Source: a phage. From it: 64,000 nucleotides of DNA. The stretch is taken from assembly GCA_014740375.1 (NCBI GenBank), contig GCA_014740375.1_3041.1, one strand, 5' to 3'. This document shows, one piece after another, positions 1 to 64,000 of the stretch. Both the position numbers and the translations under genes were made by a program. The notes under the pieces are model-generated. The model was not told where the DNA came from, searched no databases, and worked only from the letters and a program-made list of their open reading frames with translations. Within the stretch, counting starts at the first letter, position 1. The number at the start of each line of letters is the position of its first letter.

Positions 1-932
1 TTAAGAAACAAATGGAAGCTGGTGCACTGGTAGAAATCGCGGAAGGTATGGCTACTTCTATCGCTGAACTTCAGGAAGGTTTCAACGGTTCTACCGATAA
101 CCCATGGAATGAAATGGGCTTCCGTATCGATAAACAAGTTATCGAAGCTAAATCTCGTCAGCTGAAAGCTGCTTACTCTATCGAATTAGCACAAGACCTC
201 CGCGCTGTTCACGGTATGGATGCTGATGCTGAACTGTCTGGTATTCTGGCTACCGAAATCATGCTGGAAATCAACCGCGAAGTTGTTGATTGGATTAACT
301 ACTCAGCTCAGGTTGGTAAATCTGGTATGACCCTGACTCCGGGTTCTAAAGCTGGCGTATTTGACTTCCAGGATCCGATTGATATTCGTGGTGCTCGCTG
401 GGCGGGTGAATCCTTTAAAGCTCTGTTGTTCCAGATTGACAAAGAAGCAGTTGAAATTGCTCGTCAGACCGGTCGCGGTGAAGGTAACTTCATTATCGCT
501 TCTCGTAACGTAGTTAACGTTCTGGCTTCAGTTGATACCGGCATTTCTTATGCTGCACAGGGTCTGGCTACCGGCTTTAACACTGATACTACCAAGTCAG
601 TATTTGCTGGTGTTCTGGGTGGTAAATACCGTGTATATATCGACCAGTATGCTAAACAGGATTATTTCACTGTAGGTTATAAAGGTCCGAACGAAATGGA
701 TGCTGGTATTTACTATGCTCCATATGTAGCTCTGACTCCGCTGCGTGGTTCCGATCCGAAGAACTTCCAACCGGTAATGGGATTCAAAACTCGTTACGGT
801 ATCGGTATCAACCCATTTGCAGAATCCGCTGCTCAGGCTCCGGCTTCTCGCATCCAGAGCGGTATGCCTTCTATTCTGAATAGCCTTGGTAAAAACGCTT
901 ACTTCCGCCGTGTATATGTTAAAGGTATCTAA
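1..932 (+). CDS. 23: Major capsid protein gp23, C-terminal ~307 codons (5' end lies upstream of window)
   Basis: Frame is open from the window edge to the stop at 930-932; followed by hairpin terminator, late promoter and gene 24 as in T4. Confidence 0.85.
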   Translation, partial: KKQMEAGALVEIAEGMATSIAELQEGFNGSTDNPWNEMGFRIDKQVIEAKSRQLKAAYSIELAQDLRAVHGMDADAELSGILATEIMLEINREVVDWINYSAQVGKSGMTLTPGSKAGVFDFQDPIDIRGARWAGESFKALLFQIDKEAVEIARQTGRGEGNFIIASRNVVNVLASVDTGISYAAQGLATGFNTDTTKSVFAGVLGGKYRVYIDQYAKQDYFTVGYKGPNEMDAGIYYAPYVALTPLRGSDPKNFQPVMGFKTRYGIGINPFAESAAQAPASRIQSGMPSILNSLGKNAYFRRVYVKGI

Positions 933-945
933 TCTTTGACGATTT

Positions 946-965
946 AAGGGACCTTCGGGTCCCTT
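946..965 (+). terminator. Rho-independent terminator-like hairpin after gene 23
   Basis: AAGGGACC-TTCG-GGTCCCTT stem-loop followed by T-rich tract. Confidence 0.6.
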
Positions 966-980
966 TAGTTGTTTTTATGG

Positions 981-988
981 TATAAATA
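981..988 (+). promoter_or_regulatory. T4-type late promoter (TATAAATA) for gene 24
   Basis: Exact TATAAATA 28 bp upstream of gene 24 ATG, with AAAGGAAA Shine-Dalgarno between. Confidence 0.6.
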
Positions 989-1015
989 AATCATATAAAC
1001 CAAAAGGAAAGCGCA

Positions 1016-2299
1016 ATGGCTAAAATCAACGAACTTCTGCGCGAATCAACCACAACGAATAGCAACTCAATCGGTCGCCCAAATCTCGTTGCTTTGACTC
1101 GCGCTACCACTAAATTAATATATTCTGACATTGTAGCAACGCAAAGAACTAATCAACCTGTTGCTGCTTTTTATGGTATCAAATACCTTAACCCGGATAA
1201 CGAATTTACATTTAAAACTGGTGCTACTTACGCTGGCGAAGCTGGGTATGTAGACCGAGAACAAATCACAGAATTAACAGAAGAGTCTAAATTAACTCTC
1301 AATAAAGGCGATTTATTCAAATATAATAATATCGTTTATAAAGTATTAGAAGATACACCATTTGCTGATATTGAAGAAAGCGATTTAGAATTAGCTCTTC
1401 AGATTGCAATCGTTCTTTTAAAGGTTCGTCTATTTTCTGATGCTGCAGTAACAAGCAAATTTGAAAGCTCTGATAGTGAAATTGCGGATGCTAGATTCCA
1501 GATTAATAAATGGCAAACCGCAGTTAAATCTCGTAAACTTAAAACTGGCATCACAGTTGAATTAGCGCAAGATTTAGAAGCAAACGGATTCGATGCTCCT
1601 AATTTCTTGGAAGATTTGCTTGCAACTGAAATGGCGGATGAAATCAATAAAGATATTCTGCAGTCTTTGATTACAGTGTCAAAACGCTATAAAGTTACAG
1701 GAATTACTGATACTGGATTCATTGATTTGAGTTATGCATCTGCCCCTGAAGCTGGTCGTTCATTATACCGAATGGTGTGTGAAATGGTTTCGCATATCCA
1801 AAAAGAATCAACTTATACTGCAACGTTCTGTGTTGCTTCAGCTCGTGCCGCTGCGATTCTTGCTGCATCAGGTTGGTTAAAACATAAACCAGAAGATGAC
1901 AAATATCTTTCACAAAATGCCTACGGGTTCTTAGCTAATGGTTTACCGCTTTATTGCGATACCAACAGCCCATTAGATTATGTAATCGTTGGCGTAGTAG
2001 AAAATATCGGTGAAAAAGAAATTGTTGGATCAATTTTCTATGCTCCGTATACAGAAGGTCTTGACTTAGATGACCCTGAACATGTGGGTGCATTTAAAGT
2101 TGTAGTTGATCCAGAAAGTTTGCAACCGTCTATCGGTTTATTAGTTAGATATGCTTTATCTGCAAATCCTTACACTGTAGCAAAAGATGAAAAAGAAGCA
2201 AGAGTAATTGATGGTGGAGACATGGATAAAATGGCGGGTCGTTCAGATTTGTCTGTTTTATTAGGTGTTAAATTACCAAAAATTATTATTGATGAATAA
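1016..2299 (+). CDS. 24: Head vertex protein gp24
   Basis: 427 aa, same length as T4 gp24; directly downstream of gene 23; own late promoter. Confidence 0.9.
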   Translation: MAKINELLRESTTTNSNSIGRPNLVALTRATTKLIYSDIVATQRTNQPVAAFYGIKYLNPDNEFTFKTGATYAGEAGYVDREQITELTEESKLTLNKGDLFKYNNIVYKVLEDTPFADIEESDLELALQIAIVLLKVRLFSDAAVTSKFESSDSEIADARFQINKWQTAVKSRKLKTGITVELAQDLEANGFDAPNFLEDLLATEMADEINKDILQSLITVSKRYKVTGITDTGFIDLSYASAPEAGRSLYRMVCEMVSHIQKESTYTATFCVASARAAAILAASGWLKHKPEDDKYLSQNAYGFLANGLPLYCDTNSPLDYVIVGVVENIGEKEIVGSIFYAPYTEGLDLDDPEHVGAFKVVVDPESLQPSIGLLVRYALSANPYTVAKDEKEARVIDGGDMDKMAGRSDLSVLLGVKLPKIIIDE

Positions 2300-2302
2300 A
2301 AC

Positions 2303-2324
2303 AAAGGGACCTTTCGGTCCCTTT
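2303..2324. terminator. Bidirectional terminator hairpin between gene 24 and rnlB
   Basis: AAAGGGACC-TTTC-GGTCCCTTT flanked by A/T runs on both strands, between convergent genes. Confidence 0.6.
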
Positions 2325-2328
2325 TTAT

Positions 2329-3333
2329 TTAGCTCACCAACTCAATCCAAGCTGGACGAAGTACATCTTGCACCATTTTAACTAATTCCTTTTTAATCAA
2401 AGAAGGATTATCTGCTTGAGTTAAAGTAATACCTTCACGAGAAGTTTCTTCCAAAATATCTTGAACAGTTAGCCCCATCACCTTTCCAAAATCCTTTGGA
2501 CCAATTTCACCAATTTTAGAAATAACGTTATTTACTCGGTTTAGTGTAACGTAACAAGCTAAAATCCCCACCAATTTGTTATCAGCTTCTGACAGTTCAA
2601 CTTTAGCTTTAATAGGCTTATCAGACTTTTTCTTTTCACTAAATTTAGAATTCTTACATTTGATGGCTACACGATTGCGATTAGGCAGCCAAGAAGGATA
2701 ACAAGGTTTCAATACATATCCTTCAGCGGTAAATACTTCGCCTTTGGCTTCAGCTTTCCAAACACATTTGTTAGCGTCAATTAAACCTGCATTATCTACG
2801 GTAAAATTATAAGACGGAACAACAGAATCCAAATCATTTGGAAGTTTAATAAGATCTTCAAATTTACCACGACCCAAAAGTGGAGCGATTTTAAACCCAA
2901 ATGAATTACAAAACGATTCCATCATGTAATCATCAACATAAGTTACATCACCACTTTCGGTAGTGACAATAATGTCAAATACATAAAAATCTTTATCGCC
3001 ATAATCAACATTCTTCTGAATGCCAGGTCCAGCGAATTCGCCAAAAACTTGATAAGTCACAACAGCTGAAGTTTCCATAATTTCTTGGACAGCTTTAATA
3101 GAATCTTCGTAATTCTTTAAAATAATTTCATAACCGAAGAAATCTTCAGCAGGAAGAATCGGTCCAGTACGTTTAGCGCAAGTTACTTTATCACGCTCAA
3201 TAATCAATGAGAAATTTGTGCCGTGAATCTTTTCACGAGCTACCCATTCGCCGCCAGTCAATCCCAAGCTATAAAGTTTTTCAATAAATTTAGAGTTGTA
3301 ATGATTTTCAAGACTGCTATACTTTTTAAACAT
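2329..3333 (-). CDS. rnlB: RNA ligase 2 (Rnl2)
   Basis: 334 aa; nucleotidyltransferase motif I KIHGTN near N-terminus; T4 position downstream of gene 24. Confidence 0.92.
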
Positions 3334-3342
3334 AATTAATCC

Positions 3343-3621
3343 TCAAAATGTAATTTCTAACCAATCACCATCACGCTGATCACTATTGACTTTAAAGCTG
3401 AATCCCTCTTTTCTCAGCCAATCACCAATTTCTTCAGTAATCAATTTATCGCGAGCAGTACAATAATAACTAAAATATGTTTTACCTTGTTCAGCTGCTT
3501 TATTAGCAAGTTCTGAAAAATCTTTAATAAAACACTCTAGCTTAAACTGTTTATTTTTTAATGCTTTTTCACGTAATTGATTAGCAAAAGATTCATTTTC
3601 ATAAAGATCATACTGTTCCAT
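3343..3621 (-). CDS. Hypothetical protein (T4 24.2 position)
   Basis: 92-aa ORF in operon with rnlB. Confidence 0.55.
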   Translation of the reverse strand: MEQYDLYENESFANQLREKALKNKQFKLECFIKDFSELANKAAEQGKTYFSYYCTARDKLITEEIGDWLRKEGFSFKVNSDQRDGDWLEITF

Positions 3622-3823
3622 TTTTCACCTTTTTATTGATATGTCTTTTTCTATAGACAACTTTTTCTCGAGTTTCAAATTTATTCTTAGCAGTCATAGC
3701 TCGAGCCCATAATACAGCCACTTCTTTTGCCTGTAAGTTCAATTCACGAGCAATTTCAATGAATGACTTTCCAGACTCATGAAGAGTAAACACCACAACC
3801 TCAGTTCTCATAATCAATCTCAT
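3608..3823 (-). CDS. Hypothetical small protein (T4 24.3 position)
   Basis: 71-aa ORF overlapping start of downstream ORF. Confidence 0.5.
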   Translation of the reverse strand: MRLIMRTEVVVFTLHESGKSFIEIARELNLQAKEVAVLWARAMTAKNKFETREKVVYRKRHINKKVKNGTV

Positions 3824-3890
3824 GTTATCGAGTTGGTGCCATTATATACATCATTTTCTGAGTGTGTTTTGTGTGCTTTCAAAATGAAGA

Positions 3891-3908
3891 AAGGGGCCGA
3901 AGCCCCTT
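3891..3908 (-). terminator. Terminator-like hairpin downstream of hoc
   Basis: AAGGGGC-CGAA-GCCCCTT stem-loop just past hoc stop, T-rich tract following on minus strand. Confidence 0.55.
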
Positions 3909-3912
3909 ATGA

Positions 3913-5337
3913 TTATGGATAGGTATAGATGATACCAGTTTCTAAAGCAGTTTTATGAATGATGTATCCATTACGTGATTCTTGAACATCAACTTCTGGA
4001 TAGTCTTTCATCATCTTCTGAAGAGTGTAACGATGCAGGTAGTATTTACTATCTGGATCTTCAGTTTTCCAATCTTTACCTTCTTCGGTCATTTTTTGGA
4101 TTTCATCCATAACCCACCAACCGCACCAGATATAAGCCGAAGTACGATGTGGAAGAGGATGAACATAAGGCAATTCACCTTCTGGTTCTGGAGCAACTTT
4201 ATCAGTTACCTGAACTTGACCTTCTGCTGTGATAGTTTTGCTATCATAATCAGTAGCAGTAACAGTTGCAGTAACTTCAATAGTTTGACTTCCAATAGAT
4301 GATGTATCAACGGTGTATACATTAGTTGACCCTTCTACTGGAGAAGAATCTTTCTTCCATGAATATTCAATTTGAGCTTCTTCTGGAGCATCAGTAACAT
4401 TAGCAGTAAATGTAGCCGAAGCATCTTGCTGAACGTTAATAGAAGGAGGAGTCAATGTAACCTGTGGATTCATTGTCTTCTTATTAACTGTTAATGATAC
4501 TTCATTAGAAGTAACTTCCTTTTCATTGTAATTTTCTGCAGTTACTTGCGCTACACACTTAACTGTTTTAGCTCCAACTGTGGTAGGAGTATAGTTAAAT
4601 GTAGAGTTAGTTTCTTCACCAATTTGAGAATCATCTACATACCATTGATATGTAGCAGACGCTCCATCGGGTTGAGAAACTAAGGCAGCAGTAAATTGAA
4701 CTGGGGTTCCAATAACTCCTGCTGGAGGACTATCAGGAGTTACTGTCAAGGTAGTTGTCTGCGTCTTTTTATTAACAGTCAGTGACACTTCATTAGAAGT
4801 AACTTCCTTTGCATCATAATCTGTCGCGGTTACTTGAGCTACACACTTAATTGTTTTAACTCCGCTTGCGTCAGGAGTGTAATTGAATGTAGTGCCAGTT
4901 GCTTCGCCCACAGGAGAACCGTCAACGTACCATTGATATGTAGCGTTTGCACCTGATGGCTGTGAAGCTAAGGCAGCAGTAAATTCAATTGGAGCTCCAA
5001 TCACTCCAGCATCAGGGCTACCAGGAGTTACAGCTAAGGTAGTTGTCTGTGTCTTATTTTGAACTGTGATAGTTGTCGTAGCTTCTGCTGTTTCAGGTTC
5101 AGATTCAGATTCTGGAACTGTATTTGTTGCAACGACTTTAATAGTCTTTTGACCGGCAGGTCCTTTTAATACATAATCAAAAGTTGCCGCCGATCCTTCT
5201 TGCGGAGCATTATCTACACTCCAAGCATAGGTAATAGTTCCACCTTCAGTTTGACCACTGGGTGCAGCAGTAAACTGCTTAGTTTCATCAATAACTCCAG
5301 TAGGTGTTTTAGGAGTTATATCAACTGTAAAAGTCAT
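3913..5337 (-). CDS. hoc: Hoc (highly immunogenic outer capsid protein) with four Ig-like domains
   Basis: 474 aa; Ig-like repeats plus C-terminal capsid-binding region; two adjacent domains are near-identical; T4 Hoc is 376 aa. Confidence 0.85.
   Translation of the reverse strand: MTFTVDITPKTPTGVIDETKQFTAAPSGQTEGGTITYAWSVDNAPQEGSAATFDYVLKGPAGQKTIKVVATNTVPESESEPETAEATTTITVQNKTQTTTLAVTPGSPDAGVIGAPIEFTAALASQPSGANATYQWYVDGSPVGEATGTTFNYTPDASGVKTIKCVAQVTATDYDAKEVTSNEVSLTVNKKTQTTTLTVTPDSPPAGVIGTPVQFTAALVSQPDGASATYQWYVDDSQIGEETNSTFNYTPTTVGAKTVKCVAQVTAENYNEKEVTSNEVSLTVNKKTMNPQVTLTPPSINVQQDASATFTANVTDAPEEAQIEYSWKKDSSPVEGSTNVYTVDTSSIGSQTIEVTATVTATDYDSKTITAEGQVQVTDKVAPEPEGELPYVHPLPHRTSAYIWCGWWVMDEIQKMTEEGKDWKTEDPDSKYYLHRYTLQKMMKDYPEVDVQESRNGYIIHKTALETGIIYTYP
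4477..5058 (-). repeat. Tandem direct repeat (2 x 291 bp) encoding duplicated Ig-like domain of Hoc
   Basis: Hoc residues ~94-190 and ~191-287 both run TQTTTL(A/T)VTP ... EVTSNEVSLTVNKK with ~75-80 percent identity. Confidence 0.8.
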
Positions 5338-5346
5338 AAGTTATCC

Positions 5347-6027
5347 TTATTTTAATGTTACGAAAGAAGAATTGCGTGTTTCACGAATTAGAACTGATCC
5401 GTCACGATTAATGTAGTAAATTAAGCTAAATAAAGTTTGGTGTGCCGACGCATGTTCAAAACTAGTTGGGTGAGATTTCCAATCCGGAGTTTCAGCAATC
5501 CACTGGTAAATCCACCAAGGAACAGTGCAGAATCCTGGATTTTTTCCAATCAGCTGAAGATTCGGACTAAAGTTTTCCGGAAGAGTAAATACAGACGGCT
5601 TTTCAGATTCAATAATCTCAGCTACAGCCTGCTCGAATTTTTCTTCAACAAAAGGAGTATCTTCAATCAAAACATCGGTATTTTCAGTAATTTTATCCGT
5701 TTCTACTACTTCAATTTTAATGTCAGATTTAACCGGAGAATCAATCAGAAGTGCTGCTTCTGGATTGACTTCTTCATCGTCATATTTTAATCCGTCTGCA
5801 GCATCAGCAGCATCAATTAAGTCTTTAATAGATAACCCATCAGTCTCTGGCATAGGTTCACTAGCGAGCTTCTGGAGGGCTTCTTCAATATCATTAACGA
5901 TATTATCAAAAGATTTATTCTTTTTGACTTTTATACCAAACTGTTCAGCATATTCAGCTAATTTAGCTTTAGCTTCTTTATTATCATCAAGAGCCTTCAG
6001 CTCTGCAATATAATCTTTATCTATCAT
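5347..6027 (-). CDS. inh: Inhibitor of prohead protease (Inh)
   Basis: 226 aa, same length and position as T4 inh (downstream of hoc). Confidence 0.7.
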   Translation of the reverse strand: MIDKDYIAELKALDDNKEAKAKLAEYAEQFGIKVKKNKSFDNIVNDIEEALQKLASEPMPETDGLSIKDLIDAADAADGLKYDDEEVNPEAALLIDSPVKSDIKIEVVETDKITENTDVLIEDTPFVEEKFEQAVAEIIESEKPSVFTLPENFSPNLQLIGKNPGFCTVPWWIYQWIAETPDWKSHPTSFEHASAHQTLFSLIYYINRDGSVLIRETRNSSFVTLK

Positions 6028-6076
6028 AATATTTCCTCAGTATAAATATAGATATATTTATTACTCGGAAAATAGT

Positions 6077-6694
6077 ATGTACCACTTTGTATATGAAACA
6101 ACAAATCTAATAAATGGTAAAAAGTATATAGGAAAACACTCTACTGATGACTTGAATGACGGTTACCTTGGTTCCGGTAAGGCAATTCAGCAGGCTATAA
6201 AGAAATATGGTGAAAACAATTTCTCTAGAACAATACTAAAAGAGTTTAAAACTTCCGAAGAAGCGTACATGTATGAAGAAGAAATTATAACTCCTGAACT
6301 AATAAAAAGCAAAAATTATTATAATATGAAACCTGGTGGAATTGGTGGAATTGTTATGACTACAGAGGTTATAGCAAAGATGAAAGAATCTTCCGCTAAA
6401 AGATTTGAAAACTCACCAGGCACGGTATTAGGTAAAACTTGTTACACTAATGGAACTAAAAATATTTTTATTAAACCTGGAGAACTTGTTCCAGAAGGAT
6501 TTGTAAAAGGGATGGTTCATCCTAATAGAAAGTCCAGAAAAGGATGTAAAGTCAAACCGACTACCACAGGAACTTTTTGGGTCAATAATGGCGCAATAAA
6601 TAAATTAATACAACCAGACGGTATTATTCCCGACGGATTTATTAAAGGTCGTCTCATGAAAAGAGATTCTAAAGGCAAATTTAGTAAGGCATAA
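6077..6694 (+). CDS. segE: GIY-YIG family Seg homing endonuclease (205 aa)
   Basis: N-terminal GIY-YIG module (HFVYETTNLINGKKYIGKH ... YNMKPGG); located between inh and uvsW where T4 segE lies; symbol by position. Confidence 0.65.
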   Translation: MYHFVYETTNLINGKKYIGKHSTDDLNDGYLGSGKAIQQAIKKYGENNFSRTILKEFKTSEEAYMYEEEIITPELIKSKNYYNMKPGGIGGIVMTTEVIAKMKESSAKRFENSPGTVLGKTCYTNGTKNIFIKPGELVPEGFVKGMVHPNRKSRKGCKVKPTTTGTFWVNNGAINKLIQPDGIIPDGFIKGRLMKRDSKGKFSKA

Positions 6695-6696
6695 TT

Positions 6697-8205
6697 ATGG
6701 ATATTAAAGTACATTTTCACGACTTCAGTCATGTACGCATCGATTGTGAAGAGAGCACGTTCCACGAATTAAGAGATTTCTTTTCGTTTGAAGCTGATGG
6801 GTATAGATTTAACCCTCGCTTCAGATATGGCAACTGGGATGGACGAATCCGTCTTTTAGATTATAATCGTCTTCTTCCATTCGGCTTAGTCGGGCAAATT
6901 AAAAAGTTCTGCGATAACTTTGGCTATAAAGCCTGGATTGACCCGCAGATTAACGAAAAAGAAGAATTATCAAGAAAAGATTTTGATGAATGGCTTTCTA
7001 AATTAGAAATCTATTCAGGAAATAAAAGAATTGAACCACACTGGTATCAAAAAGATGCAGTGTTCGAAGGATTAGTTAATCGTCGTAGAATTCTTAATCT
7101 TCCAACATCCGCAGGTAAATCTTTAATTCAAGCTTTGCTTGCTCGGTATTATTTGGAAAATTATGAAGGCAAAATTCTTATCATTGTTCCAACAACTGCT
7201 CTGACAACTCAGATGGCTGATGACTTTGTTGACTATCGTTTATTCAGTCATGCAATGATAAAGAAAATCGGCGGTGGAGCATCAAAAGATGATAAATATA
7301 AAAATGATGCACCAGTTGTTGTTGGTACATGGCAAACTGTAGTAAAACAACCGAAAGAATGGTTCTCACAGTTTGGAATGATGATGAATGATGAATGTCA
7401 TCTTGCCACAGGAAAAAGTATTTCATCTATCATATCAGGTTTAAATAACTGTATGTTTAAATTTGGTTTGTCTGGTTCATTACGTGATGGCAAAGCCAAT
7501 ATAATGCAGTATGTTGGAATGTTTGGTGAAATATTTAAGCCAGTAACGACCTCTAAATTAATGGAAGATGGACAAGTAACTGAGTTAAAAATTAATAGTA
7601 TTTTTCTTCGCTATCCCGATGAGTTCACTACTAAATTAAAGGGAAAAACTTACCAAGAAGAAATAAAAATTATTACTGGACTCAGTAAAAGAAATAAATG
7701 GATCGCTAAATTAGCTATTAAGCTTGCACAAAAAGATGAAAACGCTTTTGTCATGTTTAAACACGTATCGCACGGTAAAGCTATTTTCGATTTAATTAAA
7801 AATGAATACGATAAAGTTTATTACGTATCAGGGGAAGTTGATACCGAAACCCGCAACGTAATGAAAACCTTAGCTGAAAACGGTAAAGGAATAATTATAG
7901 TAGCTAGTTATGGTGTATTTTCTACCGGTATTTCAGTTAAAAATCTGCATCACGTTGTTTTAGCACACGGTGTTAAATCTAAAATTATTGTATTGCAAAC
8001 AATAGGTCGCGTATTACGTAAGCATGGTTCCAAAACAATCGCAACAGTCTGGGACCTCATCGATGATTGTGGTGTTAAGCCAAAATCTGCTAATACGAAA
8101 AAGAAATACGTTCATTTGAACTATCTTTTAAAACACGGCATTGATCGTATTCAGCGCTACGCAGATGAAAAATTTAATTACGTAATGAAAACAGTTAATT
8201 TATAA
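6697..8205 (+). CDS. uvsW: UvsW DNA helicase
   Basis: 502 aa; helicase motifs (PTSAGKS, DECH); T4 position. Confidence 0.92.
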   Translation: MDIKVHFHDFSHVRIDCEESTFHELRDFFSFEADGYRFNPRFRYGNWDGRIRLLDYNRLLPFGLVGQIKKFCDNFGYKAWIDPQINEKEELSRKDFDEWLSKLEIYSGNKRIEPHWYQKDAVFEGLVNRRRILNLPTSAGKSLIQALLARYYLENYEGKILIIVPTTALTTQMADDFVDYRLFSHAMIKKIGGGASKDDKYKNDAPVVVGTWQTVVKQPKEWFSQFGMMMNDECHLATGKSISSIISGLNNCMFKFGLSGSLRDGKANIMQYVGMFGEIFKPVTTSKLMEDGQVTELKINSIFLRYPDEFTTKLKGKTYQEEIKIITGLSKRNKWIAKLAIKLAQKDENAFVMFKHVSHGKAIFDLIKNEYDKVYYVSGEVDTETRNVMKTLAENGKGIIIVASYGVFSTGISVKNLHHVVLAHGVKSKIIVLQTIGRVLRKHGSKTIATVWDLIDDCGVKPKSANTKKKYVHLNYLLKHGIDRIQRYADEKFNYVMKTVNL

Positions 8206-8219
8206 GGGCTTCGGCCCTT
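8204..8219 (+). promoter_or_regulatory. Intercistronic GC hairpin (UUCG loop) between uvsW and uvsW.1
   Basis: AAGGGC-TTCG-GCCCTT immediately before GGAG Shine-Dalgarno of next ORF. Confidence 0.5.
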
Positions 8220-8230
8220 TGGAGAAAAAG

Positions 8231-8461
8231 ATGTTACTAGAATTTAAACAATTTCTTTATGAAGCTTCTATTGATGAATTTATGGGTAAAATTGCCTCTT
8301 GTCAAACAATAGAAGGTCTAGAAGAACTTGAAGCTTATTATAAGAAAAGAGTTAAAGAAACTGAATTAAAAGATACTGATGACATCTCTGTGAGAGATGC
8401 TTTGGCAGGAAAAAGAGCTGAATTAGAAGATTCAGACGATGAAGTAGAAGAAAGCTTTTAA
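8231..8461 (+). CDS. Hypothetical acidic protein (uvsW.1 position)
   Basis: 76 aa from ATG with GGAG Shine-Dalgarno; track ORF starts earlier at a TTG. Confidence 0.55.
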   Translation: MLLEFKQFLYEASIDEFMGKIASCQTIEGLEELEAYYKKRVKETELKDTDDISVRDALAGKRAELEDSDDEVEESF

Positions 8462-8465
8462 ATTA

Positions 8466-8493
8466 AAAAAGGCCCAACCGAAAAGGAAGGGCC
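8466..8493 (-). terminator. Terminator-like hairpin at end of uvsY operon
   Basis: GGCCC ... GGGCC stem with large loop, followed by T run on minus strand; weak. Confidence 0.4.
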
Positions 8494-8516
8494 AAAACTA
8501 TAGACTAAAGGTCACA

Positions 8517-8684
8517 CTATAGCAAAAGTTGTGTTTCATTTAATTGTTCTTCCGAACTTTCTGAAACTGGTAGTTCTTTAATGTAATTATAACAAGGCCC
8601 AGGATGTACAGGACCTTTGTCTGTTTCAACAACCAATGCAGAATCGATTGGAGTTTTACAGACAACGCAAATCTTATCTGACAT
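8517..8684 (-). CDS. Small Cys-rich (zinc-ribbon-like) protein, 55 aa (uvsY.-2 position)
   Basis: ATG preceded by GAGGAG; translation MSDKICVVCKTPIDS ... GPCYNY; below the 60-aa ORF track cutoff. Confidence 0.5.
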   Translation of the reverse strand: MSDKICVVCKTPIDSALVVETDKGPVHPGPCYNYIKELPVSESSEEQLNETQLLL

Positions 8685-8712
8685 GATTGTCTCCTCTAAA
8701 TTATATATCTAT

Positions 8713-8937
8713 TTATATAACTCTCATATGCATATCAATGCCCATATCTTTAGAATAAAAATATTCATCAAGATATCCGGCAAATTTTCCTTTAACATAA
8801 AGTACATCTTCACCGCATGGATGGTCGGCCAGGATACGAATATCCTGACGCTTGAGATTATACTTTTTCATTAAGAATTGAATTTCCGTTTCGAATTCTT
8901 CTTCATAATTAAAAGCATCATCAATGCTATATTTCAT
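8713..8937 (-). CDS. Hypothetical protein (uvsY.-1 position)
   Basis: 74-aa ORF immediately downstream of uvsY. Confidence 0.55.
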   Translation of the reverse strand: MKYSIDDAFNYEEEFETEIQFLMKKYNLKRQDIRILADHPCGEDVLYVKGKFAGYLDEYFYSKDMGIDMHMRVI

Positions 8938-9350
8938 TATTTTCCAGCCTCAAATGCTCGCATGTCTTGAATATGCTTAATAGCAAATCCGCGTGATTTG
9001 ATAGCATCAAGAGCTCCGCTACAGAAATCCAATAAAATTCCCCAATATTGCAATGAAGTATCAACTTTTAAAACATCCTTATCAGCTGATAGAACTGTTT
9101 TCATTTCTGATTTCTCGTAACGATCCATACTAAATTCATCACCATCTCCTCGTCCCGAGTAGTAGTCTAATTTAGCTTTAAGAGCAACTTTTTTCTGTGC
9201 ATCAATTCTAAGCATTTCCTTTTTAATACTTGAATGCTTATTGAGCCATTTACTATATAACATCACATTATTAGCTGCTTCATACTGTAATTTAGTCGAA
9301 TCTATAAACACATCTTTCTTCAATTCTTCTTGAAGATCTTCTAATCTCAT
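8937..9350 (-). CDS. uvsY: UvsY recombination mediator
   Basis: 137 aa, same length and position as T4 UvsY. Confidence 0.92.
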   Translation of the reverse strand: MRLEDLQEELKKDVFIDSTKLQYEAANNVMLYSKWLNKHSSIKKEMLRIDAQKKVALKAKLDYYSGRGDGDEFSMDRYEKSEMKTVLSADKDVLKVDTSLQYWGILLDFCSGALDAIKSRGFAIKHIQDMRAFEAGK

Positions 9351-9390
9351 ATTGCTCTCTATTCAATTGTTATTGGATGGACTTAGATTC

Positions 9391-9418
9391 ATTATACCAC
9401 GTTTATACGTGAAGCATT
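9391..9418 (-). promoter_or_regulatory. MotA-dependent middle promoter for uvsY
   Basis: Minus strand AATGCTTCA (MotA box) then 13 bp then TATAAT, about 40 bp upstream of uvsY ATG. Confidence 0.55.
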
Positions 9419-9815
9419 ATACTCTGTTACTGGAAGCCAGTTGTAGTTTTATCTGCTCAATATCATCAGGGTTATCGATGACTGAAAAGCGTATTTCTAC
9501 TATCAGAGTATAATCATCATAAACCGGTATTACATTAACTGCTAATTTATCAATACGTGGCTCGTAGTTTCTTACTGCGCTTTCAATGTTACGCTCAACA
9601 GTATCAGCAGTAAGAGGAGTCATATTCTCAAAAAGCTGATCAGATAAATCGCATCCAAATTCTGGGTCAAATGGCCTTGACCCTTTCCTGGTTGTAATAA
9701 TTCCTAAAAGGCTATTTTTAATTGACCTTAATCCAAGAGATCTTGAAACATCTTTGTCCCAATCCATTTTCATTTCTGGGTCAATGTCAGAATAAAGCTT
9801 ATTAATATTTGCCAT
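9417..9815 (-). CDS. 25: Baseplate wedge protein gp25
   Basis: 132 aa; T4 position and length. Confidence 0.9.
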   Translation of the reverse strand: MANINKLYSDIDPEMKMDWDKDVSRSLGLRSIKNSLLGIITTRKGSRPFDPEFGCDLSDQLFENMTPLTADTVERNIESAVRNYEPRIDKLAVNVIPVYDDYTLIVEIRFSVIDNPDDIEQIKLQLASSNRV

Positions 9816-10441
9816 TACAATAGCTCAAAGAATTCTTTGAGTCCTCTTATTACATGAGCGTGAGTTTTTCCACACTCTGGACACTTAATTGGAACAGCCA
9901 AATAAACAGTAGGCTTTAAAAGCATATCTTTTATAGCTACAATATCTGACTCTGTGATGATAGAGTATAAATCTTCCAGTTCTTTTTCATTTAAATCTTC
10001 AACTGGAATGCTTTCACCATTAGCATGAATCGTTTCTATACATGATACTATCATGTGGGCTATATTTTTATCATCAAAAATTTTAGGGTAATGGAACTTA
10101 ATTTTAATGTCACCCAGTGTATACCAGAGGTCTTCTGGTGCATCTATTTGTGTATGTAATAGATTTATATGGGTTGGTATTTCAGTTCCGCAGGTGCACT
10201 TCCAGGAATTTTCGTGATTAACTTCTCCAAGAGAATGTGCCCATAAATGAATCAGCAGTAGTTCTGATTCTTGGCGGTTTAAATCTTTTGCATTTGTGCA
10301 GTCTTTAATTAGCTTTTTAACGATCTCTTCTACTGAACCGTTCTTTTTAGCAGTAATAAGTTCTAGATATTCTTTAAGAGTAAATGCGCGGCAGTTGATT
10401 ATTTTAGAACCAACTCTCACGTCAAATTTGTATTCATACAT
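9815..10441 (-). CDS. 26: Baseplate hub protein gp26
   Basis: 208 aa; T4 position and length. Confidence 0.85.
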
Positions 10442-10462
10442 ATTTAGCTCCTTTATTTATCA

Positions 10463-10474
10463 TATTTATAAATA
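10463..10474. promoter_or_regulatory. Divergent late promoters for genes 26 and 51 sharing palindrome TATTTATAAATA
   Basis: TATAAATA on plus strand (10467-10474) and on minus strand (10463-10470), each followed by AAGGAG and an ATG. Confidence 0.6.
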
Positions 10475-10491
10475 GAATAAAAGGAGCATCT

Positions 10492-11241
10492 ATGGCAAAC
10501 ATTATTCGTTGTAAATTACCAGATGGTGTTCATCGTTTTAAACCATTTACGGTAGAAGATTATCGAGATTTTTTGTTAGTTCGAAACGATATAGAACATC
10601 GGTCACCACAAGAACAAAAAGAAATAATTGCTGATTTAATTGCTGATTATTTTGGAGACTATCCGAAGACTTGGCAACCATTTATATTTTTGCAGGTATT
10701 TGTAGGGTCAATAGGTAAAACTAAAGTACCGGTCACATTTGTATGTCCAAAATGTAAAAAAGAAAAGACAGTTCCATTTGAAATATATCAAAAAGAATTA
10801 AAGGAACCTGTTTTTGATGTAGCTAATGTTAAAATTAAATTAAAGTTTCCTTCTGAGTTTTATGAAAATAAAGCAAAGATGATTACTGAAAATATTCATT
10901 CTGTTCAAGTAGATGAAATATGGTATGATTGGAAGGAAATTAGCGAATCGAGTCAAATAGAACTTGTTGATGCCATCGAGATAGAAACATTAGAAAAAAT
11001 TCTCGATGCAATGAATCCTATTAATTTAACATTGCATATGTCATGTTGTAATAAGTATGTAAAAAAATACACTGATATAGTAGATGTGTTTAAGCTATTA
11101 GTTAACCCAGATGAAATATTTACTTTTTATCAAATCAATCACACGCTCGTAAAAAGTAATTATAGCTTAAATTCAATAATGAAAATGATTCCTGCTGAGC
11201 GCGGATTCGTATTAAAACTGATTGAGAAGGATAAACAATAA
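10492..11241 (+). CDS. 51: Baseplate hub assembly protein gp51
   Basis: 249 aa; T4 position and length. Confidence 0.85.
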
Positions 11242-12416
11242 TGAGTATGTTGCAACGCCCAGGATATCCAAATCTCAGCGTTAAATTATTTGATAGCTAC
11301 GACGCTTGGAGTAATAATAGATTTGTTGAATTAGCTGCTACTATTACCACATTAACTATGCGGGATTCTCTTTATGGCCGAAATGAAGGAATGCTGCAGT
11401 TTTATGATTCTAAAAATATCCATACAAAAATGGATGGAAATGAAATAATTCAGATTTCTGTAGCTAATGCAAACGATATTAATAATGTTAAAACACGAAT
11501 TTATGGATGTAAGCATTTTTCCGTGTCAGTAGATTCAAAGGGTGATAACATCATTGCTATTGAATTGGGAACTATTCATTCTATAGAAAATCTTAAATTT
11601 GGCAGACCGTTTTTCTCTGATGCAGGTGAATCTATAAAGGAAATGCTTGGCGTCATTTATCAGGATCGCACGTTATTAACTCCAGCAATAAATGCTATAA
11701 ATGCCTATGTTCCTGATATTCCATGGACTAGCACATTTGAAAACTATTTGTCGTATGTCAGAGAAGTTGCTCTAGCTGTAGGAAGTGACAAATTTGTATT
11801 TGTGTGGCAAGACATCATGGGAGTTAACATGATGGACTATGATATGATGATAAATCAAGAACCGTATCCAATGATTGTTGGTGAGCCATCTTTAATAGGT
11901 CAATTCATCCAAGAATTAAAATATCCATTAGCATATGATTTCGTTTGGTTGACTAAATCGAATCCTCACAAACGCGACCCAATGAAAAATGCTACTATCT
12001 ATGCTCATTCATTTTTAGATTCTTCATTGCCAATGATTACTACAGGAAAGGGCGAAAACTCTATTGTAGTATCAAGGTCAGGTGCTTATTCTGAAATGAC
12101 TTATAGGAATGGCTATGAAGAAGCTATTCGTCTTCAAACTATGGCACAATACGATGGCTATGCTAAATGTTCTACTGTCGGTAATTTTAACTTGACTCCT
12201 GGCGTTAAAATTATTTTTAATGATAGTAAAAACCAATTTAAAACAGAATTTTACGTTGATGAAGTTATCCATGAATTATCCAATAATAATTCAGTAACTC
12301 ATCTATATATGTTCACTAATGCAACGAAACTGGAAACAATAGACCCAGTTAAGGTTAAAAATGAATTTAAATCTGATACTACCACTGAAGAAAGTAGTTC
12401 TTCCAATAAGCAATAA
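11241..12416 (+). CDS. 27: Baseplate hub protein gp27
   Basis: 391 aa; T4 position and length. Confidence 0.9.
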
Positions 12417-12894
12417 AGAAGTTTCTATTCCTAAAATGGGTCTTAAACATTATAACATTTTAAAAGATGTTAAAGGTCCTGATGAAAATTTAAAACTTCT
12501 TATTGATTCTATTTGTCCGAATTTATCACCAGCAGAAGTTGATTTCGTTTCCATTCATTTATTGGAATTTAATGGAAAGATTAAATCTCGTAAAGAAATA
12601 GATGGTTATACTTATGACATTAATGATGTTTATGTGTGCCAAAGATTAGAATTTCAATACCAAGGAAATACATTTTATTTTAGACCTCCTGGAAAATTTG
12701 AACAATTTTTAACGGTGAGCGATATGTTATCCAAATGCTTGCTTAAGGTCAATGATGAAGTTAAAGAAATTAATTTTCTTGAGATGCCAGCATTCGTTTT
12801 AAAATGGGCAAATGATATTTTTACAACTTTAGCAATTCCTGGCCCTAATGGTCCAATAACCGGAATTGGCAATATTATTGGATTATTTGAATGA
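12361..12894 (+). CDS. 28: Baseplate hub distal protein gp28
   Basis: 177 aa; overlaps 3' end of gene 27. Confidence 0.8.
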
Positions 12895-14663
12895 AAAAGC
12901 CACAAGAAATGCAAACGATGCGTAGAAAAGTTATTTCAGATAATAAACCAACACAGGAAGCGGCTAAATCCGCTTCCAACACTTTATCTGGACTTAACGA
13001 TATATCTACGAAATTGGATGATGCTCAAGCTGCCTCTGAATTAATAGCTCAAACTGTCGAAGAAAAATCGAATGAAATAATTGGAGCAATTGATAACGTA
13101 GAAAGCGCAGTGAGTGATACTACTGCCGGTTCTGAGTTAATTGCTGAAACTGTCGAAATTGGCAACAATATTAATAAAGAAATTGGTGAATCACTCGGAA
13201 GCAAATTAGATAAATTAACGAGTTTATTAGAACAAAAAATTCAGACAGCTGGAATTCAACAAACAGGAACCAGTTTAGCCACGGTTGAAAGCGCTATTCC
13301 TGTTAAAGTTGTTGAGGATGATACAGCTGAATCTGTGGGTCCTTTATTACCGGCCCCTGAAGCAGTTAATAATGATCCTGACGCTGATTTTTTCCCTACC
13401 CCTCAGCCAGTTGAACCCAAACAAGAATCGCCAGAAGAAAAACAGAAAAAAGAAGCATTTAACTTAAAATTATCTCAAGCTTTAGATAAATTAACGAAGA
13501 CTGTTGATTTCGGATTTAAAAAATCCATTTCAATTACTGATAAAATATCAAGCATGTTATTTAAGTACACCATCAGTGCTGCTATTGAAGCTGCTAAAAT
13601 GACTGCAATGATATTGGCTGTTGTTGTTGGAATAGACCTGTTGATGGTTCATTTTAAATACTGGTCAGATAAATTTTCAAAAGCCTGGGATTTATTTAAT
13701 ACTGACTTTACTAAATTCTCTAGCGAAACCGGAACATGGGGTCCTTTATTACAGAGCATCTTTGATTCTATTGATAAAATTAAACAACTTTGGGAAGCGG
13801 GAGATTGGGGTGGATTGACAGCAGCTATTGTTGAAGGACTCGGAAGTGTTCTTTTTAATTTAGGTGAACTTATTCAATTAGGTATGGCTAAATTATCTGC
13901 AGCAATTCTTCGAGTCATTCCTGGTATGAAGGATACTGCTGATGAAGTAGAAGGAAGAGCGCTGGAAAATTTCCAAAATTCTACTGGAGCATCTCTCAAT
14001 AAAGAAGACCAAGAAAAAGTAGCAAATTATCAAGATAAACGAATGAATGACGATCTTGGTCCAATAGCAAAAGGATTAGATAAAATTGCTAATTGGAAAA
14101 CCCGTGCATCTAACTGGATTCGTGGCGTTGATAATAAAGAAGCATTGACAACCGATGAAGAACGCGCAGCAGAAGAAGAAAAATTAAAGCAACTTTCACC
14201 TGAAGAAAGAAAAAATGCTTTAATGAAAGCTAATGAAGCTCGTGCCGCGATGATTCGTTTTGAAAAATACGCTGATTCGGCTGATATGAGTAAAGACTCA
14301 ACGGTTAAATCAGTTGAAGCTGCCTATGAAGACCTTAAAAAACGAATGGATGACCCGGATTTAAATAATTCACCGGCAGTTAAAAAAGAACTTGCTGCTA
14401 GATTTTCTAAAATTGATGCTACTTATCAAGAGCTCAAGAAAAATCAGCCTAATGCCAAACCTGAAACTTCTGCTAAATCGCCAGAAGCAAAACAAGTCCA
14501 GGTAATAGAAAAGAACAAAGCGCAGCAAGCTCCTGTTCAACAAGCATCTCCTTCAATCAATAATACTAATAATGTTATTAAGAAAAATACTGTCGTTCAT
14601 AATATGACACCCGTAACGAGCACGACTGCTCCTGGTGTATTTGATGCGACTGGAGTTAATTAA
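12891..14663 (+). CDS. 29: Tail tube tape-measure / baseplate hub protein gp29
   Basis: 590 aa; long alpha-helical protein with central hydrophobic segment; T4 position. Confidence 0.88.
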   Translation: MKKPQEMQTMRRKVISDNKPTQEAAKSASNTLSGLNDISTKLDDAQAASELIAQTVEEKSNEIIGAIDNVESAVSDTTAGSELIAETVEIGNNINKEIGESLGSKLDKLTSLLEQKIQTAGIQQTGTSLATVESAIPVKVVEDDTAESVGPLLPAPEAVNNDPDADFFPTPQPVEPKQESPEEKQKKEAFNLKLSQALDKLTKTVDFGFKKSISITDKISSMLFKYTISAAIEAAKMTAMILAVVVGIDLLMVHFKYWSDKFSKAWDLFNTDFTKFSSETGTWGPLLQSIFDSIDKIKQLWEAGDWGGLTAAIVEGLGSVLFNLGELIQLGMAKLSAAILRVIPGMKDTADEVEGRALENFQNSTGASLNKEDQEKVANYQDKRMNDDLGPIAKGLDKIANWKTRASNWIRGVDNKEALTTDEERAAEEEKLKQLSPEERKNALMKANEARAAMIRFEKYADSADMSKDSTVKSVEAAYEDLKKRMDDPDLNNSPAVKKELAARFSKIDATYQELKKNQPNAKPETSAKSPEAKQVQVIEKNKAQQAPVQQASPSINNTNNVIKKNTVVHNMTPVTSTTAPGVFDATGVN

Positions 14664-14671
14664 GGAATAAT

Positions 14672-15766
14672 ATGGCAATTGTTAAAGAAATAACTGCTGA
14701 TTTAATTAAAAAGTCCGGTGAGAAAATTTCAGCCGGACAGAGTACTAAATCAGAAGTAGTAACTAAAACATACACTGCCCAGTTTCCAACTGGGCGTGCT
14801 AGTGGTAATGACACTACAGGGGACTTCCAGGTAACAGATCTATATAAGAATGGATTATTATTTACTGCATACAATATGTCATCTAGGGATTCTGGAAGTC
14901 TTAGATCGATGAGATCTAACTACTCTTCTTCATCTTCGAGTATTTTAAGTACAGCTAGAAACACTATTAGTAGTACAGTATCAAAACTATCAAATGGATT
15001 AATATCAAATAATAATTCAGGAACAATAAGTAAAGCTCCTGTCGCAAACATTCTTTTACCGAGATCTAAATCTGACGTTGATACGTCATCACATAGATTT
15101 AATGATGTTCAAGAAAGTCTTATCAGCAGAGGCGGAGGTACTGCCACCGGTGTGTTAAGTAATATTGCTTCAACTGCAGTATTTGGGGCACTGGAAAGTA
15201 TAACACAAGGTATAATGGCTGATAATAATGAACAGATTTATACGACAGCCAGAAGTATGTATGGTGGTGCTGAGAATAGAACTAAAGTGTTTACATGGGA
15301 TTTGACTCCACGTTCAACGGAAGATTTGATGGCTATTATCAATATCTATCAATATTTTAACTATTTTTCTTATGGTGAAACGGGCAAATCTCAATATGCT
15401 GCTGAAATAAAGGGGTATTTAGATGATTGGTATCGTTCTACGTTAATTGAACCTTTATCTCCGGAAGACGCAGCTAAAAATAAAACACTATTTGAGAAAA
15501 TGACATCGAGCTTAACTAACGTTCTAGTAGTTTCAAACCCGACAATTTGGATGGTGAAAAACTTTGGTGCAACATCTAAGTTTGATGGAAAAACGGAAAT
15601 ATTTGGCCCATGTCAAATACAGAGCATCAGATTTGATAAAACACCTAATGGTAACTTTAACGGATTAGCTATTGCTCCAAACCTCCCTAGTACATTTACT
15701 CTTGAGATTACTATGAGAGAAATTATCACGTTAAACCGTGCTTCTTTATATGCGGGGACTTTTTAA
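14672..15766 (+). CDS. 48: Baseplate-tail tube junction protein gp48
   Basis: 364 aa; T4 position and length. Confidence 0.85.
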   Translation: MAIVKEITADLIKKSGEKISAGQSTKSEVVTKTYTAQFPTGRASGNDTTGDFQVTDLYKNGLLFTAYNMSSRDSGSLRSMRSNYSSSSSSILSTARNTISSTVSKLSNGLISNNNSGTISKAPVANILLPRSKSDVDTSSHRFNDVQESLISRGGGTATGVLSNIASTAVFGALESITQGIMADNNEQIYTTARSMYGGAENRTKVFTWDLTPRSTEDLMAIINIYQYFNYFSYGETGKSQYAAEIKGYLDDWYRSTLIEPLSPEDAAKNKTLFEKMTSSLTNVLVVSNPTIWMVKNFGATSKFDGKTEIFGPCQIQSIRFDKTPNGNFNGLAIAPNLPSTFTLEITMREIITLNRASLYAGTF

Positions 15767-16731
15767 TGTATTCTTTAGAGGAATTTAATAATCAAGCAAT
15801 AAACGCAGATTTCCAACGTAATAATATGTTTAGCTGCGTTTTTGCGACAACTCCATCAACTAAAAGCTCTTCGTTGATAAGTTCAATTAGCAACTTTTCT
15901 TATAATAACTTGGGTCTAAATTCAGATTGGTTAGGATTGACTCAAGGCGATATTAATCAGGGAATTACCACGCTAATTACCGCTGGCACACAAAAACTGA
16001 TAAGAAAATCAGGGGTTAGTAAATATCTTATTGGTGCCATGAGTCAACGTACAGTTCAAAGTTTATTGGGCTCATTTACAGTCGGTACATATTTAATTGA
16101 CTTCTTTAATATGGCATATAATTCATCTGGATTGATGATATACTCTGTAAAAATGCCAGAGAATAGATTATCCTATGAAACTGACTGGAACTATAACTCT
16201 CCTAATATTCGTATAACTGGGAGAGAATTAGACCCTTTGGTTATTTCATTTAGAATGGATTCAGAAGCTTGTAACTATCGTGCAATGCAAGACTGGGTTA
16301 ACGCTGTTCAAGACCCAGTAACTGGACTGCGTGCTTTGCCACAAGATGTCGAGGCAGATATTCAGGTTAATCTTCATGCTCGTAATGGATTACCTCATAC
16401 TGCAGTGATGTTCACCGGATGCATTCCAGTGTCAGTGAGCGCTCCTGAGTTATCATATGATGGAGATAACCAAATAACTACATTTGATGTTACTTTTGCG
16501 TATAGAGTCATGCAGGCTGGGTCGGTTGATAGACAAGCTGCGCTTGAGTGGCTTGAATCTGCTGCTATAAATGGCATTCAAAGCGTTCTCGGAAATAGTG
16601 GAGGTGTTACTGGATTATCTAATTCGCTTTCACGACTTAGTAGATTAGGGGGAACTGCTGGAAGCATTTCAAACATTAATACTATGACAGGAATTGTCAA
16701 TTCGCAAAGTAAAATATTAGGAGCAATATAA
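15766..16731 (+). CDS. 54: Baseplate-tail tube initiator gp54
   Basis: 321 aa; T4 position. Confidence 0.85.
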   Translation: MYSLEEFNNQAINADFQRNNMFSCVFATTPSTKSSSLISSISNFSYNNLGLNSDWLGLTQGDINQGITTLITAGTQKLIRKSGVSKYLIGAMSQRTVQSLLGSFTVGTYLIDFFNMAYNSSGLMIYSVKMPENRLSYETDWNYNSPNIRITGRELDPLVISFRMDSEACNYRAMQDWVNAVQDPVTGLRALPQDVEADIQVNLHARNGLPHTAVMFTGCIPVSVSAPELSYDGDNQITTFDVTFAYRVMQAGSVDRQAALEWLESAAINGIQSVLGNSGGVTGLSNSLSRLSRLGGTAGSISNINTMTGIVNSQSKILGAI

Positions 16732-16735
16732 CAAT

Positions 16736-16753
16736 GGGGACCGAAAGGTCCCC
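16736..16753. terminator. Terminator hairpin between convergent gene 54 and alt-region genes
   Basis: GGGGACC-GAAA-GGTCCCC followed by ATATTTTTATTT. Confidence 0.6.
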
Positions 16754-16759
16754 ATATTT

Positions 16760-17050
16760 TTATTTACGGAATGAAATAAAAGCAGCAACTGAAGCAACTA
16801 AACTGTCTTCAATATAAACTTCAATTTTTACCGGAGCTTCTGACTCAAATTTACCTGTTACTACGCCTTGGAAAATGCTTTCAGTCTGTTCTGGCTTTGA
16901 AAAATTTTCAGAAGGAAAAATTCCGAACTTTTTATCTGTTCCAAAAATTTTAATAAATTCATCGTAAACTGCTTCATTAAAAGCGTTATCAGCAGGAATA
17001 ACGCCTTCAACTACAAGTTCTTGACCTAAAAAGCGTAAAGAAGATTTCAT
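16760..17050 (-). CDS. Hypothetical early protein (alt.-3 position)
   Basis: 96-aa ORF directly downstream of an early promoter and GAGGA Shine-Dalgarno. Confidence 0.6.
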   Translation of the reverse strand: MKSSLRFLGQELVVEGVIPADNAFNEAVYDEFIKIFGTDKKFGIFPSENFSKPEQTESIFQGVVTGKFESEAPVKIEVYIEDSLVASVAAFISFRK

Positions 17051-17081
17051 TTTGTGTTCCTCATGTTATGTCAGTAAGATT

Positions 17082-17111
17082 ATTATAACACAACACGAGG
17101 GACTTGTAAAC
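17082..17111 (-). promoter_or_regulatory. T4-type early promoter
   Basis: Minus strand GTTTAC, 18 bp, TATAAT; part of a 54-bp cassette repeated at 32381-32434. Confidence 0.6.
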
Positions 17112-19168
17112 TACATCTTGAACTTTTTAGACATTCCGTTGATGTTAACCAAAGAAGCCAAGATTTGAGAAACTTCGTTTTCCTCTTCTTTTGATTCTTC
17201 TACAAGGAATTGATTAAACCCAGCCATTGGACGAACTTCGCCAGTTTCCATTAGATGATCGCCATCATATACCGATTCTTCTAATTGTTCAGAAGGAGGA
17301 ACGATTGTGCCTTCGATTAGATACTTGTTATAAGCAGTTTCTTTCATCATGTACGTGCTTACTTTATTAATCTTCAACAAAATTCCACGTGGTAGAATAA
17401 CTTCAGCTTCTGATGGAAATCCCGATAAATGACCTGGAACGATAACTTTGATTCGCTCAGCCCCTTTTATTACCATACCTACGCTAGTTTCAGCATCTTC
17501 ATTCGCATAAGCAGAATGACTGCCCATATGCATTAAATCTTCAGCATCAACAGAACCTTCTCCTTCACCAGAAAATACTGCGCCGGAATCATCTAGAGCC
17601 ATATAATTTTTACCATGCTCACCGAAGATATTTGGTTTAAGCGATGTTGATACGAAGTTCTTGAAATAGAACATTTTATTTTCAATATTATGGCGTAAAG
17701 TTTTAAAAGTAACTTCTTGTCCACGATAAAGCGTAGTTCCTGGAGGAAGAACTGAACCTTTGGCAAAGGCAGAATCCAGCGTCTCGATGTGTTTAATAGC
17801 TCGTTCCATATATTCTTCACGGGTAGAATCTGGTTTACCCAAGAGGAACGAGTTCATTTCAACATATGAATCTGCACAATAATCTTCAATTACATCAGAC
17901 TCAGCCTGAGTCAGTCCTTTTGGAGTTACTTCGGTGCTTGCGTATTCATATGCCTGAGCAGCAGATTCATTAATCAATTTATAAATGCCATTCATGACAA
18001 ATTGAATAATAGCTACCTTTTCGTCTGGTGTGGCTTTAGAACCTTTAACTAAATCATTGATAATTTTCTTAATAACATCAAAGCTATTAGAAATATTAAT
18101 GTCAGCGAGATCGCTCAAAATTTTATCGGTTTTATAATCAAAAAATTCTTTATTCTTTAAATATTCTTGAGAACCTTGATGTGTTATATCGCTCTGCAGT
18201 CTGATAGACGGATCACGTAAACGCGCATGGGCCAATGCAATATGATTTCGGAAGCTTTCTAGTTCATAATCGTTAGATTTAAAACGAGAAGCACTTCTCA
18301 TACCACCGATAGCTCCTTTGCCGAAGTTTGAACCAATCTGAATAACACCAGAGTTCATTGGTCCTTCTGCTTTATATACCGGAACTTTAGATTCAAACTC
18401 TTGATATTTCTTGGCAGCGAAGCTATCACCCTGAAGCGAAGCATCGACAGTAGAATATTGAGCTTGCGCTGCTAATCGACGACTAATTTTAGTTTTCTGA
18501 ATAACAGCTTGATCCGTGCGCTTATCATTTTCTAAAGCAATAGAAGCAGCAACAGCAACAGCTTTAGGAACAGCATTACCTGTTTTAACATCTACATAAA
18601 CATCACCAACCTTTGATTCAACTTTTGTGAATAACTCAGTTGAAATAGGAGGTACACCTGGAATGTCTTCTAAATTGGCATTTTTACGGTAAACCATAAT
18701 ATATGCATACTTTTTATCATAATCCCAGATTTCCTTTAAAAGAACATATCGACCTGCTCCTTTAGTACGTACTAAACGGTCAGCAATAACTTGCATTTGA
18801 CGAGCAGCGCCATTTGTTTTACTTTTTAGTACGCGGAATAGGCATGCGTCAATTTTGTACTGTTTCATTGTTTGAAGAGCAGTATCAAAAACCGCATTAA
18901 TGACACCAATTGGATTTCCACCCAAGTTTTTAAGTTTAACTAATGATAGTTTCTCATTGACACCTATCATTACGATATGCATCATTTTATCGCCTGGCTT
19001 AACGTTTTTATTTGTATCACCGCCAGAGGTGTATGTACAAAATCTAAATCCAGGAAGCACGCTTTCTTCACCGGCTTGAATAGCAAAAATTTGAGGTATT
19101 TTATGCTTAGGATTTAAGTTAACAACCGGCGCCGAAGCGCCGTCAAATAATTCTGTAATAAGTTCCAT
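17111..19168 (-). CDS. Alt-like ADP-ribosyltransferase, second paralog (685 aa)
   Basis: About 60-65 percent identical to upstream alt at both termini; ART R-S-E elements (YRG, FVSTSL, EAEVILPRG); divergent central region. Confidence 0.85.
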   Translation of the reverse strand: MELITELFDGASAPVVNLNPKHKIPQIFAIQAGEESVLPGFRFCTYTSGGDTNKNVKPGDKMMHIVMIGVNEKLSLVKLKNLGGNPIGVINAVFDTALQTMKQYKIDACLFRVLKSKTNGAARQMQVIADRLVRTKGAGRYVLLKEIWDYDKKYAYIMVYRKNANLEDIPGVPPISTELFTKVESKVGDVYVDVKTGNAVPKAVAVAASIALENDKRTDQAVIQKTKISRRLAAQAQYSTVDASLQGDSFAAKKYQEFESKVPVYKAEGPMNSGVIQIGSNFGKGAIGGMRSASRFKSNDYELESFRNHIALAHARLRDPSIRLQSDITHQGSQEYLKNKEFFDYKTDKILSDLADINISNSFDVIKKIINDLVKGSKATPDEKVAIIQFVMNGIYKLINESAAQAYEYASTEVTPKGLTQAESDVIEDYCADSYVEMNSFLLGKPDSTREEYMERAIKHIETLDSAFAKGSVLPPGTTLYRGQEVTFKTLRHNIENKMFYFKNFVSTSLKPNIFGEHGKNYMALDDSGAVFSGEGEGSVDAEDLMHMGSHSAYANEDAETSVGMVIKGAERIKVIVPGHLSGFPSEAEVILPRGILLKINKVSTYMMKETAYNKYLIEGTIVPPSEQLEESVYDGDHLMETGEVRPMAGFNQFLVEESKEEENEVSQILASLVNINGMSKKFKM

Positions 19169-19171
19169 GAT

Positions 19172-21268
19172 TTATCCTTGAACGAACTTGTAAGGCATGT
19201 TTGTAATATCTATGCAAGACGCAATAATTCCAAGAGATGATTCTACTTTTTGTTTAACATTTGATGAAACAAATGATGCAAAGTCAACTCTGTCTTCTAT
19301 TTCAATATCACCTGTCATTGCAACTACTTCACCAGTTTCCATTAGACGATCACCGTCATAAATTACTGATTCGGTGAGTTCTTCCGTAGTCATAACTTCA
19401 GCTTGAATGAGTTTTGTATTATTAGATGTTGTTCCGTCATTATTAGAAGCATCAGTTATTTTATTAACTTTGACCATCAATCCGCGTGGTAGAATAACTT
19501 CAGCTTCTGTTGCTATTCCGAGACTTCCTGGATATACAACATTAACTTTATGAGCTCCATCAATTGCCCATCCTATTTGAACTTTAACGTATTCAGGATT
19601 TTCTTTATACGCTCTTATTTCGTTTGGATTAATAGTTATTCCTTCTTCATTTTTATCAACTGTCAGTTCATTACGAGCTTCTGGTTCTAAAAGACCAATA
19701 CCAGCATGTGTAATTCCAAAACGTCCAAAAATGATAGGAGTTAAAGAAGTAGATACAAAATTTCTGAAATAGAACACTTTATTTTTAACTAGTGCTTCGT
19801 ATATAGGAGCAGTCATGCTTTGAGCACGATAAACTGTAATGCCTTCTGGTATACGGTCACCGTTTTCAAAAGCTGAATCTAAGTTATTTATAGCAGATTC
19901 AATTTCTTTTTCACTCATTACATCATATCGTTCTGGATTGTAGCGTCCTAAAAGAAGATTATTGATGTCAGTATATCCTGAACCACAATACTCTCTAATG
20001 CCGCGCTTTTGTGATGGAGTATATTTAGAACCATCACGGGCAATAGTAATATCAATCATTGGACCTGCACCAATTCCAGAAAAACTATAAATCATTCTTT
20101 TGAGGAATTTAGTTTTTGCTGCGTTCCAGGAATTTTTAGTTATTTCTTCCCAGACTTCATCTGGCTGCCCTTTACGAGTTTTATTATGTTTATCAAGCCA
20201 ATTATCTTTATATTCTTCAAAGAGTTGATTAACAGCTGCTGCGTATTTCTCTAAACATTTTATTGAAGTAGTTGGTTCATTTTTAATCGCATTAAGAATT
20301 ACATCTTTAATTTTTTCAGAAACTTCATTAACCTCACTTTTTGAAAAGAATTTATAGTCATAATGAAGTTCATCTGCAGTTCCTTCAGCAATAATTTTTG
20401 CTGCCTTAGTTTTAGAAGCTAATGAATTAATTCCAAGCTTCATTTCTTCTGCTTCGGGAATTAAAGGAGCGGTAGCAGGTTTATTGAAATTAGCTGCGGT
20501 AGATTCATACTTCTGGAATAATTCACTTTCAAATCTAGAAGATTCTAATGATTGACTTTGTGCAATTGCTCTACGGGAAATTTTAACTTTAACGATTACA
20601 GCTTGATCAGAACGTTTATCGTTTTCTTGCGCAATAGATGCAGCAATTGCCTCATTTTTAGTTACTTGAGCTCCGGTATCTTTATTGATATAAACATCAC
20701 CGACCTTCGATTCAACTTTAGTAAAGAGCTCTGTACTAATTTCCGGAACTCCTGGAATGTCTTCTAATGATACATTTTTGCGATGTATAAGAATATATGC
20801 GTACTTTTTATCGTAATCCCAGAGTTCCTTAAGAAGGACGTATCTGCCACCTGAACGACTACGGATAAGTCTATCAGCAATAAGTTGAATTTGACGAGCT
20901 TGACCAGCAGTTTTAGACTTAAGAATACGGAGCATGCAGGCATCAATTTTATACTGACGCATCGTCTGCATCGCAACAGTAAAAACTGAATTGATGTAAT
21001 TAATTGGGCTTGGACCGAGACCTTTTAATTTAGCGATTGAACCTTTAGCAGTTAATGTAAAAGGAACAATATGCATCATTTTATCGCCCATCTTTAAATC
21101 GCGATTAGTATCACCTCCAGATGTATAAGTACATAAACGAAAACCTGGTTGTTCAATTGCGTCATCAACATGAACTGAAAAAATTTGCGGTATTTTCTTC
21201 TTTGGATTTAAGTTTGTAATCGGAAGAGTAGTATCTTCGTCAAATAATTCTGTAATGAGTTCCATCAT
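19172..21268 (-). CDS. alt: Alt ADP-ribosyltransferase (virion-packaged)
   Basis: 698 aa; MELITELFD N-terminus; ART motifs (YRA, FVSTSL, EAEVILPRG); immediately downstream of gene 30 as in T4; late promoter upstream. Confidence 0.88.
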   Translation of the reverse strand: MMELITELFDEDTTLPITNLNPKKKIPQIFSVHVDDAIEQPGFRLCTYTSGGDTNRDLKMGDKMMHIVPFTLTAKGSIAKLKGLGPSPINYINSVFTVAMQTMRQYKIDACMLRILKSKTAGQARQIQLIADRLIRSRSGGRYVLLKELWDYDKKYAYILIHRKNVSLEDIPGVPEISTELFTKVESKVGDVYINKDTGAQVTKNEAIAASIAQENDKRSDQAVIVKVKISRRAIAQSQSLESSRFESELFQKYESTAANFNKPATAPLIPEAEEMKLGINSLASKTKAAKIIAEGTADELHYDYKFFSKSEVNEVSEKIKDVILNAIKNEPTTSIKCLEKYAAAVNQLFEEYKDNWLDKHNKTRKGQPDEVWEEITKNSWNAAKTKFLKRMIYSFSGIGAGPMIDITIARDGSKYTPSQKRGIREYCGSGYTDINNLLLGRYNPERYDVMSEKEIESAINNLDSAFENGDRIPEGITVYRAQSMTAPIYEALVKNKVFYFRNFVSTSLTPIIFGRFGITHAGIGLLEPEARNELTVDKNEEGITINPNEIRAYKENPEYVKVQIGWAIDGAHKVNVVYPGSLGIATEAEVILPRGLMVKVNKITDASNNDGTTSNNTKLIQAEVMTTEELTESVIYDGDRLMETGEVVAMTGDIEIEDRVDFASFVSSNVKQKVESSLGIIASCIDITNMPYKFVQG

Positions 21269-21288
21269 ATCCTCTCTAGTGTTTATTC

Positions 21289-21296
21289 TATTTATA
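21289..21296 (-). promoter_or_regulatory. Late promoter (TATAAATA) for alt
   Basis: Exact TATAAATA on minus strand about 21 bp upstream of alt ATG, followed by AGAGAGGA Shine-Dalgarno. Confidence 0.6.
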
Positions 21297-21301
21297 AAAT
21301 T

Positions 21302-21319
21302 AAAGGCCCGAAGGCCTTT
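21302..21319 (-). terminator. GC hairpin (GAAG-type loop) between gene 30 operon and alt
   Basis: AAAGGCC-CGAA-GGCCTTT; overlaps last codons of the 62-aa ORF. Confidence 0.5.
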
Positions 21320-21506
21320 AATAATCTATTGGTAAGAGAGTACGATATATTTCAAACTTTGGACCTTTTTCATAGGCATCAAATGTTTCTGTGAATTTAT
21401 TATAAGCATATGCATCTATAAATTCAATCATAATTTGTGATACAGAAGTAGAAACATCTCCACCTTCTTTTTGAGCCACGACAATTGTTTCTAAGTAAGC
21501 TTTCAT
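21318..21506 (-). CDS. Hypothetical small protein
   Basis: 62-aa ORF; start overlaps gene 30 stop (ATGA). Confidence 0.45.
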   Translation of the reverse strand: MKAYLETIVVAQKEGGDVSTSVSQIMIEFIDAYAYNKFTETFDAYEKGPKFEIYRTLLPIDY

Positions 21507-22966
21507 AGACCAGTTACCTCATGAAAATCACCAAATACATCCTCGAATGTATTAGCTTTAGTTTTATCTTCACGTAAACGAATCGCAATCGGAAGAAATA
21601 ATTTAACGTAATCAGTGCGTCCATCAGATTTTAACCAACCGTTGCATTCGCACTCTAGAATTTTTCCAATATAATAATTTTGGTTTTCCATGATGCGAGT
21701 ACGGTCAAGTTCATGCGATTTTACACCGGCTTTATCTTTTAAGCCTGAACCAGCATTTACTTTAATTTTTCCACACTCTGATTCAAGAATAAATCCACCT
21801 GCTTTAGTAGGGTCTTTACGGTGAGGATAAATTCCTACAATTTTTAAATCAACATCAATTACTTCTTTAAATTTATAGAGATTTTTTGAACGAGCATTTT
21901 CCCACAATCCATCGGTATTTTTGAGAATAATACCTTCAAGACCTTGGTCAATATACTTTTTATAAATTACCTTAGCTTCATCTAGGTTATTTACTACTTG
22001 GTTTTCAATTAAAATTACTTTATCATATCCTGATGTCATTTGTTCTAGTTTAGAAAAACGTACATCATATTTTAAACGAAACGCAGGAAGACCGTATATT
22101 TCTACCAACGGGACATAATCCCAGACCTGAAACTTCATGCATTGAGCTTCTTTTTCAGAAATGGTTCCTTTTAAGGATTTATTGGCGATTCCATTAGAAG
22201 TAGTACGAGATTCCGCTACTTCGGCGAATTCTTTAGCTTTACTAATTTCAGGATAAGCATCAAAAAGAAAATCTAGGCCTTCTGGTTCCTTTTTAACTTG
22301 CTCATGGTATACCAATTCGCCATCAATTAACACACCTTCTGGATGAATCTGGCGGGCTTCAGCAGTCATTTTGATTAACTCTTCCTTAAGAAGATCTAAT
22401 CCTAGATATTCATTACCAGCTCGTGATAAAAGACGAACATCATCTAATTCATCACCTCGGACTTCAGCAAAACACCGAGCTCCATCTGCTTTTAACTGTG
22501 CAAAGGCTGGAAACTTGATATTCTTATTAATGCCTTTTTCATCATAAGAACTTGCCAGCATTTGAGGTTGTTCAGGAATTAAACCTGGCCAAACTTTGTT
22601 TGCAATAGATACTGAAGCACCGCATTCAAGGTCTCGCATCATCACTCGACGCAAAACTTCAACATCATCTTTTTTACCGTCAGTAATATATCCAGTTAAT
22701 TCCTCAATTGCCGCATTTCCAGTCAATTTCCGAGTAGCTAACGTGAATTCAATGAAGTCAAGCATATCGGTAAGAGTCAACATTCCAAAACTCTGGGTAG
22801 CAATACCCGGTTTAGGCCATTTCTTGATATAATACTGTAACCCACGAGAATAAGTCAGACGATATACTCGTTTAAGCAATTCATTATCTTTATTCTTTTC
22901 AAGAATTGCTTGCTTCTGCTTAGTTGAACCAATAGATGCTATTTCGTTCAGAATTTTAAGAATCAT
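21503..22966 (-). CDS. 30: ATP-dependent DNA ligase
   Basis: 487 aa; adenylation motif KADGAR; T4 length. Confidence 0.95.
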   Translation of the reverse strand: MILKILNEIASIGSTKQKQAILEKNKDNELLKRVYRLTYSRGLQYYIKKWPKPGIATQSFGMLTLTDMLDFIEFTLATRKLTGNAAIEELTGYITDGKKDDVEVLRRVMMRDLECGASVSIANKVWPGLIPEQPQMLASSYDEKGINKNIKFPAFAQLKADGARCFAEVRGDELDDVRLLSRAGNEYLGLDLLKEELIKMTAEARQIHPEGVLIDGELVYHEQVKKEPEGLDFLFDAYPEISKAKEFAEVAESRTTSNGIANKSLKGTISEKEAQCMKFQVWDYVPLVEIYGLPAFRLKYDVRFSKLEQMTSGYDKVILIENQVVNNLDEAKVIYKKYIDQGLEGIILKNTDGLWENARSKNLYKFKEVIDVDLKIVGIYPHRKDPTKAGGFILESECGKIKVNAGSGLKDKAGVKSHELDRTRIMENQNYYIGKILECECNGWLKSDGRTDYVKLFLPIAIRLREDKTKANTFEDVFGDFHEVTGL

Positions 22967-23232
22967 TGTTCATCCTTTAGAGTTTGGTTTACAGCTCTAT
23001 TATAAATCAATTCATCATTAAGCTCAGTCAAAGACCTGTGGTACGTGGTTCTAACTTTATTTCCTTGCATCCAGTGCTTGACGTAAATGAAACCTTGCTC
23101 TACACATTTTTTAAAAATTCGTTCGTCTTTTTGAGCTCGGAATTCTGGATTGCATCTAAAAAATTGATTTACGTGACCGTAATCACGTGTAGTATTACCT
23201 TCATTTTCATAAATAGTGTGAACGACAAACAT
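22963..23232 (-). CDS. Hypothetical protein (30.1 position)
   Basis: 89-aa ORF translationally coupled to gene 30. Confidence 0.55.
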   Translation of the reverse strand: MFVVHTIYENEGNTTRDYGHVNQFFRCNPEFRAQKDERIFKKCVEQGFIYVKHWMQGNKVRTTYHRSLTELNDELIYNRAVNQTLKDEQ

Positions 23233-24068
23233 TAGAATGCTCCTTGGAAAATATTATCACCACTAGTAGGTCTATTATACAAATACTCTATGCCACCGGG
23301 TTTAATATAGTTCCATGTCTGAAACGGATGCGTCTGATATGGATGATATGGATTATAAGGATTAAACCCAGGAGTTCTCCAGGTAGTGTTCCAAGGAAAA
23401 GAATCGTTTTTGATCATCTTCTCAATTACATCTTTTATAGCTTTTTCACGATCAAAACTTTCTTTAATTTCCTTCGATGGAAAAAGCTTATTCTCGACAT
23501 CATTCCATGTATAAACTCGCTGTGCAGTTTTTGGAATACTGTCACGCTCTCCTCGAGCCATCCAATAAACAGGAACATTTAATATTTCACTCGCATGATC
23601 GCAATGGTGAGCGAGATCGTCAATGTAACAAATTACGTTATATTTCTCTTTTGCCTTTTTGAACAACTCTTCTTTTGAAGAATCATGACCACACATCATT
23701 ACTTCTGAGAAGGCACCAGGAAAAAGAGCATTCAAATTAAATTGACGATTCAACAGAGCGTCAATAGAATCACCCAATGCTGTAACAGCTACAAAATTAT
23801 AATCTTCTTTTAATTTGTTAATTACACACAGGGCATCTTTATATGGAGACAAGTAACGAATAAAATCTGAACGATTGTATTTTTCAATTAACTTGACGCC
23901 AAGTTCTTCATCACAATTAAAGAGTTTACCAGGAGAAATAAATTTCTCATCTTGGATCATTTTTAAAATATGTTCTAACGGAAGATTATATTTCTGAGCA
24001 AAATAAGGAAGGCCTGATTGCCAGCTTAAACATACTCCATCAATATCAGTTAAAATAGTAGGCTTCAT
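23232..24068 (-). CDS. HAD-superfamily phosphatase-like protein with C-terminal Pro/aromatic-rich tail (30.2 position)
   Basis: HAD motif I LTDIDGV near N-terminus; DD motif (YIDDLAHH); C-terminal PGFNPYNPYHPYQTHPF. Confidence 0.6.
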   Translation of the reverse strand: MKPTILTDIDGVCLSWQSGLPYFAQKYNLPLEHILKMIQDEKFISPGKLFNCDEELGVKLIEKYNRSDFIRYLSPYKDALCVINKLKEDYNFVAVTALGDSIDALLNRQFNLNALFPGAFSEVMMCGHDSSKEELFKKAKEKYNVICYIDDLAHHCDHASEILNVPVYWMARGERDSIPKTAQRVYTWNDVENKLFPSKEIKESFDREKAIKDVIEKMIKNDSFPWNTTWRTPGFNPYNPYHPYQTHPFQTWNYIKPGGIEYLYNRPTSGDNIFQGAF

Positions 24069-24529
24069 AGAGAGTCTCTTAATAGGTTTAACACATCAAT
24101 AAATTCAGCTTCGGTTAGTATTGTATCATCTTTTGTTAGACCACTAGCCATGCTGTGCTTCAAAACTTTTCCTTTCGAGGCTTGTAATGCATCACGAAAG
24201 CCCTTGTTTTGGATCGCTGCTTCAAAATATGCATTTGTGTATAATTCTTTCCACGCTGGAGAGTATCTTGAAAACGGAGTTCCAAGCCAGAAGAGGGTCC
24301 CACGGTCCTGAGCTCTAGCATAAGACCTTCCAGCTTGTTGGGCGGCAAGCCCGGATAACCCAAATACACGACGTTGTTGTTCAACATTTTTCACCTTGCA
24401 TCCTTGGAGGAATCCTTCAAGACCTCCAAATTGAATACCATCCATGACGAAAGGCCATTGGGCGAAATTACTTAATGCACATGATGGCCACCTAAAATTG
24501 CTTCTAATCTCTAACTCAGACATTTTCAA
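24065..24529 (-). CDS. NADAR (YbiA-like) domain protein (30.3 position)
   Basis: SNFAQWPFVMDGIQFGGLEGFLQGCK resembles the YbiA/NADAR signature; family assignment from memory. Confidence 0.6.
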   Translation of the reverse strand: MKMSELEIRSNFRWPSCALSNFAQWPFVMDGIQFGGLEGFLQGCKVKNVEQQRRVFGLSGLAAQQAGRSYARAQDRGTLFWLGTPFSRYSPAWKELYTNAYFEAAIQNKGFRDALQASKGKVLKHSMASGLTKDDTILTEAEFIDVLNLLRDSL

Positions 24530-24722
24530 TGCTTATAATCTCAACATCAGCCCAATGACCATAGCAAGGAAGACGAAATTCAACTGGCCAGTTAGGATCC
24601 TTTTCTAATATAATAGACTCAACTCGTGGTTCTTCATGTTCATCAGTATATGGATTTTTATCTGTTACTTTATATGTGACCTTAATGTACTGAATTCCAA
24701 AAATCTTATTAATTATATTCAT
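24516..24722 (-). CDS. Hypothetical protein
   Basis: 68-aa ORF in 30.x early operon. Confidence 0.5.
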   Translation of the reverse strand: MNIINKIFGIQYIKVTYKVTDKNPYTDEHEEPRVESIILEKDPNWPVEFRLPCYGHWADVEIISIENV

Positions 24723-24916
24723 ACTAATTCCTTTAATCCGTAAATAGGAGATAATTCATCACCCATACGAAGGTCTTCATTTCCATCTACCCAGGAAACA
24801 ATATAAGCCTCTTTTATTTGAACACCACTCCATTTAAATGGAGGTAGAACCTTAGAAATTAATCCAGGTATACCAACTCCCTTTAATTCAACAGTTTGAC
24901 CTAAAAAGAATTTCAT
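24719..24916 (-). CDS. Hypothetical protein
   Basis: 65-aa ORF, overlapping stop-start. Confidence 0.5.
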   Translation of the reverse strand: MKFFLGQTVELKGVGIPGLISKVLPPFKWSGVQIKEAYIVSWVDGNEDLRMGDELSPIYGLKELV

Positions 24917-25203
24917 TAGAACCTCATCTGAAAGCCGTGTGATTTAACATTACCACCGCCAATATCAGAAATGTTAATTTCACTCGCAATTGAAGGGTCA
25001 ATGTCAATTTCACGATTGAGTTTAGTGATAGCTAAAGTATCGCGCCCATTTACAGTACGAAACTCTAAAGGACAAACCACATCAACGTAGTTTTTAATCG
25101 ATTCACTGGTAGGCTGCAAATGAGCAGGAAGGTCTTTAGGCGCCTTTGAGAAAACAACTTCGCAGAAGTTTTTACGGGTATCAAAATAAGTAGTCATAAA
25201 CAT
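24916..25203 (-). CDS. Hypothetical protein
   Basis: 95 aa from ATG with GAGGA Shine-Dalgarno; track start at 25239 would put the start codon inside the hairpin. Confidence 0.5.
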   Translation of the reverse strand: MFMTTYFDTRKNFCEVVFSKAPKDLPAHLQPTSESIKNYVDVVCPLEFRTVNGRDTLAITKLNREIDIDPSIASEINISDIGGGNVKSHGFQMRF

Positions 25204-25220
25204 AATATTTTCCTCAGTAA

Positions 25221-25234
25221 GGGGCCGAAGCCCC
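25221..25234 (-). promoter_or_regulatory. Intercistronic GC hairpin (UUCG-type)
   Basis: GGGGC-CGAA-GCCCC between stop of upstream ORF and Shine-Dalgarno of next. Confidence 0.45.
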
Positions 25235-25244
25235 CTCATTTATT

Positions 25245-25610
25245 TTAAATATCAAATTCATTAAGAACTACATCAAAGATTGCTTCAAGATGCTCAGGTT
25301 TAGCTCTGTTACTCAGAATATGACGAATCCAAGTTTTAACCAGAAGCTTGCGATTAGCACCATTCCAGCAAGGATGAGCCCCTAAATCGCGTTGACGGAA
25401 ATCATCATCCAGAGCAATTTTGAAGTTGGAACCTTCCATTGTGATTGAAACCGTGATACCGTTTTCAAATCGCATATAAACGTAATTAGGAGTCATATAC
25501 TGCTCAATTTCGCATACTGATCCATTTTGATGTTTCCAAAGGCAAATAGTATCAATAGAACCTGCAATACCATTAGAAACATATTTACGTTCAAAGTTGA
25601 TGTAGTTCAT
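25245..25610 (-). CDS. Hypothetical protein
   Basis: 121-aa ORF. Confidence 0.55.
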   Translation of the reverse strand: MNYINFERKYVSNGIAGSIDTICLWKHQNGSVCEIEQYMTPNYVYMRFENGITVSITMEGSNFKIALDDDFRQRDLGAHPCWNGANRKLLVKTWIRHILSNRAKPEHLEAIFDVVLNEFDI

Positions 25611-25678
25611 TTTTATTCTCCAAGATGTTTAATTGCGGTACAGGTATATAATATCATATCCTGTACCAAAGTAAACAA

Positions 25679-26011
25679 TTATTTTACTACTTTCCAGTGC
25701 TTCATGTCAAGTTTACCGACTTTTTTCATCTTCTCAATTAAGCGTTCTGCACGTTGGCGAGCTGTAACATAATGCCATTCACCTAATTCATTTTGTTCAA
25801 TTTTTCCAACGATTACTGTATTCAATTCATAAATCCAACCAGTAAAGAAATTATGAACTTGAATTGTAAAGGTGAAATCTGTTCCCATACCTTCTGTTGT
25901 TTCTACTTCAATAATATCACCTTCAACTGCCATTAAGAACCACATAGTTTCATCATATTTACCATTGAAGCATTTAGTTTTAACTGCAGCGTTCAGATTA
26001 ATCGTTTTCAT
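25679..26011 (-). CDS. Hypothetical protein
   Basis: 110-aa ORF with AAGGAG Shine-Dalgarno. Confidence 0.55.
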   Translation of the reverse strand: MKTINLNAAVKTKCFNGKYDETMWFLMAVEGDIIEVETTEGMGTDFTFTIQVHNFFTGWIYELNTVIVGKIEQNELGEWHYVTARQRAERLIEKMKKVGKLDMKHWKVVK

Positions 26012-26038
26012 TTTATTCTCCTTTGTTTGTGTAAGATA

Positions 26039-26068
26039 ATACTATCACAAAGGAGCTATACTGTAAAC
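26039..26068 (-). promoter_or_regulatory. T4-type early promoter
   Basis: Minus strand GTTTAC, 18 bp, TAGTAT. Confidence 0.45.
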
Positions 26069-26096
26069 AACTTTATGCAATCTTTGGAAAATAAAA

Positions 26097-26116
26097 AGGA
26101 CTCCCGAAGGAGTCCT
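26097..26116 (-). terminator. Rho-independent terminator
   Basis: AGGACTCC-CGAA-GGAGTCCT followed by TTTTATTTT on minus strand. Confidence 0.6.
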
Positions 26117-26120
26117 CAAC

Positions 26121-26297
26121 TTATGCTTTCTGCTTACCAAAACGAGAAGCATCATCTCGAAGAACCGCACGTGCTCGGCGCATGATCTTCTCAACAGTTT
26201 GATTGATACGAGAGTTCGACCCACGCTTGTAACCAGCGCGTTTAGAATCACCAACTTTCTTTTCAACTGCTTTCTTTGCTTTAACTTGTTTTGCCAT
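26121..26297 (-). CDS. Small highly basic protein (58 aa from MAKQVKAKK; alternative start at 26339)
   Basis: Lys/Arg-rich ORF ending just before terminator; start ambiguous. Confidence 0.45.
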   Translation of the reverse strand: MAKQVKAKKAVEKKVGDSKRAGYKRGSNSRINQTVEKIMRRARAVLRDDASRFGKQKA

Positions 26298-26454
26298 TAT
26301 AAATTCTCTTTTAAACGAAAATGCAGGACTTATTGGCATTGCCTGCGAAAGCCCTCAAAGGGGTACTTAGGTTTTGAATATTTACCGACAGGATAACCAT
26401 AAACCCGTCATCATACCACCAAGACTTACACAGATAACACTTTTCTGACGCATG

Positions 26455-26484
26455 ATAGTAACATTCAAGAGGTACACCGTAAAA
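26455..26484 (-). promoter_or_regulatory. Early-promoter-like element in 245-bp non-coding gap
   Basis: Minus strand TTTTAC, 18 bp, TACTAT; same spacing as other early promoters. Confidence 0.4.
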
Positions 26485-26585
26485 CTGCCGGGGTCTTAAA
26501 ACTATAATGATTCGCAAATCATTAATCAGACAGTTCGACGGCTCCTCGATTTTAGCTCACACTAAGGCAGTGAATCTCCAATAAA

Positions 26586-26834
26586 TTACTTCAGTGTTAC
26601 CACAAAGTGACGAACTGCTTTTCGTGCAGCAGAAGCCAGAGGCTTAGCATATTTAAGTTCATCTTTTTCCTGAAGCTCAGCAGCTAATGCAGTTTGAGCA
26701 GGATTCAGATGTTTGAAATAACGCAGGATTTCAAGAGCTTCGGCTTCAACATCAATAGATGCGCCATAGTTTTCGTGACCATTATTCCATGCGTTTCGTT
26801 GCAGTTCAAGAGCGTGTTGTAATTGTTTAATCAT
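26586..26834 (-). CDS. rIII: rIII lysis-inhibition accessory protein
   Basis: 82 aa, directly downstream of gene 31 as in T4. Confidence 0.7.
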   Translation of the reverse strand: MIKQLQHALELQRNAWNNGHENYGASIDVEAEALEILRYFKHLNPAQTALAAELQEKDELKYAKPLASAARKAVRHFVVTLK

Positions 26835-26973
26835 TTAAAAATTCTCGTTAGAGATTAAAACTCGGTAGTCACGTTCTTCTGAATTTCATCTTCTTTCGAC
26901 AGATCTCTCAGTTGTAGACTACCACATAGAATTGTTCGGTTAACTTATTATTCCGACACCCAATTCATATTAT

Positions 26974-26981
26974 TATTTATA
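26974..26981 (-). promoter_or_regulatory. Late promoter (TATAAATA) upstream of rIII
   Basis: Exact TATAAATA on minus strand abutting gene 31 stop, about 140 bp upstream of rIII. Confidence 0.5.
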
Positions 26982-27317
26982 TCACTTATAAAGACACGGA
27001 ATAGCTTTATAATGACAGGTAACGAATTTTTGTTTAATTTCTTTTGGCTGCTTAAGACCCAGAGCTACAAAAGGATGCGGAACATTTCGAATTTGACCAA
27101 CTGGAAGAGAAGTCAAATCACCAACTTCGCAGAAACCTTCAGGAACATCAGGACCGACAGAGTGAACTACACACAGTTCAGGAACTTCACCTTGAACACG
27201 TTTACCGATGATAAGTCCTGATTCTGTAACTTCTTCATCACCGGCTTGTGCAGGTTCAGAAACTAAAATAATATATTCACCGACAGCACGAATTGGTAGC
27301 TGTTGTACTTCAGACAT
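26982..27317 (-). CDS. 31: Co-chaperonin gp31 (GroES analogue)
   Basis: 111 aa; T4 length and position. Confidence 0.92.
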
Positions 27318-27347
27318 CGTTTTTCCTTTTTGTTAACAGATGAATTA

Positions 27348-27374
27348 ATAATAACAAATAATTCTTAAAGCATT
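27348..27374 (-). promoter_or_regulatory. MotA-dependent middle promoter for gene 31
   Basis: Minus strand AATGCTTTA (MotA box) then 12 bp then TATTAT. Confidence 0.5.
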
Positions 27375-27682
27375 TATTTACCAATAAATTGGAGTAAATG
27401 CTCAACTTTCATACCATTAACAGAAATCAATTTGTCAATAGAAAAACCTCGCCATGCACCAAGCTCAACATCAAATACTGGAATCATGTCAGTAGATTCT
27501 TTCCGAGTAGATTCAGTCAATTTACCAGTTTGCATGGTTGGCATAAAGTCTGCATCACGAGTACCTTTCATAGTACGAATAGTACCATCAGACTTTTCAA
27601 AAACTACGTTTGAAATACCCATGGACAATTTAGTTTTCAAAATTTCACGAATTGCTACTTTTTGTTCAGTCGTCAATTTCAT
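27374..27682 (-). CDS. Hypothetical protein (31.1 position)
   Basis: 102-aa ORF. Confidence 0.55.
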   Translation of the reverse strand: MKLTTEQKVAIREILKTKLSMGISNVVFEKSDGTIRTMKGTRDADFMPTMQTGKLTESTRKESTDMIPVFDVELGAWRGFSIDKLISVNGMKVEHLLQFIGK

Positions 27683-27919
27683 TTATTTACCTATTACAGT
27701 TTTAATATGAGTTGTTCCACGTTCTTTAAGAGTGGAAAGCAACTTTTGGCATTTTTCTAAATCAGATTTCCAACTATATGGTCTATCAATACTAGTCCAA
27801 TCAGTTTTATAATACTGTTTCCATTTAGAGAAAAAATATTTCTTATACTCTACAGCAAATGAGATGTTCTCATTAGAATAAGAACTAATTGCTGTGAGCT
27901 TTACCAAACGAAATTTCAT
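27683..27919 (-). CDS. Hypothetical protein (31.2 position)
   Basis: 78-aa ORF. Confidence 0.5.
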   Translation of the reverse strand: MKFRLVKLTAISSYSNENISFAVEYKKYFFSKWKQYYKTDWTSIDRPYSWKSDLEKCQKLLSTLKERGTTHIKTVIGK

Positions 27920-28500
27920 TATTCACCACAGAATTCGTTGATATTTTCCCAGTTTAACTTATTCAAGTTTTTCTTAGGAACATTAAACACTTCAATACCT
28001 GCATTTCGCAGAATATCATCCCAACCAGGTTTATTTTTATCGTATGTTTCACAATAAACTAGCTTTTTAATACCAGATTGAGCTATCGCTTTTGCGCAAT
28101 CCGGACAAGGAGAAAGTGTTACATACATAGTAGCACCTTCAATAGAAGAACCATTTCGTGCAGCAAACAAAATTGCATTTAGTTCAGCATGAATTTCATT
28201 TTTAGATGACCATTCCGAGTGAGCACTACGATGTTCTTTCGCCAAGACAAAACGATCAGTTGAACCAAACGATACACATTCAGGCTTATGACCTTGAATG
28301 ATAGTATGTTTAGGTTTATTCAACAACCAACCTTGCTCAGCAGCATAATCACAGCAGTTCACACCACCAGCAGGTGAACCATTATATCCGGTAGAAATAA
28401 TACGTCCATTCTTTTCAATTACTGCTCCTACTTTCCAGGAGCAACATTTTGATTCTTGTGATACTAAATATGCAATTTGAAGTACTGTACTCGCTTTCAT
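27919..28500 (-). CDS. cd: dCMP deaminase
   Basis: 193 aa; zinc-binding deaminase motifs HAE ... PCPDC. Confidence 0.93.
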   Translation of the reverse strand: MKASTVLQIAYLVSQESKCCSWKVGAVIEKNGRIISTGYNGSPAGGVNCCDYAAEQGWLLNKPKHTIIQGHKPECVSFGSTDRFVLAKEHRSAHSEWSSKNEIHAELNAILFAARNGSSIEGATMYVTLSPCPDCAKAIAQSGIKKLVYCETYDKNKPGWDDILRNAGIEVFNVPKKNLNKLNWENINEFCGE

Positions 28501-28835
28501 TTCATAATCACCAGATAAGCAGATTTAGCAGTTTCAACACGATAAATTTCGTGACGAAGTTTAGTTATACTTTTAATAACAGAACTAATTATATTCTGCC
28601 CATCTTTAAAGCGGTTTTTCTTATCAATAAAAATTGCACCAGCCATCTTTTTGTGAAGCTCAACTGGATACTTCGTCACAATAATAGCATCATACACAGA
28701 AGGATGAATACTATTCACTAGAGTGTCATTCATTAAAGTTATTCTAATGAACTGTGCTGTGTCAGAGTCAAGCGCTCTATGATCGCCAGTATCATTTTCA
28801 AGACAATTATCAATTATATCAGTTAAATTCATCAT
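28497..28835 (-). CDS. Hypothetical protein (cd.1 position)
   Basis: 112-aa ORF. Confidence 0.5.
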   Translation of the reverse strand: MMNLTDIIDNCLENDTGDHRALDSDTAQFIRITLMNDTLVNSIHPSVYDAIIVTKYPVELHKKMAGAIFIDKKNRFKDGQNIISSVIKSITKLRHEIYRVETAKSAYLVIMK

Positions 28836-29068
28836 AGTACGCCATACACCCTTTGTGCTTCAACTAATCCATCAAAATCCAATTTGAGATGTGTTATTTG
28901 ATCACCATCACCTGGATTCACAATTACTAATACTGAACGAGGAGTTTCGGTAATAACACGAACCGATGTTTCAGGAAATCGTTCAGAAACCTTATTTACC
29001 AATTCCTGTGCAAATAGCTTAACTTTTTCTTGGAATTCTTTAACAGTAATCGGTTTTTCACTTAGCAT
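28832..29068 (-). CDS. Hypothetical protein (cd.2 position)
   Basis: 78-aa ORF. Confidence 0.5.
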   Translation of the reverse strand: MLSEKPITVKEFQEKVKLFAQELVNKVSERFPETSVRVITETPRSVLVIVNPGDGDQITHLKLDFDGLVEAQRVYGVL

Positions 29069-29130
29069 TTTGTTTTCCTCATTTGTTTTGGTAGAGCTAT
29101 AATATCACAACTCTACCAAAAAGTAAACTA

Positions 29131-29412
29131 TTAAATTGCCTTGAATTCTGATGTCTGTGATTCAAAGCGAATATCGCCTTTGATGACTAGCTCAACATCA
29201 AGACCAAATACGACAATGATATGCGCGGAACCCGGATACAGCGTAATTGCAATAGAATCCACCTGGTCTGGAAGCAAAGTGTTCAATACATGAGTCACTT
29301 GAGCATGAATTCGAAGCTCGGCTGCGTTATCAAGCTTTTCAAACATATTATTAGCGATAATTTGACTAAACACTACTTCTACGATTTTAGAATAAGTCGG
29401 AAACATATTCAC
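29131..29412 (-). CDS. Hypothetical protein (cd.3 position)
   Basis: 93-aa ORF. Confidence 0.5.
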   Translation of the reverse strand: MNMFPTYSKIVEVVFSQIIANNMFEKLDNAAELRIHAQVTHVLNTLLPDQVDSIAITLYPGSAHIIVVFGLDVELVIKGDIRFESQTSEFKAI

Positions 29413-29601
29413 CTCACATAATTTTCTTCAAGCCAATTAATAACATCCAACGCATTATCAAAAGTTGAACCATCTACTCTGTCTTCTGTTTCATAATCAA
29501 GAACATCTAAGCCTACTCTTCCATCAACAATAGGCCATAAACAAAATAGATATTTCTTTTCTTTTTCAATTTTATCACAAAGACGATAAATCTTTTCTAT
29601 G

Positions 29602-29609
<8 letters not shown>
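29409..29609 (-). CDS. Hypothetical protein (cd.4 position)
   Basis: 66-aa ORF. Confidence 0.5.
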
Positions 29610-31002
<1,393 letters not shown>

Positions 31003-31006
<4 letters not shown>

Positions 31007-31233
31007 TTATTTTTCTCAACCAATGATTGAATATAATCATGCAGGTCTTTAGATGCTTTACCCCACTTATTTTGGTATTCATTTTTAAGATTAGCACGTG
31101 ATTGAGCTAATAAAACATCATTAGTTGGAGGTAAAGATTCTAATCGTTGAATCTGACGTCCATAAATCATTGCTGCCATCTCTGATTCATAAATCAATCC
31201 TTTGAGATGTTCAAATTGATGCCATGAAATCAT
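31003..31233 (-). CDS. Hypothetical protein
   Basis: 76-aa ORF. Confidence 0.5.
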
Positions 31234-31529
31234 TTACATTTATCCTCTTTTAACTCTTGACGATAATAACATATCATAGTTTTCTGGTCATGTACATATC
31301 GTTTTACATCATTAAGCCAAATACGAAATTCCTGAGAATCTTCAAATGGCATACCGACCCAAGCTTTACCATCAATAACTTTAACTTGCCAAGATAGTTT
31401 GGCTTCGTCATATGACTTTATTTGCACAGGCCAATTAGGATGAACTGTTTCTTTCTTTACTTCTAGAGGCTTTGTAGAACAACCAACTAGAAGACCAATA
31501 GATAATATTACTGCTGATAGTTTAATCAT
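31230..31529 (-). CDS. Outer-membrane spanin-like lipoprotein (o-spanin candidate)
   Basis: Signal peptide with lipobox LVGC-S (MIKLSAVILSIGLLVGCSTK); start overlaps stop of upstream i-spanin-like ORF. Confidence 0.65.
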   Translation of the reverse strand: MIKLSAVILSIGLLVGCSTKPLEVKKETVHPNWPVQIKSYDEAKLSWQVKVIDGKAWVGMPFEDSQEFRIWLNDVKRYVHDQKTMICYYRQELKEDKCK

Positions 31530-31879
31530 TTAGAAAGGTCCTGGATGTCTTCTGCGAACTTGTTGAAGGAGTTGTTGATTTGTTTTTCAACCAATCCTGG
31601 CTTATGAGCCACCACATCCGCCTTCTTTGCGTCTTTGCGCAGTTTTTCATTTTCACGCTCAATAGCAGCAATCGCCTCACGATTTTTATTATTCATCGCA
31701 TCAATATAATTATACTGAATTCGCAAATTATTTAATGCTAAGGCGTTTTCATTGGCCGTTTTTGTAATTTCTACAACAGACGTTTCTAATCTTTCAATTT
31801 TATTTTTTAAAATTAAAGAAGTTCCGCCCAATGCAATTACAATTAATAACAAGCCTGCTGTCGTATTACTTAATTGCAT
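31526..31879 (-). CDS. Inner-membrane spanin-like protein (i-spanin candidate)
   Basis: N-terminal transmembrane helix followed by coiled-coil-like periplasmic region; coupled to lipoprotein gene. Confidence 0.65.
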   Translation of the reverse strand: MQLSNTTAGLLLIVIALGGTSLILKNKIERLETSVVEITKTANENALALNNLRIQYNYIDAMNNKNREAIAAIERENEKLRKDAKKADVVAHKPGLVEKQINNSFNKFAEDIQDLSK

Positions 31880-32376
31880 AAAGTTTTAATAACCTCTATA
31901 ATATCGTCTTGAGAAAGACCGTTAATTAAAATATGATGTTCCGCCGGAGATTTAGAAATTTTAAAGCATGCCGCAACATCTTCTGCCATATCTGATGCGC
32001 TACGATTTGGATTACTAATTCCAAGACGATGTTTTCCCGTTAAAGGATTAACGATAATATAGCATTTGCAGCTATTGATATGAACATTGGGTTGAGTCTG
32101 ATTAATGAACACTTCACAATCATACTTAGCGAGTTGATTTTCTAAAAAGACTTTCATCTCTTCAACCGCATCAGGAAGCATATCACGGGCTTGCTCAAGA
32201 CGACGATTTCGATATTCTTTAATGGTCGTTTTCCGCTTGACTTGCTTAGCTAAATCTTTCTTAAGATCGGTGATATATCCAACTCGACGATTTCCTTTGA
32301 ATACAGAAATCCCATCTGTAGTATCACCGTATGCTTCAACGACCATTTCAGTAGTAATAAGTTGTAAATCCATCAT
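31870..32376 (-). CDS. alc: Alc (host transcription elongation inhibitor)
   Basis: 168 aa (167 from second Met); T4 position upstream of the pseT block; own early promoter. Confidence 0.75.
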   Translation of the reverse strand: MMDLQLITTEMVVEAYGDTTDGISVFKGNRRVGYITDLKKDLAKQVKRKTTIKEYRNRRLEQARDMLPDAVEEMKVFLENQLAKYDCEVFINQTQPNVHINSCKCYIIVNPLTGKHRLGISNPNRSASDMAEDVAACFKISKSPAEHHILINGLSQDDIIEVIKTLCN

Positions 32377-32404
32377 AAAGTCCTCATGTTATGTCAGTAA
32401 GACT

Positions 32405-32434
32405 ACTATAACACAACACGAGGGACTTGTAAAC
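32405..32434 (-). promoter_or_regulatory. T4-type early promoter for alc
   Basis: Minus strand GTTTAC, 18 bp, TATAGT; 54-bp cassette near-identical to 17058-17111. Confidence 0.6.
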
Positions 32435-32437
32435 AGC

Positions 32438-34025
<1,588 letters not shown>

Positions 34026-34033
34026 AATAAAAT

Positions 34034-34054
34034 GGGCCTTGCGGCCCACTCCTT
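34034..34054 (-). promoter_or_regulatory. Hairpin-bridged (split) ribosome binding site of denA
   Basis: AAGGAG, then 14-nt GGGCC-GCAA-GGCCC hairpin, then 8 nt, then ATG; hairpin would bring the Shine-Dalgarno to about 9 nt from the start. Confidence 0.5.
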
Positions 34055-35231
34055 AAAAGTATTTTTTAAAACTCATCATAACTTTATCATCAACATCATT
34101 ATCAATCTGTGCAACAAGATAAGATGACAGTTCTACTTCTTGTGGCGCGGATTGAACATTATCAGAATTAAGATATTCACGAATCCAAGGATATGGATGT
34201 TTAACCGGAGCATCGGTAATTGGGCATGGAAGACCGCACTGTTTCATACGAGATACAGTTAAGTAATCAATAAAGCTCCACATGCTATTTGTATTTAATC
34301 CAGGAACATCGCCATCTTTAAATAAATGAACTGCCCAATCTTTTTCTTGGCGGTTAACTTCCATGAAAATATCAACTGCTTCTTGTTCACACTCTTGAGC
34401 AATTTTAACCCATTGACCGCCATCAGTACCAGATTGAAGTTGACGAATAATATATTGGGTGCCTTTAAGGTGAAGCTGTTCATCGCGTGCAATGAACTTC
34501 ATAATCTTGGCATTACCTTCCATGATTTCCATGTTCTTATGGAAGTTAAAGGTACATGCGAAAGATACATAAAAACGAATAGCTTCCAATGCGTTGATTA
34601 CATGCAAACAGAGGTAAAGAGATTTCATTAGCTCACGCTTCCAATATGTCTCATGCTCAATAGCATCTTCAATAACGTCTTCGTCTGCATTAATTTCTTT
34701 TTGGTATTCGATATCAGCTTTAGCGTTTTCCCAATAACGAGTTTTAATCAGAACATCATCATAATAACGTCCAATGGATTCAGCACGTTTCATAATAGCT
34801 TCATCTAATACAATTTCATCAAATACCTTCGATGGATCAGTATAAAGATTTCGCATGATATGAGTATATGAACGACTGTGAATAGTTTCACTAAAAGTCC
34901 ATGTAGCAACCCATGTATCAAGACTTGGGTCTGAAATTAATGACATAAGTACAGCAGATGGCGCGCGACCCTGAATACTATCTAAAAGTGATTGATACTT
35001 CAAGTTGTTAGTAAAAATATTTTGCTGATACTGAGGAAGCTTATTAAACTGTGCAGCATCCATCATCAAGTTTACTTCTTCAGGACGCCAGAAAAATGAT
35101 AATTGCTTTTCGGTTAAATCTTCAAAAACTTTATGACGTTGAATATCATAACGCGCAATACCAAGACCTGAACCAAAAAACATAGGTTCTTTTAAAACAT
35201 CAACTGGATTTGTATTAAAAACTGTGCTCAT
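34053..35231 (-). CDS. nrdB: Ribonucleotide reductase small subunit (uninterrupted)
   Basis: 392 aa continuous ORF with di-iron ligands; no intron interruption. Confidence 0.93.
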   Translation of the reverse strand: MSTVFNTNPVDVLKEPMFFGSGLGIARYDIQRHKVFEDLTEKQLSFFWRPEEVNLMMDAAQFNKLPQYQQNIFTNNLKYQSLLDSIQGRAPSAVLMSLISDPSLDTWVATWTFSETIHSRSYTHIMRNLYTDPSKVFDEIVLDEAIMKRAESIGRYYDDVLIKTRYWENAKADIEYQKEINADEDVIEDAIEHETYWKRELMKSLYLCLHVINALEAIRFYVSFACTFNFHKNMEIMEGNAKIMKFIARDEQLHLKGTQYIIRQLQSGTDGGQWVKIAQECEQEAVDIFMEVNRQEKDWAVHLFKDGDVPGLNTNSMWSFIDYLTVSRMKQCGLPCPITDAPVKHPYPWIREYLNSDNVQSAPQEVELSSYLVAQIDNDVDDKVMMSFKKYF

Positions 35232-35282
35232 AAATTTTCCGCTTAGTTAATAGTTGGTGACTCGTCCGTGAGTCAAATTATA

Positions 35283-37547
35283 TCATAATTTACAGGATGA
35301 ACAATCTTCAGCTTTTGGAGTTTCTATTTCATAATCATCAGTACCAGAACCATCGCGGGTATTATGATAATAGAAATTTTTTCCGCCAAAATACCAAAAA
35401 TACAAAAGGTCATCAATCATTATTGACATTGGAACCTTGCCTTTAGGGAAGATTTGGGGGTCATAGTATGTATTCGCCGAAGCTGATTGACATACCCATT
35501 TCAGCATAATAGCTACCTGCGTAAGATAAGGTTTATTACCTTTCTTAGCTAATTTCCATGTATAATCATAGAGGTCTATGTTATGCTCAATATTGGGCAC
35601 GACTTGATTAAAGGAGCCCTCTTTTGATTCTTTAACAGAGACTGGTCCACGTGGAGGCTCGATACCGTTTGTACTGTTAGAAACTTGGGAAGATGACTCA
35701 CATGGCATAAGTGCTGATAATGTGCTATTACGGATGCCAAAGAGCTTAAGGTCTTCCCGCAGCGACGACCAGTCACAAACGTATTTTGGAGCTGCGATTT
35801 GGTCAATCTTTTTATTGTACCAGTCGATAGGTAATTCGCCTCTAGACCAACGAGTGTCTGAATAATATTCGCAAGGTCCTTTTTCTTTGGCGAGCTTAAT
35901 GGATGCTTTAATGAGTCCATACTGTAATCTCTCAAATAGTTCATGTGTTAAATCGTTAGCATCTTCATAAGAAGCAAAGTTACTTGCCAGCCAAGCTGCA
36001 TAGTTAGTAACACCTACACCGAGGTTACGACGCTTTTTAGCTTTTTCTGCTTCAGGAACTGGATATCCTTGGTAATCCAAAAGATTATCAAGAGCACGAA
36101 CTTGGACTTCTGCCAATTCATTAATTTTATCTTGGTCTTGCCAGTCAAAATTATCCAGTACGAATGCAGAGAGAGTACACAATCCAATTTCAGCATCAGG
36201 ACTATTCACATCATTTGTTGGAATAGCAATTTCACAGCACAAGTTACTCTGACGAATAGGTGCCTTTTCACGAATAAACGGAGTATAGTTATTCGTATTA
36301 TCAATGAACTGTACATAAATTCTTGCTGTTCCTGAGCGTTCAGTCATGAGCAATTCAAATAGTTCACGGGCTTTAATACGCTTTTTACGAATATTAGGGT
36401 CTTTTTCTGCTGCTTCGTATAATTCACGGAAACGGTCTTGGTCTTTAAAATAAGAATAATAAAGCTCGCCACCCATTTCATGCGGACTGAACAAAGTAAT
36501 GTAATCGTTCTTTCCGAATCGTTCCATCATCAAATCATTCAGCTGAACACCATAATCCATATGACGAATGCGGTTTTCTTCTACGCCTTTGTTATTTTTC
36601 AAAACGAGAAGATTTTCAACTTCCAAATGCCAAATAGGATAATAAGCAGTAGCAGCGCCGCCACGAATTCCACCCTGTGAACATGATTTAACTGCAGTCT
36701 GAAAATGTTTCCAAAAAGGAATAACACCAGTATGGCGTACTTCACCCATGCCAATCTTAGAACCTTCGGCACGAATCATACCAACGTTAATACCAATTCC
36801 AGCGCGTTTAGAGATATATTCAACAATTGAAGCGGAAGCCTTATTAATAGACTTTAATGAATCACCTGCCTCAATAACAACGCATGAACTAAACTGTCGA
36901 GTCGGAGTACGACAACCAGCCATAATAGGAGTTGGCAGTGAAATCTGTCGAGTAGATACTGCTTCATAAAAACGGATAACATGTTTTAATCTATCAACAG
37001 GTTCATCTTGATGCAGTGCCATTCCAATAGCCATAAATGCAAACTGTGGAGTTTCATAAATTTGACCGGTGGTTTTATCTTTGACTAGATATTTTTCTTT
37101 TAATTGCATCGCTCCGGAATAAGTAAATTCCATATCCCGCTCGTGCTTAATTTTTGATTCTAAAAATGTAATTTCTTCTGCTGAATATTTTGACAACAAT
37201 TCAGGGTCGTATTTACCTTCATTTACACAGTAAGAAATATGGTCAATAAATGAACGCGGTTCATACTGCCCATAAACATGCTTACGAAGAGCAAACATTA
37301 AACAACGTGCAGCTACATATTGGTAATCAGGCTCTTCAACCGAAATAGAATTCGCAGCGGCCTTAATGACAATAGTCTGAATATCATCAGTTGTCATTCC
37401 ATCACGGAGATAAGATTTAATATTTTCATATAATTCATAAGGATCTACTGATGTTCCCTCAGCTGCCCAAGATAAAACTTTAATAATTTTTTGTGGGTCA
37501 AAGCTCTGAGAAACACCACTACTTTTGATAACATTAATTAATTGCAT
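35283..37547 (-). CDS. nrdA: Ribonucleotide reductase large subunit
   Basis: 754 aa; class Ia RNR. Confidence 0.95.
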   Translation of the reverse strand: MQLINVIKSSGVSQSFDPQKIIKVLSWAAEGTSVDPYELYENIKSYLRDGMTTDDIQTIVIKAAANSISVEEPDYQYVAARCLMFALRKHVYGQYEPRSFIDHISYCVNEGKYDPELLSKYSAEEITFLESKIKHERDMEFTYSGAMQLKEKYLVKDKTTGQIYETPQFAFMAIGMALHQDEPVDRLKHVIRFYEAVSTRQISLPTPIMAGCRTPTRQFSSCVVIEAGDSLKSINKASASIVEYISKRAGIGINVGMIRAEGSKIGMGEVRHTGVIPFWKHFQTAVKSCSQGGIRGGAATAYYPIWHLEVENLLVLKNNKGVEENRIRHMDYGVQLNDLMMERFGKNDYITLFSPHEMGGELYYSYFKDQDRFRELYEAAEKDPNIRKKRIKARELFELLMTERSGTARIYVQFIDNTNNYTPFIREKAPIRQSNLCCEIAIPTNDVNSPDAEIGLCTLSAFVLDNFDWQDQDKINELAEVQVRALDNLLDYQGYPVPEAEKAKKRRNLGVGVTNYAAWLASNFASYEDANDLTHELFERLQYGLIKASIKLAKEKGPCEYYSDTRWSRGELPIDWYNKKIDQIAAPKYVCDWSSLREDLKLFGIRNSTLSALMPCESSSQVSNSTNGIEPPRGPVSVKESKEGSFNQVVPNIEHNIDLYDYTWKLAKKGNKPYLTQVAIMLKWVCQSASANTYYDPQIFPKGKVPMSIMIDDLLYFWYFGGKNFYYHNTRDGSGTDDYEIETPKAEDCSSCKL

Positions 37548-37864
37548 AAGTCCTCAACTTGAAAATCGTCTTTAAACAATCGGTTAACTATATGAGCTAT
37601 TATATCACCATGACACGGCTTTGGTTTACATGTGCATCCTAGCCTCATTCCACGTAAAGGCTCTAAATGTGCTTTAGTTATTTCTCCGGATTTAATTCGA
37701 CGTATAAAATCTTTTTTGAATAATTCAATGGCAGCCTCCCGGCTGCCAGCATCTTTACCGACGTAATTTCCCCAAAATGTACCGCGGTGAATATTAACAT
37801 CAAAGTCGGATTTGTATTTATTCACTACCCGGCATAGACGGCCCACGCTGGAATAATTCGTCAT
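37538..37864 (-). CDS. Hypothetical Cys/His-containing protein
   Basis: 108-aa ORF between td and nrdA. Confidence 0.5.
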
Positions 37865-38093
37865 ATTGTTTTTCCGTTAATACAGTAATATCATAGTAAC
37901 AATCGGAAGAAGTTTTAACTGTGGAAATTTTATTATCAAAATACTCACGAGTCATTTTATGAGTATAGTATTTTTTACCATAAATGGTAATAGGCTGTTC
38001 TGGTCCTGGAACTTCTAACTCGCTTGGGTTAGGAAGTGTAAAAAGAACAACACCAGAAGTATCTTTAAATCGTAAAATCATATATCCTCGCAA
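37818..38093 (-). CDS. Hypothetical protein
   Basis: 91-aa ORF, out-of-frame overlap with the downstream ORF. Confidence 0.5.
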
Positions 38094-38101
38094 TAATAAA
38101 A

Positions 38102-38962
38102 TTACACCGCCATCTTTCCTTTAATAGGAGGGTGTGATTCATAGTTGTTAAGAATAAAATTATGCGGCTTTGCGAATTGACTCAACCAAAATACCTGCGA
38201 TTCTGTGTCCCATTCATCAAATTCATCTGGAAATTTTAATTGTAATTCGCATAAATCCATAGGTTCACGACGCAAAATTTCTTTACATTGTTCTACGTGA
38301 TTCATATAGATATGAGTATTACCGCCAGAAAATATCAAATCTCCCGGAATAAGATTACACATCTTAGCTACAATATGAACTAACGTAGCATATGATGCAA
38401 TATTAAATGGAAGACCGAGGAAAACATCTACTGATCGTTGATACCACTGAAGGTCAAGGTATCCATTACGAACATTAAATTGATAGAACATATGACAAGG
38501 CGGTAATGCCATATATTTAAGTTCAGCTGGATTCCATGCAGAAACAATTTGACGCCTATCATTTGGCAGTTTTTTAATACGATCAATAACTTCTATAATT
38601 TGGTCTACACCGCCAAAATCACGCCACTGTTTTCCATAAATTGGACCAAGTTCACCGCTATGGTATCCTAAATCTTTTGCTTGATTTTCGTAATTTTCAT
38701 CCCAGACTGTTTTGCCTTGGATTAACGAATCATGCTGAATTAATCGTAAATCATTGACATTTGTGCTTCCTGACAAAAACCATATTAACTCAGCAATGCA
38801 AGCTTTCCAGGCGAGCTTTTTAGTTGTTACCGCAGGAAAACCTTTAGTTAAATCCCAACGTAATTTAGTACCGAACAAAGCAATTGTTCCTGTGCCTGTT
38901 CGGTCATCGGTTTCATAGCCATTTTCAAAAATGTCTTTAATTAAATCTTGGTATTGTTTCAT
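38102..38962 (-). CDS. td: Thymidylate synthase (uninterrupted)
   Basis: 286 aa continuous ORF starting [12 protein letters not shown]; no group I intron. Confidence 0.95.
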
Positions 38963-38978
38963 TTAGTACCTTATATAA

Positions 38979-39002
38979 ATTATAATACATTTTATGAAGC
39001 TA
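38979..39002 (-). promoter_or_regulatory. Promoter-like element upstream of td (imperfect MotA box plus TATAAT)
   Basis: Minus strand TAGCTTCA then 10 bp then TATAAT in the 45-bp td leader; box mismatch and short spacing make it weak. Confidence 0.3.
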
Positions 39003-39007
39003 AATAA

Positions 39008-40202
<1,195 letters not shown>

Positions 40203-40213
40203 ATTATCTCCTA

Positions 40214-40546
40214 TTAAAAAGGATCAGGAACATATCCGCTAGCTTTAATCATTTTAATTAACGTTAACATTCCTTTGTTAACTGCTCGTGAGATTTCATC
40301 AAAAACTTCATCACTAAAAAGTTCTAACACGCCCTTCTGAACTTTTAATTTACAGCCAACAATTTCTTCATCGCCTATAGTAAATTCATTACCACCAATT
40401 CCACCGAAAAACTTAATTACACCAGTTAACTGTCTTCCACGAGAATATGGGTCGTGTGATAAAGTAATATGAGTCACCCCGGGTACAGTTTTAAATTGGC
40501 AGCGAATATTTACTTGTGAAATTCCAGTTACATGAATGTCAGACAT
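40214..40546 (-). CDS. Hypothetical protein (frd.2 position)
   Basis: 110-aa ORF. Confidence 0.55.
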   Translation of the reverse strand: MSDIHVTGISQVNIRCQFKTVPGVTHITLSHDPYSRGRQLTGVIKFFGGIGGNEFTIGDEEIVGCKLKVQKGVLELFSDEVFDEISRAVNKGMLTLIKMIKASGYVPDPF

Positions 40547-40556
40547 AATATTTTCC

Positions 40557-40799
40557 TCAAATAGACTTTTTCACAATTTTCCAATCAGCTTTAAACTGAT
40601 CAACGTCAGAGTGATAAATCCAAAATCCTGCGCTTTCACCGTCTTCATAAAGCGGACACCCATCGCATTCATCTTCCCATCCCATATCACGCAAAAGATG
40701 TTCAGCTTTTTCAACAAGCTCAGAATCTTTACCGATGATATTAAAATACCATTTACCTCTAACTTCTGAATCTTTGATGCTCTGACGTTGTAATCTCAT
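40557..40799 (-). CDS. Hypothetical protein (80 aa)
   Basis: ATG at 40799 preceded by AGGAG and an early promoter; track start at 40856 lies inside the promoter. Confidence 0.5.
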   Translation of the reverse strand: MRLQRQSIKDSEVRGKWYFNIIGKDSELVEKAEHLLRDMGWEDECDGCPLYEDGESAGFWIYHSDVDQFKADWKIVKKSI

Positions 40800-40824
40800 T
40801 TTATTCTCCTTAGTTGATAAGGCT

Positions 40825-40854
40825 ATAGTATCACTACCATAGCCTGTTGTAAAC
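40825..40854 (-). promoter_or_regulatory. T4-type early promoter
   Basis: Minus strand GTTTAC, 18 bp, TACTAT. Confidence 0.5.
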
Positions 40855-40856
40855 AA

Positions 40857-41117
40857 TTATTTTTGAATTTTATCAAGCCACTTACCAAGCTTAATCATTT
40901 CTTTAGTAGCCTTTTCCATACTTCTGAACTTAACCAATAGAGGATAGGTATCGACACCCATAACTAAGCTAGTTACAAGACTGTGTTCACCCACAAGCCA
41001 TAACGAATACGTTTGAATATCGAGCCCGTAATTTCTGTCTTTATGGACCCGTACACCCATCACTTCAAATTTCTCACTAGCTTTTTCTACCGCATCCAGG
41101 AAATCATCTTTAGTCAT
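40857..41117 (-). CDS. Hypothetical protein (86 aa; alternative start 41159)
   Basis: ORF immediately downstream of the 126-aa ORF. Confidence 0.45.
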   Translation of the reverse strand: MTKDDFLDAVEKASEKFEVMGVRVHKDRNYGLDIQTYSLWLVGEHSLVTSLVMGVDTYPLLVKFRSMEKATKEMIKLGKWLDKIQK

Positions 41118-41118
41118 A

Positions 41119-41499
41119 TTAGGCCTTAAAAGTTTTTCGCAAAAGTTCAATGATTTCATCTACATTGTTTTCGTCAACAATGCAGTGAATTTTTGTTACG
41201 CCAGAAACCTTGTCTTTGACTTCATCTTTTTCAGAAGTCGGTTCTTTATACTCACGAAAACAATGAAATTCGTCTTCGCAAATTTCTAAAAGTCTATCTT
41301 TGAGGTAAAAATGCTTTCCATTTGCGCATTCAATGTGTTTTACTGCTTTATATCCATTAGCGACGGAAACTTCTTTAACTTCAAACCATCCGCCATTATC
41401 TCGAATCGCTTTAACTATTGATGAATTAGAACGTGGGCTATAATTAATAAATGTATCAATAAGTCTTGGAACAAGCTCATACTTTTTACCGGTATACAT
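41119..41499 (-). CDS. Hypothetical protein
   Basis: 126-aa ORF. Confidence 0.5.
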   Translation of the reverse strand: MYTGKKYELVPRLIDTFINYSPRSNSSIVKAIRDNGGWFEVKEVSVANGYKAVKHIECANGKHFYLKDRLLEICEDEFHCFREYKEPTSEKDEVKDKVSGVTKIHCIVDENNVDEIIELLRKTFKA

Positions 41500-41544
41500 T
41501 ACGTTTTCCTCATTTTAATAGGGGCTGTAATAGCCCCTCGATAA

Positions 41545-41772
41545 TTATTGTTCAATCAGTCCCATGTAAAATTCTGCGTCTTCAGAATCCATGCCATCAC
41601 AGTATTCATTAGCCATAAAGCGGGTGAGATCTTCAAGAGGACCTTCAATAACGATTTGAATACTCCAAAACTTAGAATCTTGCACGCTTGTGATACTAAG
41701 TTCAGGATAACGATTACGAATAATCTCTTCAATATATTCAAAATCAACGATGTCAATATCAACTTTAGCCAT
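41545..41772 (-). CDS. Hypothetical acidic protein (75 aa)
   Basis: ATG at 41772 with GAGGA Shine-Dalgarno downstream of an early promoter; track extension to 41898 would include promoter and terminator. Confidence 0.55.
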
Positions 41773-41815
41773 ATTATTTTCCTCTTTAATCATCAGCAGT
41801 ATTGCCGATAGTTGT

Positions 41816-41845
41816 ATAGTACCATAGAAGGACAAGGATGTAAAC
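41816..41845 (-). promoter_or_regulatory. T4-type early promoter (cassette family B)
   Basis: Minus strand A/T-rich upstream tract, GTTTAC, 18 bp, TACTAT; flanks shared with 58928-58957 and 62736-62765. Confidence 0.55.
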
Positions 41846-41877
41846 CGTTTTGTGAAAAAAATTTTTGAAATAAAAAA

Positions 41878-41896
41878 GGGGACCTCTAGGGTCCCC
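41878..41896 (-). terminator. Rho-independent terminator of gene 32
   Basis: GGGGACC-loop-GGTCCCC followed by TTTTTTATTT on minus strand. Confidence 0.65.
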
Positions 41897-41918
41897 AATT
41901 AATTAGTAATATAATCTA

Positions 41919-42827
41919 TTAAAGGTCATTCAAAAGGTCATCCAGGTCCGTGTCATCAGCACTAGATGAACTGCCAGAGCTTGAGCTCATAAAATCATCT
42001 TCAGTTTTTGTATTGAAGTCATCAACATTGAATGCATCCAAATCATCAGCAACTTTATCAGCTTTCTTAGCAGCAGTTGCTGCGGCACCACCCATAGCAG
42101 CAGTTCCCATAACTTGACTGAACTTAGTGCTCAGTTCTTCAAACGATTTGAATTTATCTTTAGAAGTCATTTCAGAAAGGTCAACCATTTGTTCGAACAG
42201 TTCTTTCTGGAAAGATTCATCGTCAATGTTTGGAATCGCAGATTGATTCAGGAATTTAGATTCGTCGTAGTTACTAAATCCAGAAACCTGTTTAACTTTC
42301 AGTACAAAGTTAGCACCTTCCCACGGACAAGTTACATCAACCGGAGTTTCACCCATTTCAACATCAACTGCAATCATCGCGTTGATTTTATCCCAGATTT
42401 TCTTACCGAAACGGTATTTAAATACTTTACCTTCGTTTTCTGGAGCAGCCGGGTCTTTTACTACAAGAATGTTAGCCCAGTAAGAAGTTTTACGTTTAAC
42501 AAGGCTGTACTCTTTATTGTCAGTGTTGTACAGATCATTTTTACTGATGTACTGACATACTGGACAAGAATCGTAATCACCGTGGGTAGATGAGCAATTT
42601 TCGATATACCATTTACCGTTTTTCTTGAAACCGTGATTTACAAGAATTGCGAATGGTGCTTGTTCATCATTTTTAGACGGAAGAAAACGAATTACTGCTT
42701 GACCGTTACCCGCATTGTCGAGTTTCAGTTTCCACTCGCCTTTATCTTCAGAAGAAAAACCACCTTTATTTCCAGCCAGTTTAGCCATTTGTGCAGCGAG
42801 TTCAGCAGTAGATTTACGTTTAAACAT
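41919..42827 (-). CDS. 32: Single-stranded DNA-binding protein gp32
   Basis: 302 aa; zinc-binding Cys/His cluster; acidic C-terminal tail. Confidence 0.95.
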
Positions 42828-42926
42828 TTTTATTTCCTTTTTAATTTAATTAACAGTTGGTGCTATGACGATGTATGACCTCATAGCTGGTCAGTGAGAT
42901 AATTATAATCTATTTATAATAAGCAA
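42828..42926 (-). promoter_or_regulatory. Gene 32 leader and promoter region
   Basis: Late promoter TATAAATA on minus strand (plus 42910-42917), adjacent TATAAT and MotA-box-like TTGCTTA, then A/U-rich leader TTAAATTAAAAAGGAAATAAAAATG. Confidence 0.55.
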
Positions 42927-43580
42927 TTAATACTTGCAAGATTTCACAGTTTCAATAAAAACATTTTTAGCTTTCTGTGAATCAATATTTAAAATTTTTC
43001 TATAAGCCTTTAACTTTATAGAATAATTATTCCAGACTAAATTATCAGTCTGTTCATCATGTTTATCAATTATATTTAAAAACGAATCAAGCAAGATAAA
43101 CGTTTCAAACGAAATTATATTCGACTGAAGCAGTTTAAAAATATAACTTGATTGAACCTTTGGATTATATTCAAAGATTTCTTTAAAAGCAGAAACTTCA
43201 ACTTTTTTACTAAAATAATAAATGTTGCGAATATCTTCTTCAAACTTAAATTTAATTTGCTTTAAGCGTCCGATATATTCACGATAAAACACAAGTGCAT
43301 CAGCGTCAGAGATGTCACCAATCCAAGCATCTTGGTTAGCAACCAAATTACTTATAAAAATTAAAGCAAGTTCCTTTAATTTATATTTTTCTGATAACTT
43401 CTGGAAAAAATACTTATCCCTTCGTTTTTGATAAGCGGCATCAGACACCCGCATGCACCAATTATACTTAATTACATCATACTTTCCATTCATATGTTGT
43501 TTTATCATTAAGTATAATTTATAAACTGATTTACCATCAATGTATCTTTCACCACCAGCAGGCATGCGGAGTTTAATCAT
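42927..43580 (-). CDS. 59: Helicase loader gp59
   Basis: 217 aa; T4 length and position directly upstream of gene 32. Confidence 0.9.
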   Translation of the reverse strand: MIKLRMPAGGERYIDGKSVYKLYLMIKQHMNGKYDVIKYNWCMRVSDAAYQKRRDKYFFQKLSEKYKLKELALIFISNLVANQDAWIGDISDADALVFYREYIGRLKQIKFKFEEDIRNIYYFSKKVEVSAFKEIFEYNPKVQSSYIFKLLQSNIISFETFILLDSFLNIIDKHDEQTDNLVWNNYSIKLKAYRKILNIDSQKAKNVFIETVKSCKY

Positions 43581-43915
43581 AGCAGAAAATCTAATGTATT
43601 AGTTTTTTCACAACGAACAACAGAAGGACGCAAAAGATTTTCGTCAATAGCTTCTGACTGAATTTTTTCAATTATACCCGAAGGAATAAATTTAGCAAAT
43701 TGAGTTTCAGGAATAGAGTTTTCTTCCAAGAATGCTGTCGTAGCTTCAAGATAACTCATTCCAAACTCTTCTACCATTTTTTCAATGATAAATCCATTTT
43801 CTTGACGATCAAGAAGCTTTGCAATTTCATCCTTTTCTTTCTTAAGGGAAAGTTCTTTTTCTGAAAGACCGGTCTCATCGACCGGACGAATATCATTTAG
43901 AGAAAACTGTGTCAT
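43577..43915 (-). CDS. 33: Late transcription co-activator gp33
   Basis: 112 aa from ATG at 43915 (track start is TTG). Confidence 0.8.
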   Translation of the reverse strand: MTQFSLNDIRPVDETGLSEKELSLKKEKDEIAKLLDRQENGFIIEKMVEEFGMSYLEATTAFLEENSIPETQFAKFIPSGIIEKIQSEAIDENLLRPSVVRCEKTNTLDFLL

Positions 43916-44162
43916 AAAGTTCAACTACCTCTTCAGTTTCAGCTTCAAACACATCACGGTTATCTTTATGATACAAAGCTAACAGACGATTAAACATCTT
44001 GCCATCAACACCAAGTTCATCTTTGGCACGAATTCGAATATCTTTAATCAGTTCATTATAACCGGAAATTTTCAGTTTATGATCAGATGCTTCTTTAATA
44101 AATTTAGCCAAGTCTTCGCCATGGATAGCTTCATCAAATTCAACCATTTCTTTTTTAGCCAT
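43893..44162 (-). CDS. dsbA: Double-stranded DNA-binding protein DsbA
   Basis: 89 aa; overlaps start of gene 33 as in T4. Confidence 0.75.
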   Translation of the reverse strand: MAKKEMVEFDEAIHGEDLAKFIKEASDHKLKISGYNELIKDIRIRAKDELGVDGKMFNRLLALYHKDNRDVFEAETEEVVELYDTVFSK

Positions 44163-44170
44163 TATTCACC

Positions 44171-45088
44171 TCAAAATTCATTAATGCTATTAGTTAATTT
44201 AGAAAGACCCGCTTTTACAAAATATGAATAAATTTTGCCACGCGGTGGTAATTTATATGAATTATAGTAATTCACAATGTTTGAAGCAATATTATCAGGA
44301 ATATAATCAAAATCAATTAGAACTAGATTTTCTTTATAACGATTATATTCAGATTCTGTGAGAAGCACCTTAGCTTGCTCACGGTCATTAGCAATAGCTT
44401 CAACGATTGAAGTTTTCATTGAAGGAGTTCGTTCACCTTCAACTTTGGTAAACCAAAAGTCAGATCGTACTTTAACTGAAGCAACGTTATCCTTTTTGTC
44501 GCCTTTAAGGATTTTAGTCATACAGTCAATTTCAGCAGAACCGCTTTTAATTTTAACCCATTTCTTGTGCATCGGCGACCATTGCTTAACATTTGGGTAT
44601 TTGTGAAGCTGTGTAAAGTCACCATCCGATGAAATGATTAAAATCTTGTGTCCTTCTAAAGAGAACTTTTTAACAAGAACAGCAATGTGGTCATCTGCTT
44701 CATACTTATCAATATCCATAACAATGTATGGCATATAAGCTTTCAATTCATCTATAACTTTATGGCTGGATTCAAAATAACCTTCCCAGTCCCAAGTAGA
44801 TTCTTCTCGTGCTTTTCCACGGTTTTTCTTGTAATAGTAAGCAAAATCACGACGCCAGTATCCAGATTTCGCATTATCAATACACAGTACAATTTTAGTG
44901 TATCCAAGCGTTTTTGCTTTTTTAACATTAAACTTAATTGAGTTCAATATCAAATGACGAACCATTGATAAATTAATTTTTTCTTTATCTGGGAAGTTTA
45001 CCAGAGCAGTTGAAAGCGCAATTTGACTAAAGTCAATGAAGCAAATTCCTTCTTTGTAATCTTCATCCAGCATCATTTCTAAATCCAT
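44171..45088 (-). CDS. rnh: RNase H (5'-3' exonuclease / flap endonuclease)
   Basis: 305 aa from MDLEMML; FEN-family acidic residues. Confidence 0.88.
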   Translation of the reverse strand: MDLEMMLDEDYKEGICFIDFSQIALSTALVNFPDKEKINLSMVRHLILNSIKFNVKKAKTLGYTKIVLCIDNAKSGYWRRDFAYYYKKNRGKAREESTWDWEGYFESSHKVIDELKAYMPYIVMDIDKYEADDHIAVLVKKFSLEGHKILIISSDGDFTQLHKYPNVKQWSPMHKKWVKIKSGSAEIDCMTKILKGDKKDNVASVKVRSDFWFTKVEGERTPSMKTSIVEAIANDREQAKVLLTESEYNRYKENLVLIDFDYIPDNIASNIVNYYNSYKLPPRGKIYSYFVKAGLSKLTNSINEF

Positions 45089-45117
45089 ATGAACCTCGTT
45101 CAATTAGTGAGATTTCT

Positions 45118-45147
45118 ATTATATACCATCCAAATCTTAAAGTAAAC
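45118..45147 (-). promoter_or_regulatory. Early promoter for rnh
   Basis: Minus strand GTTTAC, 18 bp, TATAAT, about 30 bp upstream of rnh ATG; divergent from the gene 34 late promoter. Confidence 0.5.
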
Positions 45148-45150
45148 AAG

Positions 45151-45158
45151 TATAAATA
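45151..45158 (+). promoter_or_regulatory. Late promoter (TATAAATA) for gene 34
   Basis: Exact TATAAATA 35 bp upstream of gene 34 ATG with GGAG Shine-Dalgarno. Confidence 0.65.
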
Positions 45159-45192
45159 CTTATTATTGAAAACACAATAGGAGCCCGGGAGA

Positions 45193-48100
45193 ATGGCCGA
45201 GATTAAAAGAAAGTTCAGAGCAGAAGATGGTCTGGACGCAGGTGGTGATAAAATAATCAACGTAGCTTTAGCTGATCGTACCGTAGGAACTGACGGTGTT
45301 AACGTTGATTACTTAATTCAAGAAAACACAGTTCAACAATATGATCCAACTCGTGGATATTTAAAAGATTTTGTAATCATTTATGATAACCGCTTTTGGG
45401 CTGCTATAAATGATATTCCAAAACCAGCAGGAGCTTTTAATAGCGGACGCTGGAGAGCATTACGTACAGATGCTAACTGGATTACGGTTTCATCTGGTTC
45501 ATATCAATTAAAATCTGGTGAAGCAATTTCGGTTAACACTGCAGCTGGAAATGACATTACGTTTACTTTACCGTCTTCTCCAATTGATGGTGATACTATC
45601 GTTCTCCAAGATATTGGAGGAAAACCTGGAGTTAACCAAGTTTTAATTGTAGCTCCAGTGCAAAGTATTGTAAACTTTAGAGGTGAACAGGTACGTTCAG
45701 TACTAATGACTCATCCAAAGTCACAGCTAGTTTTAATTTTTAGTAATCGTCTGTGGCAAATGTATGTTGCTGATTATAGTAGAGAAGCTGTAATTGTAAC
45801 ACCAGCGAATACTTATCAAGCGCAATCAAATGATTTTATCGTACGTAGATTTACTTCTGCTGCACCAATTAATGTTAAACTTCCAAGATTTGCTAATCAT
45901 GGCGATATTATTAATTTCGTTGATTTAGATAAACTGAATCCACTTTATCATACAATTGTTACTACATACGATGAAACGACTTCAGTACAAGAAGTTGGAA
46001 CTCATTCCATTGAAGGCCGTACATCGATTGACGGTTTCTTGATGTTTGATGATAATGAGAAATTGTGGAGATTGTTTGACGGTGACAGTAAAGCGCGTTT
46101 ACGCATTATAACGACTAATTCTAATATTCGTCCAAATGAAGAAGTCATGGTATTTGGTGCGAATAACGGAACAACTCAGACAATTGAACTTCAGCTTCCA
46201 ACTAATATTTCTGTTGGTGATACTGTTAAAATTTCCATGAATTACATGAGAAAAGGACAAACAGTTAAAATCAAAGCTGCCGGTGAAGATAAAATTGCTT
46301 CTTCAGTTCAATTACTGCAATTCCCAAAACGCTCAGAATATCCGCCTGAAGCTGAGTGGGTTACAGTTCAAGAATTAGTTTTTAATGGTGAAACTAATTA
46401 TGTTCCAGTTCTAGAGCTTGCATATATTGAAGATTCTGATGGAAAATACTGGGTTGTACAGCAAAATGTTCCAACCGTAGAAAGAGTAGATTCTTTAAAT
46501 GATTCTACTAGAGCAAGATTAGGCGTAATTGCTTTAGCTACACAAGCTCAAGCTAATGCCGATTTAGAAAATTCTCCACAAAAAGAATTAGCAATTACTC
46601 CAGAAACGTTAGCTAATCGTACTGCTACTGAAACTCGCAGAGGTATTGCAAGAATAGCAACTACTGCTCAAGTGAATCAGAACACCACATTCTCTTTTGC
46701 TGATGATATTATCATCACTCCTAAAAAGCTGAATGAAAGAACTGCTACAGAAACTCGCAGAGGTGTCGCAGAAATTGCTACGCAACAGGAAACTAATACA
46801 GGTACTGATGATACAACCATCATTACTCCTAAAAAGCTTCAAGCTCGTCAAGGTTCTGAATCATTATCTGGTATTGTAACTTTTGTATCTACTGCAGGTG
46901 CTACTCCAGCTTCTAGCCGTGAATTAAATGGTACGAATGTTTATAATAAAAACACTAATAATTTAGTTGTTTCGCCAAAAGCTTTGGATCAGTATAAAGC
47001 TACGCCTACTCAACAGGGTGCAGTAATTTTAGCAGTTGAAAGTGAAGTAATTGCTGGACAAAGTCAGCAAGGATGGGCAAATGCTGTTGTAACGCCAGAA
47101 ACGTTACATAAAAAGACATCAACTGATGGAAGAATTGGTTTAATTGAAATTGCTACGCAAAGTGAAGTTAATACAGGAACTGATTATACTCGTGCAGTCA
47201 CTCCTAAAACTTTAAATGACCGTAGAGCAACTGAAAGTTTAAGTGGTATAGCTGAAATTGCTACACAAGTTGAATTCGACGCAGGCGTCGACGATACTCG
47301 TATCTCTACACCATTAAAAATTAAAACCAGATTTAATAGTACTGATCGTACTTCTGTTGTTGCTCTATCTGGATTAGTTGAATCAGGAACTCTCTGGGAC
47401 CATTATACCCTTAATATTCTTGAAGCAAATGAGACACAGCGTGGTACACTTCGTGTAGCTACACAGGTTGAAGCTGCTGCAGGAACATTAGATAATGTTT
47501 TAATAACTCCTAAAAAGCTTTTAGGTACTAAATCTACTGAAGCACAGGAAGGTGTTATTAAAGTTGCAACTCAGTCTGAAACTGTGACTGGAACATCAGC
47601 AAATACTGCTGTATCTCCAAAAAATTTAAAATGGATTGTGCAGAGTGAACCTACCTGGGCAGCTACTACTGCGATAAGAGGTTTTGTTAAAACTTCATCT
47701 GGTTCAATTACATTCGTTGGTAATGATACAGTCGGTTCTACCCAAGATTTAGAACTGTATGAGAAAAATAGCTATGCAGTATCACCATATGAATTAAACC
47801 GTGTATTAGCAAATTATTTGCCGTTAAAAGCAAAAGCTGTAGATAGTAATTTATTGGATGGTCTAGATTCATCTCAGTTCATTCGTAGGGATATTGCACA
47901 GACGGTTAATGGTTCACTAACCTTAACCCAACAAACGAATCTGAGTGCCCCTCTTGTATCATCTAGTACTGCTACGTTTGGTGGTTCAGTTTCGGCAAAT
48001 AGTACATTAACTATTTCTAATACTGGAACAGCAACTCGTCTGATTTTTGAAAAAGGACCTCAAACTGGAACTAACCCAGCACAGACGATGACTATCAGAG

Positions 48101-49062
48101 TATGGGGAAATCAGTTTGGTGGCGGATCAGATACAACACGTTCTACTGTATTTGAAGTTGGTGATGAAACGTCTAATCATTTTTATTCTCAACGTAATAA
48201 AGATGGGAATATAGCGTTTAGCATTAATGGTACTGTAATGCCAATAAACATTAATGCTTCCGGTTTGATGAATGTGAATGGCGTTGCAACATTCGGTCGT
48301 TCAGTTACAGCCAATGGCGAATTCATTAGCAAGTCTGCAAATGCTTTCAGAGCAATTAATGGTGATTACGGATTCTTTATTCGCAATGATGCTGCTAACA
48401 CCTATTTTATGCTCACTGCATCGGGTGATCAGACTGGCGGATTTAATGGATTACGTCCTTTAGCTATTAATAATGCATCTGGTCAAGTAACGATCGGTGA
48501 AAGCTTAATCATTGCCAAAGGTGCTACTATAAATTCAGGTGGTTTAACTGTTAACTCGAGAATTCGTTCACAGGGCACTAAAACATCTGATTTATATACC
48601 CGCGTGCCAACATCTGATACTGTAGGATTCTGGTCAATTGACATTAATGATTCAGCCACTTATAATCAGTTCCCAGGTTATTTTAAAATGGTTGAAAAAA
48701 CTAATGAAGTGACTGGACTTCCATACTTAGAACGCGGTGAAGAAGTTAAATCTCCTGGTACATTGACTCAGTTTGGTAACACACTTGATTCGCTTTACCA
48801 AGATTGGATTACTTATCCAACGACGCCAGAAGCGCGTACCACTCGCTGGACACGTACATGGCAGAAAACCAAAAACTCTTGGTCAAGTTTTGTTCAGGTA
48901 TTTGACGGAGGTAACCCTCCACAACCATCTGATATCGGTGCTTTACCATCTGATAATGCCACAATGGGTAATCTTACTATTCGTGATTTCTTGCGAATTG
49001 GTAATGTTCGCATTATTCCTGACCCAGTGAATAAAACTGTTAAATTTGAATGGGTTGAATAA
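45193..49062 (+). CDS. 34: Long tail fibre proximal subunit gp34
   Basis: 1289 aa; internal repeats of ITPKKL ... ATE ... G ... IAT. Confidence 0.93.
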   Translation: MAEIKRKFRAEDGLDAGGDKIINVALADRTVGTDGVNVDYLIQENTVQQYDPTRGYLKDFVIIYDNRFWAAINDIPKPAGAFNSGRWRALRTDANWITVSSGSYQLKSGEAISVNTAAGNDITFTLPSSPIDGDTIVLQDIGGKPGVNQVLIVAPVQSIVNFRGEQVRSVLMTHPKSQLVLIFSNRLWQMYVADYSREAVIVTPANTYQAQSNDFIVRRFTSAAPINVKLPRFANHGDIINFVDLDKLNPLYHTIVTTYDETTSVQEVGTHSIEGRTSIDGFLMFDDNEKLWRLFDGDSKARLRIITTNSNIRPNEEVMVFGANNGTTQTIELQLPTNISVGDTVKISMNYMRKGQTVKIKAAGEDKIASSVQLLQFPKRSEYPPEAEWVTVQELVFNGETNYVPVLELAYIEDSDGKYWVVQQNVPTVERVDSLNDSTRARLGVIALATQAQANADLENSPQKELAITPETLANRTATETRRGIARIATTAQVNQNTTFSFADDIIITPKKLNERTATETRRGVAEIATQQETNTGTDDTTIITPKKLQARQGSESLSGIVTFVSTAGATPASSRELNGTNVYNKNTNNLVVSPKALDQYKATPTQQGAVILAVESEVIAGQSQQGWANAVVTPETLHKKTSTDGRIGLIEIATQSEVNTGTDYTRAVTPKTLNDRRATESLSGIAEIATQVEFDAGVDDTRISTPLKIKTRFNSTDRTSVVALSGLVESGTLWDHYTLNILEANETQRGTLRVATQVEAAAGTLDNVLITPKKLLGTKSTEAQEGVIKVATQSETVTGTSANTAVSPKNLKWIVQSEPTWAATTAIRGFVKTSSGSITFVGNDTVGSTQDLELYEKNSYAVSPYELNRVLANYLPLKAKAVDSNLLDGLDSSQFIRRDIAQTVNGSLTLTQQTNLSAPLVSSSTATFGGSVSANSTLTISNTGTATRLIFEKGPQTGTNPAQTMTIRVWGNQFGGGSDTTRSTVFEVGDETSNHFYSQRNKDGNIAFSINGTVMPININASGLMNVNGVATFGRSVTANGEFISKSANAFRAINGDYGFFIRNDAANTYFMLTASGDQTGGFNGLRPLAINNASGQVTIGESLIIAKGATINSGGLTVNSRIRSQGTKTSDLYTRVPTSDTVGFWSIDINDSATYNQFPGYFKMVEKTNEVTGLPYLERGEEVKSPGTLTQFGNTLDSLYQDWITYPTTPEARTTRWTRTWQKTKNSWSSFVQVFDGGNPPQPSDIGALPSDNATMGNLTIRDFLRIGNVRIIPDPVNKTVKFEWVE
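46560..47640 (+). repeat. Degenerate in-frame repeats within gene 34
   Basis: At least six copies of ~40-aa unit (x-TP-x-x-L-x-x-R-x-ATE-x-x-x-G-x-x-x-IAT-x-x-E) seen in translation. Confidence 0.6.
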
Positions 49063-49070
49063 GAGGTATT

Positions 49071-50186
49071 ATGGAAAAATTTATGGCAGAGTTTGGACAA
49101 GGATATGTCCAAACGCCATTTTTATCGGAAAGTAATTCAGTAAGATACAAAATAAGTATAGCGGGTTCTTGCCCGCTTTCTACTGCAGGACCATATGTTA
49201 AATTTCAAGATAATCCCGTAGGAAGTCAAACATTTAGCGCAGGCCTTCATTTAAGAGTTTTTGACCCTTCCACCGGAGCATTAGTTGATAGTAAGTCATA
49301 TGCTTTTTCGACTTCAAATGATACTACATCAGCTGCTTTTGTTAGTTTCATGAATTCTTTGACGAATAATCGAATTGTCGCTATATTAACTAGTGGAAAG
49401 GTTAATTTTCCTCCTGAAGTAGTATCTTGGTTAAGAACAGCAGGAACGTCTGCTTTTCCATCTGACTCTGTATTGTCAAGATTCGACGTATCATATGCTG
49501 CTTTTTATACTTCTTCTAAAAGAGCTATTGCATTAGAGCATGTTAAACTGAGTAATAGAAAAAGCACAGATGATTATCAAACTATTTTAGATGTTGTATT
49601 TGACAGTTTAGAAGACGTCGGAGCTACCGGGTTTCCAAGAAGAACGTATGAAAGCGTTGAGCAATTTATGTCAGCGGTTGGTGGAACTAATAACGAAATT
49701 GCAAGATTACCAACTTCAGCTGCTATAAGTAAACTCTCTGATTATAATTTAATTCCTGGTGACGTTCTTTATCTTAAAGCCCAGTTATATGCCGATGCTG
49801 ATTTACTTGCGCTTGGAACTACAAATATTTCAATTCGTTTTTATAATGCGTCGAATGGATATATTTCCTCGACACAAGCTGAGTTTACTGGACAGGCTGG
49901 GTCTTGGGAATTAAAGGAAGACTATGTAGTTGTTCCAGAAAATGCAGTTGGATTTACGATATATGCACAGAGAACTGCTCAAGCGGGACAAGGCGGTATG
50001 CGAAATTTAAGCTTTTCTGAAGTATCAAGAAATGGCGGAATTTCAAAACCTGCTGAATTTGGCGTCAATGGTATTCGCGTTAATTATATTTGTGAATCTG
50101 CTTCACCTCCGGATATAATGGTACTTCCTACGCAAGCATCGTCTAAAACTGGTAAAGTGTTTGGGCAAGAATTTAGAGAAGTATAA
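49071..50186 (+). CDS. 35: Long tail fibre hinge protein gp35
   Basis: 371 aa; T4 position. Confidence 0.88.
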   Translation: MEKFMAEFGQGYVQTPFLSESNSVRYKISIAGSCPLSTAGPYVKFQDNPVGSQTFSAGLHLRVFDPSTGALVDSKSYAFSTSNDTTSAAFVSFMNSLTNNRIVAILTSGKVNFPPEVVSWLRTAGTSAFPSDSVLSRFDVSYAAFYTSSKRAIALEHVKLSNRKSTDDYQTILDVVFDSLEDVGATGFPRRTYESVEQFMSAVGGTNNEIARLPTSAAISKLSDYNLIPGDVLYLKAQLYADADLLALGTTNISIRFYNASNGYISSTQAEFTGQAGSWELKEDYVVVPENAVGFTIYAQRTAQAGQGGMRNLSFSEVSRNGGISKPAEFGVNGIRVNYICESASPPDIMVLPTQASSKTGKVFGQEFREV

Positions 50187-50190
50187 ATTG

Positions 50191-50210
50191 AGGGAGCCTT
50201 CGGGTTCCCT
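50191..50210 (+). terminator. Terminator-like hairpin after gene 35
   Basis: AGGGAGCC-TTCG-GGTTCCCT followed by TTTTCTTT. Confidence 0.55.
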
Positions 50211-50217
50211 TTTTCTT

Positions 50218-50225
50218 TATAAATA
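50218..50225 (+). promoter_or_regulatory. Late promoter (TATAAATA) for gene 36
   Basis: Exact TATAAATA 24 bp upstream of gene 36 ATG. Confidence 0.65.
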
Positions 50226-50248
50226 CTATTAAAATAAAGGGGCATACA

Positions 50249-50911
50249 ATGGCTGATTTAAAAGTAGGTTCAACAACCGGAGGCTCTGTCATTTGGCATC
50301 AAGGAAATTTTCCATTGAATCCAGCCGGTGACGATGTACTCTATAAATCATTTAAAATATATTCAGAATATAATAAACCGCAAGCTGCTGATAACGATTT
50401 CGTTTCTAAAGCTAATGGTGGTACTTACGCCGCGACTGTTCGATTTAATGGAGGAGTACATGTTCCTACTATAGGTAGTAGTCAACAGTGCGGTGTTTAT
50501 CCAGGTAACGGTGATGCAGCTACCTTTGCTATGGCAAATATTGACATCGTTTCGTGGAATGGTATTGGTTTTAAATCATCACAAGGTTCAGCAGACCGAA
50601 CTGTTGTAATTAATGCACGTAATGGTGATATTAGTACAAAAGGCGTTATGACAGCAGTAGGTCAAATAAGAAGTAATGCAGTTGCTCCTGTAGCAGCAAA
50701 TGACCTTACTCGAAAAGATTATGTTGATGGAGCAATAAATACTGTTACGGCAAATGCGGATTCTAGAGTTTTCCGTAAAGGAGACACTATGACTGGAAAC
50801 TTAACCGCACCAAACTTTTTCTCGCAGAATCCTGCATCTCAACCTTCACACGTTCCACGATTTGACCAAATCGTAATTAAGGATTCTGTTCAAGATTTCG
50901 GCTATTATTAA
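50249..50911 (+). CDS. 36: Long tail fibre distal connector gp36
   Basis: 220 aa; T4 position. Confidence 0.88.
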   Translation: MADLKVGSTTGGSVIWHQGNFPLNPAGDDVLYKSFKIYSEYNKPQAADNDFVSKANGGTYAATVRFNGGVHVPTIGSSQQCGVYPGNGDAATFAMANIDIVSWNGIGFKSSQGSADRTVVINARNGDISTKGVMTAVGQIRSNAVAPVAANDLTRKDYVDGAINTVTANADSRVFRKGDTMTGNLTAPNFFSQNPASQPSHVPRFDQIVIKDSVQDFGYY

Positions 50912-50919
50912 GAGGACTT

Positions 50920-53900
50920 ATGGCTACTTTAAAACAAATACAATTTAAAAGAAGCAAAACCGCAGGTGCACGTCCTGCTGCTTCAGTATTAGCCGAAGGT
51001 GAATTGGCTATAAACTTAAAAGATAGAACAATTTTTACTAAAGATGATTCAGGAAATATCATTGATCTAGGTATTGCTAAAGGCGGTCAAATTGATGGAA
51101 ATGTAACTATTGATGGAACTTTACGCGTCAATGGACCAATAAACAACTTTGGAAATTTTTCTACAAGTGGTACTATTACGGCAAGTAATATTGTTTCTGC
51201 TACAGTATTCAGATCAACATCCGGTTCATTTTATACAAGAGCAATAAATGATACTGCAAATGCCCATCTTTGGTTTGAAAATACAAATGGCTCAGAACGT
51301 GGTGTTTTATATTCAAAACCGCAGTCTGAAAATGAAGGCGTAATTACAATGCGTGTTCGTCAAGGAACCGCTGCGGGAGCTCAAAATTCAGAATTTCATT
51401 TCATTTCTACTGATGGCGGTATCTTCCAGGCACGTAAGTTAACTGCTTTAACTTCTATTAGTACACCAACTATTAGTGTTAATTTAATTAATCATGATTC
51501 TAAATCATTTGGACAATACGATTCGCAATCTTTGGTTAACTATGTTTATCCTGGAACCGGTGAAACAAATGGTGTAAACTATCTTCGTAAAGTTCGAGCT
51601 AAATCAGGTGGAACTATTTACCATGAAATTTGTACAGCTCAGACTGGGCTAGCTGATGAAGTTTCTTGGTGGACTGGTAATATACCGTTATTTAAACTAT
51701 ACGGTATTCGTAACGACGGTAGAATGATTATCCGCAATAGCTTGGCCATTGGTACTGTGACTGAAGGATACCCGTCAAGCGATTATGGAAATACCGTGGT
51801 AATGGGAGATAGGTATTTAGCTCTTGGCGATAATGCTTCTGGACTTAAATGGGTTCGTACTGGCGTTATTGACTTAATGGCTAACGGTATTTCTGCGGCG
51901 ACTATTATTAATAATGGTATTAATAGTACTAAAAAATTGATGGTTGGTTATAGCCGTGATTCCGGCTCTACTTGGGATTTCCCAAATAACAACCAGGCAA
52001 TGTTTACTGCGCGTACCGATATTGATGGTAATAATAACGGCGATGGTCAGACTCATATTGGTTATAGCAGCAATTCTAAAATGTATCACTATTTCCGTGG
52101 CACGGGTCGTATGGCTGTCGGAATGGCTGAAGGTTTAATTGTTGAGCCGGGTATTTTAGATATTAAAACTGGGTCCAATAGAGTTGCTATTAGAGCAGAT
52201 GGTACATTTGACTCAACCCAACGTATTTCAATGCGTACTGGGTTATTTTTATCAGGTGATGACAATACCAATGCTTTGTCATTTAAAGCGCCTACAGGTG
52301 TTGACGGGACAAAAACCATTAACTGGGATGCAGGCACTCGTAATGGTCAGAATAAAAATACTGTAACCATTAAAGCGTGGGGTAACTCATTTAACTCAAC
52401 TCCAGGTAATAGAGAAACTGTATTCGAAGTTTCAGATTCACAAGGTTATTATTTCTACGCTCAACGTACTAATCCTGCGTCAGGTCAAACAGTAGGTCCG
52501 GTTAACTTTAAATTTAACGGAACTGTTGAAACAGACCATATCATAGGCCTTGGAAATATAAGTGCCTCCGGTACAGGTTCTTTTGGTGGCAATGTTACCA
52601 TGTCTAACGGTTTGTTTGTCCAAGGTGGTTCTTCTATTACTGGACAAGTTAAAATCGGCGGAACTGCTGATGCATTAAGAATTTGGAATGCTGAATATGG
52701 TGCTATTTTCCGTCGCTCAGAAAGTAATCTTTATATTATCCCGACTCCTAAAGGTGCCGGAGAATCAGGCGGTATAAGTAATCTTAGACCATTGATAATA
52801 GAACTGAACACCGGCACAGTTAAAATGTCGCATGATGTTCATTTAGGAGATTCTGGATCTGGTACAGGATTATTACAAGTAAGTAATAGTCTTAAAACTA
52901 TTAAAATGATATGTCCAGTAACTATTAATGAACGTAATGCAGCGCTTACTTTAGATTCTCCTTCATCTTCTTCTGCTAATTATTTGCAGGGTTCTAAAGC
53001 TGGAACTAGATCGTGGTATGTTGGTCTTGGTGGTGCTGGAAATGATTTATCACTTTATAGCCAATCTTATGGACATGGTCTTGTTATAAGTGATAATTTC
53101 ACGTCAATCACTAAACCTCTTAAAGTCGGAAATGCCCAACTAGGAACTGACGGTAATATTACCAACGGTTCTGGTAATTTTGCTAACTTAAACACTACGC
53201 TAAATCGTAAAGTTAATTCTGGATTTATTACTTATGGAGCAACTGCTGGATGGTATAAGTTTGCAACAGTAACAATGCCACAATCCACTTCTACGGTCTT
53301 CTTTAAAATAGCCGGTGGTTCTGGATTTAATAGTGGATTATTCACACAATGCAATATTGCTGAAATTGTTTTACGTACTAGCAATGAAAGACCTGCTGAC
53401 TTAAATGCTGTATTATACACAAGAACAATTGCAGCTGCATTTAAAAATATTGCAGTTAATAACGTCTCTGGAGATACATATGACATTTATGTTTATGCCG
53501 GAACATATTGCAATCAATTAACTTGTGAATGGTCATGTACCGAAAATGCTACTGTTAGCGTTATTGGTATTAACTCATCGACCCAATCACCTGTGGATGC
53601 TCTTCCAGATACAGCAGTTGATGGGCAAGTTGCTAATGTTCTTAATAACTTGGTTGATCGTGGTAAAGTTAAGCGTTATGAAGCTGATTCTGAAATAGCT
53701 ATCAATAGTCAAACTGGTATTCGTATTAGAAGCAATGGCGATAAAACTGGTTCTGTTGCTACAATGCTACGAAATGATGGCGGTAGTTTTTATATTCTAT
53801 TTACAGATAAAAATGCCACCGATGGCGCAGCAACCGTTAATGGTGATTGGAATAGTAAACGTCCTTTTGCAATTAACTTAACAACCGGCGAAGTGCTAAT

Positions 53901-54648
53901 GAATAACGGCATAGCTGTTCGCAGCGCAGCTTTATTCTATAATAGTATAAATGTCAAAGATAATGGTTCTATTAACTTTGATAAGTCTGGTGCTAACCCA
54001 AGAAATATGAGAATATTTCATGCTGGCGATGCTTCTCGTGGTAACCGTATTGAAATTGCAGATGAAACTAACTATATTGCTTACTTTGAAAAAGCTCCAG
54101 GTGGAGCTAACCGCTTTGTAGTAAATAATGCTACTGTAGCTGGTGTTAATCAAATGAATTCATTTGGTATTAACATCAATAACGCACTTGGTGGAAATAG
54201 TATAGCATTTGGTGATAATGATACTGGAATTAAACAATCCGGTGACGGACTTCTTGATATTATTACTAACGCCGCACGCCGAATGAGATTCCAGACGGGT
54301 GACACTTATTCTGACATGAATATAAATGCCCCAAACGTTTATATTCGTTCTGATATTCGTTTGAAATCTAATTTCAGACCTATTGAAAATGCTCTTGAAA
54401 AGGTTGAACAGCTTGATGGTTTAATCTATGATAAAGCTGACTATATAGGTGGTGAAATTGTTCAGACTGAAGCGGGTATTGTGGCTCAAACACTGCAAGA
54501 TGTTTTACCAGAAGCAGTTCGTGAAGTTGAAGATATTAAAGGTAATAAAATACTCACTGTTTCTTCTCAATCCCAGATTGCTCTTCTAGTTGAAGCTGTG
54601 AAAACACTTTCTGCTCGTGTAAAAGAACTTGAATCTAAACTTATGTAA
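50920..54648 (+). CDS. 37: Long tail fibre distal subunit gp37 with C-terminal intramolecular-chaperone-like domain
   Basis: 1242 aa; C-terminal ~100 aa (SDIRLKSNF ... LIYDK ... ending in coiled coil) resembles self-cleaving chaperone domains of tail fibres. Confidence 0.88.
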   Translation: MATLKQIQFKRSKTAGARPAASVLAEGELAINLKDRTIFTKDDSGNIIDLGIAKGGQIDGNVTIDGTLRVNGPINNFGNFSTSGTITASNIVSATVFRSTSGSFYTRAINDTANAHLWFENTNGSERGVLYSKPQSENEGVITMRVRQGTAAGAQNSEFHFISTDGGIFQARKLTALTSISTPTISVNLINHDSKSFGQYDSQSLVNYVYPGTGETNGVNYLRKVRAKSGGTIYHEICTAQTGLADEVSWWTGNIPLFKLYGIRNDGRMIIRNSLAIGTVTEGYPSSDYGNTVVMGDRYLALGDNASGLKWVRTGVIDLMANGISAATIINNGINSTKKLMVGYSRDSGSTWDFPNNNQAMFTARTDIDGNNNGDGQTHIGYSSNSKMYHYFRGTGRMAVGMAEGLIVEPGILDIKTGSNRVAIRADGTFDSTQRISMRTGLFLSGDDNTNALSFKAPTGVDGTKTINWDAGTRNGQNKNTVTIKAWGNSFNSTPGNRETVFEVSDSQGYYFYAQRTNPASGQTVGPVNFKFNGTVETDHIIGLGNISASGTGSFGGNVTMSNGLFVQGGSSITGQVKIGGTADALRIWNAEYGAIFRRSESNLYIIPTPKGAGESGGISNLRPLIIELNTGTVKMSHDVHLGDSGSGTGLLQVSNSLKTIKMICPVTINERNAALTLDSPSSSSANYLQGSKAGTRSWYVGLGGAGNDLSLYSQSYGHGLVISDNFTSITKPLKVGNAQLGTDGNITNGSGNFANLNTTLNRKVNSGFITYGATAGWYKFATVTMPQSTSTVFFKIAGGSGFNSGLFTQCNIAEIVLRTSNERPADLNAVLYTRTIAAAFKNIAVNNVSGDTYDIYVYAGTYCNQLTCEWSCTENATVSVIGINSSTQSPVDALPDTAVDGQVANVLNNLVDRGKVKRYEADSEIAINSQTGIRIRSNGDKTGSVATMLRNDGGSFYILFTDKNATDGAATVNGDWNSKRPFAINLTTGEVLMNNGIAVRSAALFYNSINVKDNGSINFDKSGANPRNMRIFHAGDASRGNRIEIADETNYIAYFEKAPGGANRFVVNNATVAGVNQMNSFGININNALGGNSIAFGDNDTGIKQSGDGLLDIITNAARRMRFQTGDTYSDMNINAPNVYIRSDIRLKSNFRPIENALEKVEQLDGLIYDKADYIGGEIVQTEAGIVAQTLQDVLPEAVREVEDIKGNKILTVSSQSQIALLVEAVKTLSARVKELESKLM

Positions 54649-54649
54649 A

Positions 54650-54667
54650 AGAGGGCTTCGGCCCTCT
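54650..54667 (+). promoter_or_regulatory. Intercistronic GC hairpin (UUCG loop) between genes 37 and 38
   Basis: AGAGGGC-TTCG-GCCCTCT. Confidence 0.5.
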
Positions 54668-54678
54668 AAGGATTTTTA

Positions 54679-55470
54679 ATGGCAATTGTAGGTGTTCCTG
54701 GCTGGATTGGCGAATCTGCCGTGAATGAAACTGGACAACGTTGGATGGATGCTGCGATGAAAGCTGTTCGTGTTTCAGTTCCCGGCTGGATGAGCTCAAT
54801 GGCTGGACAATCTAAAGAAGTATATTATAGTGTTGGTGCTAGCAATTCTTACAATAAAGACACATTGATAAATTGGATAAAAGCCCAAGGCAGTACTCCT
54901 GTTGTTATTACTATTACAGGAAATATTGTTTCTCAATCTACTGGTGTTCCATGCTTAGATTTTCCTAGCTCATTAACTAATGCATATGTTACCTTAAATA
55001 TTAATAGTGGGGTTCATGTATTAGGTCGGGGAGGAAATGGCGGAAGTAACTCTGCTGGTGGAGCAGGAGGAACTGCAATAAATAACGGAATTGGAACTCG
55101 TTTAAGAATAAACAATAATGGTATTATTGGTGGCGGTGGCGGTGGCGGCGCTGGTGCTAGATATCATCCTTTCCCCCAAATGGATATGATATTTGGTGGC
55201 GGCGGAGGTCGTCCATTTGGTGCAGCAGGTCGAGCAGGCGGCGGCGCTGCGGCAGCATCTGCCGCTACAATTTCTGCTCCTGGTAAAGGTACTGTTTCTG
55301 GGGTTCACCATGGAGGAGATGGTGGAGATTTGGGGGCTGCGGGCAAATCTTCATATATTCAAGGTGGTACTGGAGGAACTGTTCACTCGGGTGGCGCAGC
55401 AGGTAAAGCTGTTACTGGTAATGCTCCAACTTGGACTAAAGTTGGTACAATATATGGTGCAAGAGTATAA
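54679..55470 (+). CDS. 38: T2-type tail fibre tip adhesin gp38 with glycine-rich motifs
   Basis: 263 aa; several Gly-rich motifs (GGGGGGGAGA, GGGGGRPFG, GGDGGDLGAAG) separated by variable segments; T4 gp38 is a 183-aa chaperone. Confidence 0.85.
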   Translation: MAIVGVPGWIGESAVNETGQRWMDAAMKAVRVSVPGWMSSMAGQSKEVYYSVGASNSYNKDTLINWIKAQGSTPVVITITGNIVSQSTGVPCLDFPSSLTNAYVTLNINSGVHVLGRGGNGGSNSAGGAGGTAINNGIGTRLRINNNGIIGGGGGGGAGARYHPFPQMDMIFGGGGGRPFGAAGRAGGGAAAASAATISAPGKGTVSGVHHGGDGGDLGAAGKSSYIQGGTGGTVHSGGAAGKAVTGNAPTWTKVGTIYGARV

Positions 55471-55475
55471 TTTTG

Positions 55476-55483
55476 AATAAATA
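55476..55483 (+). promoter_or_regulatory. Possible late promoter variant (AATAAATA) for t
   Basis: One mismatch to TATAAATA, 19 bp upstream of t ATG with AAGGAGG Shine-Dalgarno. Confidence 0.3.
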
Positions 55484-55501
55484 TCCTTAAAAGGAGGGTC
55501 T

Positions 55502-56158
55502 ATGGCAGCACCTAGAATATCATTTTCGCCCTCTGATATTCTGTTTGGTGTTCTAGATCGCTTGTTCAAAGATAACGCTACCGGGAAGGTTCTTGCTTCC
55601 CGGGTAGCTGTCGTAATTCTTTTGTTTATAATGGCGATTGTTTGGTATAGGGGAGATAGTTTCTTTGAGTACTATAAGCAATCAAAGTATGAAACATACA
55701 GTGAAATTATTGAAAAGGAAAGAAATGCACGCTTTGAATCTGTCGCCCTGGAACAACTCCAGATAGTTCATATATCATCTGAGGCAGACTTTAGTGCGGT
55801 GTATTCTTTCCGCCCTAAAAACTTAAACTATTTTGTTGATATTATAGCATACGAAGGAAGATTACCTTCAACAATAACTGAAAAATCACTTGGAGGATAT
55901 CCTGTTGATAAAACTATGGATGAATATACAGTTCATTTAAATGGACGTCATTATTATTCCAACTCAAAATTTGCTTTTTTACCAACTAAAAAGCCTACTC
56001 CCGAAATAAACTACATGTACAGTTGTCCATATTTTAATTTGGATAATATCTATGCTGGAACGATAACCATGTACTGGTATAGAAATGATCATATAAGTAA
56101 TGACCGCCTTGAATCAATATGTGCTCAGGCGGCCAGAATATTAGGAAGGGCTAAATAA
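55502..56158 (+). CDS. t: Holin T
   Basis: 218 aa; single N-terminal transmembrane helix and large periplasmic domain. Confidence 0.92.
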   Translation: MAAPRISFSPSDILFGVLDRLFKDNATGKVLASRVAVVILLFIMAIVWYRGDSFFEYYKQSKYETYSEIIEKERNARFESVALEQLQIVHISSEADFSAVYSFRPKNLNYFVDIIAYEGRLPSTITEKSLGGYPVDKTMDEYTVHLNGRHYYSNSKFAFLPTKKPTPEINYMYSCPYFNLDNIYAGTITMYWYRNDHISNDRLESICAQAARILGRAK

Positions 56159-56431
56159 TTATTTGTTCGTATACATCTCTAGATATCGATATACACCCTC
56201 AAAACCCTCGTTGAATTCGTCGATGAGGGTTTTCTTATCTTCTTGAGTTAATTCAGAAACAATTTTACGGAATGAATTCTGATTTAATTTTCTACCTTCA
56301 TGCGTTACTCCAATCTCATTCAGAAATGCAATAAAATTAGCACGATTTTCAACAATATCTTCTCTGGAAAATTTAATCAAAATAGACGCAACAGTAATAA
56401 TTTCACGAACTGTATCAATGTTTTTATTCAT
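56159..56431 (-). CDS. asiA: Anti-sigma-70 factor AsiA
   Basis: 90 aa; MNKNIDTVREIIT N-terminus. Confidence 0.92.
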   Translation of the reverse strand: MNKNIDTVREIITVASILIKFSREDIVENRANFIAFLNEIGVTHEGRKLNQNSFRKIVSELTQEDKKTLIDEFNEGFEGVYRYLEMYTNK

Positions 56432-56443
56432 TAACTATACCAC

Positions 56444-56596
56444 TCAATTAGTTGACTTTGTTATAATATCATCAGACGCTTGATTTGTAAACTGGTCTGT
56501 GTTATTTTCTTCAAAAATTTTTTCTACGAATTCCTTGAACGACTCGCGTTCCTGAGCTACATTATGCTCGATTACCTTTTCAAGATTATGACTCAT
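56444..56596 (-). CDS. Small acidic ORF (50 aa)
   Basis: ATG overlaps arn stop (ATGA); contains the asiA promoter; not in ORF track (<60 aa). Confidence 0.3.
   Translation of the reverse strand: MSHNLEKVIEHNVAQERESFKEFVEKIFEENNTDQFTNQASDDIITKSTN
56463..56492 (-). promoter_or_regulatory. Early promoter for asiA
   Basis: Minus strand GTTTAC, 18 bp, TATTAT, about 30 bp upstream of asiA ATG. Confidence 0.5.
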
Positions 56597-56871
56597 TCGA
56601 AATAATCTTCAATTTCGTAATCATGGACGTAAATCATTATAGTTTTTAATACATCATCAATACTTTTTCCTGGAGCTGGAATTACGTAAAAATATCCTGC
56701 TTTTGAGAGGTCTTTATAAGTTCCAATCAAGAAATCATTATTCTCAAGATGTAGTTCTTCAACTAATTCATTAACAATTGAATGGTATAGGTTTGGTAGA
56801 AACTTATATAGCTTTTCTAGAATATCAATTTTGATTGTGTATTGAACCACAGACTGAGAATCAATAATCAT
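56593..56871 (-). CDS. arn: Arn (anti-restriction nuclease, McrBC inhibitor)
   Basis: 92 aa acidic protein at T4 arn position next to asiA. Confidence 0.75.
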   Translation of the reverse strand: MIIDSQSVVQYTIKIDILEKLYKFLPNLYHSIVNELVEELHLENNDFLIGTYKDLSKAGYFYVIPAPGKSIDDVLKTIMIYVHDYEIEDYFE

Positions 56872-56980
56872 AGACCTTCCCCTTATGTTTCTGTTTGCGA
56901 TTAGATTCTTTAAACGCTTTCTTCTTATCCTTATGAACAGAAGCTTTATTAAAATTATGTTTTGCGACTAAATTGTTCAT
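56861..56980 (-). CDS. Possible small basic ORF (39 aa)
   Basis: ATG-initiated Lys-rich ORF ending within the first codons of arn; weak Shine-Dalgarno. Confidence 0.2.
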   Translation of the reverse strand: MNNLVAKHNFNKASVHKDKKKAFKESNRKQKHKGKVYDY

Positions 56981-57173
56981 AGTGCTGAATTACCTCTCTC
57001 AAACATTTGCATGTGAATGAAAACTTTTTAGCTACACCACATTCAAATATATGTTCTCTTAAATCACGTGTATCAATATATCCCATCTCAACAATAAAAT
57101 GCCGTATTAGATTTTTATCTTTATCATTGAGAGAATTAAAATAATCAGATTTTGAATTAATTTCCCTGGCCAA
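56955..57173 (-). CDS. Hypothetical protein
   Basis: 72-aa ORF. Confidence 0.45.
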   Translation of the reverse strand: MAREINSKSDYFNSLNDKDKNLIRHFIVEMGYIDTRDLREHIFECGVAKKFSFTCKCLREVIQHYEQFSRKT

Positions 57174-57453
57174 ATTGAATCACCTTCAGTTGACGTTTTA
57201 GTTCTTTTATCATCTCTTCGTTCATTGCAATATAAAGATCGCGTAGAGCAGGTTTTAGCATTCCATTTACCGGAGAACTAAATGGGCATACATAATCTTT
57301 TCCTACGAGCTTTTTAGTGAATTCCATATCACAGAACTTAAATCCAGGCTCATTGGTATAAATTCCCCAATTAGTTGACATCATTTTATTAGCATATTCC
57401 AGTGCCTTAATTTGATTCGTAATTCCATCAATTTGAAACTCTTTAATATTCAT
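57157..57453 (-). CDS. Hypothetical protein
   Basis: 98-aa ORF. Confidence 0.5.
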   Translation of the reverse strand: MNIKEFQIDGITNQIKALEYANKMMSTNWGIYTNEPGFKFCDMEFTKKLVGKDYVCPFSSPVNGMLKPALRDLYIAMNEEMIKELKRQLKVIQFGQGN

Positions 57454-57914
57454 TAGTAAAGGTCCTCAGAGTAAAGTTCTTTTTCACTACCACCACGTTC
57501 AATACGTACTTGTCCAGCGTAAGTTGCAATAATCATTGCTTCTTCACGTGTCCAATAATTACTATATTGGTCAATAAACCCTTGGTCATCATCACAAACT
57601 TGCTGAGTAACTAATTGAGGTTTAACTACATCTAAAACTTCTGCCATATCTTTAGAATAATGACGAGCACCTGGAATAATAAGAGTTCGTCCATCTTTTA
57701 ATTTAAAACGGTTGGCTGCACAGACAATTCGTCGTTGATACTTTTGGTTTTCATCCCAATATGCAGGCTGCCAACAGATTTCAGGAACTTCTTTCAGAAT
57801 ATCTTCTTCTGTGCATTTATAACCATGCGCTTTAAATTTTTCAACAAGACTTTCTGGAGTTTCACGAGATAAAGGAACATTCAGCATTTTTAAACGATTA
57901 ATAAATGGATTCAT
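57453..57914 (-). CDS. Hypothetical protein (153 aa)
   Basis: ORF with overlapping stop-start coupling. Confidence 0.55.
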
Positions 57915-58240
57915 TTAAACCATCCTTTAATACGTTGCCACAAAGTTTTCTGTTGAGCTTTGTTAACACCAATTGAACGAATAACCGGTTGAGATTCCTG
58001 GAATTCTTTATAATCGGCAAGGTAAATTTCGTAAGCTGCATCTGTAAAGGAACTTATCGCTGCCATGAAATTATTGCGAATACCTACTGGAGCATCTTTA
58101 CTTTCACGAATAATCATGTATTTACCAGTCTTAATCTTTACAATAGTTCCAAGATAAGCTCCATGGTACCAGATGTCCCAACCCTCTTGAGTAGGTTCTG
58201 CGCAACGACGAAGTTCATTAACAATTTCTAACTTGTTCAT
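57911..58240 (-). CDS. Hypothetical protein (motA.1 position)
   Basis: 109-aa ORF directly downstream of motA. Confidence 0.55.
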
Positions 58241-58250
58241 TATTTATTCC

Positions 58251-58886
58251 TCACAGTTCAGATGCTACAGTGATTACTGCTTCAATGTTTTCTGCCGAGC
58301 GTTTAATGTCAAGATACACATTACCGTTTTTAGCGATTTTACAAGACATTCCGATGTCAGTAAATTTCTGAATATGATGTTCCATCATTTTGTATCCAAA
58401 AATTCGCATATTTCCATTGTTGTTAATTTCAAAATTACGAATTCCGTGAGTGCGTTTTTCTAAAATAGCAAGATAGTTACTGCGATAAGTTTCAACCTTT
58501 TTAAGAACAAATCCATTTTCATCCAAAAGTTTTAACATGAGGTCTTTATCTTCTTCCATATCAGAAGTAATCTCGCGAGCTTTACGAGTTGCTCGTTTTT
58601 TCAGCAGTTCCGGAGCATTTTCCTGTGCGTATAAAGTTGCTGCGTTTGAAATAATATCCTGAGCTTCACCTGTAATGATTAATCCATCACCAGATTTCTC
58701 TACCAGGCCTTTTTTAATCAATACCCCAATATTACTATTAACTACTGCGTTACCTAAATCTGGATGCACCTCACGAACTTCTGCAGCTGTAATGAAATCT
58801 TTCTTAGCAATGGTAATTAAAATCGCAGCAGTTTTTTCATTCAGAACATCGTTAGAAGCTTTGATGATGTAAGTTACTTTAGACAT
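58251..58886 (-). CDS. motA: Middle-transcription activator MotA
   Basis: 211 aa; T4 length; own early promoter and GGAG Shine-Dalgarno. Confidence 0.92.
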   Translation of the reverse strand: MSKVTYIIKASNDVLNEKTAAILITIAKKDFITAAEVREVHPDLGNAVVNSNIGVLIKKGLVEKSGDGLIITGEAQDIISNAATLYAQENAPELLKKRATRKAREITSDMEEDKDLMLKLLDENGFVLKKVETYRSNYLAILEKRTHGIRNFEINNNGNMRIFGYKMMEHHIQKFTDIGMSCKIAKNGNVYLDIKRSAENIEAVITVASEL

Positions 58887-58927
58887 TTTCTAATCTCCGT
58901 AATTCTGTATCAGTAGTTGATAGTTGT

Positions 58928-58957
58928 ATAGTACCACAGTATGCTTTGGTTGTAAAC
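58928..58957 (-). promoter_or_regulatory. Early promoter for motA (cassette family B)
   Basis: Minus strand A/T-rich upstream tract, GTTTAC, 18 bp, TACTAT. Confidence 0.6.
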
Positions 58958-58988
58958 CGTTTTGTGAAAAAATTTTAAAATAAAAAAA

Positions 58989-59008
58989 GGGAGAGCCTCG
59001 GCTCTCCC
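58989..59008 (-). terminator. Rho-independent terminator downstream of gene 52 operon
   Basis: GGGAGAGCC-loop-GGCTCTCCC followed by TTTTTTTA on minus strand. Confidence 0.65.
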
Positions 59009-59013
59009 TAAAA

Positions 59014-59163
59014 TTACTGCATGACAGTTATCACAGTCATGATAACACGTTGAATTCCGAACGCAAGAAGACCTCCTGCTACGGCTGGAACAACGCCTAA
59101 ACCCGCCAGTAAAATGCTACCAGATACTAATGCAGCGCTTGTAATACCAATGAATGGACTCAT
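59014..59163 (-). CDS. Small hydrophobic membrane protein (49 aa)
   Basis: ATG overlaps gene 52 stop (ATGA); AGAGGA Shine-Dalgarno; translation MSPFIGITSAALVSGSILLAGLGVVPAVAGGLLAFGIQRV ... Confidence 0.4.
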   Translation of the reverse strand: MSPFIGITSAALVSGSILLAGLGVVPAVAGGLLAFGIQRVIMTVITVMQ

Positions 59164-60488
59164 TTGATTTCCTCTAAATCTTTAGTGTATTCAGTAACTA
59201 CATCAGTAGTTTTCCAATATTCGTTTTCTTCTTTTTTGGCTTTAGCTTCTTCGGCAAGTTTCTTCGCTTCATCGGAAGTCATATGAAAAATATTCATTCC
59301 AACTAGTTTATCAACATAAGAAGAATACATATCGATTTTCGAAAGTTCTTCGGTCAGTTCTTTACGAGTTTTACCCTGCACAACGATTTCACCTGAAATT
59401 ACTTTCTTAATGAAATGTGCCTTGGCAAAGGCTAAACGAAAAGCTGACTCAGTTTCTTTAATTTTGTTATCAATTCGTTTTTGGACATAAGTTTTACGAA
59501 CTTCAACAAAGTCTTTAATTAAATCAACTACGTTATCGTAAACTTGTAGTTTTCCTTTCTCATTAATAACCGTAATATTCTGAGAACGACGCTCAATCAA
59601 CCCGAAGTCTTTCATAATTTTTGCATGACGTTCTTCTTCATTATCGCTCAAAGAATATTCTTTGCGGAATTTAACTTTGAATCCAAAACCATGCTCACCA
59701 CAAGCATCATCCCATGTAATGAAGCCTTTATCTTCAAGTGGGTCTAAGATTTTACTCACATAAGTTTCACGATCATACTTATACGGAATCTCAGTGATAT
59801 GCATTTGAGTTCGTGAAGTAAACTTATATGTTCCACGAATTTCATATTGCCCATCAATTTCAACGACTTCACCACGAAATTCTGGGAATTCTACCTTCGG
59901 TTTAGTTACTTTCTTTCCTTGAAGAGCTTGCAGTACAGCTTTCTTGACAGAAGAAACACTATGAGGAAGAATGTAAGTTGCATAACCAGTTGCAATACCG
60001 GAAACACCATTAAGAAGAACAGTAGGAATAATAGGCAAATAGAAAGCAGGCGGAATGTGTTCTTTATCTTGATGTACCGGAGCATATTCAGTATCTTTAT
60101 ATACGTTATAGAAATTTTTACTTACACGAGCAAAAATATAACGACTTGCCGCTGCCTTTTGGACAGTACGAGAACCGAAGTTTCCTTGGCCATCTAACAA
60201 AGGAAAGTTATTATTCCAAGTATTAGCCATCAAAGCCCCCGCATCTTGTGCAGAGTTTTCACCATGATGATATCCAAGGTCAGCTACACCACCTGCAATA
60301 GAAGCAAGTTTGTGAAACTTATCTTTATTTCCTCGCGCCAAATCAAGAGCTCGAGCAATAACAAATCGTTGAACTGGCTTAAATCCATCAATCATATTTG
60401 GAATAGCACGATTTTCAACCGTGTACATAGCATAAGCCAATGCTTCATTATCAATGATACTTTTTAAATCGCGATTATTCAGTTGCAT
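59160..60488 (-). CDS. 52: Topoisomerase II medium subunit gp52
   Basis: 442 aa; T4 length; GyrA-like N-terminal region. Confidence 0.9.
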   Translation of the reverse strand: MQLNNRDLKSIIDNEALAYAMYTVENRAIPNMIDGFKPVQRFVIARALDLARGNKDKFHKLASIAGGVADLGYHHGENSAQDAGALMANTWNNNFPLLDGQGNFGSRTVQKAAASRYIFARVSKNFYNVYKDTEYAPVHQDKEHIPPAFYLPIIPTVLLNGVSGIATGYATYILPHSVSSVKKAVLQALQGKKVTKPKVEFPEFRGEVVEIDGQYEIRGTYKFTSRTQMHITEIPYKYDRETYVSKILDPLEDKGFITWDDACGEHGFGFKVKFRKEYSLSDNEEERHAKIMKDFGLIERRSQNITVINEKGKLQVYDNVVDLIKDFVEVRKTYVQKRIDNKIKETESAFRLAFAKAHFIKKVISGEIVVQGKTRKELTEELSKIDMYSSYVDKLVGMNIFHMTSDEAKKLAEEAKAKKEENEYWKTTDVVTEYTKDLEEIK

Positions 60489-60492
60489 AAAT

Positions 60493-60633
60493 TTACCATA
60501 CTAGTGAATGTAGTGCCATAATAACATCAGAAATGAAAAGCACGACTTGAATTAATCCGAACATTACTCCATAATATAGTGCTACCAATAAAGTAGCAAG
60601 GGCTAATGAATAGCCCAAGATTTTCTTAATCAT
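60493..60633 (-). CDS. Possible small hydrophobic ORF (46 aa)
   Basis: ATG-initiated hydrophobic ORF between gene 52 and upstream small ORF; no clear Shine-Dalgarno. Confidence 0.3.
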   Translation of the reverse strand: MIKKILGYSLALATLLVALYYGVMFGLIQVVLFISDVIMALHSLVW

Positions 60634-60784
60634 TAGTAGATAACAACACAAATGTTAAATATGCACACATACCCTGGGCTAAAGCTTGTGAAAACACACT
60701 GCTAGCATCGATACAGATAGTTAAAACACATGCTACTATCCAACAAATAAATGAAATAACTCCTAATAATTTTGCAATATTCAT
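60626..60784 (-). CDS. Small membrane protein (52 aa from MNIAKLL)
   Basis: GAGGAG Shine-Dalgarno; hydrophobic core; paralog of 60795-60950. Confidence 0.45.
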   Translation of the reverse strand: MNIAKLLGVISFICWIVACVLTICIDASSVFSQALAQGMCAYLTFVLLSTND

Positions 60785-60794
60785 AATATTCTCC

Positions 60795-60950
60795 TCAACT
60801 ATTTTTAGAACCAATGTACGCGAATAATGATAAAATCGCTAATACACCCTGAGCTGATGCTTGCAAAAATACTGAAGTTTCTCCAGTTATTACTGTTCCG
60901 ATGCATAAAAAGAACCAACAGAAAAAGGCTATACCGTGAACAAATTTCAT
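60795..60950 (-). CDS. Small membrane protein (51 aa), paralog of downstream ORF
   Basis: Shares SSVFSQALAQG / TSVFLQASAQG motif and hydrophobic helix with 60626-60784; GAGGA Shine-Dalgarno. Confidence 0.45.
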   Translation of the reverse strand: MKFVHGIAFFCWFFLCIGTVITGETSVFLQASAQGVLAILSLFAYIGSKNS

Positions 60951-60957
60951 ATTTTCC

Positions 60958-61038
60958 TCACTGGCGTCCGAAGACGCCTTTGGTTTTAAGATTGTTACGA
61001 TAAAACTGCATCACATGTTCGTTATGGAAATTACTCAT
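60958..61038 (-). CDS. stp: Stp peptide (26 aa; suppressor of three-prime phosphatase)
   Basis: Translation [26 protein letters not shown] matches T4 Stp as I recall it; ATG overlaps ndd stop by 1 nt. Confidence 0.8.
60963..60978 (-). promoter_or_regulatory. GC hairpin within 3' end of stp
   Basis: GGCGTC-CGAA-GACGCC covering the last codons of stp, just before the next Shine-Dalgarno. Confidence 0.4.
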
Positions 61039-61481
61039 TAATATGCCTGCAAAACAAATTTAAAGTTATCAGCCAACATACGGTTCATTTCTTCAAGTGT
61101 TTGATACTCAGAATGATGATTACGAGTAAACGCTAAAGCTAACTGACCTTTTCCAAATCCCGTCGTCAGAGGTTTCATCTTAGAAGCAGGCAGATAAAAC
61201 ACCGTGTATACCATATTATTATTTGCAATAGTACGCGCAAGTTGAGACCGTCGTTGACGAATATGACTTAAAACCGCGCTGAATCCTTGCTTAGAACGCT
61301 GATTACCTACATAAAATCGTGCAGATACACATGAACCATCGAATTCACTTACTAAAAAGTAAAATCCAGGTTTAGACAAAATGTCTTTGTGTGGAGTTCC
61401 CAAAAACCACTCACCGCCCTTGATTGTACCAATAACAGTAGCGCCTGCGTTGTTCAGATCAGTAACAGCCATATATTTCAT
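61038..61481 (-). CDS. ndd: Ndd (nucleoid disruption protein)
   Basis: 147 aa from [18 protein letters not shown] with GAGGA Shine-Dalgarno; track extension to 61529 lacks a ribosome binding site. Confidence 0.75.
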
Positions 61482-61541
61482 TTTAATTTCCTCTAAATTA
61501 TTTTCTACTCCAAGGCCGCATGAATACATACGGCCGATAAA

Positions 61542-61757
61542 TTAATCGTCGCAGTCGACGCTCAATTCCCAAAACTCTTCTACAGTATAAGTTTCAGTAT
61601 CATTTTCAATACAGAAACGTTCATTACTATTATTTGCTAAAGTAGCATTAACTGTCGGTTTCTCGCTAGTGCTCTTAAGAGGTGAAATACGAATTAACTG
61701 ATCACCATTATCTAAACAGAAAATTTCACCAACTTTTACATCTTTAAAACTTTTCAT
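61542..61757 (-). CDS. Hypothetical protein (ndd.1 position)
   Basis: 71-aa ORF. Confidence 0.5.
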   Translation of the reverse strand: MKSFKDVKVGEIFCLDNGDQLIRISPLKSTSEKPTVNATLANNSNERFCIENDTETYTVEEFWELSVDCDD

Positions 61758-61872
61758 AATTCACCTCAAGGAGTATAAAATCCAAATGCAGTTGTTGACC
61801 ATCCCATCCAATATGGGAAATTTGCACCAATGTAAAACATGAGAATATAAAACCAACCACTCAGCAAATTCA

Positions 61873-62070
61873 TCATTTTACACCATTCCAAATTGTTTCA
61901 ACCACAGATTTTAAACCATTTTGATGAATATCCATTCCGACTACCGCCATCAAATAGATTCCAACTACAACTGAACCTAAGGCAAAAATCAGCATGAAAA
62001 TGAATAAAGCCGGAAAAATATTATCGAAAAACCATTCAATAAATGTAAAAGCACTACGTTTACGCTTCAT
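61873..62070 (-). CDS. Small membrane protein (65 aa from MKRKRS)
   Basis: GAGGA Shine-Dalgarno; two hydrophobic segments. Confidence 0.45.
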   Translation of the reverse strand: MKRKRSAFTFIEWFFDNIFPALFIFMLIFALGSVVVGIYLMAVVGMDIHQNGLKSVVETIWNGVK

Positions 62071-62077
62071 ATTTTCC

Positions 62078-62191
62078 TCACATAAATCCAAAATAAGCGT
62101 TTAATACATCAATCATTAAAACGATTGGGAATATACTCAAAACTATTAGTATTATAACTACATTCCATATAGCTTTAATAATCTTTTTCAT
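62078..62191 (-). CDS. Small membrane peptide (37 aa)
   Basis: GGAGG Shine-Dalgarno downstream of an early promoter; track ORF over-extended through the promoter. Confidence 0.4.
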   Translation of the reverse strand: MKKIIKAIWNVVIILIVLSIFPIVLMIDVLNAYFGFM

Positions 62192-62219
62192 TTTCTGTTC
62201 CTCCGTAGTTGATAGGGTA

Positions 62220-62249
62220 ATAGTACCACGGAAGAACAGTCTTGTAAAC
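62220..62249 (-). promoter_or_regulatory. T4-type early promoter
   Basis: Minus strand GTTTAC, 18 bp, TACTAT. Confidence 0.5.
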
Positions 62250-62434
62250 AACTTTTTTAAAAATATTCGTAATAAATGTGAATACCAACTACTACCGCTG
62301 AAACCTGTGCAACCCACCACGCACAAGCAATAAGTACAGAATTCAAAATTTTCATAATAACCTCATCACAAAAGTAAATGTTAAACAAATTACTGGAATA
62401 CTAATTAACCAAACAAAACACCACCATAATGAAC

Positions 62435-62698
62435 TCATAGCTCAATCTCAGCGATTTTCATTTCATTACTATTAATAGCCTCTTTAAGACTATCTGAAAG
62501 AATTACATTCCAGTGGTCATTCATATGACCATTAACTAAGCGTGTAATTTCTTCAGGAGTTGAAAAATAAGGCTGATCAGACTCCCAATGCGATAATCCT
62601 AAGCGAGTATAAATCATGCCTTCATCATCGCTCGAATATTCAACTGACACAAACTCATCAGTTATTTTATGTTTAGCGTAATAAAATTTAAATTTCAT
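62435..62698 (-). CDS. Hypothetical protein (87 aa from MKFKF)
   Basis: ATG with GGAG Shine-Dalgarno downstream of an early promoter; track start is TTG. Confidence 0.5.
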   Translation of the reverse strand: MKFKFYYAKHKITDEFVSVEYSSDDEGMIYTRLGLSHWESDQPYFSTPEEITRLVNGHMNDHWNVILSDSLKEAINSNEMKIAEIEL

Positions 62699-62735
62699 TT
62701 TATTCTCCAAATCCGTATCAGTAGTTGATAGTTGT

Positions 62736-62765
62736 ATAGTACCACGGTCCTTGTGGTATGTAAAC
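62736..62765 (-). promoter_or_regulatory. T4-type early promoter (cassette family B)
   Basis: Minus strand A/T-rich upstream tract, GTTTAC, 18 bp, TACTAT. Confidence 0.55.
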
Positions 62766-62783
62766 CGTTTTGTGAAAAAATTT

Positions 62784-63341
62784 TTAAATGGAAAGATACC
62801 ATCCGTTGTAGTTGCTTTTTCTTACAACCTTACGAAGGTCTTCTCTGTCACCGATGAACTTCGGAGTGTACTGGATGACACCTGGATGAATTTCTTTAGT
62901 GTTGAATATAATTATACAGTCAGCGACTTGATGATTTAGAATGGGCCCTAAATTTATTCCAGAACCATATGGATACTCTCCGCTGCATCCCGTTGTTACC
63001 GAAATCCAACGCGAGTCAGTTTGATGTGTTTTGACTTCTACACGAAGCCCGCAATATTTTGGATGCGCTAAAACATCCCATGCATACGTGTACGGATCAT
63101 CGACATTTTCTTGGCCTTTATTGACATATCCGCTTAGCCAATCTGCCACAAAAAACTCTGCGTACACAGCGATACGGCATCTTTCGATAACTTCTGCTTT
63201 ATCCTGGTTCGGGTTTTGTTTTAAAGAGTATCTTGCTGTATCAGCAATTTTGACCTTCATTTCACTAGTCAAGTCACTGTTCGATAGGGTAAATGTCGGA
63301 ATCTGAAATAGTCTCTGTAACCCAGGATTCGTTTTCTGCAT
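62784..63341 (-). CDS. denB: Endonuclease IV-like protein
   Basis: 185 aa, same length and map position as T4 denB (upstream of ndd cluster); assignment by length and synteny. Confidence 0.6.
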   Translation of the reverse strand: MQKTNPGLQRLFQIPTFTLSNSDLTSEMKVKIADTARYSLKQNPNQDKAEVIERCRIAVYAEFFVADWLSGYVNKGQENVDDPYTYAWDVLAHPKYCGLRVEVKTHQTDSRWISVTTGCSGEYPYGSGINLGPILNHQVADCIIIFNTKEIHPGVIQYTPKFIGDREDLRKVVRKSNYNGWYLSI

Positions 63342-63385
63342 TTAAACTTTCCTTTATGTCGGAATCATAATTTCTCTTAAAACAA

Positions 63386-63401
63386 AAGGGCCGAAGCCCT
63401 T
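63386..63401 (-). terminator. GC hairpin (GAAG-type loop) flanked by T-rich tracts
   Basis: AAGGGC-CGAA-GCCCTT between the 64-aa ORF and denB. Confidence 0.45.
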
Positions 63402-63404
63402 ATT

Positions 63405-63599
63405 TTATTTGAATTGTGCGATTCTTTTCTCTAGACACTCAGCATAAGATTTCATTGAGATGAACTGCGAAAGTAGCAGTTCTTGCTCAACTGCGTTAAC
63501 TGTTAGAAACTTTGCGCTTTCTAAAAATTTGCTCAGTGCATTAATTTTGAGCATTAATTGATCGTATTCTTCTTTTACTCGTGCTTGATAACCTAACAT
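63405..63599 (-). CDS. Hypothetical protein (denB.1 position)
   Basis: 64-aa ORF with AAGGA Shine-Dalgarno. Confidence 0.5.
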   Translation of the reverse strand: MLGYQARVKEEYDQLMLKINALSKFLESAKFLTVNAVEQELLLSQFISMKSYAECLEKRIAQFK

Positions 63600-63616
63600 A
63601 ATTTTCCTTAATATGA

Positions 63617-63634
63617 TAAGGGCCGAAGCCCTTA
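63617..63634 (-). promoter_or_regulatory. GC hairpin overlapping stop of upstream gene
   Basis: TAAGGGC-CGAA-GCCCTTA. Confidence 0.4.
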
Positions 63635-64000
63635 TTTAAATTGTTCAGTAACGTCTTCAACTACTTCGTATTGGCAGGTACGCATTTTAGCATCGTTGTA
63701 ATCAATCGGAATTGATACTACATCACGTGGATGTACTTTAACTTTTACAACTCGGCTGGTTGAACTGCCAAAGTGACGAATATAAGATTTAGAACATACA
63801 TGCAGACCACGAGAACAAGTTTGTGTATCATCGTCATTCACACGAGTACGCGGCATTTTAACTACTTTACCAGGACTGTTATCAAAGGTGTTTGAGTGAC
63901 AGTCAAAGTAGTTGTCACGAACTACTTTCCAAGCATAGAAGTAACCATCTTCTGTAATTTCAATATCGTTTGCTACCAAGAAATCAAAGAGTCGAGATAC
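63632..64000 (-). CDS. C-terminal part of an ORF that continues beyond the window end (possibly rIIB by synteny)
   Basis: Minus-strand frame is open from position 64000 down to the stop at 63632-63634; track start at 63979 is an internal TTG. Confidence 0.45.
   Translation of the reverse strand, partial: VSRLFDFLVANDIEITEDGYFYAWKVVRDNYFDCHSNTFDNSPGKVVKMPRTRVNDDDTQTCSRGLHVCSKSYIRHFGSSTSRVVKVKVHPRDVVSIPIDYNDAKMRTCQYEVVEDVTEQFK

Follow-up and report, generated by a model that had tools for sequence, protein, structure and literature searches.

Layout of the gene 23 to rIIB segment

Phage T4 (NC_000866) carries an intron with I-TevI in td, an intron with a defective I-TevIII in nrdB, and the genes segD, segG, nrdB.1 and mobE, all of which raise the question of whether a relative with continuous td and nrdB genes lacks these elements and could receive them. 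We addressed this in a stretch of phage DNA of 64,000 nucleotides (the window). Alignment to T4 identified the 64-kb window as a Tequatrovirus segment that extends from gene 23 to rIIB, with the gene order and orientation of T4 and shared genes about 95-97% identical. Five T4 selfish elements, the td intron, the nrdB intron, mobE, segD and segG, were absent from the window by blastn against NC_000866, with clean breakpoints at 5 of 5 sites and junctions resolved to base level. Between 34053 and 38962 the ORF and alignment data ruled out both an intron and a homing endonuclease gene. Rfam at the gathering threshold returned 0 matches in the window and in T4 100000-149999, T4 introns included; because this positive control failed, Rfam was uninformative on introns and their absence is based on the alignments.

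The layout of the window was that of T2 (AP018813), a phage poor in homing endonucleases that is the classical recipient when marker exclusion is studied in crosses with T4. T2 likewise has an intronless td of 861 nt, an intronless nrdB of 1179 nt, and 23/24, nrdA/nrdB and 32/59 gaps that measure 83, 51 and 99 bp and are almost the same in sequence. It also shares AAG at nrdB codon 42 (the MobE codon), the type of gene 32, one additional small ORF located between td and frd, and two full-length alt genes, the second of which is present in T4 only as remnants. Single blastn HSPs crossed 23/24, nrdB, nrdA/nrdB, td and 32/59 without insertions, and T2 was colinear with the window, unbroken, over 29766-40212 and 41126-50892 at an overall identity of about 94-96%. 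The window very probably represents a Tequatrovirus gene 23-rIIB segment with a T2-type endonuclease-poor layout, in which td and nrdB are uninvaded, the short intergenic regions are native and keep promoter and terminator motifs of their own, and segE is the only homing endonuclease gene. The original prediction had set this genome apart from T4 proper, which is true but trivial, as T2 shares the layout and in the phage database most junctions are uninterrupted (343/549 for td, ~62%, and 576/689 for nrdB, ~84%). The closest records over 34053-38962, vB_EcoM-S1P5QW (98.8%), MLF4, Sf22 and KIT03, aligned in one uninterrupted stretch and thus have the same intronless, mobE-less layout. No database record was identical to the window and the best match varied by part (95-98%), which is the usual Tequatrovirus mosaicism.

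Homing endonuclease genes were screened using phmmer --max on 883 six-frame ORFs (at least 30 aa) with 12 T4 homing-endonuclease proteins as queries, a set that left out segB, segC, mobD, SegH and Hef. In these 883 ORFs no Seg, Mob or I-Tev homologue was detected except segE, and denA was the sole other match. As segE was the only homing-endonuclease match, the window holds no endonuclease remnants. The segE gene (6077-6694, plus strand) stands free between inh and uvsW and encodes a GIY-YIG homing endonuclease; it starts 49 bp after inh and ends 2 bp before uvsW. It was full length, matched Pfam PF19835 SegE_GIY-YIG (E=6.6e-9) and PHROG 314 (homing endonuclease), and its product was identical to T4 SegE at 204 of 205 aa. 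T2 has no segE and this is its sole homing-endonuclease difference from the window, where segE is accompanied by a uvsW 5' end of T4 type rather than T2 type. It had been proposed that the window has only one freestanding GIY-YIG gene. This held for homing endonuclease genes, but denA (33615-34049, minus strand; Pfam GIY-YIG, E=6e-6; phmmer to T4 DenA, E=4.7e-95) is a second gene with a GIY-YIG domain, encoding endonuclease II and not a homing endonuclease. Several small ORFs are present in the window and not in T4 (39008-39379, 39957-40546, 40857-41159 and 30704-31006). As candidate novel homing endonucleases the ORFs at 39008-39379, 39957-40202, 40214-40546, 40857-41159 and 30704-31006 were rejected; they fall in PHROG/DUF families of unknown function, and neither Pfam nor PHROGs placed a nuclease domain in them.

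The two intergenic regions that carry seg genes in T4 were short, as predicted (~80 and ~100 bp without a homing endonuclease gene), and the placing of T4 seg genes at these two sites agrees with the T4 annotation and PMC2988022, which have segD at 23/24 and segG at 32/59. The 3' part of gene 23, which encodes the major capsid protein (12-932, plus strand; T4 105579-106521 by blastn, 97.8%; gene start outside the window), is followed by an 83-bp gap (933-1015) and gene 24 (capsid vertex protein; 1016-2299, plus strand), the latter assigned by T4 blastn/annotation. This gap was identical to T2 over the aligned part and carried a hairpin resembling a terminator (GGGACCTTCGGGTCCC with T's after it) as well as a late-promoter-like motif, TATAAATA. 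The T4 gap is 812 bp and holds segD (about 790 bp extra); no SegD homologue was found by phmmer in any frame of the window, the segE ORF excepted. Gene 32, encoding the ssDNA-binding protein (41919-42827, minus strand), was a T2-like allele, differing from T2 at 0-2 positions per 60 nt; it is the target of SegG (PMC2988022). Between gene 32 and gene 59 (helicase loader; 42927-43580, minus strand; T4 blastn/annotation) lies a gap of 99 bp (42828-42926) with its aligned stretch identical to T2 and with the promoter-like motifs TATAAATA and TATAAT. T4 has 623 bp extra here, holding segG, and a SegG homologue was not found in the 883 six-frame ORFs (phmmer).

The td gene and its empty I-TevI site

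The td gene (thymidylate synthase, 286 aa; 38102-38962, minus strand) was uninterrupted in the ORF list and in the alignment to T4, and relative to the spliced T4 exons exactly the 1017-bp intron with I-TevI was missing, as had been predicted. The breakpoint at window 38413/38414 corresponds to T4 143546/144564 (blastn, with the junction checked base by base). I-TevI needs 5'-CNNNG-3' (native CAACG) 23/25 nt upstream of the insertion site, with C1 and G5 as the critical bases of the cleavage motif (PMC5009752). In the window the empty homing site (-27 to +20; 38394-38440, minus strand) has its insertion point between 38414 and 38413, and CAACG was found on the minus strand at 38436-38440, corresponding to -27 to -23 and to the canonical spacing. 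Six differences from T4 lie within -27 to +20 (-22, -6, -4, +3, +6 and +18) and all are synonymous. Four to five of the six, among -22, -6, +3, +6 and +18, carry the T2 base, and position -4 is C in the window, T in T2 and G in T4. The half-site from +1 to +20, with 3 synonymous differences from T4, matched T2 and exon II of phage vB_EcoM_ESCO58 exactly, an indirect sign that it may suit the DNA-binding domain of I-TevI. The sequence TTCCTCGGT at the td site was common to the window and phage PhiZZ23. The alignment to T4 proposed as a check of this homing site thus returned a target that looks intact, with CAACG present and the downstream half-site of T2.

Outside the site the td allele was less typical. 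A patch of synonymous differences at 38450-38480 (-37 to -67; 9/31 nt), just upstream of the cleavage motif, was unlike T4, T2, PhiZZ23, AV120 and LF82-2, and relative to T2 the C-terminal segment was also different. Over the 200-bp td junction only 4 database records reached an identity of 99% or more, and S1P5QW was 100% identical to the window there. This dense, lineage-restricted patch and the additional changes at -6 and -4 raise an alternative in which the td allele is resistant to I-TevI, the synonymous changes having been selected or gained by repair from a diverged template, and the phage is a poor recipient. Endonuclease-bearing phages are known to protect their own target sites by polymorphisms (PMC2790892). 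However, C1, G5 and the entire CAACG were intact and correctly spaced, the patch lies outside the mapped -27 to +20 site, -6 and -4 are also variable in T2, a proven recipient, and the downstream half-site is that of T2 and ESCO58 exon II. I-TevI is also tolerant of sequence change (PMC5009752; Bryk et al. 1993, as cited in PMC2988022). We consider resistance very unlikely. The same holds for the view that homing-endonuclease attack left the allele as an escape variant or as a scar of repair; the patch could then be a short gene-conversion tract, in which an unsampled diverged template repaired an I-TevI break without intron gain, and could render the lineage of the window partly resistant.

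The reading of the td site as an intact, uninvaded target is supported by vB_EcoM_ESCO58 (OM386666), a close relative that was 97.4% identical over 34053-38962. ESCO58 shares with the window its td allele type, down to the variant C-terminal segment, and likewise has neither an nrdB intron nor mobE. Unlike the window it has a td intron with I-TevI, identical to that of T4 at 1014/1017 positions. Its exon II flank matched the window exactly and its proximal exon I was T4-like, which fits the bias of I-TevI co-conversion to exon I (PMC2988022). The ESCO58 td is the invaded counterpart of the window td allele.

nrdB, its MobE target and the nrdA/nrdB gap

The nrdB gene (34053-35231, minus strand; ORF list and T4/T2 alignments) was also uninterrupted and encodes 392 aa, as in T2, compared to 388 aa in T4. 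At fine scale it was a T2/T4 mosaic, with the first 120 nt exactly those of T2 and the 3' half mostly T4-like. The predicted absence of the intron with I-TevIII was borne out, exactly the 598-bp intron being missing relative to T4, with a breakpoint at window 34555/34558 corresponding to T4 138457/139058 (blastn). The empty intron site and I-TevIII homing-site region (34536-34585, minus strand) has its insertion point between 34556 and 34555 and differed from T4 at two synonymous positions, -5 and -2, the latter common to T2. I-TevIII cleaves at -14/-16 (PMC1865063), and the window sequence surrounding these positions was identical to T4. I-TevIII is defective in T4 (PMC2790892), and mobility of the nrdB intron out of T4 therefore depends on MobE acting in trans.

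The nrdB stretch that corresponds to the MobE target (nt 114-156, site definition from PMC2790892) lies at 35076-35118 on the minus strand, with the nick positions nt 122-126 at window 35106-35110. Phages without mobE have AAG at nrdB codon 42 and the FFWRPEE block (PMC2790892). The window had codon 42 AAG, an intact FFWRPEE block (TTTTTCTGGCGTCCTGAAGAA in this region) and no mobE in the gap, the features of a MobE-sensitive, T2-type nrdB, and its target region differed from T2 at two positions (nt 129 and 132). The alignment proposed as a check of nrdB therefore gave the same answer as at td, a T2-type nick site. The nrdA/nrdB intergenic region (35232-35282) was only 51 bp, near-identical to T2, with TATAAT directly after the nrdA stop codon, compared to 700 bp in T4 (139720-140419). 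Neither nrdB.1 nor mobE was present in this gap by blastn against T4, and phmmer detected no MobE homologue in the window. The original prediction was right in naming the td and nrdB introns and the seg genes as absent but missed nrdB.1 and mobE, although their place lay within the interval that it described. Upstream are nrdA (754 aa; 35283-37547; ORF list and blastn), nrdA.1 (DUF4326; 37538-37864) and nrdA.2 (DUF5496; 37818-38093), the last two assigned by Pfam and all on the minus strand.

An empty site could also result if the td and nrdB alleles had formerly been invaded and the introns and endonuclease genes since lost by precise deletion. The life-cycle model predicts such intron and endonuclease losses (PMC5009752, PMC2988022), and nrdB exon 2 was identical to T4 for at least 70 nt past the insertion site. 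This identity is uninformative because proximal exon 2 of T2 is also identical to T4. Recent intron loss should leave donor-type (T4-type) co-converted flanks, but td differed from T4 by 6 synonymous changes in -27 to +20 and by 9 further ones in -37 to -67, and the nrdB exon 1 flank was T2-type. In addition, no endonuclease remnants were found by phmmer in the 883 six-frame ORFs, and the intergenic regions equal the native ones of T2. We rejected recent precise intron loss as the flanks were not donor-type, and regard past loss in general as very unlikely.

Expected homing in mixed infections

Taken as a T2-type genome with uninvaded alleles, the window lacks the introns and the segD and segG genes and so could receive them by homing. 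The recipient role that had been proposed is supported at the sequence level by targets that look intact, a T2-like gene 32 and the invaded td of ESCO58. The segD part of that proposal is doubtful, as SegD reportedly fails to mobilize its own gene (Sokolov et al. 2018, as cited in PMC10448857).

In T4 x T2 crosses the T2 markers at these sites are replaced (PMC2988022, PMC2790892), and from this published work we infer how cleavage and homing would proceed in the window phage. Co-infection with a T4-type phage would be expected to let I-TevI cut td at CAAC|G (23/25 nt upstream of the empty insertion site), MobE nick nrdB at codon 42 and SegG cut gene 32. Donor-templated repair would then bring in segG, the td intron and mobE, the last often accompanied in trans by the nrdB intron, and flanking donor polymorphisms would be copied along with them, resulting in marker exclusion. 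At inh/uvsW, by contrast, the window phage would itself be the donor, passing segE to segE-less phages such as T2.

The intronless, endonuclease-poor layout is ordinary and already described; classical T2 and the majority of sequenced relatives have it too. That introns and seg/mob genes are patchily distributed among T-even phages has been on record for decades, as has the part that T2 and other endonuclease-poor genomes play as marker-exclusion recipients (PMC2988022, PMC2790892, PMC10448857). The finding has little significance beyond annotation, and its practical value lies in annotating this segment correctly, with td and nrdB intronless, segD, segG and mobE absent, and segE present. In homing experiments the phage could be used both as a recipient strain resembling T2 and to donate segE, and together with ESCO58 it provides a natural before/after example of td intron invasion.

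Intron insertion sites in td and nrdB

The window was colinear with T4 (NC_000866) in the same orientation, starting inside gene 23 (12-932) and ending in rIIB (63632 onward). The original prediction that td and nrdB are uninterrupted was borne out, as td (286 aa, 38102-38962) and nrdB (392 aa, 34053-35231), both on the minus strand, were unbroken ORFs and the window was continuous at base level across both T4 exon junctions. The blastn alignments to T4 broke at window 38413/38414 versus T4 143546/144564 in td and at window 34555/34558 versus T4 138457/139058 in nrdB. In the alignment to T4 the window lacked exactly the td intron (1017 bp, with I-TevI) and the nrdB intron (598 bp, with truncated I-TevIII). 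Rfam models applied at the gathering threshold to T4 100000-149999 did not detect the td or nrdB group I introns of T4 itself; default-threshold covariance-model scanning is unusable for excluding ORF-containing phage introns.

The prediction had proposed aligning both genes to the intron-containing T4 alleles, and both target sites looked intact. In td the I-TevI motif CAACG, whose critical positions are C1 and G5 (PMC5009752), was found at -27 to -23 from the intron insertion site (38436-38440), giving the canonical 23/25-nt spacing. Between -27 and +20 the window differed from T4 by six synonymous changes: at -22, -6, +3, +6 and +18 it carried the base of T2 (AP018813), and at -4 the base was C in the window, T in T2 and G in T4. 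PhiZZ23 had the same TTCCTCGGT in td as the window. A dense synonymous patch was observed at 38450-38480 (minus strand, 10-40 nt upstream of CAACG), where 9/31 nt differed and T4, T2, PhiZZ23, AV120 and LF82-2 all agreed against the window. Only 4 records in the database reached 99% identity or more over the 200-bp td junction query, and an unsampled allele may have been the source of the patch, as a short conversion tract. A td allele this unlike five others might resist cleavage, but the patch is outside the mapped homing site, and neither the critical motif nor its spacing is altered, making resistance very improbable. In the Tequatrovirus-related td alleles of AV120 and LF82-2, YQRS is encoded by other codons (CAA AGA AGT) that turn CAACG into CAAAG and also change several spacer and half-site positions; judged by sequence, reduced I-TevI sensitivity is more plausible for alleles of this type than for that of the window.

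Phage vB_EcoM_ESCO58 (OM386666), 97.4% identical to the window over the region, carried a window-type td gene with an intron identical to that of T4 at 1014/1017 positions. On the exon II side its flank was identical to the window and on the proximal exon I side it was T4-like, which matches the published bias of I-TevI co-conversion towards exon I (PMC2988022). ESCO58 appears from its sequence to be a natural precedent for the td intron in a window-type td allele. It also shared with the window a variant thymidylate synthase C-terminus (~38135-38265 in the 3' part of td), in which ~40 aa differed from the KELCELVISGLPYKFRYLSTKEQLKYVLKLRPKDFVLNNYVS variant of T4 and T2 and which looks like a swapped segment. 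Compared with E. coli ThyA, the T4 enzyme carries an insertion in this region.

In nrdB the I-TevIII cleavage positions, -14/-16 (PMC1865063), lay in T4-identical sequence, with synonymous differences at -5 and -2. The nick made by MobE in T2 nrdB falls at nt 122-126, within codon 42, which is AAG in all phages without mobE and lies beside a conserved FFWRPEE block (PMC2790892); the window had AAG and an intact block, with nt 129 and 132 unlike those of T2. The gene targeted by SegG, gene 32, was T2-like (0-2 differences from T2 in each 60 nt). Overall nrdB was a fine-scale mosaic: nt 1-120 were identical to T2, ~180-420 were T4-like, ~480-675 T2-like and exon 2 T4-like. A hypervariable stretch at aa ~160-200 (~34630-34750) had a 4-aa length difference from T4, and sites at which T4 was unlike both T2 and the window clustered in three places: the MobE target, this stretch and the sequence immediately upstream of the intron site.

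Homing endonuclease genes and other differences from T4

The 23/24 gap (933-1015) measured 83 bp and the 32/59 gap (42828-42926) 99 bp, close to the ~80 and ~100 bp anticipated; the T4 gaps are ~790 bp longer with segD and 623 bp longer with segG, respectively. The seg positions originally given for T4 matched the T4 annotation and the table of Edgell et al. 2010 (PMC2988022). The prediction was right on the introns and seg genes but overlooked a further absence within 34053-38962, as the nrdA/nrdB gap (35232-35282) was 51 bp while T4 has 700 bp with nrdB.1 and the HNH endonuclease gene mobE.

A single freestanding GIY-YIG gene had been reported, and segE (6077-6694, between inh and uvsW) was indeed the sole homing endonuclease gene found, matching Pfam SegE_GIY-YIG and a PHROG homing-endonuclease family with a product identical to T4 SegE at 204/205 aa. 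Overlooked was the Pfam GIY-YIG domain of denA (33615-34049), which encodes endonuclease II rather than a homing endonuclease. Twelve T4 Seg, Mob and I-Tev proteins were searched against all 883 six-frame ORFs of at least 30 aa, and no endonuclease genes or fragments besides segE were found. Of six T4 endonuclease genes in the interval (segD, segE, I-TevIII, mobE, I-TevI and segG) the window retained segE only. Recent and precise loss of the introns from the window alleles is unlikely given this lack of remnants, td flanks that are not donor-type and a T2-type nrdB exon 1 flank. Beside segE, the first ~130 nt of uvsW (6697-6830) were T4-type, while T2, without segE, differed at many synonymous sites. 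Co-conversion of the flank together with segE would give such a pattern, which also fits segE having been inherited jointly with a self-protective polymorphism in its target.

Small ORFs of the window missing from T4 contained no nuclease domains. A 123-aa ORF (39008-39379, phrog_1928, no Pfam match) lay between td and frd, which overlap in T4 without an intervening ORF; T2 and ESCO58 have a 115-aa ORF there. Four more that T4 lacks at these positions, 39957-40202 (phrog_3183), 40214-40546 (DUF7247), 40857-41159 (phrog_4423) and 30704-31006 (phrog_2364), were not nuclease-like. As in T2, tandem full-length alt-like ADP-ribosyltransferase genes were present (17111-19168 and 19172-21268, 685 and 698 aa), whereas T4 has alt.-1 and alt.-2 as the only remnants of the second copy. 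At 51831-55476, neither the distal part of gene 37 (whose product is 1242 aa) nor gene 38 (263 aa) matched T4 by blastn, and from the sizes this looks like a T2-type gp38 adhesin, not a T4-type gp38 chaperone. The hoc product (3913-5337) was 474 aa versus 376 aa in T4, and overlapping blastn HSPs there suggest an extra internal repeat or domain.

T2-type configuration and its frequency

T2 had the layout of the window at all five sites (23/24, nrdB, nrdA/nrdB, td and 32/59), with gaps of 83, 51 and 99 bp, a td of 861 nt and an nrdB of 1179 nt, and aligned in single HSPs over 29766-40212 and 41126-50892. The three intergenic sequences were nearly identical, sharing a terminator-like hairpin and TATAAATA in the 23/24 region, TATAAT directly following the stop codon of nrdA, and promoter-like motifs ahead of gene 32. 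The TATAAT and T2-like intergenic regions fit the published observation that phages without mobE retain the middle promoter of nrdB, either at the 3' end of nrdA or in the intergenic region (PMC2790892). The only homing-endonuclease-related difference was segE, absent from T2. These data confirmed that the window has the well-known T2-type configuration, which is not new.

Many Tequatrovirus genomes were 97-98.8% identical over 34053-38962, including vB_EcoM-S1P5QW, MLF4, Sf22 and KIT03, each in a single unbroken alignment. In the rest of the window the best match changed from part to part (95-98%), which is the mosaicism usual for the genus. About 500-600 Tequatrovirus-level records matched the region. 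The td junction was uninterrupted in 343/549 records matched by the 200-bp window query (62%) and the nrdB junction in 576/689 matched by a 120-bp query (84%). The T4 td intron matched 260 records (197 near full length), the nrdB intron 191 (118 near full length, some from other genera), nrdB.1 plus mobE 143 (20 near full length), segD 55, segG 142 and segE 167. Measured against ~500-600 records, each T4 element is a minority trait. Homing endonuclease genes make up ~11% of T4 coding sequence and T2 has clearly fewer (PMC10448857); T4 is an outlier, in line with the literature.

Predicted homing in mixed infection

If a T4-type donor co-infected, the predicted targets would be td for cutting by I-TevI, nrdB for nicking by MobE and gene 32 for cutting by SegG. 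Recombinational repair would then bring in the td intron, mobE and segG together with flanking donor sequence. Because T4 I-TevIII is defective, the nrdB intron would often arrive in trans with mobE. SegD reportedly does not promote homing of its own gene (Sokolov et al. 2018, cited in PMC10448857). At inh/uvsW the roles would be reversed, with the window phage as segE donor. T2 marker exclusion rests on endonuclease cutting and repair of this kind (PMC2988022, PMC2790892), and the alignments support the prediction that this intronless, seg-poor genome would be a potential recipient for homing.

Follow-up and report, generated by a model that had tools for sequence, protein, structure and literature searches.

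In phage T4, RNA structure shortens the over-long spacing separating the Shine-Dalgarno (SD) sequence from the AUG of genes 38 and 25, from 22 to 5 and from 27 to 11 nt, respectively, and mutations that destabilise the stems lower translation initiation (Uzan & Miller 2010, PMC3014915). Such sites are termed split or non-contiguous (PMC7297116). The split SD of gene 38 goes back to Gold (1988, as cited in PMC7297116); that of the gene 25 ribosome-binding site (RBS) was treated by Nivinskas et al. (1999) and Malys & Nivinskas (2009), as reviewed in PMC3014915, and the gene 25 arrangement is kept in close T-even phages only, being lost in distant relatives (PMC3014915). Split RBSs are cited as rare curiosities, with the two T4 cases as the usual examples.

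Here, we describe the junction between nrdB and denA, the gene for endonuclease II, in a 64,000-nt stretch of phage DNA (contig GCA_014740375.1_3041.1), the whole of which is called the window below. We consider it likely that this junction is a split translation initiation region, the third in T4 after those of genes 38 and 25. Its use by the ribosome is something we infer from the sequence, the predicted fold, covariation, geometry and the likeness to genes 38 and 25.

The nrdB-denA junction

The window is Tequatrovirus DNA: Shigella phage Sf22 is 99.8% identical to it over 1 kb, and the nrdB-denA junction of phage T4 is identical to that of the window. On the minus strand, the gene order is nrdA, nrdB (35231-34053), denA and rnlA. 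The window nrdB is uninterrupted (392 aa) and separated from nrdA by a 51-nt gap (window 34053-35282); T4 nrdB carries the I-TevIII intron, and nrdB.1 and mobE lie between T4 nrdA and nrdB (L001:3956-6001). The minus-strand junction reads AAA UAC UUU UAA GGAG U GGGCC GCAA GGCCC AUUUUAUU AUG AAA GAA, and its features are as follows:

34053-35231, minus strand: nrdB open reading frame, 392-aa NrdB; the Sf22 counterpart is annotated as ribonucleotide reductase small subunit
34055-34053, minus strand: UAA stop codon of nrdB, which overlaps the denA SD
34049-34055, minus strand: SD UAAGGAG, with the core AAGGAG at 34054-34049
34047-34049, minus strand: in-frame GTG, opening the longest open reading frame (33615-34049, 144 aa)
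34048, minus strand: single U between SD and stem
34034-34047, minus strand: hairpin GGGCC-GCAA-GGCCC, five G-C pairs
34047-34043, 34042-34039 and 34038-34034, minus strand: 5' arm GGGCC, loop GCAA (a GNRA tetraloop) and 3' arm GGCCC
34026-34033, minus strand: A/U-rich spacer AUUUUAUU / ATTTTATT from the hairpin to the start codon, also a short U-tract
33615-34025, minus strand: denA (endonuclease II) coding sequence, ATG at 34025-34023, 136 aa

The original prediction described a hairpin lying between denA and its only good SD, and its coordinates, sequence and arithmetic hold base for base. UAAGGAG is a 7-nt perfect complement to the 3' end of 16S rRNA, with a calculated anti-SD duplex free energy of −8.0 to −8.7 kcal/mol, by stretch scored. 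The spacer AUUUUAUU contains no SD (duplex ΔG with the anti-SD of +2.8), and the −16 to −3 region of denA is weaker than −4 kcal/mol against the anti-SD, in agreement with AAGGAG being the only good candidate. The last G of AAGGAG is exactly 23 nt from the A of the denA ATG. Leaving out the 14-nt hairpin reduces this distance to 9 nt, the value that had been predicted for the folded RNA, and to 7 nt if a sixth pair, between the flanking U34048 and A34033, forms too.

Folding calculations uphold the proposed stable 14-nt hairpin between the SD and the ATG. Its free energy is −10.0 kcal/mol as a 14-mer and −11.6 kcal/mol as a 16-mer, its five core pairs have a probability of 1.0 in contexts of 100-280 nt, and it is contained in both the minimum free energy and the centroid structures; a 66-nt context folds with z = −3.3 relative to shuffles. 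For the T4 type, the prediction prolongs the helix by weak G.U and A-U pairs with the U-tract, which mask GGAG (probability 0.3-0.99). The same masking extension is predicted at the T4 gene 38 site and is not conserved in denA relatives. A conserved off-state, in which this G.U helix sequesters the SD, was rejected because the extension is lacking in most relatives, by inspection of their junctions, and is predicted for gene 38 too. Comparison of 33500-34600 with Rfam at E ≤ 10 returned sub-threshold noise only; the top match, L20_leader, scored 24.7 bits, where the gathering score is 58.7.

The AAGG in the hairpin loop and 3' arm was considered as the denA RBS and rejected: it is base-paired, specific to the T4 type and missing in homologues with a UUCG loop. 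In the phage 107 record (L003:962-964), an automated ribosome_binding_site feature has been put on the AGG of the loop and 3' arm, an example of how RBS callers are misled at this junction.

Conservation and geometry among relatives

Junctions were gathered from IMG/VR, metagenomes and GenBank phages, and 29 distinct nrdB-denA junction sequences, from IMG/VR and the record of Serratia phage 4S, align in register. Among these, 96.3% of the cells of the six-pair helix are standard pairs, and double-sided changes number 25. None of 500 shuffles reached the observed covariation score of 0.378; slid controls, in which the 3' partner is moved by 1-3 columns with relatedness preserved, give scores of at most 0.192 and at most four double changes. 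RNAalifold recovers the same stem. The variants are GGGCC/GGCCC, GGGGC/GCCCC, GGGAC/GUCCC, AGGGC/GCCCU, GGGAG/CUCCC and a 7-bp GGGAGAC/GUCUCCC, and the metagenome locus L094 is set apart from L057 by one spacer base and a clean G-C to C-G double change within the stem.

On the sense strand, the loop is UUCG in 19 of the 25 scored distinct junctions, the others having GCAA/GUAA, UUAG, UUUG or CUUGA. Stable loops (UUCG or GNRA) are found on the sense strand only, which suggests that selection acts on the mRNA; a DNA-level palindrome or protein-binding site was rejected for the same reason. About 500 Tequatrovirus records match the 86-nt junction at 95% identity or better, and the element is also present in several other genera. 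Judged from these alignments, the denA hairpin is a selected, conserved sense-strand RNA structure. Distant DenA homologues, from Aeromonas phages and Slopekvirus, have another upstream gene and no hairpin, and are uninformative.

For the 25 scored distinct junctions in which a hairpin lies close to the AUG, distances were counted from the core stem of 5 bp, in part by re-reading by hand. Of the 28 distinct junctions parsed that bear a hairpin, 25 have an AAGGA/AAGGAG-type motif 0-2 nt 5' of the stem. Throughout the scored set, a GGA(G)-type SD directly follows or overlaps the nrdB stop, the AUG is located 7-9 nt 3' of the stem with a spacer sequence that is free to vary, and the gap between stem and AUG contains no SD (ΔG ≥ −0.1). 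The linear distance from GGN to the AUG is 22-24 nt in 24 junctions and 28 nt in L048, which has a stem 2 bp longer; with the stem looped out, the distance is 8-10 nt in all 25, L048 included. This single informative case suggests that the looped-out spacing is the quantity that is kept. In three distinct junctions (L072, L073 and L037), SD-like purines run into the stem's 5' arm, which bridging in its pure form leaves unexplained.

Five other junctions of the window show the opposite order: a post-stop hairpin is followed by a 12-19-nt gap to the AUG, which holds a normal SD. Upstream of denA in Krischvirus (ECD7) there is another gene, and GAGGAAAGGA follows the hairpin, with the SD in the gap between hairpin and AUG.

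At the window junction, the 30S subunit would pair with the UAAGGAG that overlaps the nrdB stop, and the 14-16-nt tetraloop hairpin would fold as a compact side-branch. The AUG, linearly 23 nt away, would thereby come to lie at a normal spacing of 7-9 nt from the SD. The conserved structure, the sole SD upstream, the canonical looped-out spacing and the match with genes 38 and 25 all support the original idea of a hairpin-bridged SD. Our literature search found nothing specific on the denA initiation region, on T4 3' ends at this site or on initiation-site profiling, no denA toeprint, reporter or N-terminal sequence and no paper naming a denA split site; older T4 papers were outside its scope, and a prior mention is possible.

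With the SD overlapping the stop codon of nrdB, the site is necessarily covered by any ribosome that terminates there; a link between the two events is therefore probable, and coupling of denA translation to nrdB in the window phage is plausible. The DenA nuclease degrades host DNA, which would make a built-in tie of its synthesis to nrdB biologically sensible. In the fHe-Yen9-01-like L023 (L023:1440-1530, the same as in L067) and in the metagenomic L107 (L107:~370-400), the nrdB TGA and the denA ATG overlap as ATGA and there is no intergenic region; SD, hairpin and spacer are all gone. L023 looks like a clean deletion of about 31 nt of the T4-type element, its nrdB 3' end being T4-like (...KKYL*). 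The two ATGA lineages show that the element is dispensable and that nrdB-coupled denA translation is viable, which agrees with the coupling raised in the original prediction without proving it for T4. The window resembles them in that its denA SD overlaps the nrdB stop, and differs from them in that stop and start do not overlap but are 27 nt apart, with the hairpin in between. A read-through fusion of NrdB and DenA was rejected, as the UAA-AUG distance is 27 nt, in frame, in the T4 type and 26 or 28 nt in other lineages.

Other roles for the hairpin and the denA start codon

The hairpin could instead be mainly an nrdB 3'-end element, acting as a weak intrinsic terminator or attenuator, as a barrier to 3'-exonucleases or as both; denA would then be translated chiefly by ribosomes that have just left the nrdB UAA and re-initiate 29 nt downstream, and the SD would be a helper or irrelevant. 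We regard this account as unlikely, while giving it some weight. About a dozen GC-rich tetraloop hairpins occur right after stop codons in the window, so the primary selected role of the denA hairpin, which is one of them, could differ from initiation. Members of this family are intergenic and have 5-7-bp G-C stems with UUCG (or GAAA, UUUC or 5-nt) loops; in sense-strand coordinates they are:

948-963, plus strand: post-stop hairpin
2306-2321, plus strand: post-stop hairpin
3907-3892, minus strand: post-stop hairpin
8205-8218, plus strand: post-stop hairpin
16737-16752, both strands: post-stop hairpin
19142-19127, minus strand: post-stop hairpin
21317-21304, minus strand: post-stop hairpin
25235-25220, minus strand: post-stop hairpin
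41880-41894: post-stop hairpin
54651-54666, plus strand: post-stop hairpin
60978-60963, minus strand: post-stop hairpin
63400-63387, minus strand: post-stop hairpin
63632-63619, minus strand: post-stop hairpin

Candidate functions for the family are termination, 3' protection and a part as folding nucleus. Where a gene follows closely on one of these window hairpins, its SD comes after the hairpin. A 3'-end role leaves unexplained why such a post-hairpin SD is constantly lacking at denA, unlike at the other junctions, and why a non-coding GGA(G) is conserved right after the stop.

The T4-type 6-bp stem is followed by UUUUAUU, with a U-tail score of 3.94 that, among the hairpins scored, is second to that of the post-gene 32 hairpin (4.99). 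Across relatives, the stem and its spacing of 7-9 nt from the AUG are conserved but the U-tract is not, with scores of 0.6-3.9 (0.6-1.2 in L072, L037 and L044). Several GenBank records label a 'terminator' at the junction, but a simple consensus terminator scan does not call the hairpin, presumably because the G.U extension of the stem consumes the U-tract, and no TransTerm terminator with nrdB and denA named as its flanks is listed by Nolan et al. (2006), whose table covers RB69 too. A comparable hairpin with a short U-tract, in nearby mobE, terminates 30-50% of transcripts (Wilson & Edgell 2009, PMC2790892). The two share a short stem, a 4-nt loop, a short U-tract and the transcription unit; the mobE terminator has a 9-bp stem, mapped 3' ends and partial termination, whereas the denA stem is 5-6 bp long, its U-tract is unconserved and an AUG lies within 8 nt. 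The direct coupling of nrdB and denA by an ATGA overlap in two lineages counts in favour of this 3'-end account. On the other hand, the room for a promoter of denA's own is 8 nt, i.e., none, so termination cannot be efficient. While serving as part of a split initiation region, the hairpin may in addition shield nrdB transcripts or bring about their partial termination.

Extra-stable C(UUCG)G hairpins of T4 mRNA were the subject of a 1988 study summarised in PMC4371310. The denA hairpins are likewise small and closed by a tetraloop, C(UUCG)G in 19 of the 25 scored junctions. The class, reportedly from Tuerk et al., is defined by stability and not by a role in initiation, and at other junctions the SD follows the hairpin. 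The window loop is C(GCAA)G, a GNRA loop outside the class; given the loops at the homologous junctions, we take the window hairpin to be a positional homologue in which one stable loop has been swapped for another.

A more elaborate scheme, a three-way switch, appears quite improbable to us. The hairpin would attenuate or stabilise nrdB RNA and, on read-through RNA, also build the denA RBS, and in T4-type phages GGAG would be a target of RegB. Termination of nrdB ribosomes would occlude the denA site, fixing a low DenA:NrdB ratio, and a RegB cut in GGAG would stop denA translation after the early period. RegB is reported to cut without S1 where GGA lacks pairing and the fourth G is constrained (PMC3014915). 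The GGAG at the foot of the hairpin (34049-34052, minus strand) fits this S1-free description and does not have the strong-site consensus GGAGRAYARAA.

If DenA began at the GUG (34049-34047), it would have 144 residues and the hairpin would be mere coding sequence; this is very hard to reconcile with the comparisons made here. The GUG opens the longest open reading frame and is the start in the T4 record (GenBank AF158101.6, 137517-137951, L001:3518-3952; 435 nt, 144 aa), but other annotators have picked the ATG (Sf22, fPS-2 and phage 107). Those of Sf22 remarked that the protein 'lacks 8 N-terminal residues'. The first G of the GTG is also the last base of the sole SD, which leaves zero spacing, and its last G is the first base of the stem, placing the codon at the foot of a structure of about −10 kcal/mol. 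An in-frame upstream start is found in only three junction types (9 of the 29 distinct sequences), each time at −24, a trivial result of the T before the stem and the 8-nt spacer. The eight extra 'codons' change by covariation of RNA pairs, not synonymously. At the protein level, DenA homologues align from MK(E/D)IA, i.e., from the Met of the window ATG. The crystallised enzyme (PDB 2WSH, EndoII part 99% identical) was made from a construct of MHHHHHH plus MKEIAT..., and biochemical EndoII constructs begin at MKEIAT as well. With the GTG unconserved and overlapping the SD, these comparisons place the start of denA at ATG 34025 (136 aa) and not at the GTG. The GTG inside the hairpin had already been called implausible, a judgement that its lack of conservation and of usable SD spacing supports. 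The comparisons also suggest that denA has been given the wrong start codon in the T4 reference record; they favour the ATG located 24 nt further downstream.

The frequency of the split layout was assessed by scanning for ATGs with no SD (ΔG ≤ −4) at −16 to −3, a self-contained hairpin (ΔG ≤ −5) ending 4-10 nt before the ATG, and an SD (ΔG ≤ −5.5) within 10 nt before the hairpin. These thresholds were set after denA had been seen; both literature cases were recovered without tuning. The 2456 ATGs on both strands of the window gave two matches, denA and gene 25, both true gene starts, while dinucleotide shuffles gave 0.85 matches per ~2490 ATGs, which makes ~0.03 expected for the ~100 real starts that we estimate. 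Among the 6846 ATGs of the complete T4 genome, the scan picked out gene 38, gene 25, denA and one non-gene ATG. The latter, at 110908 (minus strand, inside hoc), opens a 21-codon reading frame preceded by GGAGCAUC and an 18-nt hairpin and, with ~2 chance matches expected across the T4 genome, is probably one of these. A chance juxtaposition at denA, of an SD-like string after the stop and an incidental palindrome, with SD-independent initiation on an A/U-rich leader, has a negligible probability in our view: AT-rich phage genomes do yield A/U-rich leaders, and a TAA before a G-rich stem makes weak AAGG strings at other junctions too, but the stem covariation far exceeds the slid controls, about 500 Tequatrovirus records are at least 95% identical over the 86 nt, with several other genera in addition, and the layout is rare in shuffles.

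Comparison with genes 38 and 25

In T4, the junction before gene 38 is GCA-UAAGGAG-AG-GGGC-UUCG-GCCC-UUCUAAAU-AUG, with the stop codon of gene 37 inside the SD. As in denA, an upstream UAA is contained in UAAGGAG and is followed by 1-2 nt, a G-C stem with a stable tetraloop, 8 nt without an SD and the AUG; the linear SD-AUG spacing is 22 nt, against 23 nt for denA. The gene 38 loop is UUCG, as in most denA homologues, whereas that of the T4-type denA is GCAA (GNRA). Gene 38 is a late gene that follows gene 37, and denA acts early in infection, in host DNA degradation, and follows nrdB; the gene 38 case has been described in the literature, whereas that of denA is proposed here. The window itself has a T2-type gp38 (263 aa), preceded by a hairpin GAGGGC-UUCG-GCCCUC and then a normal SD, UAAGGA, 6 nt from the AUG. 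Comparison of this junction (window 54640-54683, plus strand) with that of T4 (L112:820-852), where the SD comes before the hairpin and is split, suggests that the same hairpin serves both layouts.

The split RBS of gene 25 is present in the window and served as an internal positive control:

9848-9813, minus strand: gene 25 split RBS, at the gene 26-25 junction
9848-9842, minus strand: SD AAGAGGA
9841-9824, minus strand: hairpin CUCAAAG-AAUU-CUUUGAG, followed by CUAUUGUA
9815, minus strand: AUG of gene 25

The stop codon of gene 26 overlaps this AUG (UAAUG). Like denA, gene 25 has an SD, 0-1 nt, a hairpin, 8 nt and the AUG. Its hairpin is 18 nt long, A/U-rich, weaker (−6.4 kcal/mol) and inside the coding sequence of gene 26, unlike the denA hairpin, which is G-C-rich, non-coding and located after the stop.

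If the denA site functions as proposed, T4 has used this layout repeatedly as a design at its gene junctions, and two of the three cases have the upstream stop codon within the SD; the natural variants of stem, loop and spacer then form a ready set for probing how a hairpin between SD and AUG is fitted in by the 30S subunit. A correction of the denA start, from 144 to 136 aa, would also be supported, both for the T4 reference and for records copied from it. Programs that call genes or predict RBSs would be expected to fail at such sites when they take the longest ORF by rule or allow the SD only a window of fixed spacing.

The traits of the described split regions are found at denA: a distal SD (23 nt, with ~22-27 nt in the known cases), no SD at canonical distance, a stable hairpin wholly between SD and AUG, and compensatory changes in relatives. 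The looped-out spacing of 7-9 nt is inside the range of 5-11 nt of the known cases. Sharing the layout of genes 38 and 25, denA is probably the third T4 example.

Follow-up and report, generated by a model that had tools for sequence, protein, structure and literature searches.

Gene 38 of a T-Even (Tequatrovirus) Phage as a T2/T6/S16-Type Receptor-Recognizing Adhesin

The Long-Tail-Fiber Locus

The window, that is, the whole 64,000-nucleotide stretch of phage DNA analyzed here, carries on its plus strand an ORF running from ATG to TAA at 54679–55470. This is gene 38 (g38), and the first-pass annotation, made from the sequence alone, had correctly placed there a 263-aa product with several glycine motifs split by variable segments. 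The gene starts 30 nt past the stop codon of g37, and a gap of 31 nt separates its end from the T holin gene (Table 1). The order g37-g38-t is common to T2, T4, S16, and Bas43, and the longer arrangement g36-g37-g38-t is as in T2, S16, and Bas43. Since the genes for gp34 (45193–49062), gp35, and gp36 (Pfam Phage_T4_gp36) lie 5' of g37, the locus represents the long-tail-fiber operon of a T-even phage. A megablast search with 45000–58000 matched Tequatrovirus phages at 93 to 96% identity and 85 to 95% query coverage. Scans of the window for tRNA genes and Rfam families returned no match.

A terminator-like hairpin capped by a UUCG tetraloop takes up most of the g37-g38 spacer. It resembles the C(UUCG)G hairpins of high stability that have been described in T4 intergenic regions, and it may stabilize the mRNA 5' of it or bring about partial termination ahead of g38. 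Another terminator-like hairpin, of 14 bp, lies at 56201–56233 (plus strand), 43 nt 3' of the t stop codon and inside the 3' end of a convergent 90-aa ORF (56159–56431, minus strand) in the position of asiA; it may serve as a terminator for the t transcript that is embedded in an opposing gene. Two ORFs in other frames overlap g38 (55193–55480, plus strand, 95 aa; 55102–55311, minus strand, 69 aa) and are most likely artefacts, because they coincide with the stop-poor, GC-rich DNA of the glycine motifs. The proximal hinge connector gp35 (49071–50186, plus strand) matches PF15711 (ILEI, "Interleukin-like EMT inducer") over residues 58–127 with 36 bits and E = 1e-8, above the gathering score. 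T4 gp35 gives this match too (35.9 bits), and it is therefore a trait of the gp35 family that is not peculiar to this phage.

Table 1. Coordinates of genes, protein domains, and sequence features at the g37-g38-t locus
Feature	Position	Strand	Details and evidence
Gene 37, distal long-tail-fiber subunit, mosaic variant	50920..54648	+	1242 aa; PHROG 1699, E = 0; Pfam gp37_trimer, Gp34_trimer, Peptidase_S74
C-terminal intramolecular-chaperone/self-cleaving domain of gp37	54349..54648	+	aa 1144-1242; predicted cleavage before Ser1144 (between VYIR and SDIRLK), dyad Ser1144/Lys1149
7-bp GC-rich hairpin, UUCG tetraloop, then U5	54650..54667	+	AGAGGGC-UUCG-GCCCUCU; terminator-like site, present in MFE fold
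Gene 38, receptor-recognizing adhesin, T2/T6/S16 type (very probable)	54679..55470	+	263 aa; ORF, Pfam PF05268 and PF21721, PDB 6F45_D, EGI3119564.1
N-terminal attachment domain of gp38, predicted docking on gp37 trimer tip	54679..54804	+	aa 1-42; Trp9, Trp22, Trp37; Pfam Gp38_N, residues 1-42
Start of central beta-helix domain of gp38	54817..55023	+	aa 47-115; AlphaFold2 strands E48-115, pLDDT 95-97; Foldseek TM 0.75-0.88 to 6F45_D/9V85_C
Specificity region of gp38, ten glycine-rich motifs (GRMs) alternating with hypervariable segments (HVSs); predicted polyglycine-II sandwich core	55024..55404	+	aa 116-242; conservation/entropy map of 111 homologs, list of invariant Gly
GRMs 1-5	55024-55041, 55057-55071, 55129-55152, 55195-55221, 55228-55245	+	aa 116-121, 127-131, 151-158, 173-181, 184-189
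GRMs 6-10	55282-55290, 55312-55326, 55333-55344, 55363-55377, 55390-55404	+	aa 202-204, 212-216, 219-222, 229-233, 238-242
Only perfect tandem repeat, (GGTGGC)x3.3	55129..55148	+	20 nt; Tandem Repeats Finder; encodes Gly7 run of third GRM
Largest hypervariable segment, GARYHPFPQMDMIF	55153..55194	+	aa 159-172; top entropy in family; predicted beta-hairpin loop, T6 (Tsx) class
Gene t (holin)	55502..56158	+	218 aa; Pfam Phage_holin_T, E = 4e-117; fixes g37-g38-t synteny

Family, Fold, and Architecture of gp38 and Its Partner gp37

The product of g38 matches two Pfam models, PF05268 (GP38; E = 5.9e-69, 232.7 bits with a cut-off of 25) over residues 47–263 and profile positions 1–218 of 218, and PF21721 (Gp38_N; E = 7.3e-18, 64.7 bits) over residues 1–42, as well as PHROG 2056, "tail fiber protein; host specificity" (E = 2e-101). 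Its only significant relatives by sequence in the PDB are two solved gp38 adhesins, 6F45_D (S16 gp38 in the gp37-gp38 tip complex; E = 2.7e-47) and 9V85 (receptor-binding domain of PP01 gp38; E = 1.3e-31). A monomer AlphaFold2 model of gp38, built on 48 homologs, reached a pLDDT of 87.9 and a pTM of 0.80. In a Foldseek search of the PDB with this model, 6F45_D (E = 2.7e-20) and 9V85_C (TM 0.88, rmsd 2.3 Å) were recovered with TM scores of 0.75 to 0.88, while the next match had an E value of 2.6. Judged by model and Foldseek comparison, gp38 is predicted to share the three-domain fold of 6F45_D, including the polyglycine-II sandwich. The solved gp38 proteins of S16 (PDB 6F45; Dunne et al. 2018) and PP01 (PDB 9V85; PMC12892980), which both bind OmpC and are about 42% identical to gp38 in the Foldseek alignments, consist of the same three domains as the model, i.e., a helical attachment domain, a beta-helix, and a polyglycine-II sandwich with ten GRMs. 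The loop past the long Gly run has 13 residues in the present protein versus about 8 in S16.

All tested defining features of the T2/T6/S16 adhesin family, at the level of both sequence and fold, were found in gp38. By analogy with these relatives, the protein would sit at the fiber tip of the virion and contact an outer-membrane receptor. T2 gp38 (FadL/OmpF) belongs to the same family with the same domain order; its first 27 residues are identical to those of our protein, and identity is about 75% in the N-terminal part (74% over residues 1–148). T6 gp38 (Tsx) also shares family and domain order and has a loop of the PFPQM class.

An identical protein, EGI3119564.1, is annotated in NCBI as "receptor-recognizing protein [Escherichia coli]." It sits on a 166,739-bp contig filed under E. 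coli, which suggests a complete T-even phage genome within a bacterial assembly. The 90%-identity cluster of gp38 has 81 members, among them the proteins of slur07, Geo, AV109, TadeuszReichstein/Kelasse, KIT06, and Kha5h. Several near-identical genes in GenBank are labeled "distal long tail fiber assembly catalyst" or "tail assembly protein"; these are mislabels carried over from T4 nomenclature.

In the attachment domain, Trp9, Trp22, and Trp37 are all present, and the first two are invariant among 48 homologs. Three apical Trp residues of S16 gp38 enter three pockets, related by symmetry, at the gp37 trimer base (PMC6851490), and the three Trp residues of the present gp38 may dock on gp37 in the same way. 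The monomer model has low pLDDT at residues 1–19, which fits a domain whose packing partner is gp37; the docking mode therefore rests on homology. Later rungs of the beta-helix are predicted to interleave with the glycine region. Glycine makes up 60 of the 263 residues, rising from 10% of residues 1–114 to 33% of residues 115–263. The ten GRMs read, in order, GRGGNG, GGAGG, GGGGGGGA, GGGGGRPFG, GRAGGG, GKG, GGDGG, GAAG, GGTGG, and GGAAG, and in S16 the corresponding ten motifs form polyglycine-II (PGII) helices (PMC6851490). In a family alignment of 111 sequences, the glycine motifs are invariant or nearly so, while the intervening stretches are highly variable, with entropy peaks at residues 159–172, 185–200, 205–211, 223–228, and 231–237; in the largest HVS, AlphaFold2 places strands at residues 160–165 and 168–173. 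This GRM/HVS architecture was described by Trojet et al. 2011 (PMC3157838), and published genetics shows that receptor choice is determined by the stretches between the glycine motifs (PMC3157838; bioRxiv 10.64898/2026.04.02.716166). The proposal that host range is set by the variable segments of gp38 thus agrees both with the concentration of variation between the motifs and with those genetic data.

The partner protein gp37 does end, as proposed at the outset, in a domain resembling a self-cleaving intramolecular chaperone. Residues 1144–1201 match Peptidase_S74 (PF13884, "Chaperone of endosialidase"; E = 1.2e-13, 51.5 bits with a cut-off of 22), and the sequence S1144-D-I-R-L-K1149, an SDxRxK or Ser-x4-Lys motif, opens the domain and starts a 99-residue tail. 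The motif and the 99-aa tail are also found in the gp37 proteins of T2 (where the motif is likewise SDIRLK), Bas43, UFV13, Geo, slur07, and KFS-EC3; S16 gp37 has SDRRIK with a 112-residue tail, and T4 gp37 lacks the motif. Over its last 242 residues, the protein can be aligned with S16 gp37 (6F45_A; E = 4e-10), which places SDIRLK opposite SDRRIK. The endosialidase of phage K1F and the L-shaped fiber protein pb1 of T5, both Peptidase_S74 proteins, share PF13884 and the Ser-x4-Lys arrangement of SDIRLK with the gp37 C terminus. In those two proteins the released tip is the receptor-binding surface itself, whereas here a separate adhesin would cap the tip. T2 gp37 is cleaved at its C terminus and then capped by gp38 (PMC3157838). 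By homology to T2 and S16, autoproteolysis would release a 99-aa fragment from the present gp37 as well, and gp37 and gp38 would assemble in a 3:1 stoichiometry.

Otherwise, gp37 stands out only as a new mosaic: among the gp37 proteins compared, the nearest, that of UFV13, reaches 79% identity at most. In a set of about 15 billion proteins, the present gp37 forms a 90%-identity cluster by itself, and it is 44 to 99 residues shorter than the gp37 proteins of phages with near-identical gp38; neither residues 645–733 nor those from about 995 to 1070 fall within any BLASTP alignment to T2, Bas43, or Geo. Such lone clustering is normal for the hyperplastic gene 37.

Allelic Variation, Mosaicism, and Base Composition of g38

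The closest gp38 relatives compared, those of Bas43, UFV13 (vB_EcoM-UFV13), vB_Eco_Geo, RB18, Kha5h, and slur07, fall in the same 90%-identity cluster with the same synteny and are 94.7 to 98.5% identical to our protein (92.8 to 96.1% in DNA). They differ from it by 4 to 14 substitutions, mostly located in the HVSs (R185, A196, H211, and D214), while their gp37 proteins are at most 79% identical. As 25 of the 31 codons that differ between g38 and its Bas43 counterpart are synonymous, gp38 is under purifying selection overall.

Some relatives are mosaic. KFS-EC3 is 92 to 98% identical to g38 over the first 300 nt and 100% identical over the last 120 nt, and the middle is mostly 47 to 72% identical, with a single 60-nt bin at 95%. 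The gene of slur07 displays the reverse pattern, in which the N-terminal block is divergent (82 to 88%) and the specificity half is near-identical. Recombination at g38 is thus well supported by sequence comparison, which agrees with the published view that places such exchanges in or near conserved motifs (PMC3157838).

Differences from all the closest relatives are densely clustered at codons 181–196 (55219–55266); 10 of these 16 codons differ from Bas43, versus 21 of the 247 codons elsewhere. Apart from R185 and A196, most of the differences are synonymous and affect the third position of four-fold degenerate Gly and Ala codons. A foreign origin of the patch was considered and rejected: ADUt and SA20RB carry it at 96 to 97% identity, and it therefore appears to represent ordinary allelic micro-mosaicism.

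GC content rises to 0.55–0.56 at 55150–55374, versus about 0.35–0.39 in the flanks and a window mean of 0.36. In the C-terminal half of gp38, GC amounts to 0.64, 0.68, and 0.20 at codon positions 1, 2, and 3, respectively. GRM codons have a GC content of 0.71, while the variable codons between them, at 0.39, equal those of the N-terminal domain (0.39). The high GC is confined to the conserved motifs and results from Gly (GGN) and Ala (GCN) codons; these values contradict the idea that GC-rich GGT/GGC repeat DNA harbors the variable segments.

Alternative Readings, Predicted Receptor, and Significance

A nonstructural chaperone of the T4 type, which aids gp37 trimerization and is not part of the virion, would occupy the same slot between g37 and t, and the "assembly catalyst" and "tail assembly protein" labels on near-identical genes point in that direction, albeit as a carry-over of T4 nomenclature. 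The likeness to T4 gp38 is nevertheless limited to gene name and position. The T4 protein (NP_049864) has 183 aa, no glycine motifs, and no Pfam family, while the present gp38 matches both adhesin models; BLASTP between the two gave E = 12, and the best tblastn match of T4 gp38 against the whole window had E = 6.9. T4 gp37, moreover, has its own receptor-binding tip, its C terminus being composed of Collar and fiber repeat without S74, whereas the present gp37 possesses S74, and the predicted fold of gp38 equals that of the solved adhesins. A T4-type identity is thus rejected at the level of sequence and fold and retains next to no probability. The first-pass annotation, which had called a T2-type adhesin and had named alignment with the T4 chaperone as its refutation, is borne out, and g38 very probably encodes a T2/T6/S16-type receptor-recognizing adhesin as the best explanation of the data. 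The same annotation had described the locus as prone to slippage and recombination, of which the latter is supported by the mosaic relatives, whereas evidence of the former is thin. Replication slippage in GGT/GGC repeats could be imagined as the main driver of host range, ahead of recombination and point mutation, given that the perfect (GGTGGC)x3.3 array encodes the Gly7 run and that the length of this run varies from 4 to 10 (mostly 7 to 9) across 106 homologs, with 4 or 5 residues in the second run; because run length differs across the family, occasional in-frame slippage is possible. We consider slippage as the main driver improbable, however. The array measures just 20 nt and is the sole notable one, since the further Tandem Repeats Finder rows are a period-12 reading of the same 55129–55148 array and a 20-nt period-9 array, and the remaining direct repeats are 15 to 19 nt long and imperfect (74 to 88% identical). 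The perfect array sits in a conserved structural motif outside the variable loops, which are of ordinary composition. The close relatives, all of 263 aa, differ by substitutions only, without indels, and the sharp identity breaks of the mosaics point to recombination, matching published crosses (PMC3157838). Given one 20-nt perfect array and a GC content that follows Gly and Ala codons, the notion that "GC-rich repeat DNA" acts here as a special substrate for mutation was rejected.

For the adhesin, Tsx is the likely receptor, as predicted from sequence relationships. In its specificity half, from the GRGG motif onward, gp38 shares 95.9% identity with Bas43 and 97.3% with UFV13, followed by T6 (60%), M1 (54%), T2 (52%), and S16 (46%). 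Bas43 (TadeuszReichstein) depends on Tsx and the LPS deep core (BASEL S5 table), and its longest HVS is identical to ours. With the motif that it has in common with YYSPFPQMRLTF of T6, the HVS RYHPFPQMDMIF falls into the T6 class, and the PFPQM loop is present. The prediction follows from these affinities because closely related gp38 sequences are reported to share a receptor (PMC12032242; bioRxiv 10.64898/2026.04.02.716166). Substitutions in the variable loops could instead have led to another receptor (OmpA, OmpF, FadL, or OmpW) or to dual specificity. Six substitutions separate gp38 from Bas43 (R185A, A196G, H211Y, D214N, Q228K, and A261S), the first five of them in the specificity half, and all of the differences from Bas43 (6/6) and from UFV13 (4/4) fall within residues 163–261. 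Single residues are known to switch or broaden receptor choice, as in RB68 gp38, where the HVS substitution Q206L switches the receptor from OmpF to OmpW (bioRxiv 10.64898/2026.04.02.716166), and in PST versus T6 (PMC3157838). Against this stand the near-identity of the specificity half to Bas43, the shared longest HVS and the T6-class loop, and published trees in which closely related gp38 proteins share a receptor (PMC12032242). Furthermore, H211 and D214 are also found in UFV13, and R185, A196, H211, and D214 all occur in the Logan homolog P0133; because its residues recur in this way, the allele is a circulating one rather than an odd mutant. A non-Tsx receptor is therefore unlikely. The residues R185, A196, H211, D214, and Q228 all lie within or beside hypervariable loops, and, combined with a gp37 lacking close relatives (at most 79% identity), they might give this phage a shifted or broadened specificity, for instance, recognition of a different Tsx loop variant or of an added second porin; we regard this as improbable.

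Taken together with the S16 and T2 systems, these data suggest the following mechanism. gp37 would trimerize with the aid of its own C-terminal S74 intramolecular-chaperone domain, which would then cut itself off before Ser1144 by means of the Ser1144/Lys1149 dyad. A single gp38 monomer would attach to the exposed trimer tip by its N-terminal helical domain, whose residues Trp9, Trp22, and Trp37 would fill three equivalent pockets. The ten GRMs would associate as polyglycine-II helices to form a rigid sandwich, from which the hypervariable segments would project as distal loops that touch an outer-membrane beta-barrel protein, most likely the nucleoside channel Tsx. Two processes would alter host range, namely point substitutions in the variable loops and recombination, the latter taking place at the DNA of the conserved glycine motifs and in its flanks and exchanging sets of loops between phages.

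The family of gp38, its structure, the GRM/HVS architecture, recombination, and the rules of receptor prediction have all been published, and the annotation as an adhesin is correct and textbook knowledge. It was established by Riede 1987, Drexler 1986 and 1989, and Tetart 1998 (as cited in PMC3157838 and PMC6851490), and further by Trojet 2011, Dunne 2018, and the work on PP01 gp38 and OmpC (PMC12892980). Accordingly, with the exact protein already named as receptor-recognizing in NCBI, the result adds no new biology. It does expose the "assembly catalyst" labels on close homologs as carry-overs, and it shows the annotator of such a genome which gene sets the primary receptor and, hence, where host range can be engineered.

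Follow-up and report, generated by a model that had tools for sequence, protein, structure and literature searches.

What kind of element recurs immediately upstream of motA in this phage, with flanks that scarcely vary around a core that does, and how have its copies come to share what they share? The window, by which we mean the whole stretch of 64,000 nucleotides of phage DNA that was analysed, belongs to a Tequatrovirus: it is 98% identical to vB_Eco_Geo over the motA region and colinear with T4 from ~105 to 168.9 kb. Taken as a whole, the account developed below is highly probable, namely that the element is a T4-like immediate-early promoter joined to a leader, present in paralogous copies whose spacers have been exchanged and at whose leaders modules have been inserted.

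A repeat in three copies and its promoter anatomy

In a search of the whole window, GTAAACCGTTTTGTGAAAAAA was found exactly at 41840, 58952 and 62760 on the plus strand, with no fourth match in the window at up to three mismatches and none in 100 shuffles, and TAGTTGTATAGTACCA was found exactly at 41809, 58921 and 62729 on the same strand, its other matches in the window all having three mismatches. The exact blocks shared by the three copies measure 21 nt and 16 nt, and the likeness among the copies spans ~90-120 bp, including part of the leader. The repeat is real, and a chance match is ruled out. Read on the minus strand, all three copies have the layout TTTTTTCACAAAACG-GTTTAC-15 nt-TGG-TACTAT-ACAACTATC, in which 42 of 46 flank positions are invariant versus 3 of 15 in the spacer (Fisher p = 3.7e-7); pairwise, the three spacers agree at 4-7 of 15 positions, which is approximately chance. 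The first-pass annotation had proposed three copies with common blocks, conserved flanks around a variable spacer, and a minus-strand A/T tract followed by GTTTAC and TACTAT, all of which hold at the three loci, the last in agreement with the published T4 early promoter.

In the sigma-70 register, each copy consists of TTTACA, a 17-bp spacer, TACTAT and a TG at -15/-14. An exact GTTTAC lies 18 bp 5' of the -10 hexamer in every copy, and the last three bases of that interval are TGG, an extended -10 (TGn) found in all three; with the -35 hexamer read as TTTACA, the 18-bp spacing reported in the first-pass annotation is refined to the canonical and optimal 17 bp. TACTAT agrees with TATAAT at four of six positions. 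Of the 14 specified positions of the UP-element consensus AAAWWTWTTTTNNNAAA (PMC2412878), 13 are matched by the upstream block AAAATTTTTTCACAAAA, in a register 1-2 nt off the E. coli position. From this geometry, transcription is predicted to start at the A seven bases past the -10 hexamer (58921, 41809 and 62729, minus strand), and the promoter is probably of high strength. A hairpin of the PeSL kind was not found consistently in the promoter core (-36 to +15), which folds weakly in the three copies (z -0.6, -1.7 and -2.4), unlike the cores of several other early promoters in the window, and an Rfam search of the whole window returned no known RNA family.

The leaders are 35-40 nt long and carry a GGAG Shine-Dalgarno sequence. 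Within the motA leader, GGAGAUUAGAA agrees at 10 of 11 positions with the RegB/S1 consensus GGAGAAUAAAA (GGAGRAYARAA), and GGAGAATAAAATG, at the end of the leader of the copy at 62719, is an exact match to it; motA RNA is a good RegB substrate (PMC1702504). The motA mRNA, whose product is an early protein, is known to be cut by RegB within the Shine-Dalgarno sequence (PMC2988021); at the other copies RegB cleavage is a prediction from the leader sequence. The copies lie between gp32 and FRD3, motA.1 and MotA, and DenB and the 87-aa ORF, so that the three downstream genes are those named earlier, and, here as in T4, the neighbouring genes all read on the minus strand. Two copies sit behind intrinsic terminators whose T runs continue into the A/T tract 5' of the UP element; among T4-like phages, a terminator is a conserved feature 3' of gene 32 (PMC1524935). 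No terminator hairpin was found upstream of the denB-proximal copy, where the denB stop codon is at 62784-62786. The TGn, the near-consensus UP element, the two upstream terminators and the RegB-type Shine-Dalgarno sequence are parts of the cassette beyond those first described. The gene 32 terminator itself occurs in two forms, in which the central part of the hairpin is inverted (GGGGACCCTAGAGGTCCCC versus GGGGACCTCTAGGGTCCCC) and the stem is kept (T2 is among the records).

Table 1 Positions of the promoter copies, their elements and adjacent features in the window; transcript starts and leaders are predicted.
Feature	Position	Strand	Remarks
motA copy, cassette	58911-58976	-	same sequence in T4 at 163.67 kb
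motA copy, UP element AAAATTTTTTCACAAAA	58976-58960	-	
motA copy, GTTTAC	58957-58952	-	
motA copy, 15-nt spacer	58951-58937	-	allele S1
motA copy, TGG	58936-58934	-	
motA copy, TACTAT	58933-58928	-	predicted start A 58921
motA leader (predicted)	58884-58921	-	35 nt; GGAG 58898-58895, ATG 58886-58884
MotA	58251-58886	-	211 aa; PF09114 and PF09158
Intrinsic terminator of motA.1 transcript	58988-59009	-	9-bp stem and T run; annotated terminator in MT682714
frd.3 copy, cassette	41806-41870	-	directly behind gene 32 terminator
frd.3 copy, GTTTAC	41845-41840	-	
frd.3 copy, spacer	41839-41825	-	allele S4
frd.3 copy, TGG	41824-41822	-	
frd.3 copy, TACTAT	41821-41816	-	predicted start A 41809
FRD3	ATG 41772	-	75 aa; PF05798
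Gene 32 intrinsic terminator	41878-41896	-	7-bp stem; annotated terminator in MK373786
denB-proximal copy, cassette	62719-62785	-	
denB-proximal copy, UP	62784-62768	-	
denB-proximal copy, GTTTAC	62765-62760	-	
denB-proximal copy, spacer	62759-62745	-	allele S3
denB-proximal copy, TGG	62744-62742	-	
denB-proximal copy, TACTAT	62741-62736	-	predicted start A 62729
Leader of 87-aa ORF (predicted)	62696-62729	-	GGAGAATAAAA 62708-62698, into ATG 62698-62696
87-aa ORF	62435-62698	-	phrog_2390
Related early promoter, GTTTAC-18-TACTAT, other flanks	40825-40854	-	upstream of frd.1 homologue
Related early promoter, GTTTAC-18-TACTAT, then TACCCTATCAACTA	62220-62249	-	spacer S5, recurs in T4 imm.1 family copy

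Promoter class and strand

The same cassette occurs in T4 (NC_000866) at the orthologous sites 146875 (frd.3), 163673 (motA) and 167086 (ndd.6), and three further full members at 27080 (imm.1), 55384 (nrdC.10) and 70696 (e.8) bring the T4 family to six. T4 early promoters (Liebig and Rueger 1989, Wilkens and Rueger 1994 and Miller et al. 2003, as cited in PMC2988021 and PMC1524935) combine an A-rich UP region, GTTTAC at -36 to -31 and a -10 hexamer, with a GT-rich stretch 5' of -12 (PMC1524935); they form a UP/-35/TGn/-10 class that competes extremely well for the host polymerase (PMC2988021). All three copies in the window have GTTTAC, TGn followed by TAnnnT and an A/T-rich UP region, 5' of a prereplicative gene on the same strand. 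Agreement with the published T4 consensus, together with the same cassette at orthologous T4 sites, bears out the earlier assignment to an early promoter type. Several members have been annotated before: -35/-10 signals at the T4 e.8 (msp1) promoter in L13089, a terminator and -35/-10 signals at nrdC.10 in U76612, and a promoter at the motA-site copy, with a terminator just upstream, in MT682714. A 100-nt cassette query matched 568 phage records, typically at ~8 places per genome. The element is thus a classical T4 early promoter that is already described and annotated and, as a promoter, is nothing new. Across 28 early-promoter-like sites of T4 outside the family, the consensus is tttca.aaAgtt-GTTTAC and TAttATa..c.tatcaa.ta, and since this general consensus is similar, the family flanks appear as the sharpest version of a general pattern; CACAAAACG and ACAACTATC are specific to the cassette family.

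Each copy would act as an immediate-early promoter on the minus strand, used by E. coli sigma-70 RNA polymerase in its unmodified form. The near-consensus UP element AAAATTTTTTCACAAAA would be bound by the alpha C-terminal domains, and sigma region 4 would contact (G)TTTACA, region 3 the TGn and region 2 TACTAT. Fused to a short leader, in which the GGAG Shine-Dalgarno sequence would be the site of RegB/S1 cleavage, the promoter could deliver a brief burst of expression right after infection, and the intrinsic terminator behind which two of the copies sit may provide insulation from upstream transcription.

Other readings of the repeat can be weighed against these features. Were the conserved blocks to serve rightward transcription of the plus strand, whether as promoter, terminator or protein-binding site, the relevant signal at motA could be a weak TTGATA-17-TATGCT at 58917-58945 (9/12, no TG), but 9/12 matches number 36 against 31.8 expected in shuffles, which is no excess. 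In addition, no credible ORF follows on the plus strand, the T run of the hairpins at 58988-59009 and 41878-41896 is present on the minus strand alone, and every T4 gene annotated in these regions reads on the minus strand; we give a plus-strand function practically no credence. A class other than early, be it the MotA/AsiA-dependent middle class or the gp55 late class, is extremely unlikely for these copies. Middle promoters have, in place of the -35 element, a MotA box of the form (a/t)(a/t)(a/t)TGCTTtA, which has its centre at -30 and lies 12+/-1 bp from the -10 hexamer (PMC2988021), whereas TGCTT occurs in none of the three spacers (minus strand), a good -35 GTTTAC is present, and the first expression of motA cannot depend on MotA; likewise, the late motif TATAAATA is absent, the sequence in its place being TACTATAC. 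Finally, the copies could be functionless, neutral remains of DNA that was duplicated recently, and a similarity of ~90-120 bp that includes part of the leader is what duplicated DNA would look like. However, the flanks contacted by RNA polymerase are those with 42 of 46 invariant positions and the spacer is at chance identity, the blocks are conserved at orthologous sites in hundreds of genomes, and the copies always lie immediately 5' of a minus-strand ORF. Because conservation is non-uniform, neutral duplication can be regarded as excluded for all practical purposes.

Reading the repeat as a T4-type early promoter improves the annotation of the window by providing likely transcript starts at the three positions predicted above. 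The phage uses the classical T4 early promoter before motA, frd.3 and the denB-proximal ORF, and these three genes would be immediate-early, with leaders predicted to be RegB-sensitive for at least two of them, motA and the 87-aa ORF.

Two sites that the first-pass annotation had listed as partial copies (40825-40854 and 62220-62249) are indeed GTTTAC-18-TACTAT sites on the minus strand, with different flanks. At the former, the beginning of the -10 hexamer falls inside an 11-bp hairpin (z = -2.8). This site (40804-40854) and the early-promoter-like sites at 29078-29128, 25626-25676, 26018-26068 and 32384-32434 (all minus strand) have an inverted repeat whose arms lie in the spacer and just 3' of the -10 hexamer, so that the -10 is enclosed or overlapped by the hairpin (DNA fold z -2.5 to -5.7). 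At 26068, and with less clarity at 62249, the Shine-Dalgarno sequence is part of the downstream arm; at such sites, the sequence would be sequestered in read-through transcripts and not in those started at the promoter. The T4 promoter pair 20612/57990 differs by a compensated change, GACAAGACT/AGTCTTGTC versus GACAAGATT/AATCTTGTC. Another group, at window positions 17061-17111 and 32384-32434 (minus strand) and at T4 123093 and 136336, shares the spacer AAGTCCCTCGTGTTGTGT without change, together with the block AnTCTTACTGACATAACATGAGGA downstream; the window pair is presumably the first of the cassette families distinguished earlier.

Compared with T4, the window phage is without four mobile segments (window 34555/34558, 35231-35287, 38413/38414 and 42890-42926), namely the nrdB intron (T4 138458-139057), nrdB.1-mobE (T4 139720-140419), the td intron that carries I-TevI (T4 143547-144563) and, from the interval between genes 32 and 59, segG. 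ORFs of 81 and 110 aa (39957-40546) and of 100 aa (40857-41159) that are absent from T4 lie between frd and frd.2, in stretches inserted relative to T4 at 39976-40535 and 40813-41126; the frd.1 promoter, beside the second insertion, is an early-promoter variant that differs from T4's.

Spacer alleles and proposed exchange between copies

The gene 32-frd.3 intergenic region is nearly identical in the window phage, T4, T2, ime09, R5505 and EPIMRB01 but for the 15-nt spacer, which occurs among these six phages in four unrelated versions. The alleles were counted by BLAST searches of a phage collection with chimeric 85-nt queries (>=95% identity; ~505-534 records); a scan of IMG/VR and metagenomes gave only 7 and 16 stretches, respectively, and allele frequencies are therefore taken from the phage collection. 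At the frd.3 site, S4 was found in 319 records, S2 in 100, S3 in 69 and S1 in 55. Each of these alleles is the resident spacer of a paralogous copy, S1 (AACCAAAGCATACTG) at motA, S2 (AAGCATAAAGCTTTA) at nrdC.10, S3 (ATACCACAAGGACCG) at denB/ndd.6 and S4 (ATCCTTGTCCTTCCA) at e.8, and a further allele, S5 (AAGACTGTTCTTCCA), is common to two T4 promoters with different flanks. Spacer polymorphism is visible only at the frd.3 site, the other family loci mostly retaining their own single spacer. At the denB site the spacer is constant and the flank blocks vary, BCH953P4, for example, having TACTATTACCCTATC.

That each frd.3 allele is a paralogue's resident spacer points to exchange between copies, and on the simplest reading of the sequences, short patches were exchanged ectopically from one paralogue to another, the identical flanks masking the end points. 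These flanks provide homology on a 20-bp scale that the phage's own recombination system apparently uses, and spacers would move between copies by ectopic gene conversion. We lean towards a broader proposition, that the early promoters of T-even phages make up a recombining, multigene-like family in which UP/-35, spacer, -10/start and leader/Shine-Dalgarno blocks are swapped by short-patch ectopic gene conversion, with the 32-frd.3 promoter as a recurrent recipient and with the same blocks serving as joints for modules of an ORF plus promoter. In the accessible literature, no description of spacer-allele sharing or of leader-bounded insertions was found for T4 proper, and these would be a modest addition to a known promoter. 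Four discrete 15-nt alleles at one locus, the alien ones traceable to paralogues, offer a simple, countable marker of ectopic recombination, and if the broader proposition is true, spacer swapping would be a new readout of that process and the PeSL model would be extended from the RB49 group to T4 proper.

The homing endonuclease SegG, whose gene adjoins gene 32, was considered as a link to the frd.3 polymorphism and rejected, no association being visible: four isolates with four alleles are all without segG, while T4 has it.

Shared spacers might also arise without exchange, through convergent selection or ancient polymorphism at each site, with the flanks kept by RNA polymerase contacts alone. 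The generic consensus of the 28 non-family T4 sites already tends towards the family flanks, so that part of the flank identity reflects functional consensus, and most loci keep one spacer. Yet four unrelated 15-mers each recur nearly identically at two loci, and convergence on four arbitrary 15-mers is implausible because spacer sequence is weakly constrained in sigma-70 promoters; moreover, the denB site is the converse mosaic, with the same spacer in different flank blocks, and S5 is common to promoters whose flanks differ. Independent origin at each site is, on balance, unlikely, although ancient polymorphism may account for part of the pattern. There is a slimmer chance still that the cassettes are true mobile elements targeted by a dedicated site-specific recombinase, a possibility that Arbiol et al. 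raise for PeSLs (PMC2839356) and to which the precise placing of insertion joints in conserved leader/Shine-Dalgarno repeats would conform. No recombinase is associated with the cassettes, however, and a dedicated enzyme is improbable because the junction repeats vary between events (CTATCAAATAAATGAACTGAAAC, GGAGAATAAAATGAAAACT and AATGAAA), which fits homology or microhomology better than one defined site; T4 recombination operates on short stretches of homology (Singer 1982, via PMC2839356).

Insertions at the leader and comparison with known systems

Across phages and loci, at least four unrelated ORFs stand behind the same promoter, leader and Shine-Dalgarno sequence (...TATCAACTGATACGGATTTGGAGAATAAAATG), the break falling at the start codon. 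In OBRH01000009, for example, an extra ORF of ~75 aa and a second early promoter lie between the motA cassette and motA, with the repeat CTATCAAATAAATGAACTGAAAC on either side, and in phage Nami two ORFs and a second early promoter lie between the nrdC.10 cassette and nrdC.10, flanked by GGAGAATAAAATGAAAACT. These arrangements suggest that modules of an ORF plus promoter enter at the cassette leader. The idea of a portable module, put forward in the first-pass annotation, gains from this comparison, in which promoter and leader stand before unrelated ORFs, spacers are shared and modules appear to have been placed at the leader; it also supports the view that T4-like phages gain and lose small genes at repeated regulatory cassettes and not at random breaks.

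The insert of OBRH01000009.1 is at 6250-6490 and its ORF begins MKFKIENEIV, that of Nami (325-734) encodes a 49-aa ORF and a DUF4031 protein, and the second early promoter after each insert is of another sub-type. The 87-aa ORF is intact in the window phage, and T4 has at 167023-166997, just upstream of ndd.6, an unannotated 8-codon remnant (MKIAEIEL-stop). Its loss from T4 is an in-frame deletion between two AATGAAA repeats, which rules out a cassette-bounded swap as the cause.

In relation to T4 Pe promoters, the sequence 5' of frd.3, motA and ndd.6 is identical and nothing essential differs; the differences are the spacer at frd.3 (S4 in the window phage versus S2 in T4) and the intact 87-aa ORF versus the T4 remnant. 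Strong sigma-70 promoters with UP elements (the rrnB P1 type; T7 A1, lambda PL) share the UP match of 13/14, the 17-bp spacer and the predicted use of host holoenzyme alone, without phage factors, but here UP, -35, TGn and -10 are all combined and the -35 is GTTTAC(A), not TTGACA. Alt-dependent ADP-ribosylation of alpha can stimulate some T4 early promoters (PMC2988021).

The PeSLs of RB49 and phi1 (PMC2839356) are likewise repeated strong early promoters with an A/T-rich upstream region before small ORFs, and their repeats act as homology for the insertion, deletion and replacement of ORF modules, for which the evidence here is comparative. Every PeSL includes a stable stem-loop that acts as terminator or attenuator. 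The sequences are not homologous, GTTTAC/TACTAT here contrasting with the sigma-70 consensus and GGGG...CCCC stems of PeSLs, and Arbiol et al. (2010) treat the T-even elements as analogues, not homologues, built on T4 early promoters. Further differences from PeSLs as described there are that the stem-loop here is upstream and at two of the three copies, with a weakly folding core (z -0.6 to -2.4), and that the accessible part of PMC2839356 does not describe spacer-only exchange for PeSLs. Lambdoid morons (Hendrix et al. 2000, via PMC2839356) are similar in being single ORFs with their own promoter, and sometimes a terminator, between resident genes. Morons, according to the same source, are thought to be inserted by illegitimate recombination, with regulatory sequences that are not a vehicle of mobility, whereas the joints described here lie in the repeated promoter and leader.

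Follow-up and report, generated by a model that had tools for sequence, protein, structure and literature searches.

In phage T4, as known from genetics, the wild-type product of ac confers sensitivity of infected cells to acridines and resistance is the phenotype of ac loss. Deletion of ac or a G38R substitution leads to acriflavine resistance, expression of Ac in Escherichia coli sensitises cells, and a variant with a Thr insertion (cf. PP01), which also occurs in one of the genes described below, stays sensitive and is phenotypically neutral (10.1101/2025.06.30.662393). The proposal that Ac acts on an efflux pump comes from this one preprint, with indirect evidence, and from a secondary citation (PMC13250531). 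More generally, modular shuffling at conserved boundaries is documented in T4-type phages (PMC2839356, PMC4122927).

The 64,000-nt stretch of DNA analyzed here (the window) is from a Tequatrovirus (T4-like phage). The region of interest is its non-essential early gene block from denB to motA, where the genes for very small membrane proteins near gene 52, stp, and ndd form a familiar group. This region matched 460 phage records at 95-98% identity and corresponded gene by gene with the loci of T4, Aplg8, and vB_SsoM_113. Between motA and denB, nine conserved, strongly hydrophobic genes of 28-65 codons were found on the minus strand (motA.1, 52.1, ac, a second ac, ndd.2, a fused ndd.2a/3, ndd.4, ndd.5, and ndd.6), and the small hydrophobic ORFs reported in the initial annotation were recovered at the same positions. 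Next to them, stp, ndd, and ndd.1 encode soluble proteins, and the products of stp and ndd.1 are not hydrophobic. Short genes whose products amount to hardly more than one or two transmembrane helices are interleaved with soluble host-takeover genes (ndd, stp) and with the topoisomerase gene 52. The sole unusual feature of the cluster is the presence of two adjacent ac copies, as compared to one in reference T4. Every small ORF matched a PHROG (E ≤ 0.01) or Pfam (E ≤ 0.1) family, and the suggested comparison with T4 ac, 52.1, and the ndd.x ORFs gave each a T4 name or a database family. On the whole, the biology of the locus is known, and what is added is a small evolutionary variation. The present analysis established the gene identities, coding constraint, paralogy, the hairpin prediction, and the deletion junctions. 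We have considerable confidence in the combined reading of a Tequatrovirus early block with a tandem pair of Ac-family hairpin peptides and the mechanism and history proposed below.

Gene 52 (59160..60488, minus strand), encoding the 442-aa medium subunit of DNA topoisomerase II, is the conserved anchor of the locus and was used to fetch the loci of relatives (L004-L044). The cluster is probably organized as an operon. Based on consensus matches only, a T4-type early-promoter-like site (62220..62248, minus strand; TTTACA, 17 nt, TG-TACTAT) was located in front of ndd.4 and an intrinsic terminator (58988..59009, minus strand), consisting of a nine-pair GC-rich hairpin followed by a T-run, was located after motA.1, where it would close the transcription unit. 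The annotation of phage Aplg8 likewise has a terminator at this site. Transcription from 62248-62220 would yield a polycistronic message with the order ndd.4, ndd.2a/3, ndd.2, ndd.1, ndd, stp, B-type ac, A-type ac, 52.1, 52, and motA.1, ending at 59009-58988. A second promoter-like site of the same architecture (58956-58928), likewise a consensus match, was observed in front of motA.

The first ac copy (A-type; 60626..60784, minus strand) encodes a 52-aa orthologue of T4 Ac (96% identical to NP_049877; PHROG 2501, E = 3.7e-25) that carries a common extra Thr residue (..LLSTND). Its flanks are those of T4 ac, with stp upstream and an overlap with 52.1. This result supported the earlier proposal of an ac candidate, and the neighboring gene belonged to the same PHROG. 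This second, B-type ac (60795..60950, minus strand), which reference T4 lacks, encodes 51 aa, has its own Shine-Dalgarno sequence (GTGAGGAAAAT ATG), and also matched PHROG 2501 (E = 4.9e-26); the matches of both copies extended across the whole profile. Aplg8 and other phages have proteins 100% identical to its product, under the annotation "acridine resistance protein". The spacer between the two genes (60785..60794, minus strand), which also survives in T2 and T6, holds a second copy of the Shine-Dalgarno repeat (..AGTTGAGGAGAATATT ATG).

The suggestion that the two neighbors are duplicates with a shared motif was upheld: BLASTP showed 43% identity over 40 aa (E = 6e-10), and the Smith-Waterman score was 85, as compared to 24 ± 5 for shuffled sequences, none of 5000 of which reached it (z = 12.5). 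By this similarity, the B-type ORF is a true paralogue of A-type ac. The shared motif reads SSVFSQALAQG in one copy and TSVFLQASAQG in the other, with S29, V30, F31, Q33, A34, A36, Q37, and G38 common to both. Relative to T4 Ac, the B copy has the same length, a predicted two-helix layout, and the central SVFxQAxAQG motif including G38, but is only 41-43% identical, has a different C-terminal tail (..AYIGSKNS), and does not overlap 52.1. In the Ac family, whose members are predicted helical hairpins of about 50 residues, the best-conserved part is a short polar loop with the start of helix 2, T-x3-(D/G)-(A/E)-(S/T)-S-V-F-x-Q-A-x-A-Q-G. In the most distant members G38 is replaced by F or L, which indicates that the motif is not absolutely required family-wide. 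G38, the residue substituted in the T4 loss-of-function mutant, falls in the AQG motif of both copies.

The small ORFs had initially been described as encoding single-helix peptides, a description that does not hold for Ac. Hydropathy analysis identified two hydrophobic segments in each copy (A copy, residues 1-32 and 34-48; B copy, residues 1-23 and 32-47), and AlphaFold2 predicted two helices for the A copy (residues 3-24 and 28-51; mean pLDDT 81). An ESMFold model of Ac agrees with such a two-helix hairpin (10.1101/2025.06.30.662393), and, judging from the alignment, the B copy probably adopts the same layout. For motA.1 and 52.1, with hydrophobic stretches of 43-45 residues, a single helix is also doubtful. 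Both ac genes occupy the position typical of the family, between stp (or ndd) and 52.1 and upstream of gene 52, and precomputed PF26944 matches exist for the A-type and for several B-type relatives. By profile match and gene position, A and B are two members of a tiny, T4-group-restricted Ac family (PF26944 Phage_T4_Ac / PHROG 2501). This family comprises 15 clusters at 90% identity, mostly PF26944. In a set of 1.84 billion proteins, about 8 representatives were credible, and a search of the PDB yielded no relative at E ≤ 10.

The gene upstream of the pair, stp (60958..61038, minus strand; PF08133, E = 2e-21), encodes a soluble peptide of 26 aa that activates the PrrC anticodon nuclease of the host. 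This peptide is identical to T4 Stp, including the 18 conserved residues at the N-terminus. Within its 3' end, stp contains a C(UUCG)G tetraloop hairpin, GGCGUCUUCGGACGCC (60963..60978, minus strand), directly upstream of the Shine-Dalgarno sequence of B-type ac; this palindrome was retrieved by the terminator scan and has no T-run on the coding strand. Further upstream are ndd (61038..61529, minus strand; T4-equivalent start, ATG at 61481), encoding the nucleoid disruption protein, and ndd.1 (61542..61757, minus strand), encoding a 71-aa acidic soluble protein (dN/dS 0.09).

When records covering at least 80% of the stp-to-52.1 query were scored as tandem and those with 73% coverage, which made up most of the rest, as A only, the tandem pair was present in about 51 of 541 matching phage records (about 9%). 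It has already been annotated as "acridine resistance protein (x2)". This low frequency is consistent with the B copy being a redundant duplicate on its way out, which is co-transcribed, adds nothing beyond A-type Ac, and will be deleted by drift. Two independent types of deletion (T4; T2/T6) have removed B, and its dN/dS (0.46 pooled) is the highest in the cluster, as compared to 0.09 for the A-type. However, 48 records contain an intact B ORF with 98-100% identity. The gene has a strong Shine-Dalgarno sequence of its own and shows dN/dS below 1 in every pair (0.21-0.66), and its central motif is invariant among B-type proteins. Moreover, RB51, RB33, wV7, and UFV-AREG1 have no ac gene other than a B-type one, and more distant genera carry single B-like genes only. 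Occurrence as the sole ac gene suggests that the B-type protein is functional alone, whereas the high dN/dS and loss on at least two occasions indicate that B may be dispensable or partly redundant. We consider full redundancy unlikely, but to be taken seriously.

The single "ac" genes of RB51, RB33/RB32, wV7, UFV-AREG1, and REP4 are B-type alleles, 58-77% identical to the present B copy, with which they share the pattern MKFV..FFCW..TGETSVFLQA.AQG. As sole ac genes they overlap 52.1, as T4 ac does, whereas the present B copy precedes an A-type gene, from which it is separated by 10 nt. Among the relatives compared, the A-type was found only within Tequatrovirus, and outgroup Ac genes were nearer to B than to A in five of six comparisons and about equally near in the sixth (30-58% vs 20-39% identity). 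Judged from these alignments, the B-type is most likely the older form.

Deletion junctions were informative on the age of the pair. T4 lacks exactly a 166-bp B unit, between ..GTGAGGAAAA|TATG and ..GAGGAGAATAT|TATG, and the deletion runs from one copy of a repeated Shine-Dalgarno-plus-ATG site to the other. A scar is present in T2 and T6, GGTTTTAAAAATAGTTGAGGAGAATACTATG, in which the B tail and the B-A spacer are fused after stp codon 18. Sequence comparison therefore points to a tandem B-A state that is older than the single-copy states. An ancestral B gene would have been duplicated along with its Shine-Dalgarno sequence, and the downstream copy would have diverged to the A-type. B would later have been lost in T4 and most relatives, cleanly between the two Shine-Dalgarno-plus-ATG repeats, and in T2 and T6 by a deletion that brought the B tail directly behind stp codon 18. 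RB51-like lineages would have lost one copy and carry only the B-type gene.

Alternatively, the tandem could be a recent mosaic: an A-type and a B-type phage may have undergone illegitimate recombination at conserved gene boundaries, which brought two alleles of one locus next to each other. A-only and B-only phages with near-identical flanks in stp and 52.1 exist, and insertions of other cassettes, such as ORF X in REP4 and in L053, occur at the same gene boundaries and again use the ..AAAAATGATTAAGAAA.. junction. As in the hyperplastic regions of T4-type phages (PMC2839356, PMC4122927), insertions and deletions at the present locus end at conserved regulatory or boundary sequences, and the flanks (ndd, 52, motA, and denB) show conservation, with the small genes in between gained or lost from one relative to another. 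The breakpoints found here are, however, Shine-Dalgarno-plus-start repeats and overlapping stop/start junctions rather than the promoter-stem-loop (PeSL) cassettes described there. Against a recent origin, the diverged relic of the B tail and spacer in T2 and T6 indicates that the tandem state predates the T2/T6 lineage, and the spacer is a diverged copy of the stp-proximal Shine-Dalgarno region, as duplication of a Shine-Dalgarno-plus-gene unit predicts. In addition, the A-type, confined to Tequatrovirus, must somehow derive from a B-like gene. A recent mosaic therefore appeared rather unlikely, and an old tandem remains the preferred history.

At the position of T4 motA.1, the present motA.1 (59014..59163, minus strand; PHROG 3487, E = 2e-31) has a start codon that overlaps the stop codon of gene 52 (ATGA) and encodes a glycine-rich, very hydrophobic 49-aa peptide (GRAVY 1.60; hydrophobic stretch, residues 4-48; dN/dS 0.05). 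The 46-aa membrane peptide encoded by 52.1 (60493..60633, minus strand; PHROG 3595; dN/dS 0.17) matched PF24129 (DUF7396) over its full length (E = 3.5e-23; 81.9 bits, curated cut-off 27), and the location of its ATG within the last codons of ac (AATGATTAA) suggests translational coupling. ndd.2 (61766..61876, minus strand; PHROG 4135, E = 2e-24) encodes an aromatic-rich, hydrophobic 36-aa peptide and overlaps the stop codon of the upstream gene (dN/dS 0.11). The present phage has one intact gene, ndd.2a/3 (61873..62070, minus strand; dN/dS 0.07), which is equivalent to ndd.3 plus ndd.2a of reference T4, where a 1-nt gap follows directly on the ATG; it encodes 65 aa with a basic N-terminus and a 37-residue hydrophobic core (PF23906, DUF7248; E = 4e-20; 71.9 bits, cut-off 27, residues 6-63). 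ndd.4 (62078..62191, minus strand; PHROG 3098, E = 7e-21; dN/dS 0.20) encodes a 37-aa membrane peptide and has a strong Shine-Dalgarno sequence (GGAGG). Just beyond the initially annotated region, ndd.5 (62257..62355, minus strand; PHROG 5011, E = 4e-26) and ndd.6 (62352..62438, minus strand; PHROG 8851, E = 2e-17; dN/dS 0.17) encode hydrophobic peptides of 32 and 28 aa. An ATG with a Shine-Dalgarno sequence had been reported for each ORF. All start with ATG, and GAGG-type Shine-Dalgarno sequences are located upstream of motA.1, the two ac genes, ndd.2a/3, ndd.4, and ndd.5, but none was found for 52.1 and ndd.2, which both overlap an upstream stop codon and look translationally coupled.

Since all small hydrophobic ORFs are conserved early-gene membrane peptides, host-membrane targeting, one of the roles initially put forward, is a reasonable generic reading. 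A second proposal, acriflavine resistance, was correct as to the identity of ac but not as to the phenotype, as the wild-type product confers sensitivity (10.1101/2025.06.30.662393). The third, that the peptides are superinfection-exclusion or immunity factors that block entry of incoming phage DNA, draws on a general class likeness to early-expressed small membrane proteins such as T4 Imm and Sp. Exclusion in T4 maps to imm and sp, which are located elsewhere in the genome, and ac, the one gene with a known phenotype, affects dye accumulation rather than exclusion. The ten peptides matched four unrelated Pfam families (E ≤ 0.1), none of them exclusion-related, and no Imm/Sp-type or other exclusion family occurred among their Pfam (E ≤ 0.1) or PHROG (E ≤ 0.01) matches. 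An exclusion function is thus very improbable.

GRAVY values of the hydrophobic genes were 0.6-1.8, whereas the small ATG ORFs of the whole window averaged 0.29 ± 0.65, and 8 of the window's 34 hydrophobic small ORFs lay in 5.4% of its length (binomial P about 4e-4), including one out-of-frame chance ORF inside gene 52 (59906-60085). In-frame dN/dS was 0.05-0.20 in eight of the nine hydrophobic genes and 0.46 in B-type ac, as compared to about 0.6-9.5 for the same genes in shifted frames; the pairs share phylogeny and are not independent, and the ndd.5 value represents a single sequence pair. The frames are therefore conserved as coding rather than changing at equal synonymous and nonsynonymous rates. 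Although many clearly spurious hydrophobic small ORFs occur elsewhere in the window, as does the one in gene 52, the idea that T-rich codons in AT-rich DNA merely create chance frames for peptides that are never made was refuted for all nine genes (for ndd.5 by one pair) and can be practically dismissed, given dN/dS well below 1 only in frame, retention in phages with gp52 only 67-81% identical, dedicated Pfam and PHROG families, and tight head-to-tail packing with Shine-Dalgarno sites or overlapping stop/start codons.

For the pair itself, 96% identity to T4 Ac and the sensitivity of the PP01 Thr-insertion variant suggest that the A copy sensitises cells to acridines. Early in infection, both peptides would insert in the host inner membrane, probably with N- and C-termini in the cytoplasm, as the positive-inside rule predicts from Lys residues near both ends and an acidic loop. 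The A-type product would cause acridines to accumulate in infected cells, so that acriflavine blocks phage growth. A and B may share one type of target in the host membrane and so increase the net accumulation of dye; a current hypothesis in the literature is that Ac inhibits AcrAB-TolC efflux. The 49-aa peptide AcrZ of the E. coli inner membrane has one transmembrane helix, binds AcrB, and assists efflux. Comparable in size and likewise membrane peptides, AcrZ and Ac form a natural analogy for modulation of AcrAB-TolC by small peptides, but Ac has two predicted helices and is proposed to block efflux. Neither Ac had a Pfam match (models scanned without PF26944) or a PDB relative at E ≤ 10, and AcrZ-like similarity was thus not detected, which makes a relationship to AcrZ less likely and leaves action on the pump unaffected.

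More speculatively, and with low probability, the A, B, and "X" peptides of the stp-to-52.1 slot may be non-redundant effectors that replace or complement one another, with each adapted to its own target, or target variant, in the host inner membrane. If so, the targets would be, for example, different RND efflux pumps or those of different host species, and phages with both A and B would incapacitate a wider range of hosts or pumps. The tandem pair might also form an A/B hetero-oligomer. On this view, a cost imposed by natural DNA intercalators from soil and gut microbes would select for repeated loss of one copy.

The 3.5-kb region was 95-98% identical to 460 Tequatrovirus phage records, with Shigella phage Sf22 as the top match (98.1%), and its whole gene set was located on the minus strand. 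Genes were assigned one-to-one via annotated T4 (NC_000866), Aplg8 and vB_SsoM_113. In ascending coordinates, they comprised motA (58251-58886, 211 aa), motA.1 (59014-59163, 49 aa), gene 52 (59160-60488, 442 aa), 52.1 (60493-60633, 46 aa), the T4 ac orthologue (A-type ac, 60626-60784, 52 aa), a second ac-like gene (B-type ac, 60795-60950, 51 aa), stp (60958-61038, 26 aa), ndd (61038-61481 or 61529, 147 or 163 aa for the two alternative starts), ndd.1 (61542-61757, 71 aa), ndd.2 (61766-61876, 36 aa), a single ORF corresponding to ndd.2a and ndd.3 (61873-62070, 65 aa), ndd.4 (62078-62191, 37 aa), ndd.5 (62257-62355, 32 aa), ndd.6 (62352-62438, 28 aa) and denB (62784-63341, 185 aa). The cluster under study (59014-62191) is bounded exactly by the motA.1 stop and the ndd.4 start, and all of these genes are already named in T4 or annotated in close relatives. 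For ndd, annotation of the start varies between database records: an in-frame ATG further upstream, at 61529, would give the longer protein, and the T4-equivalent start at 61481 is preceded by a good Shine-Dalgarno sequence (GAGGAAATTAAA ATG). Between denB and ndd.6, an ORF for a soluble protein of 87-91 aa (62435-62710, minus strand), hypothetical in vB_SsoM_113, had no counterpart in T4, in which the corresponding interval is approximately 100 nt.

All small ORFs started with ATG and most were preceded, at 4-9 nt, by a GAGG-type Shine-Dalgarno sequence; 52.1 and ndd.2 had none and, in the manner of translationally coupled genes, overlapped the stop codon before them. Nine small products were strongly hydrophobic (GRAVY 0.6-1.8, versus a mean of 0.29 ± 0.65 for all small ATG-initiated ORFs in the window), and hydrophobic small ORFs were enriched: the window contains 34, of which 8 lie in this region that makes up 5.4% of it (P about 4e-4). 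The eight include a chance ORF, ATG-initiated, 59 aa long and out of frame inside gene 52 (59906-60085, minus strand); hydrophobic small ORFs arise readily in an AT-rich genome. Each small ORF matched an existing family (PHROG E = 1e-17 to 1e-31), and Pfam assigned 52.1 to DUF7396, ndd.2a/3 to DUF7248 and stp to Nuclease_act. None of the ten peptides had an NCBIfam model, no Rfam match at gathering score was found between 58.0 and 63.5 kb, no phage literature was found under the names ndd.2a, ndd.4 or motA.1, and the Petrov 2010 review does not mention the locus. Selection was analyzed in 41 gp52 loci from IMG/VR (gp52 identity 47-100%) and 11 from GenBank phages, by pooled Nei-Gojobori estimates from pairs that differed by 2-25% at the nucleotide level. 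In-frame dN/dS was 0.05 for motA.1, 0.07 for ndd.2a/3, 0.09 for A-type ac, 0.11 for ndd.2, 0.16 for ndd.5 (from one pair only), 0.17 for both 52.1 and ndd.6, 0.20 for ndd.4 and 0.46 for B-type ac, versus about 0.6-9.5 in the two shifted frames of the same alignments. Synonymous and nonsynonymous changes thus did not accumulate at equal rates in the annotated frames. The nine small hydrophobic ORFs are real genes, and ORFs in this region that are too short for the usual length cut-off merit annotation as genes.

The A-type product was 96% identical to T4 Ac, from which it differed solely by one added Thr near the C-terminus. Its identity to the B-type product was 41% overall, or 43% across the 40 residues that BLASTP aligned (E = 6e-10), the Smith-Waterman score of the pair was 85 (shuffled sequences, 24 ± 5, with 0 of 5000 as high), and both copies matched the entire length of the PHROG 2501 profile. 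Residues common to both (S29, V30, F31, Q33, A34, A36, Q37 and G38, together with W15, C14 and T22) cluster in the loop and at the start of helix 2. These results bear out the shared motif and the duplication that had been noticed in the two ORFs, and the label "acridine resistance protein (x2)" that many GenBank entries bear corresponds to a genuine pair of diverged paralogues and is no annotation artefact. Other peptides of the cluster were rejected as further Ac paralogues, as every other pairwise Smith-Waterman score was at most 36, versus 85. The dN/dS excess of the B-type was spread across helix 1 and the C-terminal tail and its central motif was invariant. Such a pattern is less suggestive of a pseudogene than of a protein that functions under looser constraint or is diversifying.

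The peptides had been described as single-helix throughout, which did not hold: both Ac proteins contained two hydrophobic segments, and the hydrophobic stretches of motA.1 and 52.1 (43-45 residues) exceeded one membrane span. AlphaFold2 modeling of A-type Ac with a 10-sequence alignment yielded helices at 3-24 and 28-51 (mean pLDDT 81), in agreement with a published ESMFold hairpin (bioRxiv 10.1101/2025.06.30.662393). The family was small: 5.8 billion proteins yielded 15 clusters at the 90% identity level, and a set of 1.84 billion yielded about eight credible 50%-identity representatives. Assignment to PF26944 (Ac family) came from precomputed annotations only; the Pfam version scanned here lacked the Ac model, and both ac genes were unmatched in it. 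Searching the PDB with a profile of the Ac alignment returned no match even at E <= 10. Three long proteins that scored weakly in the 1.84-billion-protein search (P0018, P0021, P0022) were rejected as Ac relatives, since only short stretches of the profile were matched, repeatedly; P0018, the only one of the three whose sequence was inspected, is a repeat protein with a VFLQxLKQG motif. The Ac protein of a Logan metagenome contig (P0016) fell between the two types, A and B.

Comparison of the interval between stp and 52.1 across related phages showed that the B-A tandem is one of several states. T4 carries one ac gene, and in the alignment exactly 166 bp, equal to the B gene plus the spacer, are absent; the breakpoints fall within two similar Shine-Dalgarno-plus-start sequences, of which ..AGTGAGGAAAAT ATG precedes B and ..AGTTGAGGAGAATATT ATG precedes A. 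In T2 and T6, residues 1-18 of Stp are as in T4 and are followed by NFGILGFKNS (positions 601-700 of loci L047, T6, and L048, T2, versus window 60785-60840). The DNA under this Stp end, GGTTTTAAAAATAGTTGAGGAGAATACTATG, consists of a B-type gene tail (..IGSKNS stop) followed by the B-A spacer. Because Stp of T2 and T6 reads into a B-type relic, its variable C-terminus is the scar of a different deletion from a tandem ancestor. B-type ac alone was found in RB51, RB33, wV7, UFV-AREG1 and REP4, with 58-77% identity to that of the window and overlapping 52.1. A 546-bp stp-to-52.1 query matched 541 records, of which 51 covered at least 80% of the query, indicating the tandem state; most other matched records covered 73%, corresponding to a T4-like, A-only state. 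With tblastn, the B protein was located in 48 records with an identity of at least 95%; it was absent from all five closest IMG/VR relatives.

More distant phages (gp52 identity 67-89%) carried a single B-like gene with a TGE(T/S)SV motif. In five of six comparisons, B-types were nearer to these outgroup sequences than A-types were, and the remaining comparison was about even (30-58% versus 20-39% identity); the B-type is most likely the older form, from which the A-type would be derived. The most economical history is that an ancestral B-like gene was duplicated together with its Shine-Dalgarno sequence, that the downstream copy became the A-type and that individual lineages subsequently lost one copy. 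A tandem would also result if an A-type phage recombined illegitimately with a B-type phage, an origin that was judged less likely. In the scheme of duplication and loss, divergence of the A-type copy would have been accompanied by strong constraint (dN/dS 0.09).

Further variation was observed in and around this slot. In the T2 reference (L048, about 813-854), a nonsense mutation has turned codon 11 of ac from TCA into TAA, and the annotation gives the gene as a remnant of 13 aa; the sequenced T2 stock is presumably acridine-resistant. REP4 and the Logan contig (SRR8048111) carry in the same slot an unrelated membrane ORF with two segments and approximately 53-60 aa ("X"; L052 610-771 and L053 720-902, respectively), located between stp/ndd and ac and containing ..FFLGVW(T/S)P... 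This ORF terminates with a AAAAATGATTAAGAAA junction, as at the ac/52.1 boundary, which suggests cassette exchange at conserved gene boundaries. Two more distant loci (L008 and L034, gp52 81% identical; 3567-3641 and 3856-3996) contain a shorter, second 52.1-like ORF besides 52.1, indicating that ac is not the sole small membrane gene to duplicate in this slot.

The 65-aa ORF at 61873-62070 (DUF7248) was intact in the window, in Aplg8 and in all other close relatives. In the T4 reference (L003 5933-6129), a single G is missing two codons past the ATG (ATGAA-CGT), splitting the gene into the annotated ndd.3 (26 aa) and ndd.2a (40 aa); the split is either a laboratory-strain frameshift or an old sequencing error.

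At the level of consensus matches, a T4 early-promoter-like site (TTTACA, 17 nt, TG-TACTAT) was identified before ndd.4 (62248-62220), with similar sites before motA and near 62764, and a strong intrinsic terminator, annotated in Aplg8, follows motA.1 (59009-58988). These observations are consistent with early transcription as one polycistronic unit. Within the last stp codons, just upstream of the Shine-Dalgarno sequence of B, lies a perfect C(UUCG)G tetraloop hairpin, GGCGUCUUCGGACGCC (60963-60978, minus strand), which may be an mRNA-stability or processing element. It is kept in T4 and RB51 and replaced in T2 and T6.

In T4, absence of ac or a G38R substitution in Ac confers acriflavine resistance, expression of Ac in E. 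coli increases sensitivity by about 3 logs, and a Thr-insertion variant, the form found in the window, still confers sensitivity (bioRxiv 10.1101/2025.06.30.662393). The suggestion of acriflavine resistance in the initial annotation thus identified ac correctly and was imprecise in polarity, since it is loss of ac that gives resistance; a role in superinfection exclusion found no support. Classical work attributed the ac phenotype to increased dye uptake, and the same preprint proposes as an alternative that Ac blocks AcrAB-TolC efflux (bioRxiv 10.1101/2025.06.30.662393). Efflux blockade recurs as an assumption in a 2026 PNAS paper (PMC13250531), which deals with intercalators as antiphage chemicals and cites the preprint; a second ac gene is mentioned in neither publication. 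The Pfam scan and PDB profile search revealed no sequence relationship of Ac to AcrZ or any solved protein. Based on the positive-inside rule, given an acidic loop and Lys close to each terminus, both Ac peptides would insert as hairpins with cytoplasmic N- and C-termini. The conserved loop and helix-2 face would then be exposed at the periplasmic surface of the inner membrane, where A and, if it is functional, B may perturb one class of host target.

Proteins identical to B already carry the GenBank label "acridine resistance protein", and the gain from this analysis is incremental and unsurprising: it adds the relationship between B and A, the deletion scars in T4, T2 and T6, the evidence for the B-type as the older form and the recognition of T4 ndd.2a and ndd.3 as fragments of one 65-aa gene. 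Interest in Ac is renewed, as the 2025 preprint and the 2026 PNAS paper show. Experiments on Ac have all been done with T4 and, therewith, with the derived A-type only. The phages compared here form a natural genetic panel, with a B-A tandem in Sf22, Aplg8, SHBML-50-1 and the window, A only in T4, B only in RB51, RB33 and wV7, and an stp::B-tail scar in T2 and T6, that is suited to asking whether acridine sensitization is family-wide and what the real role of the Ac family is.
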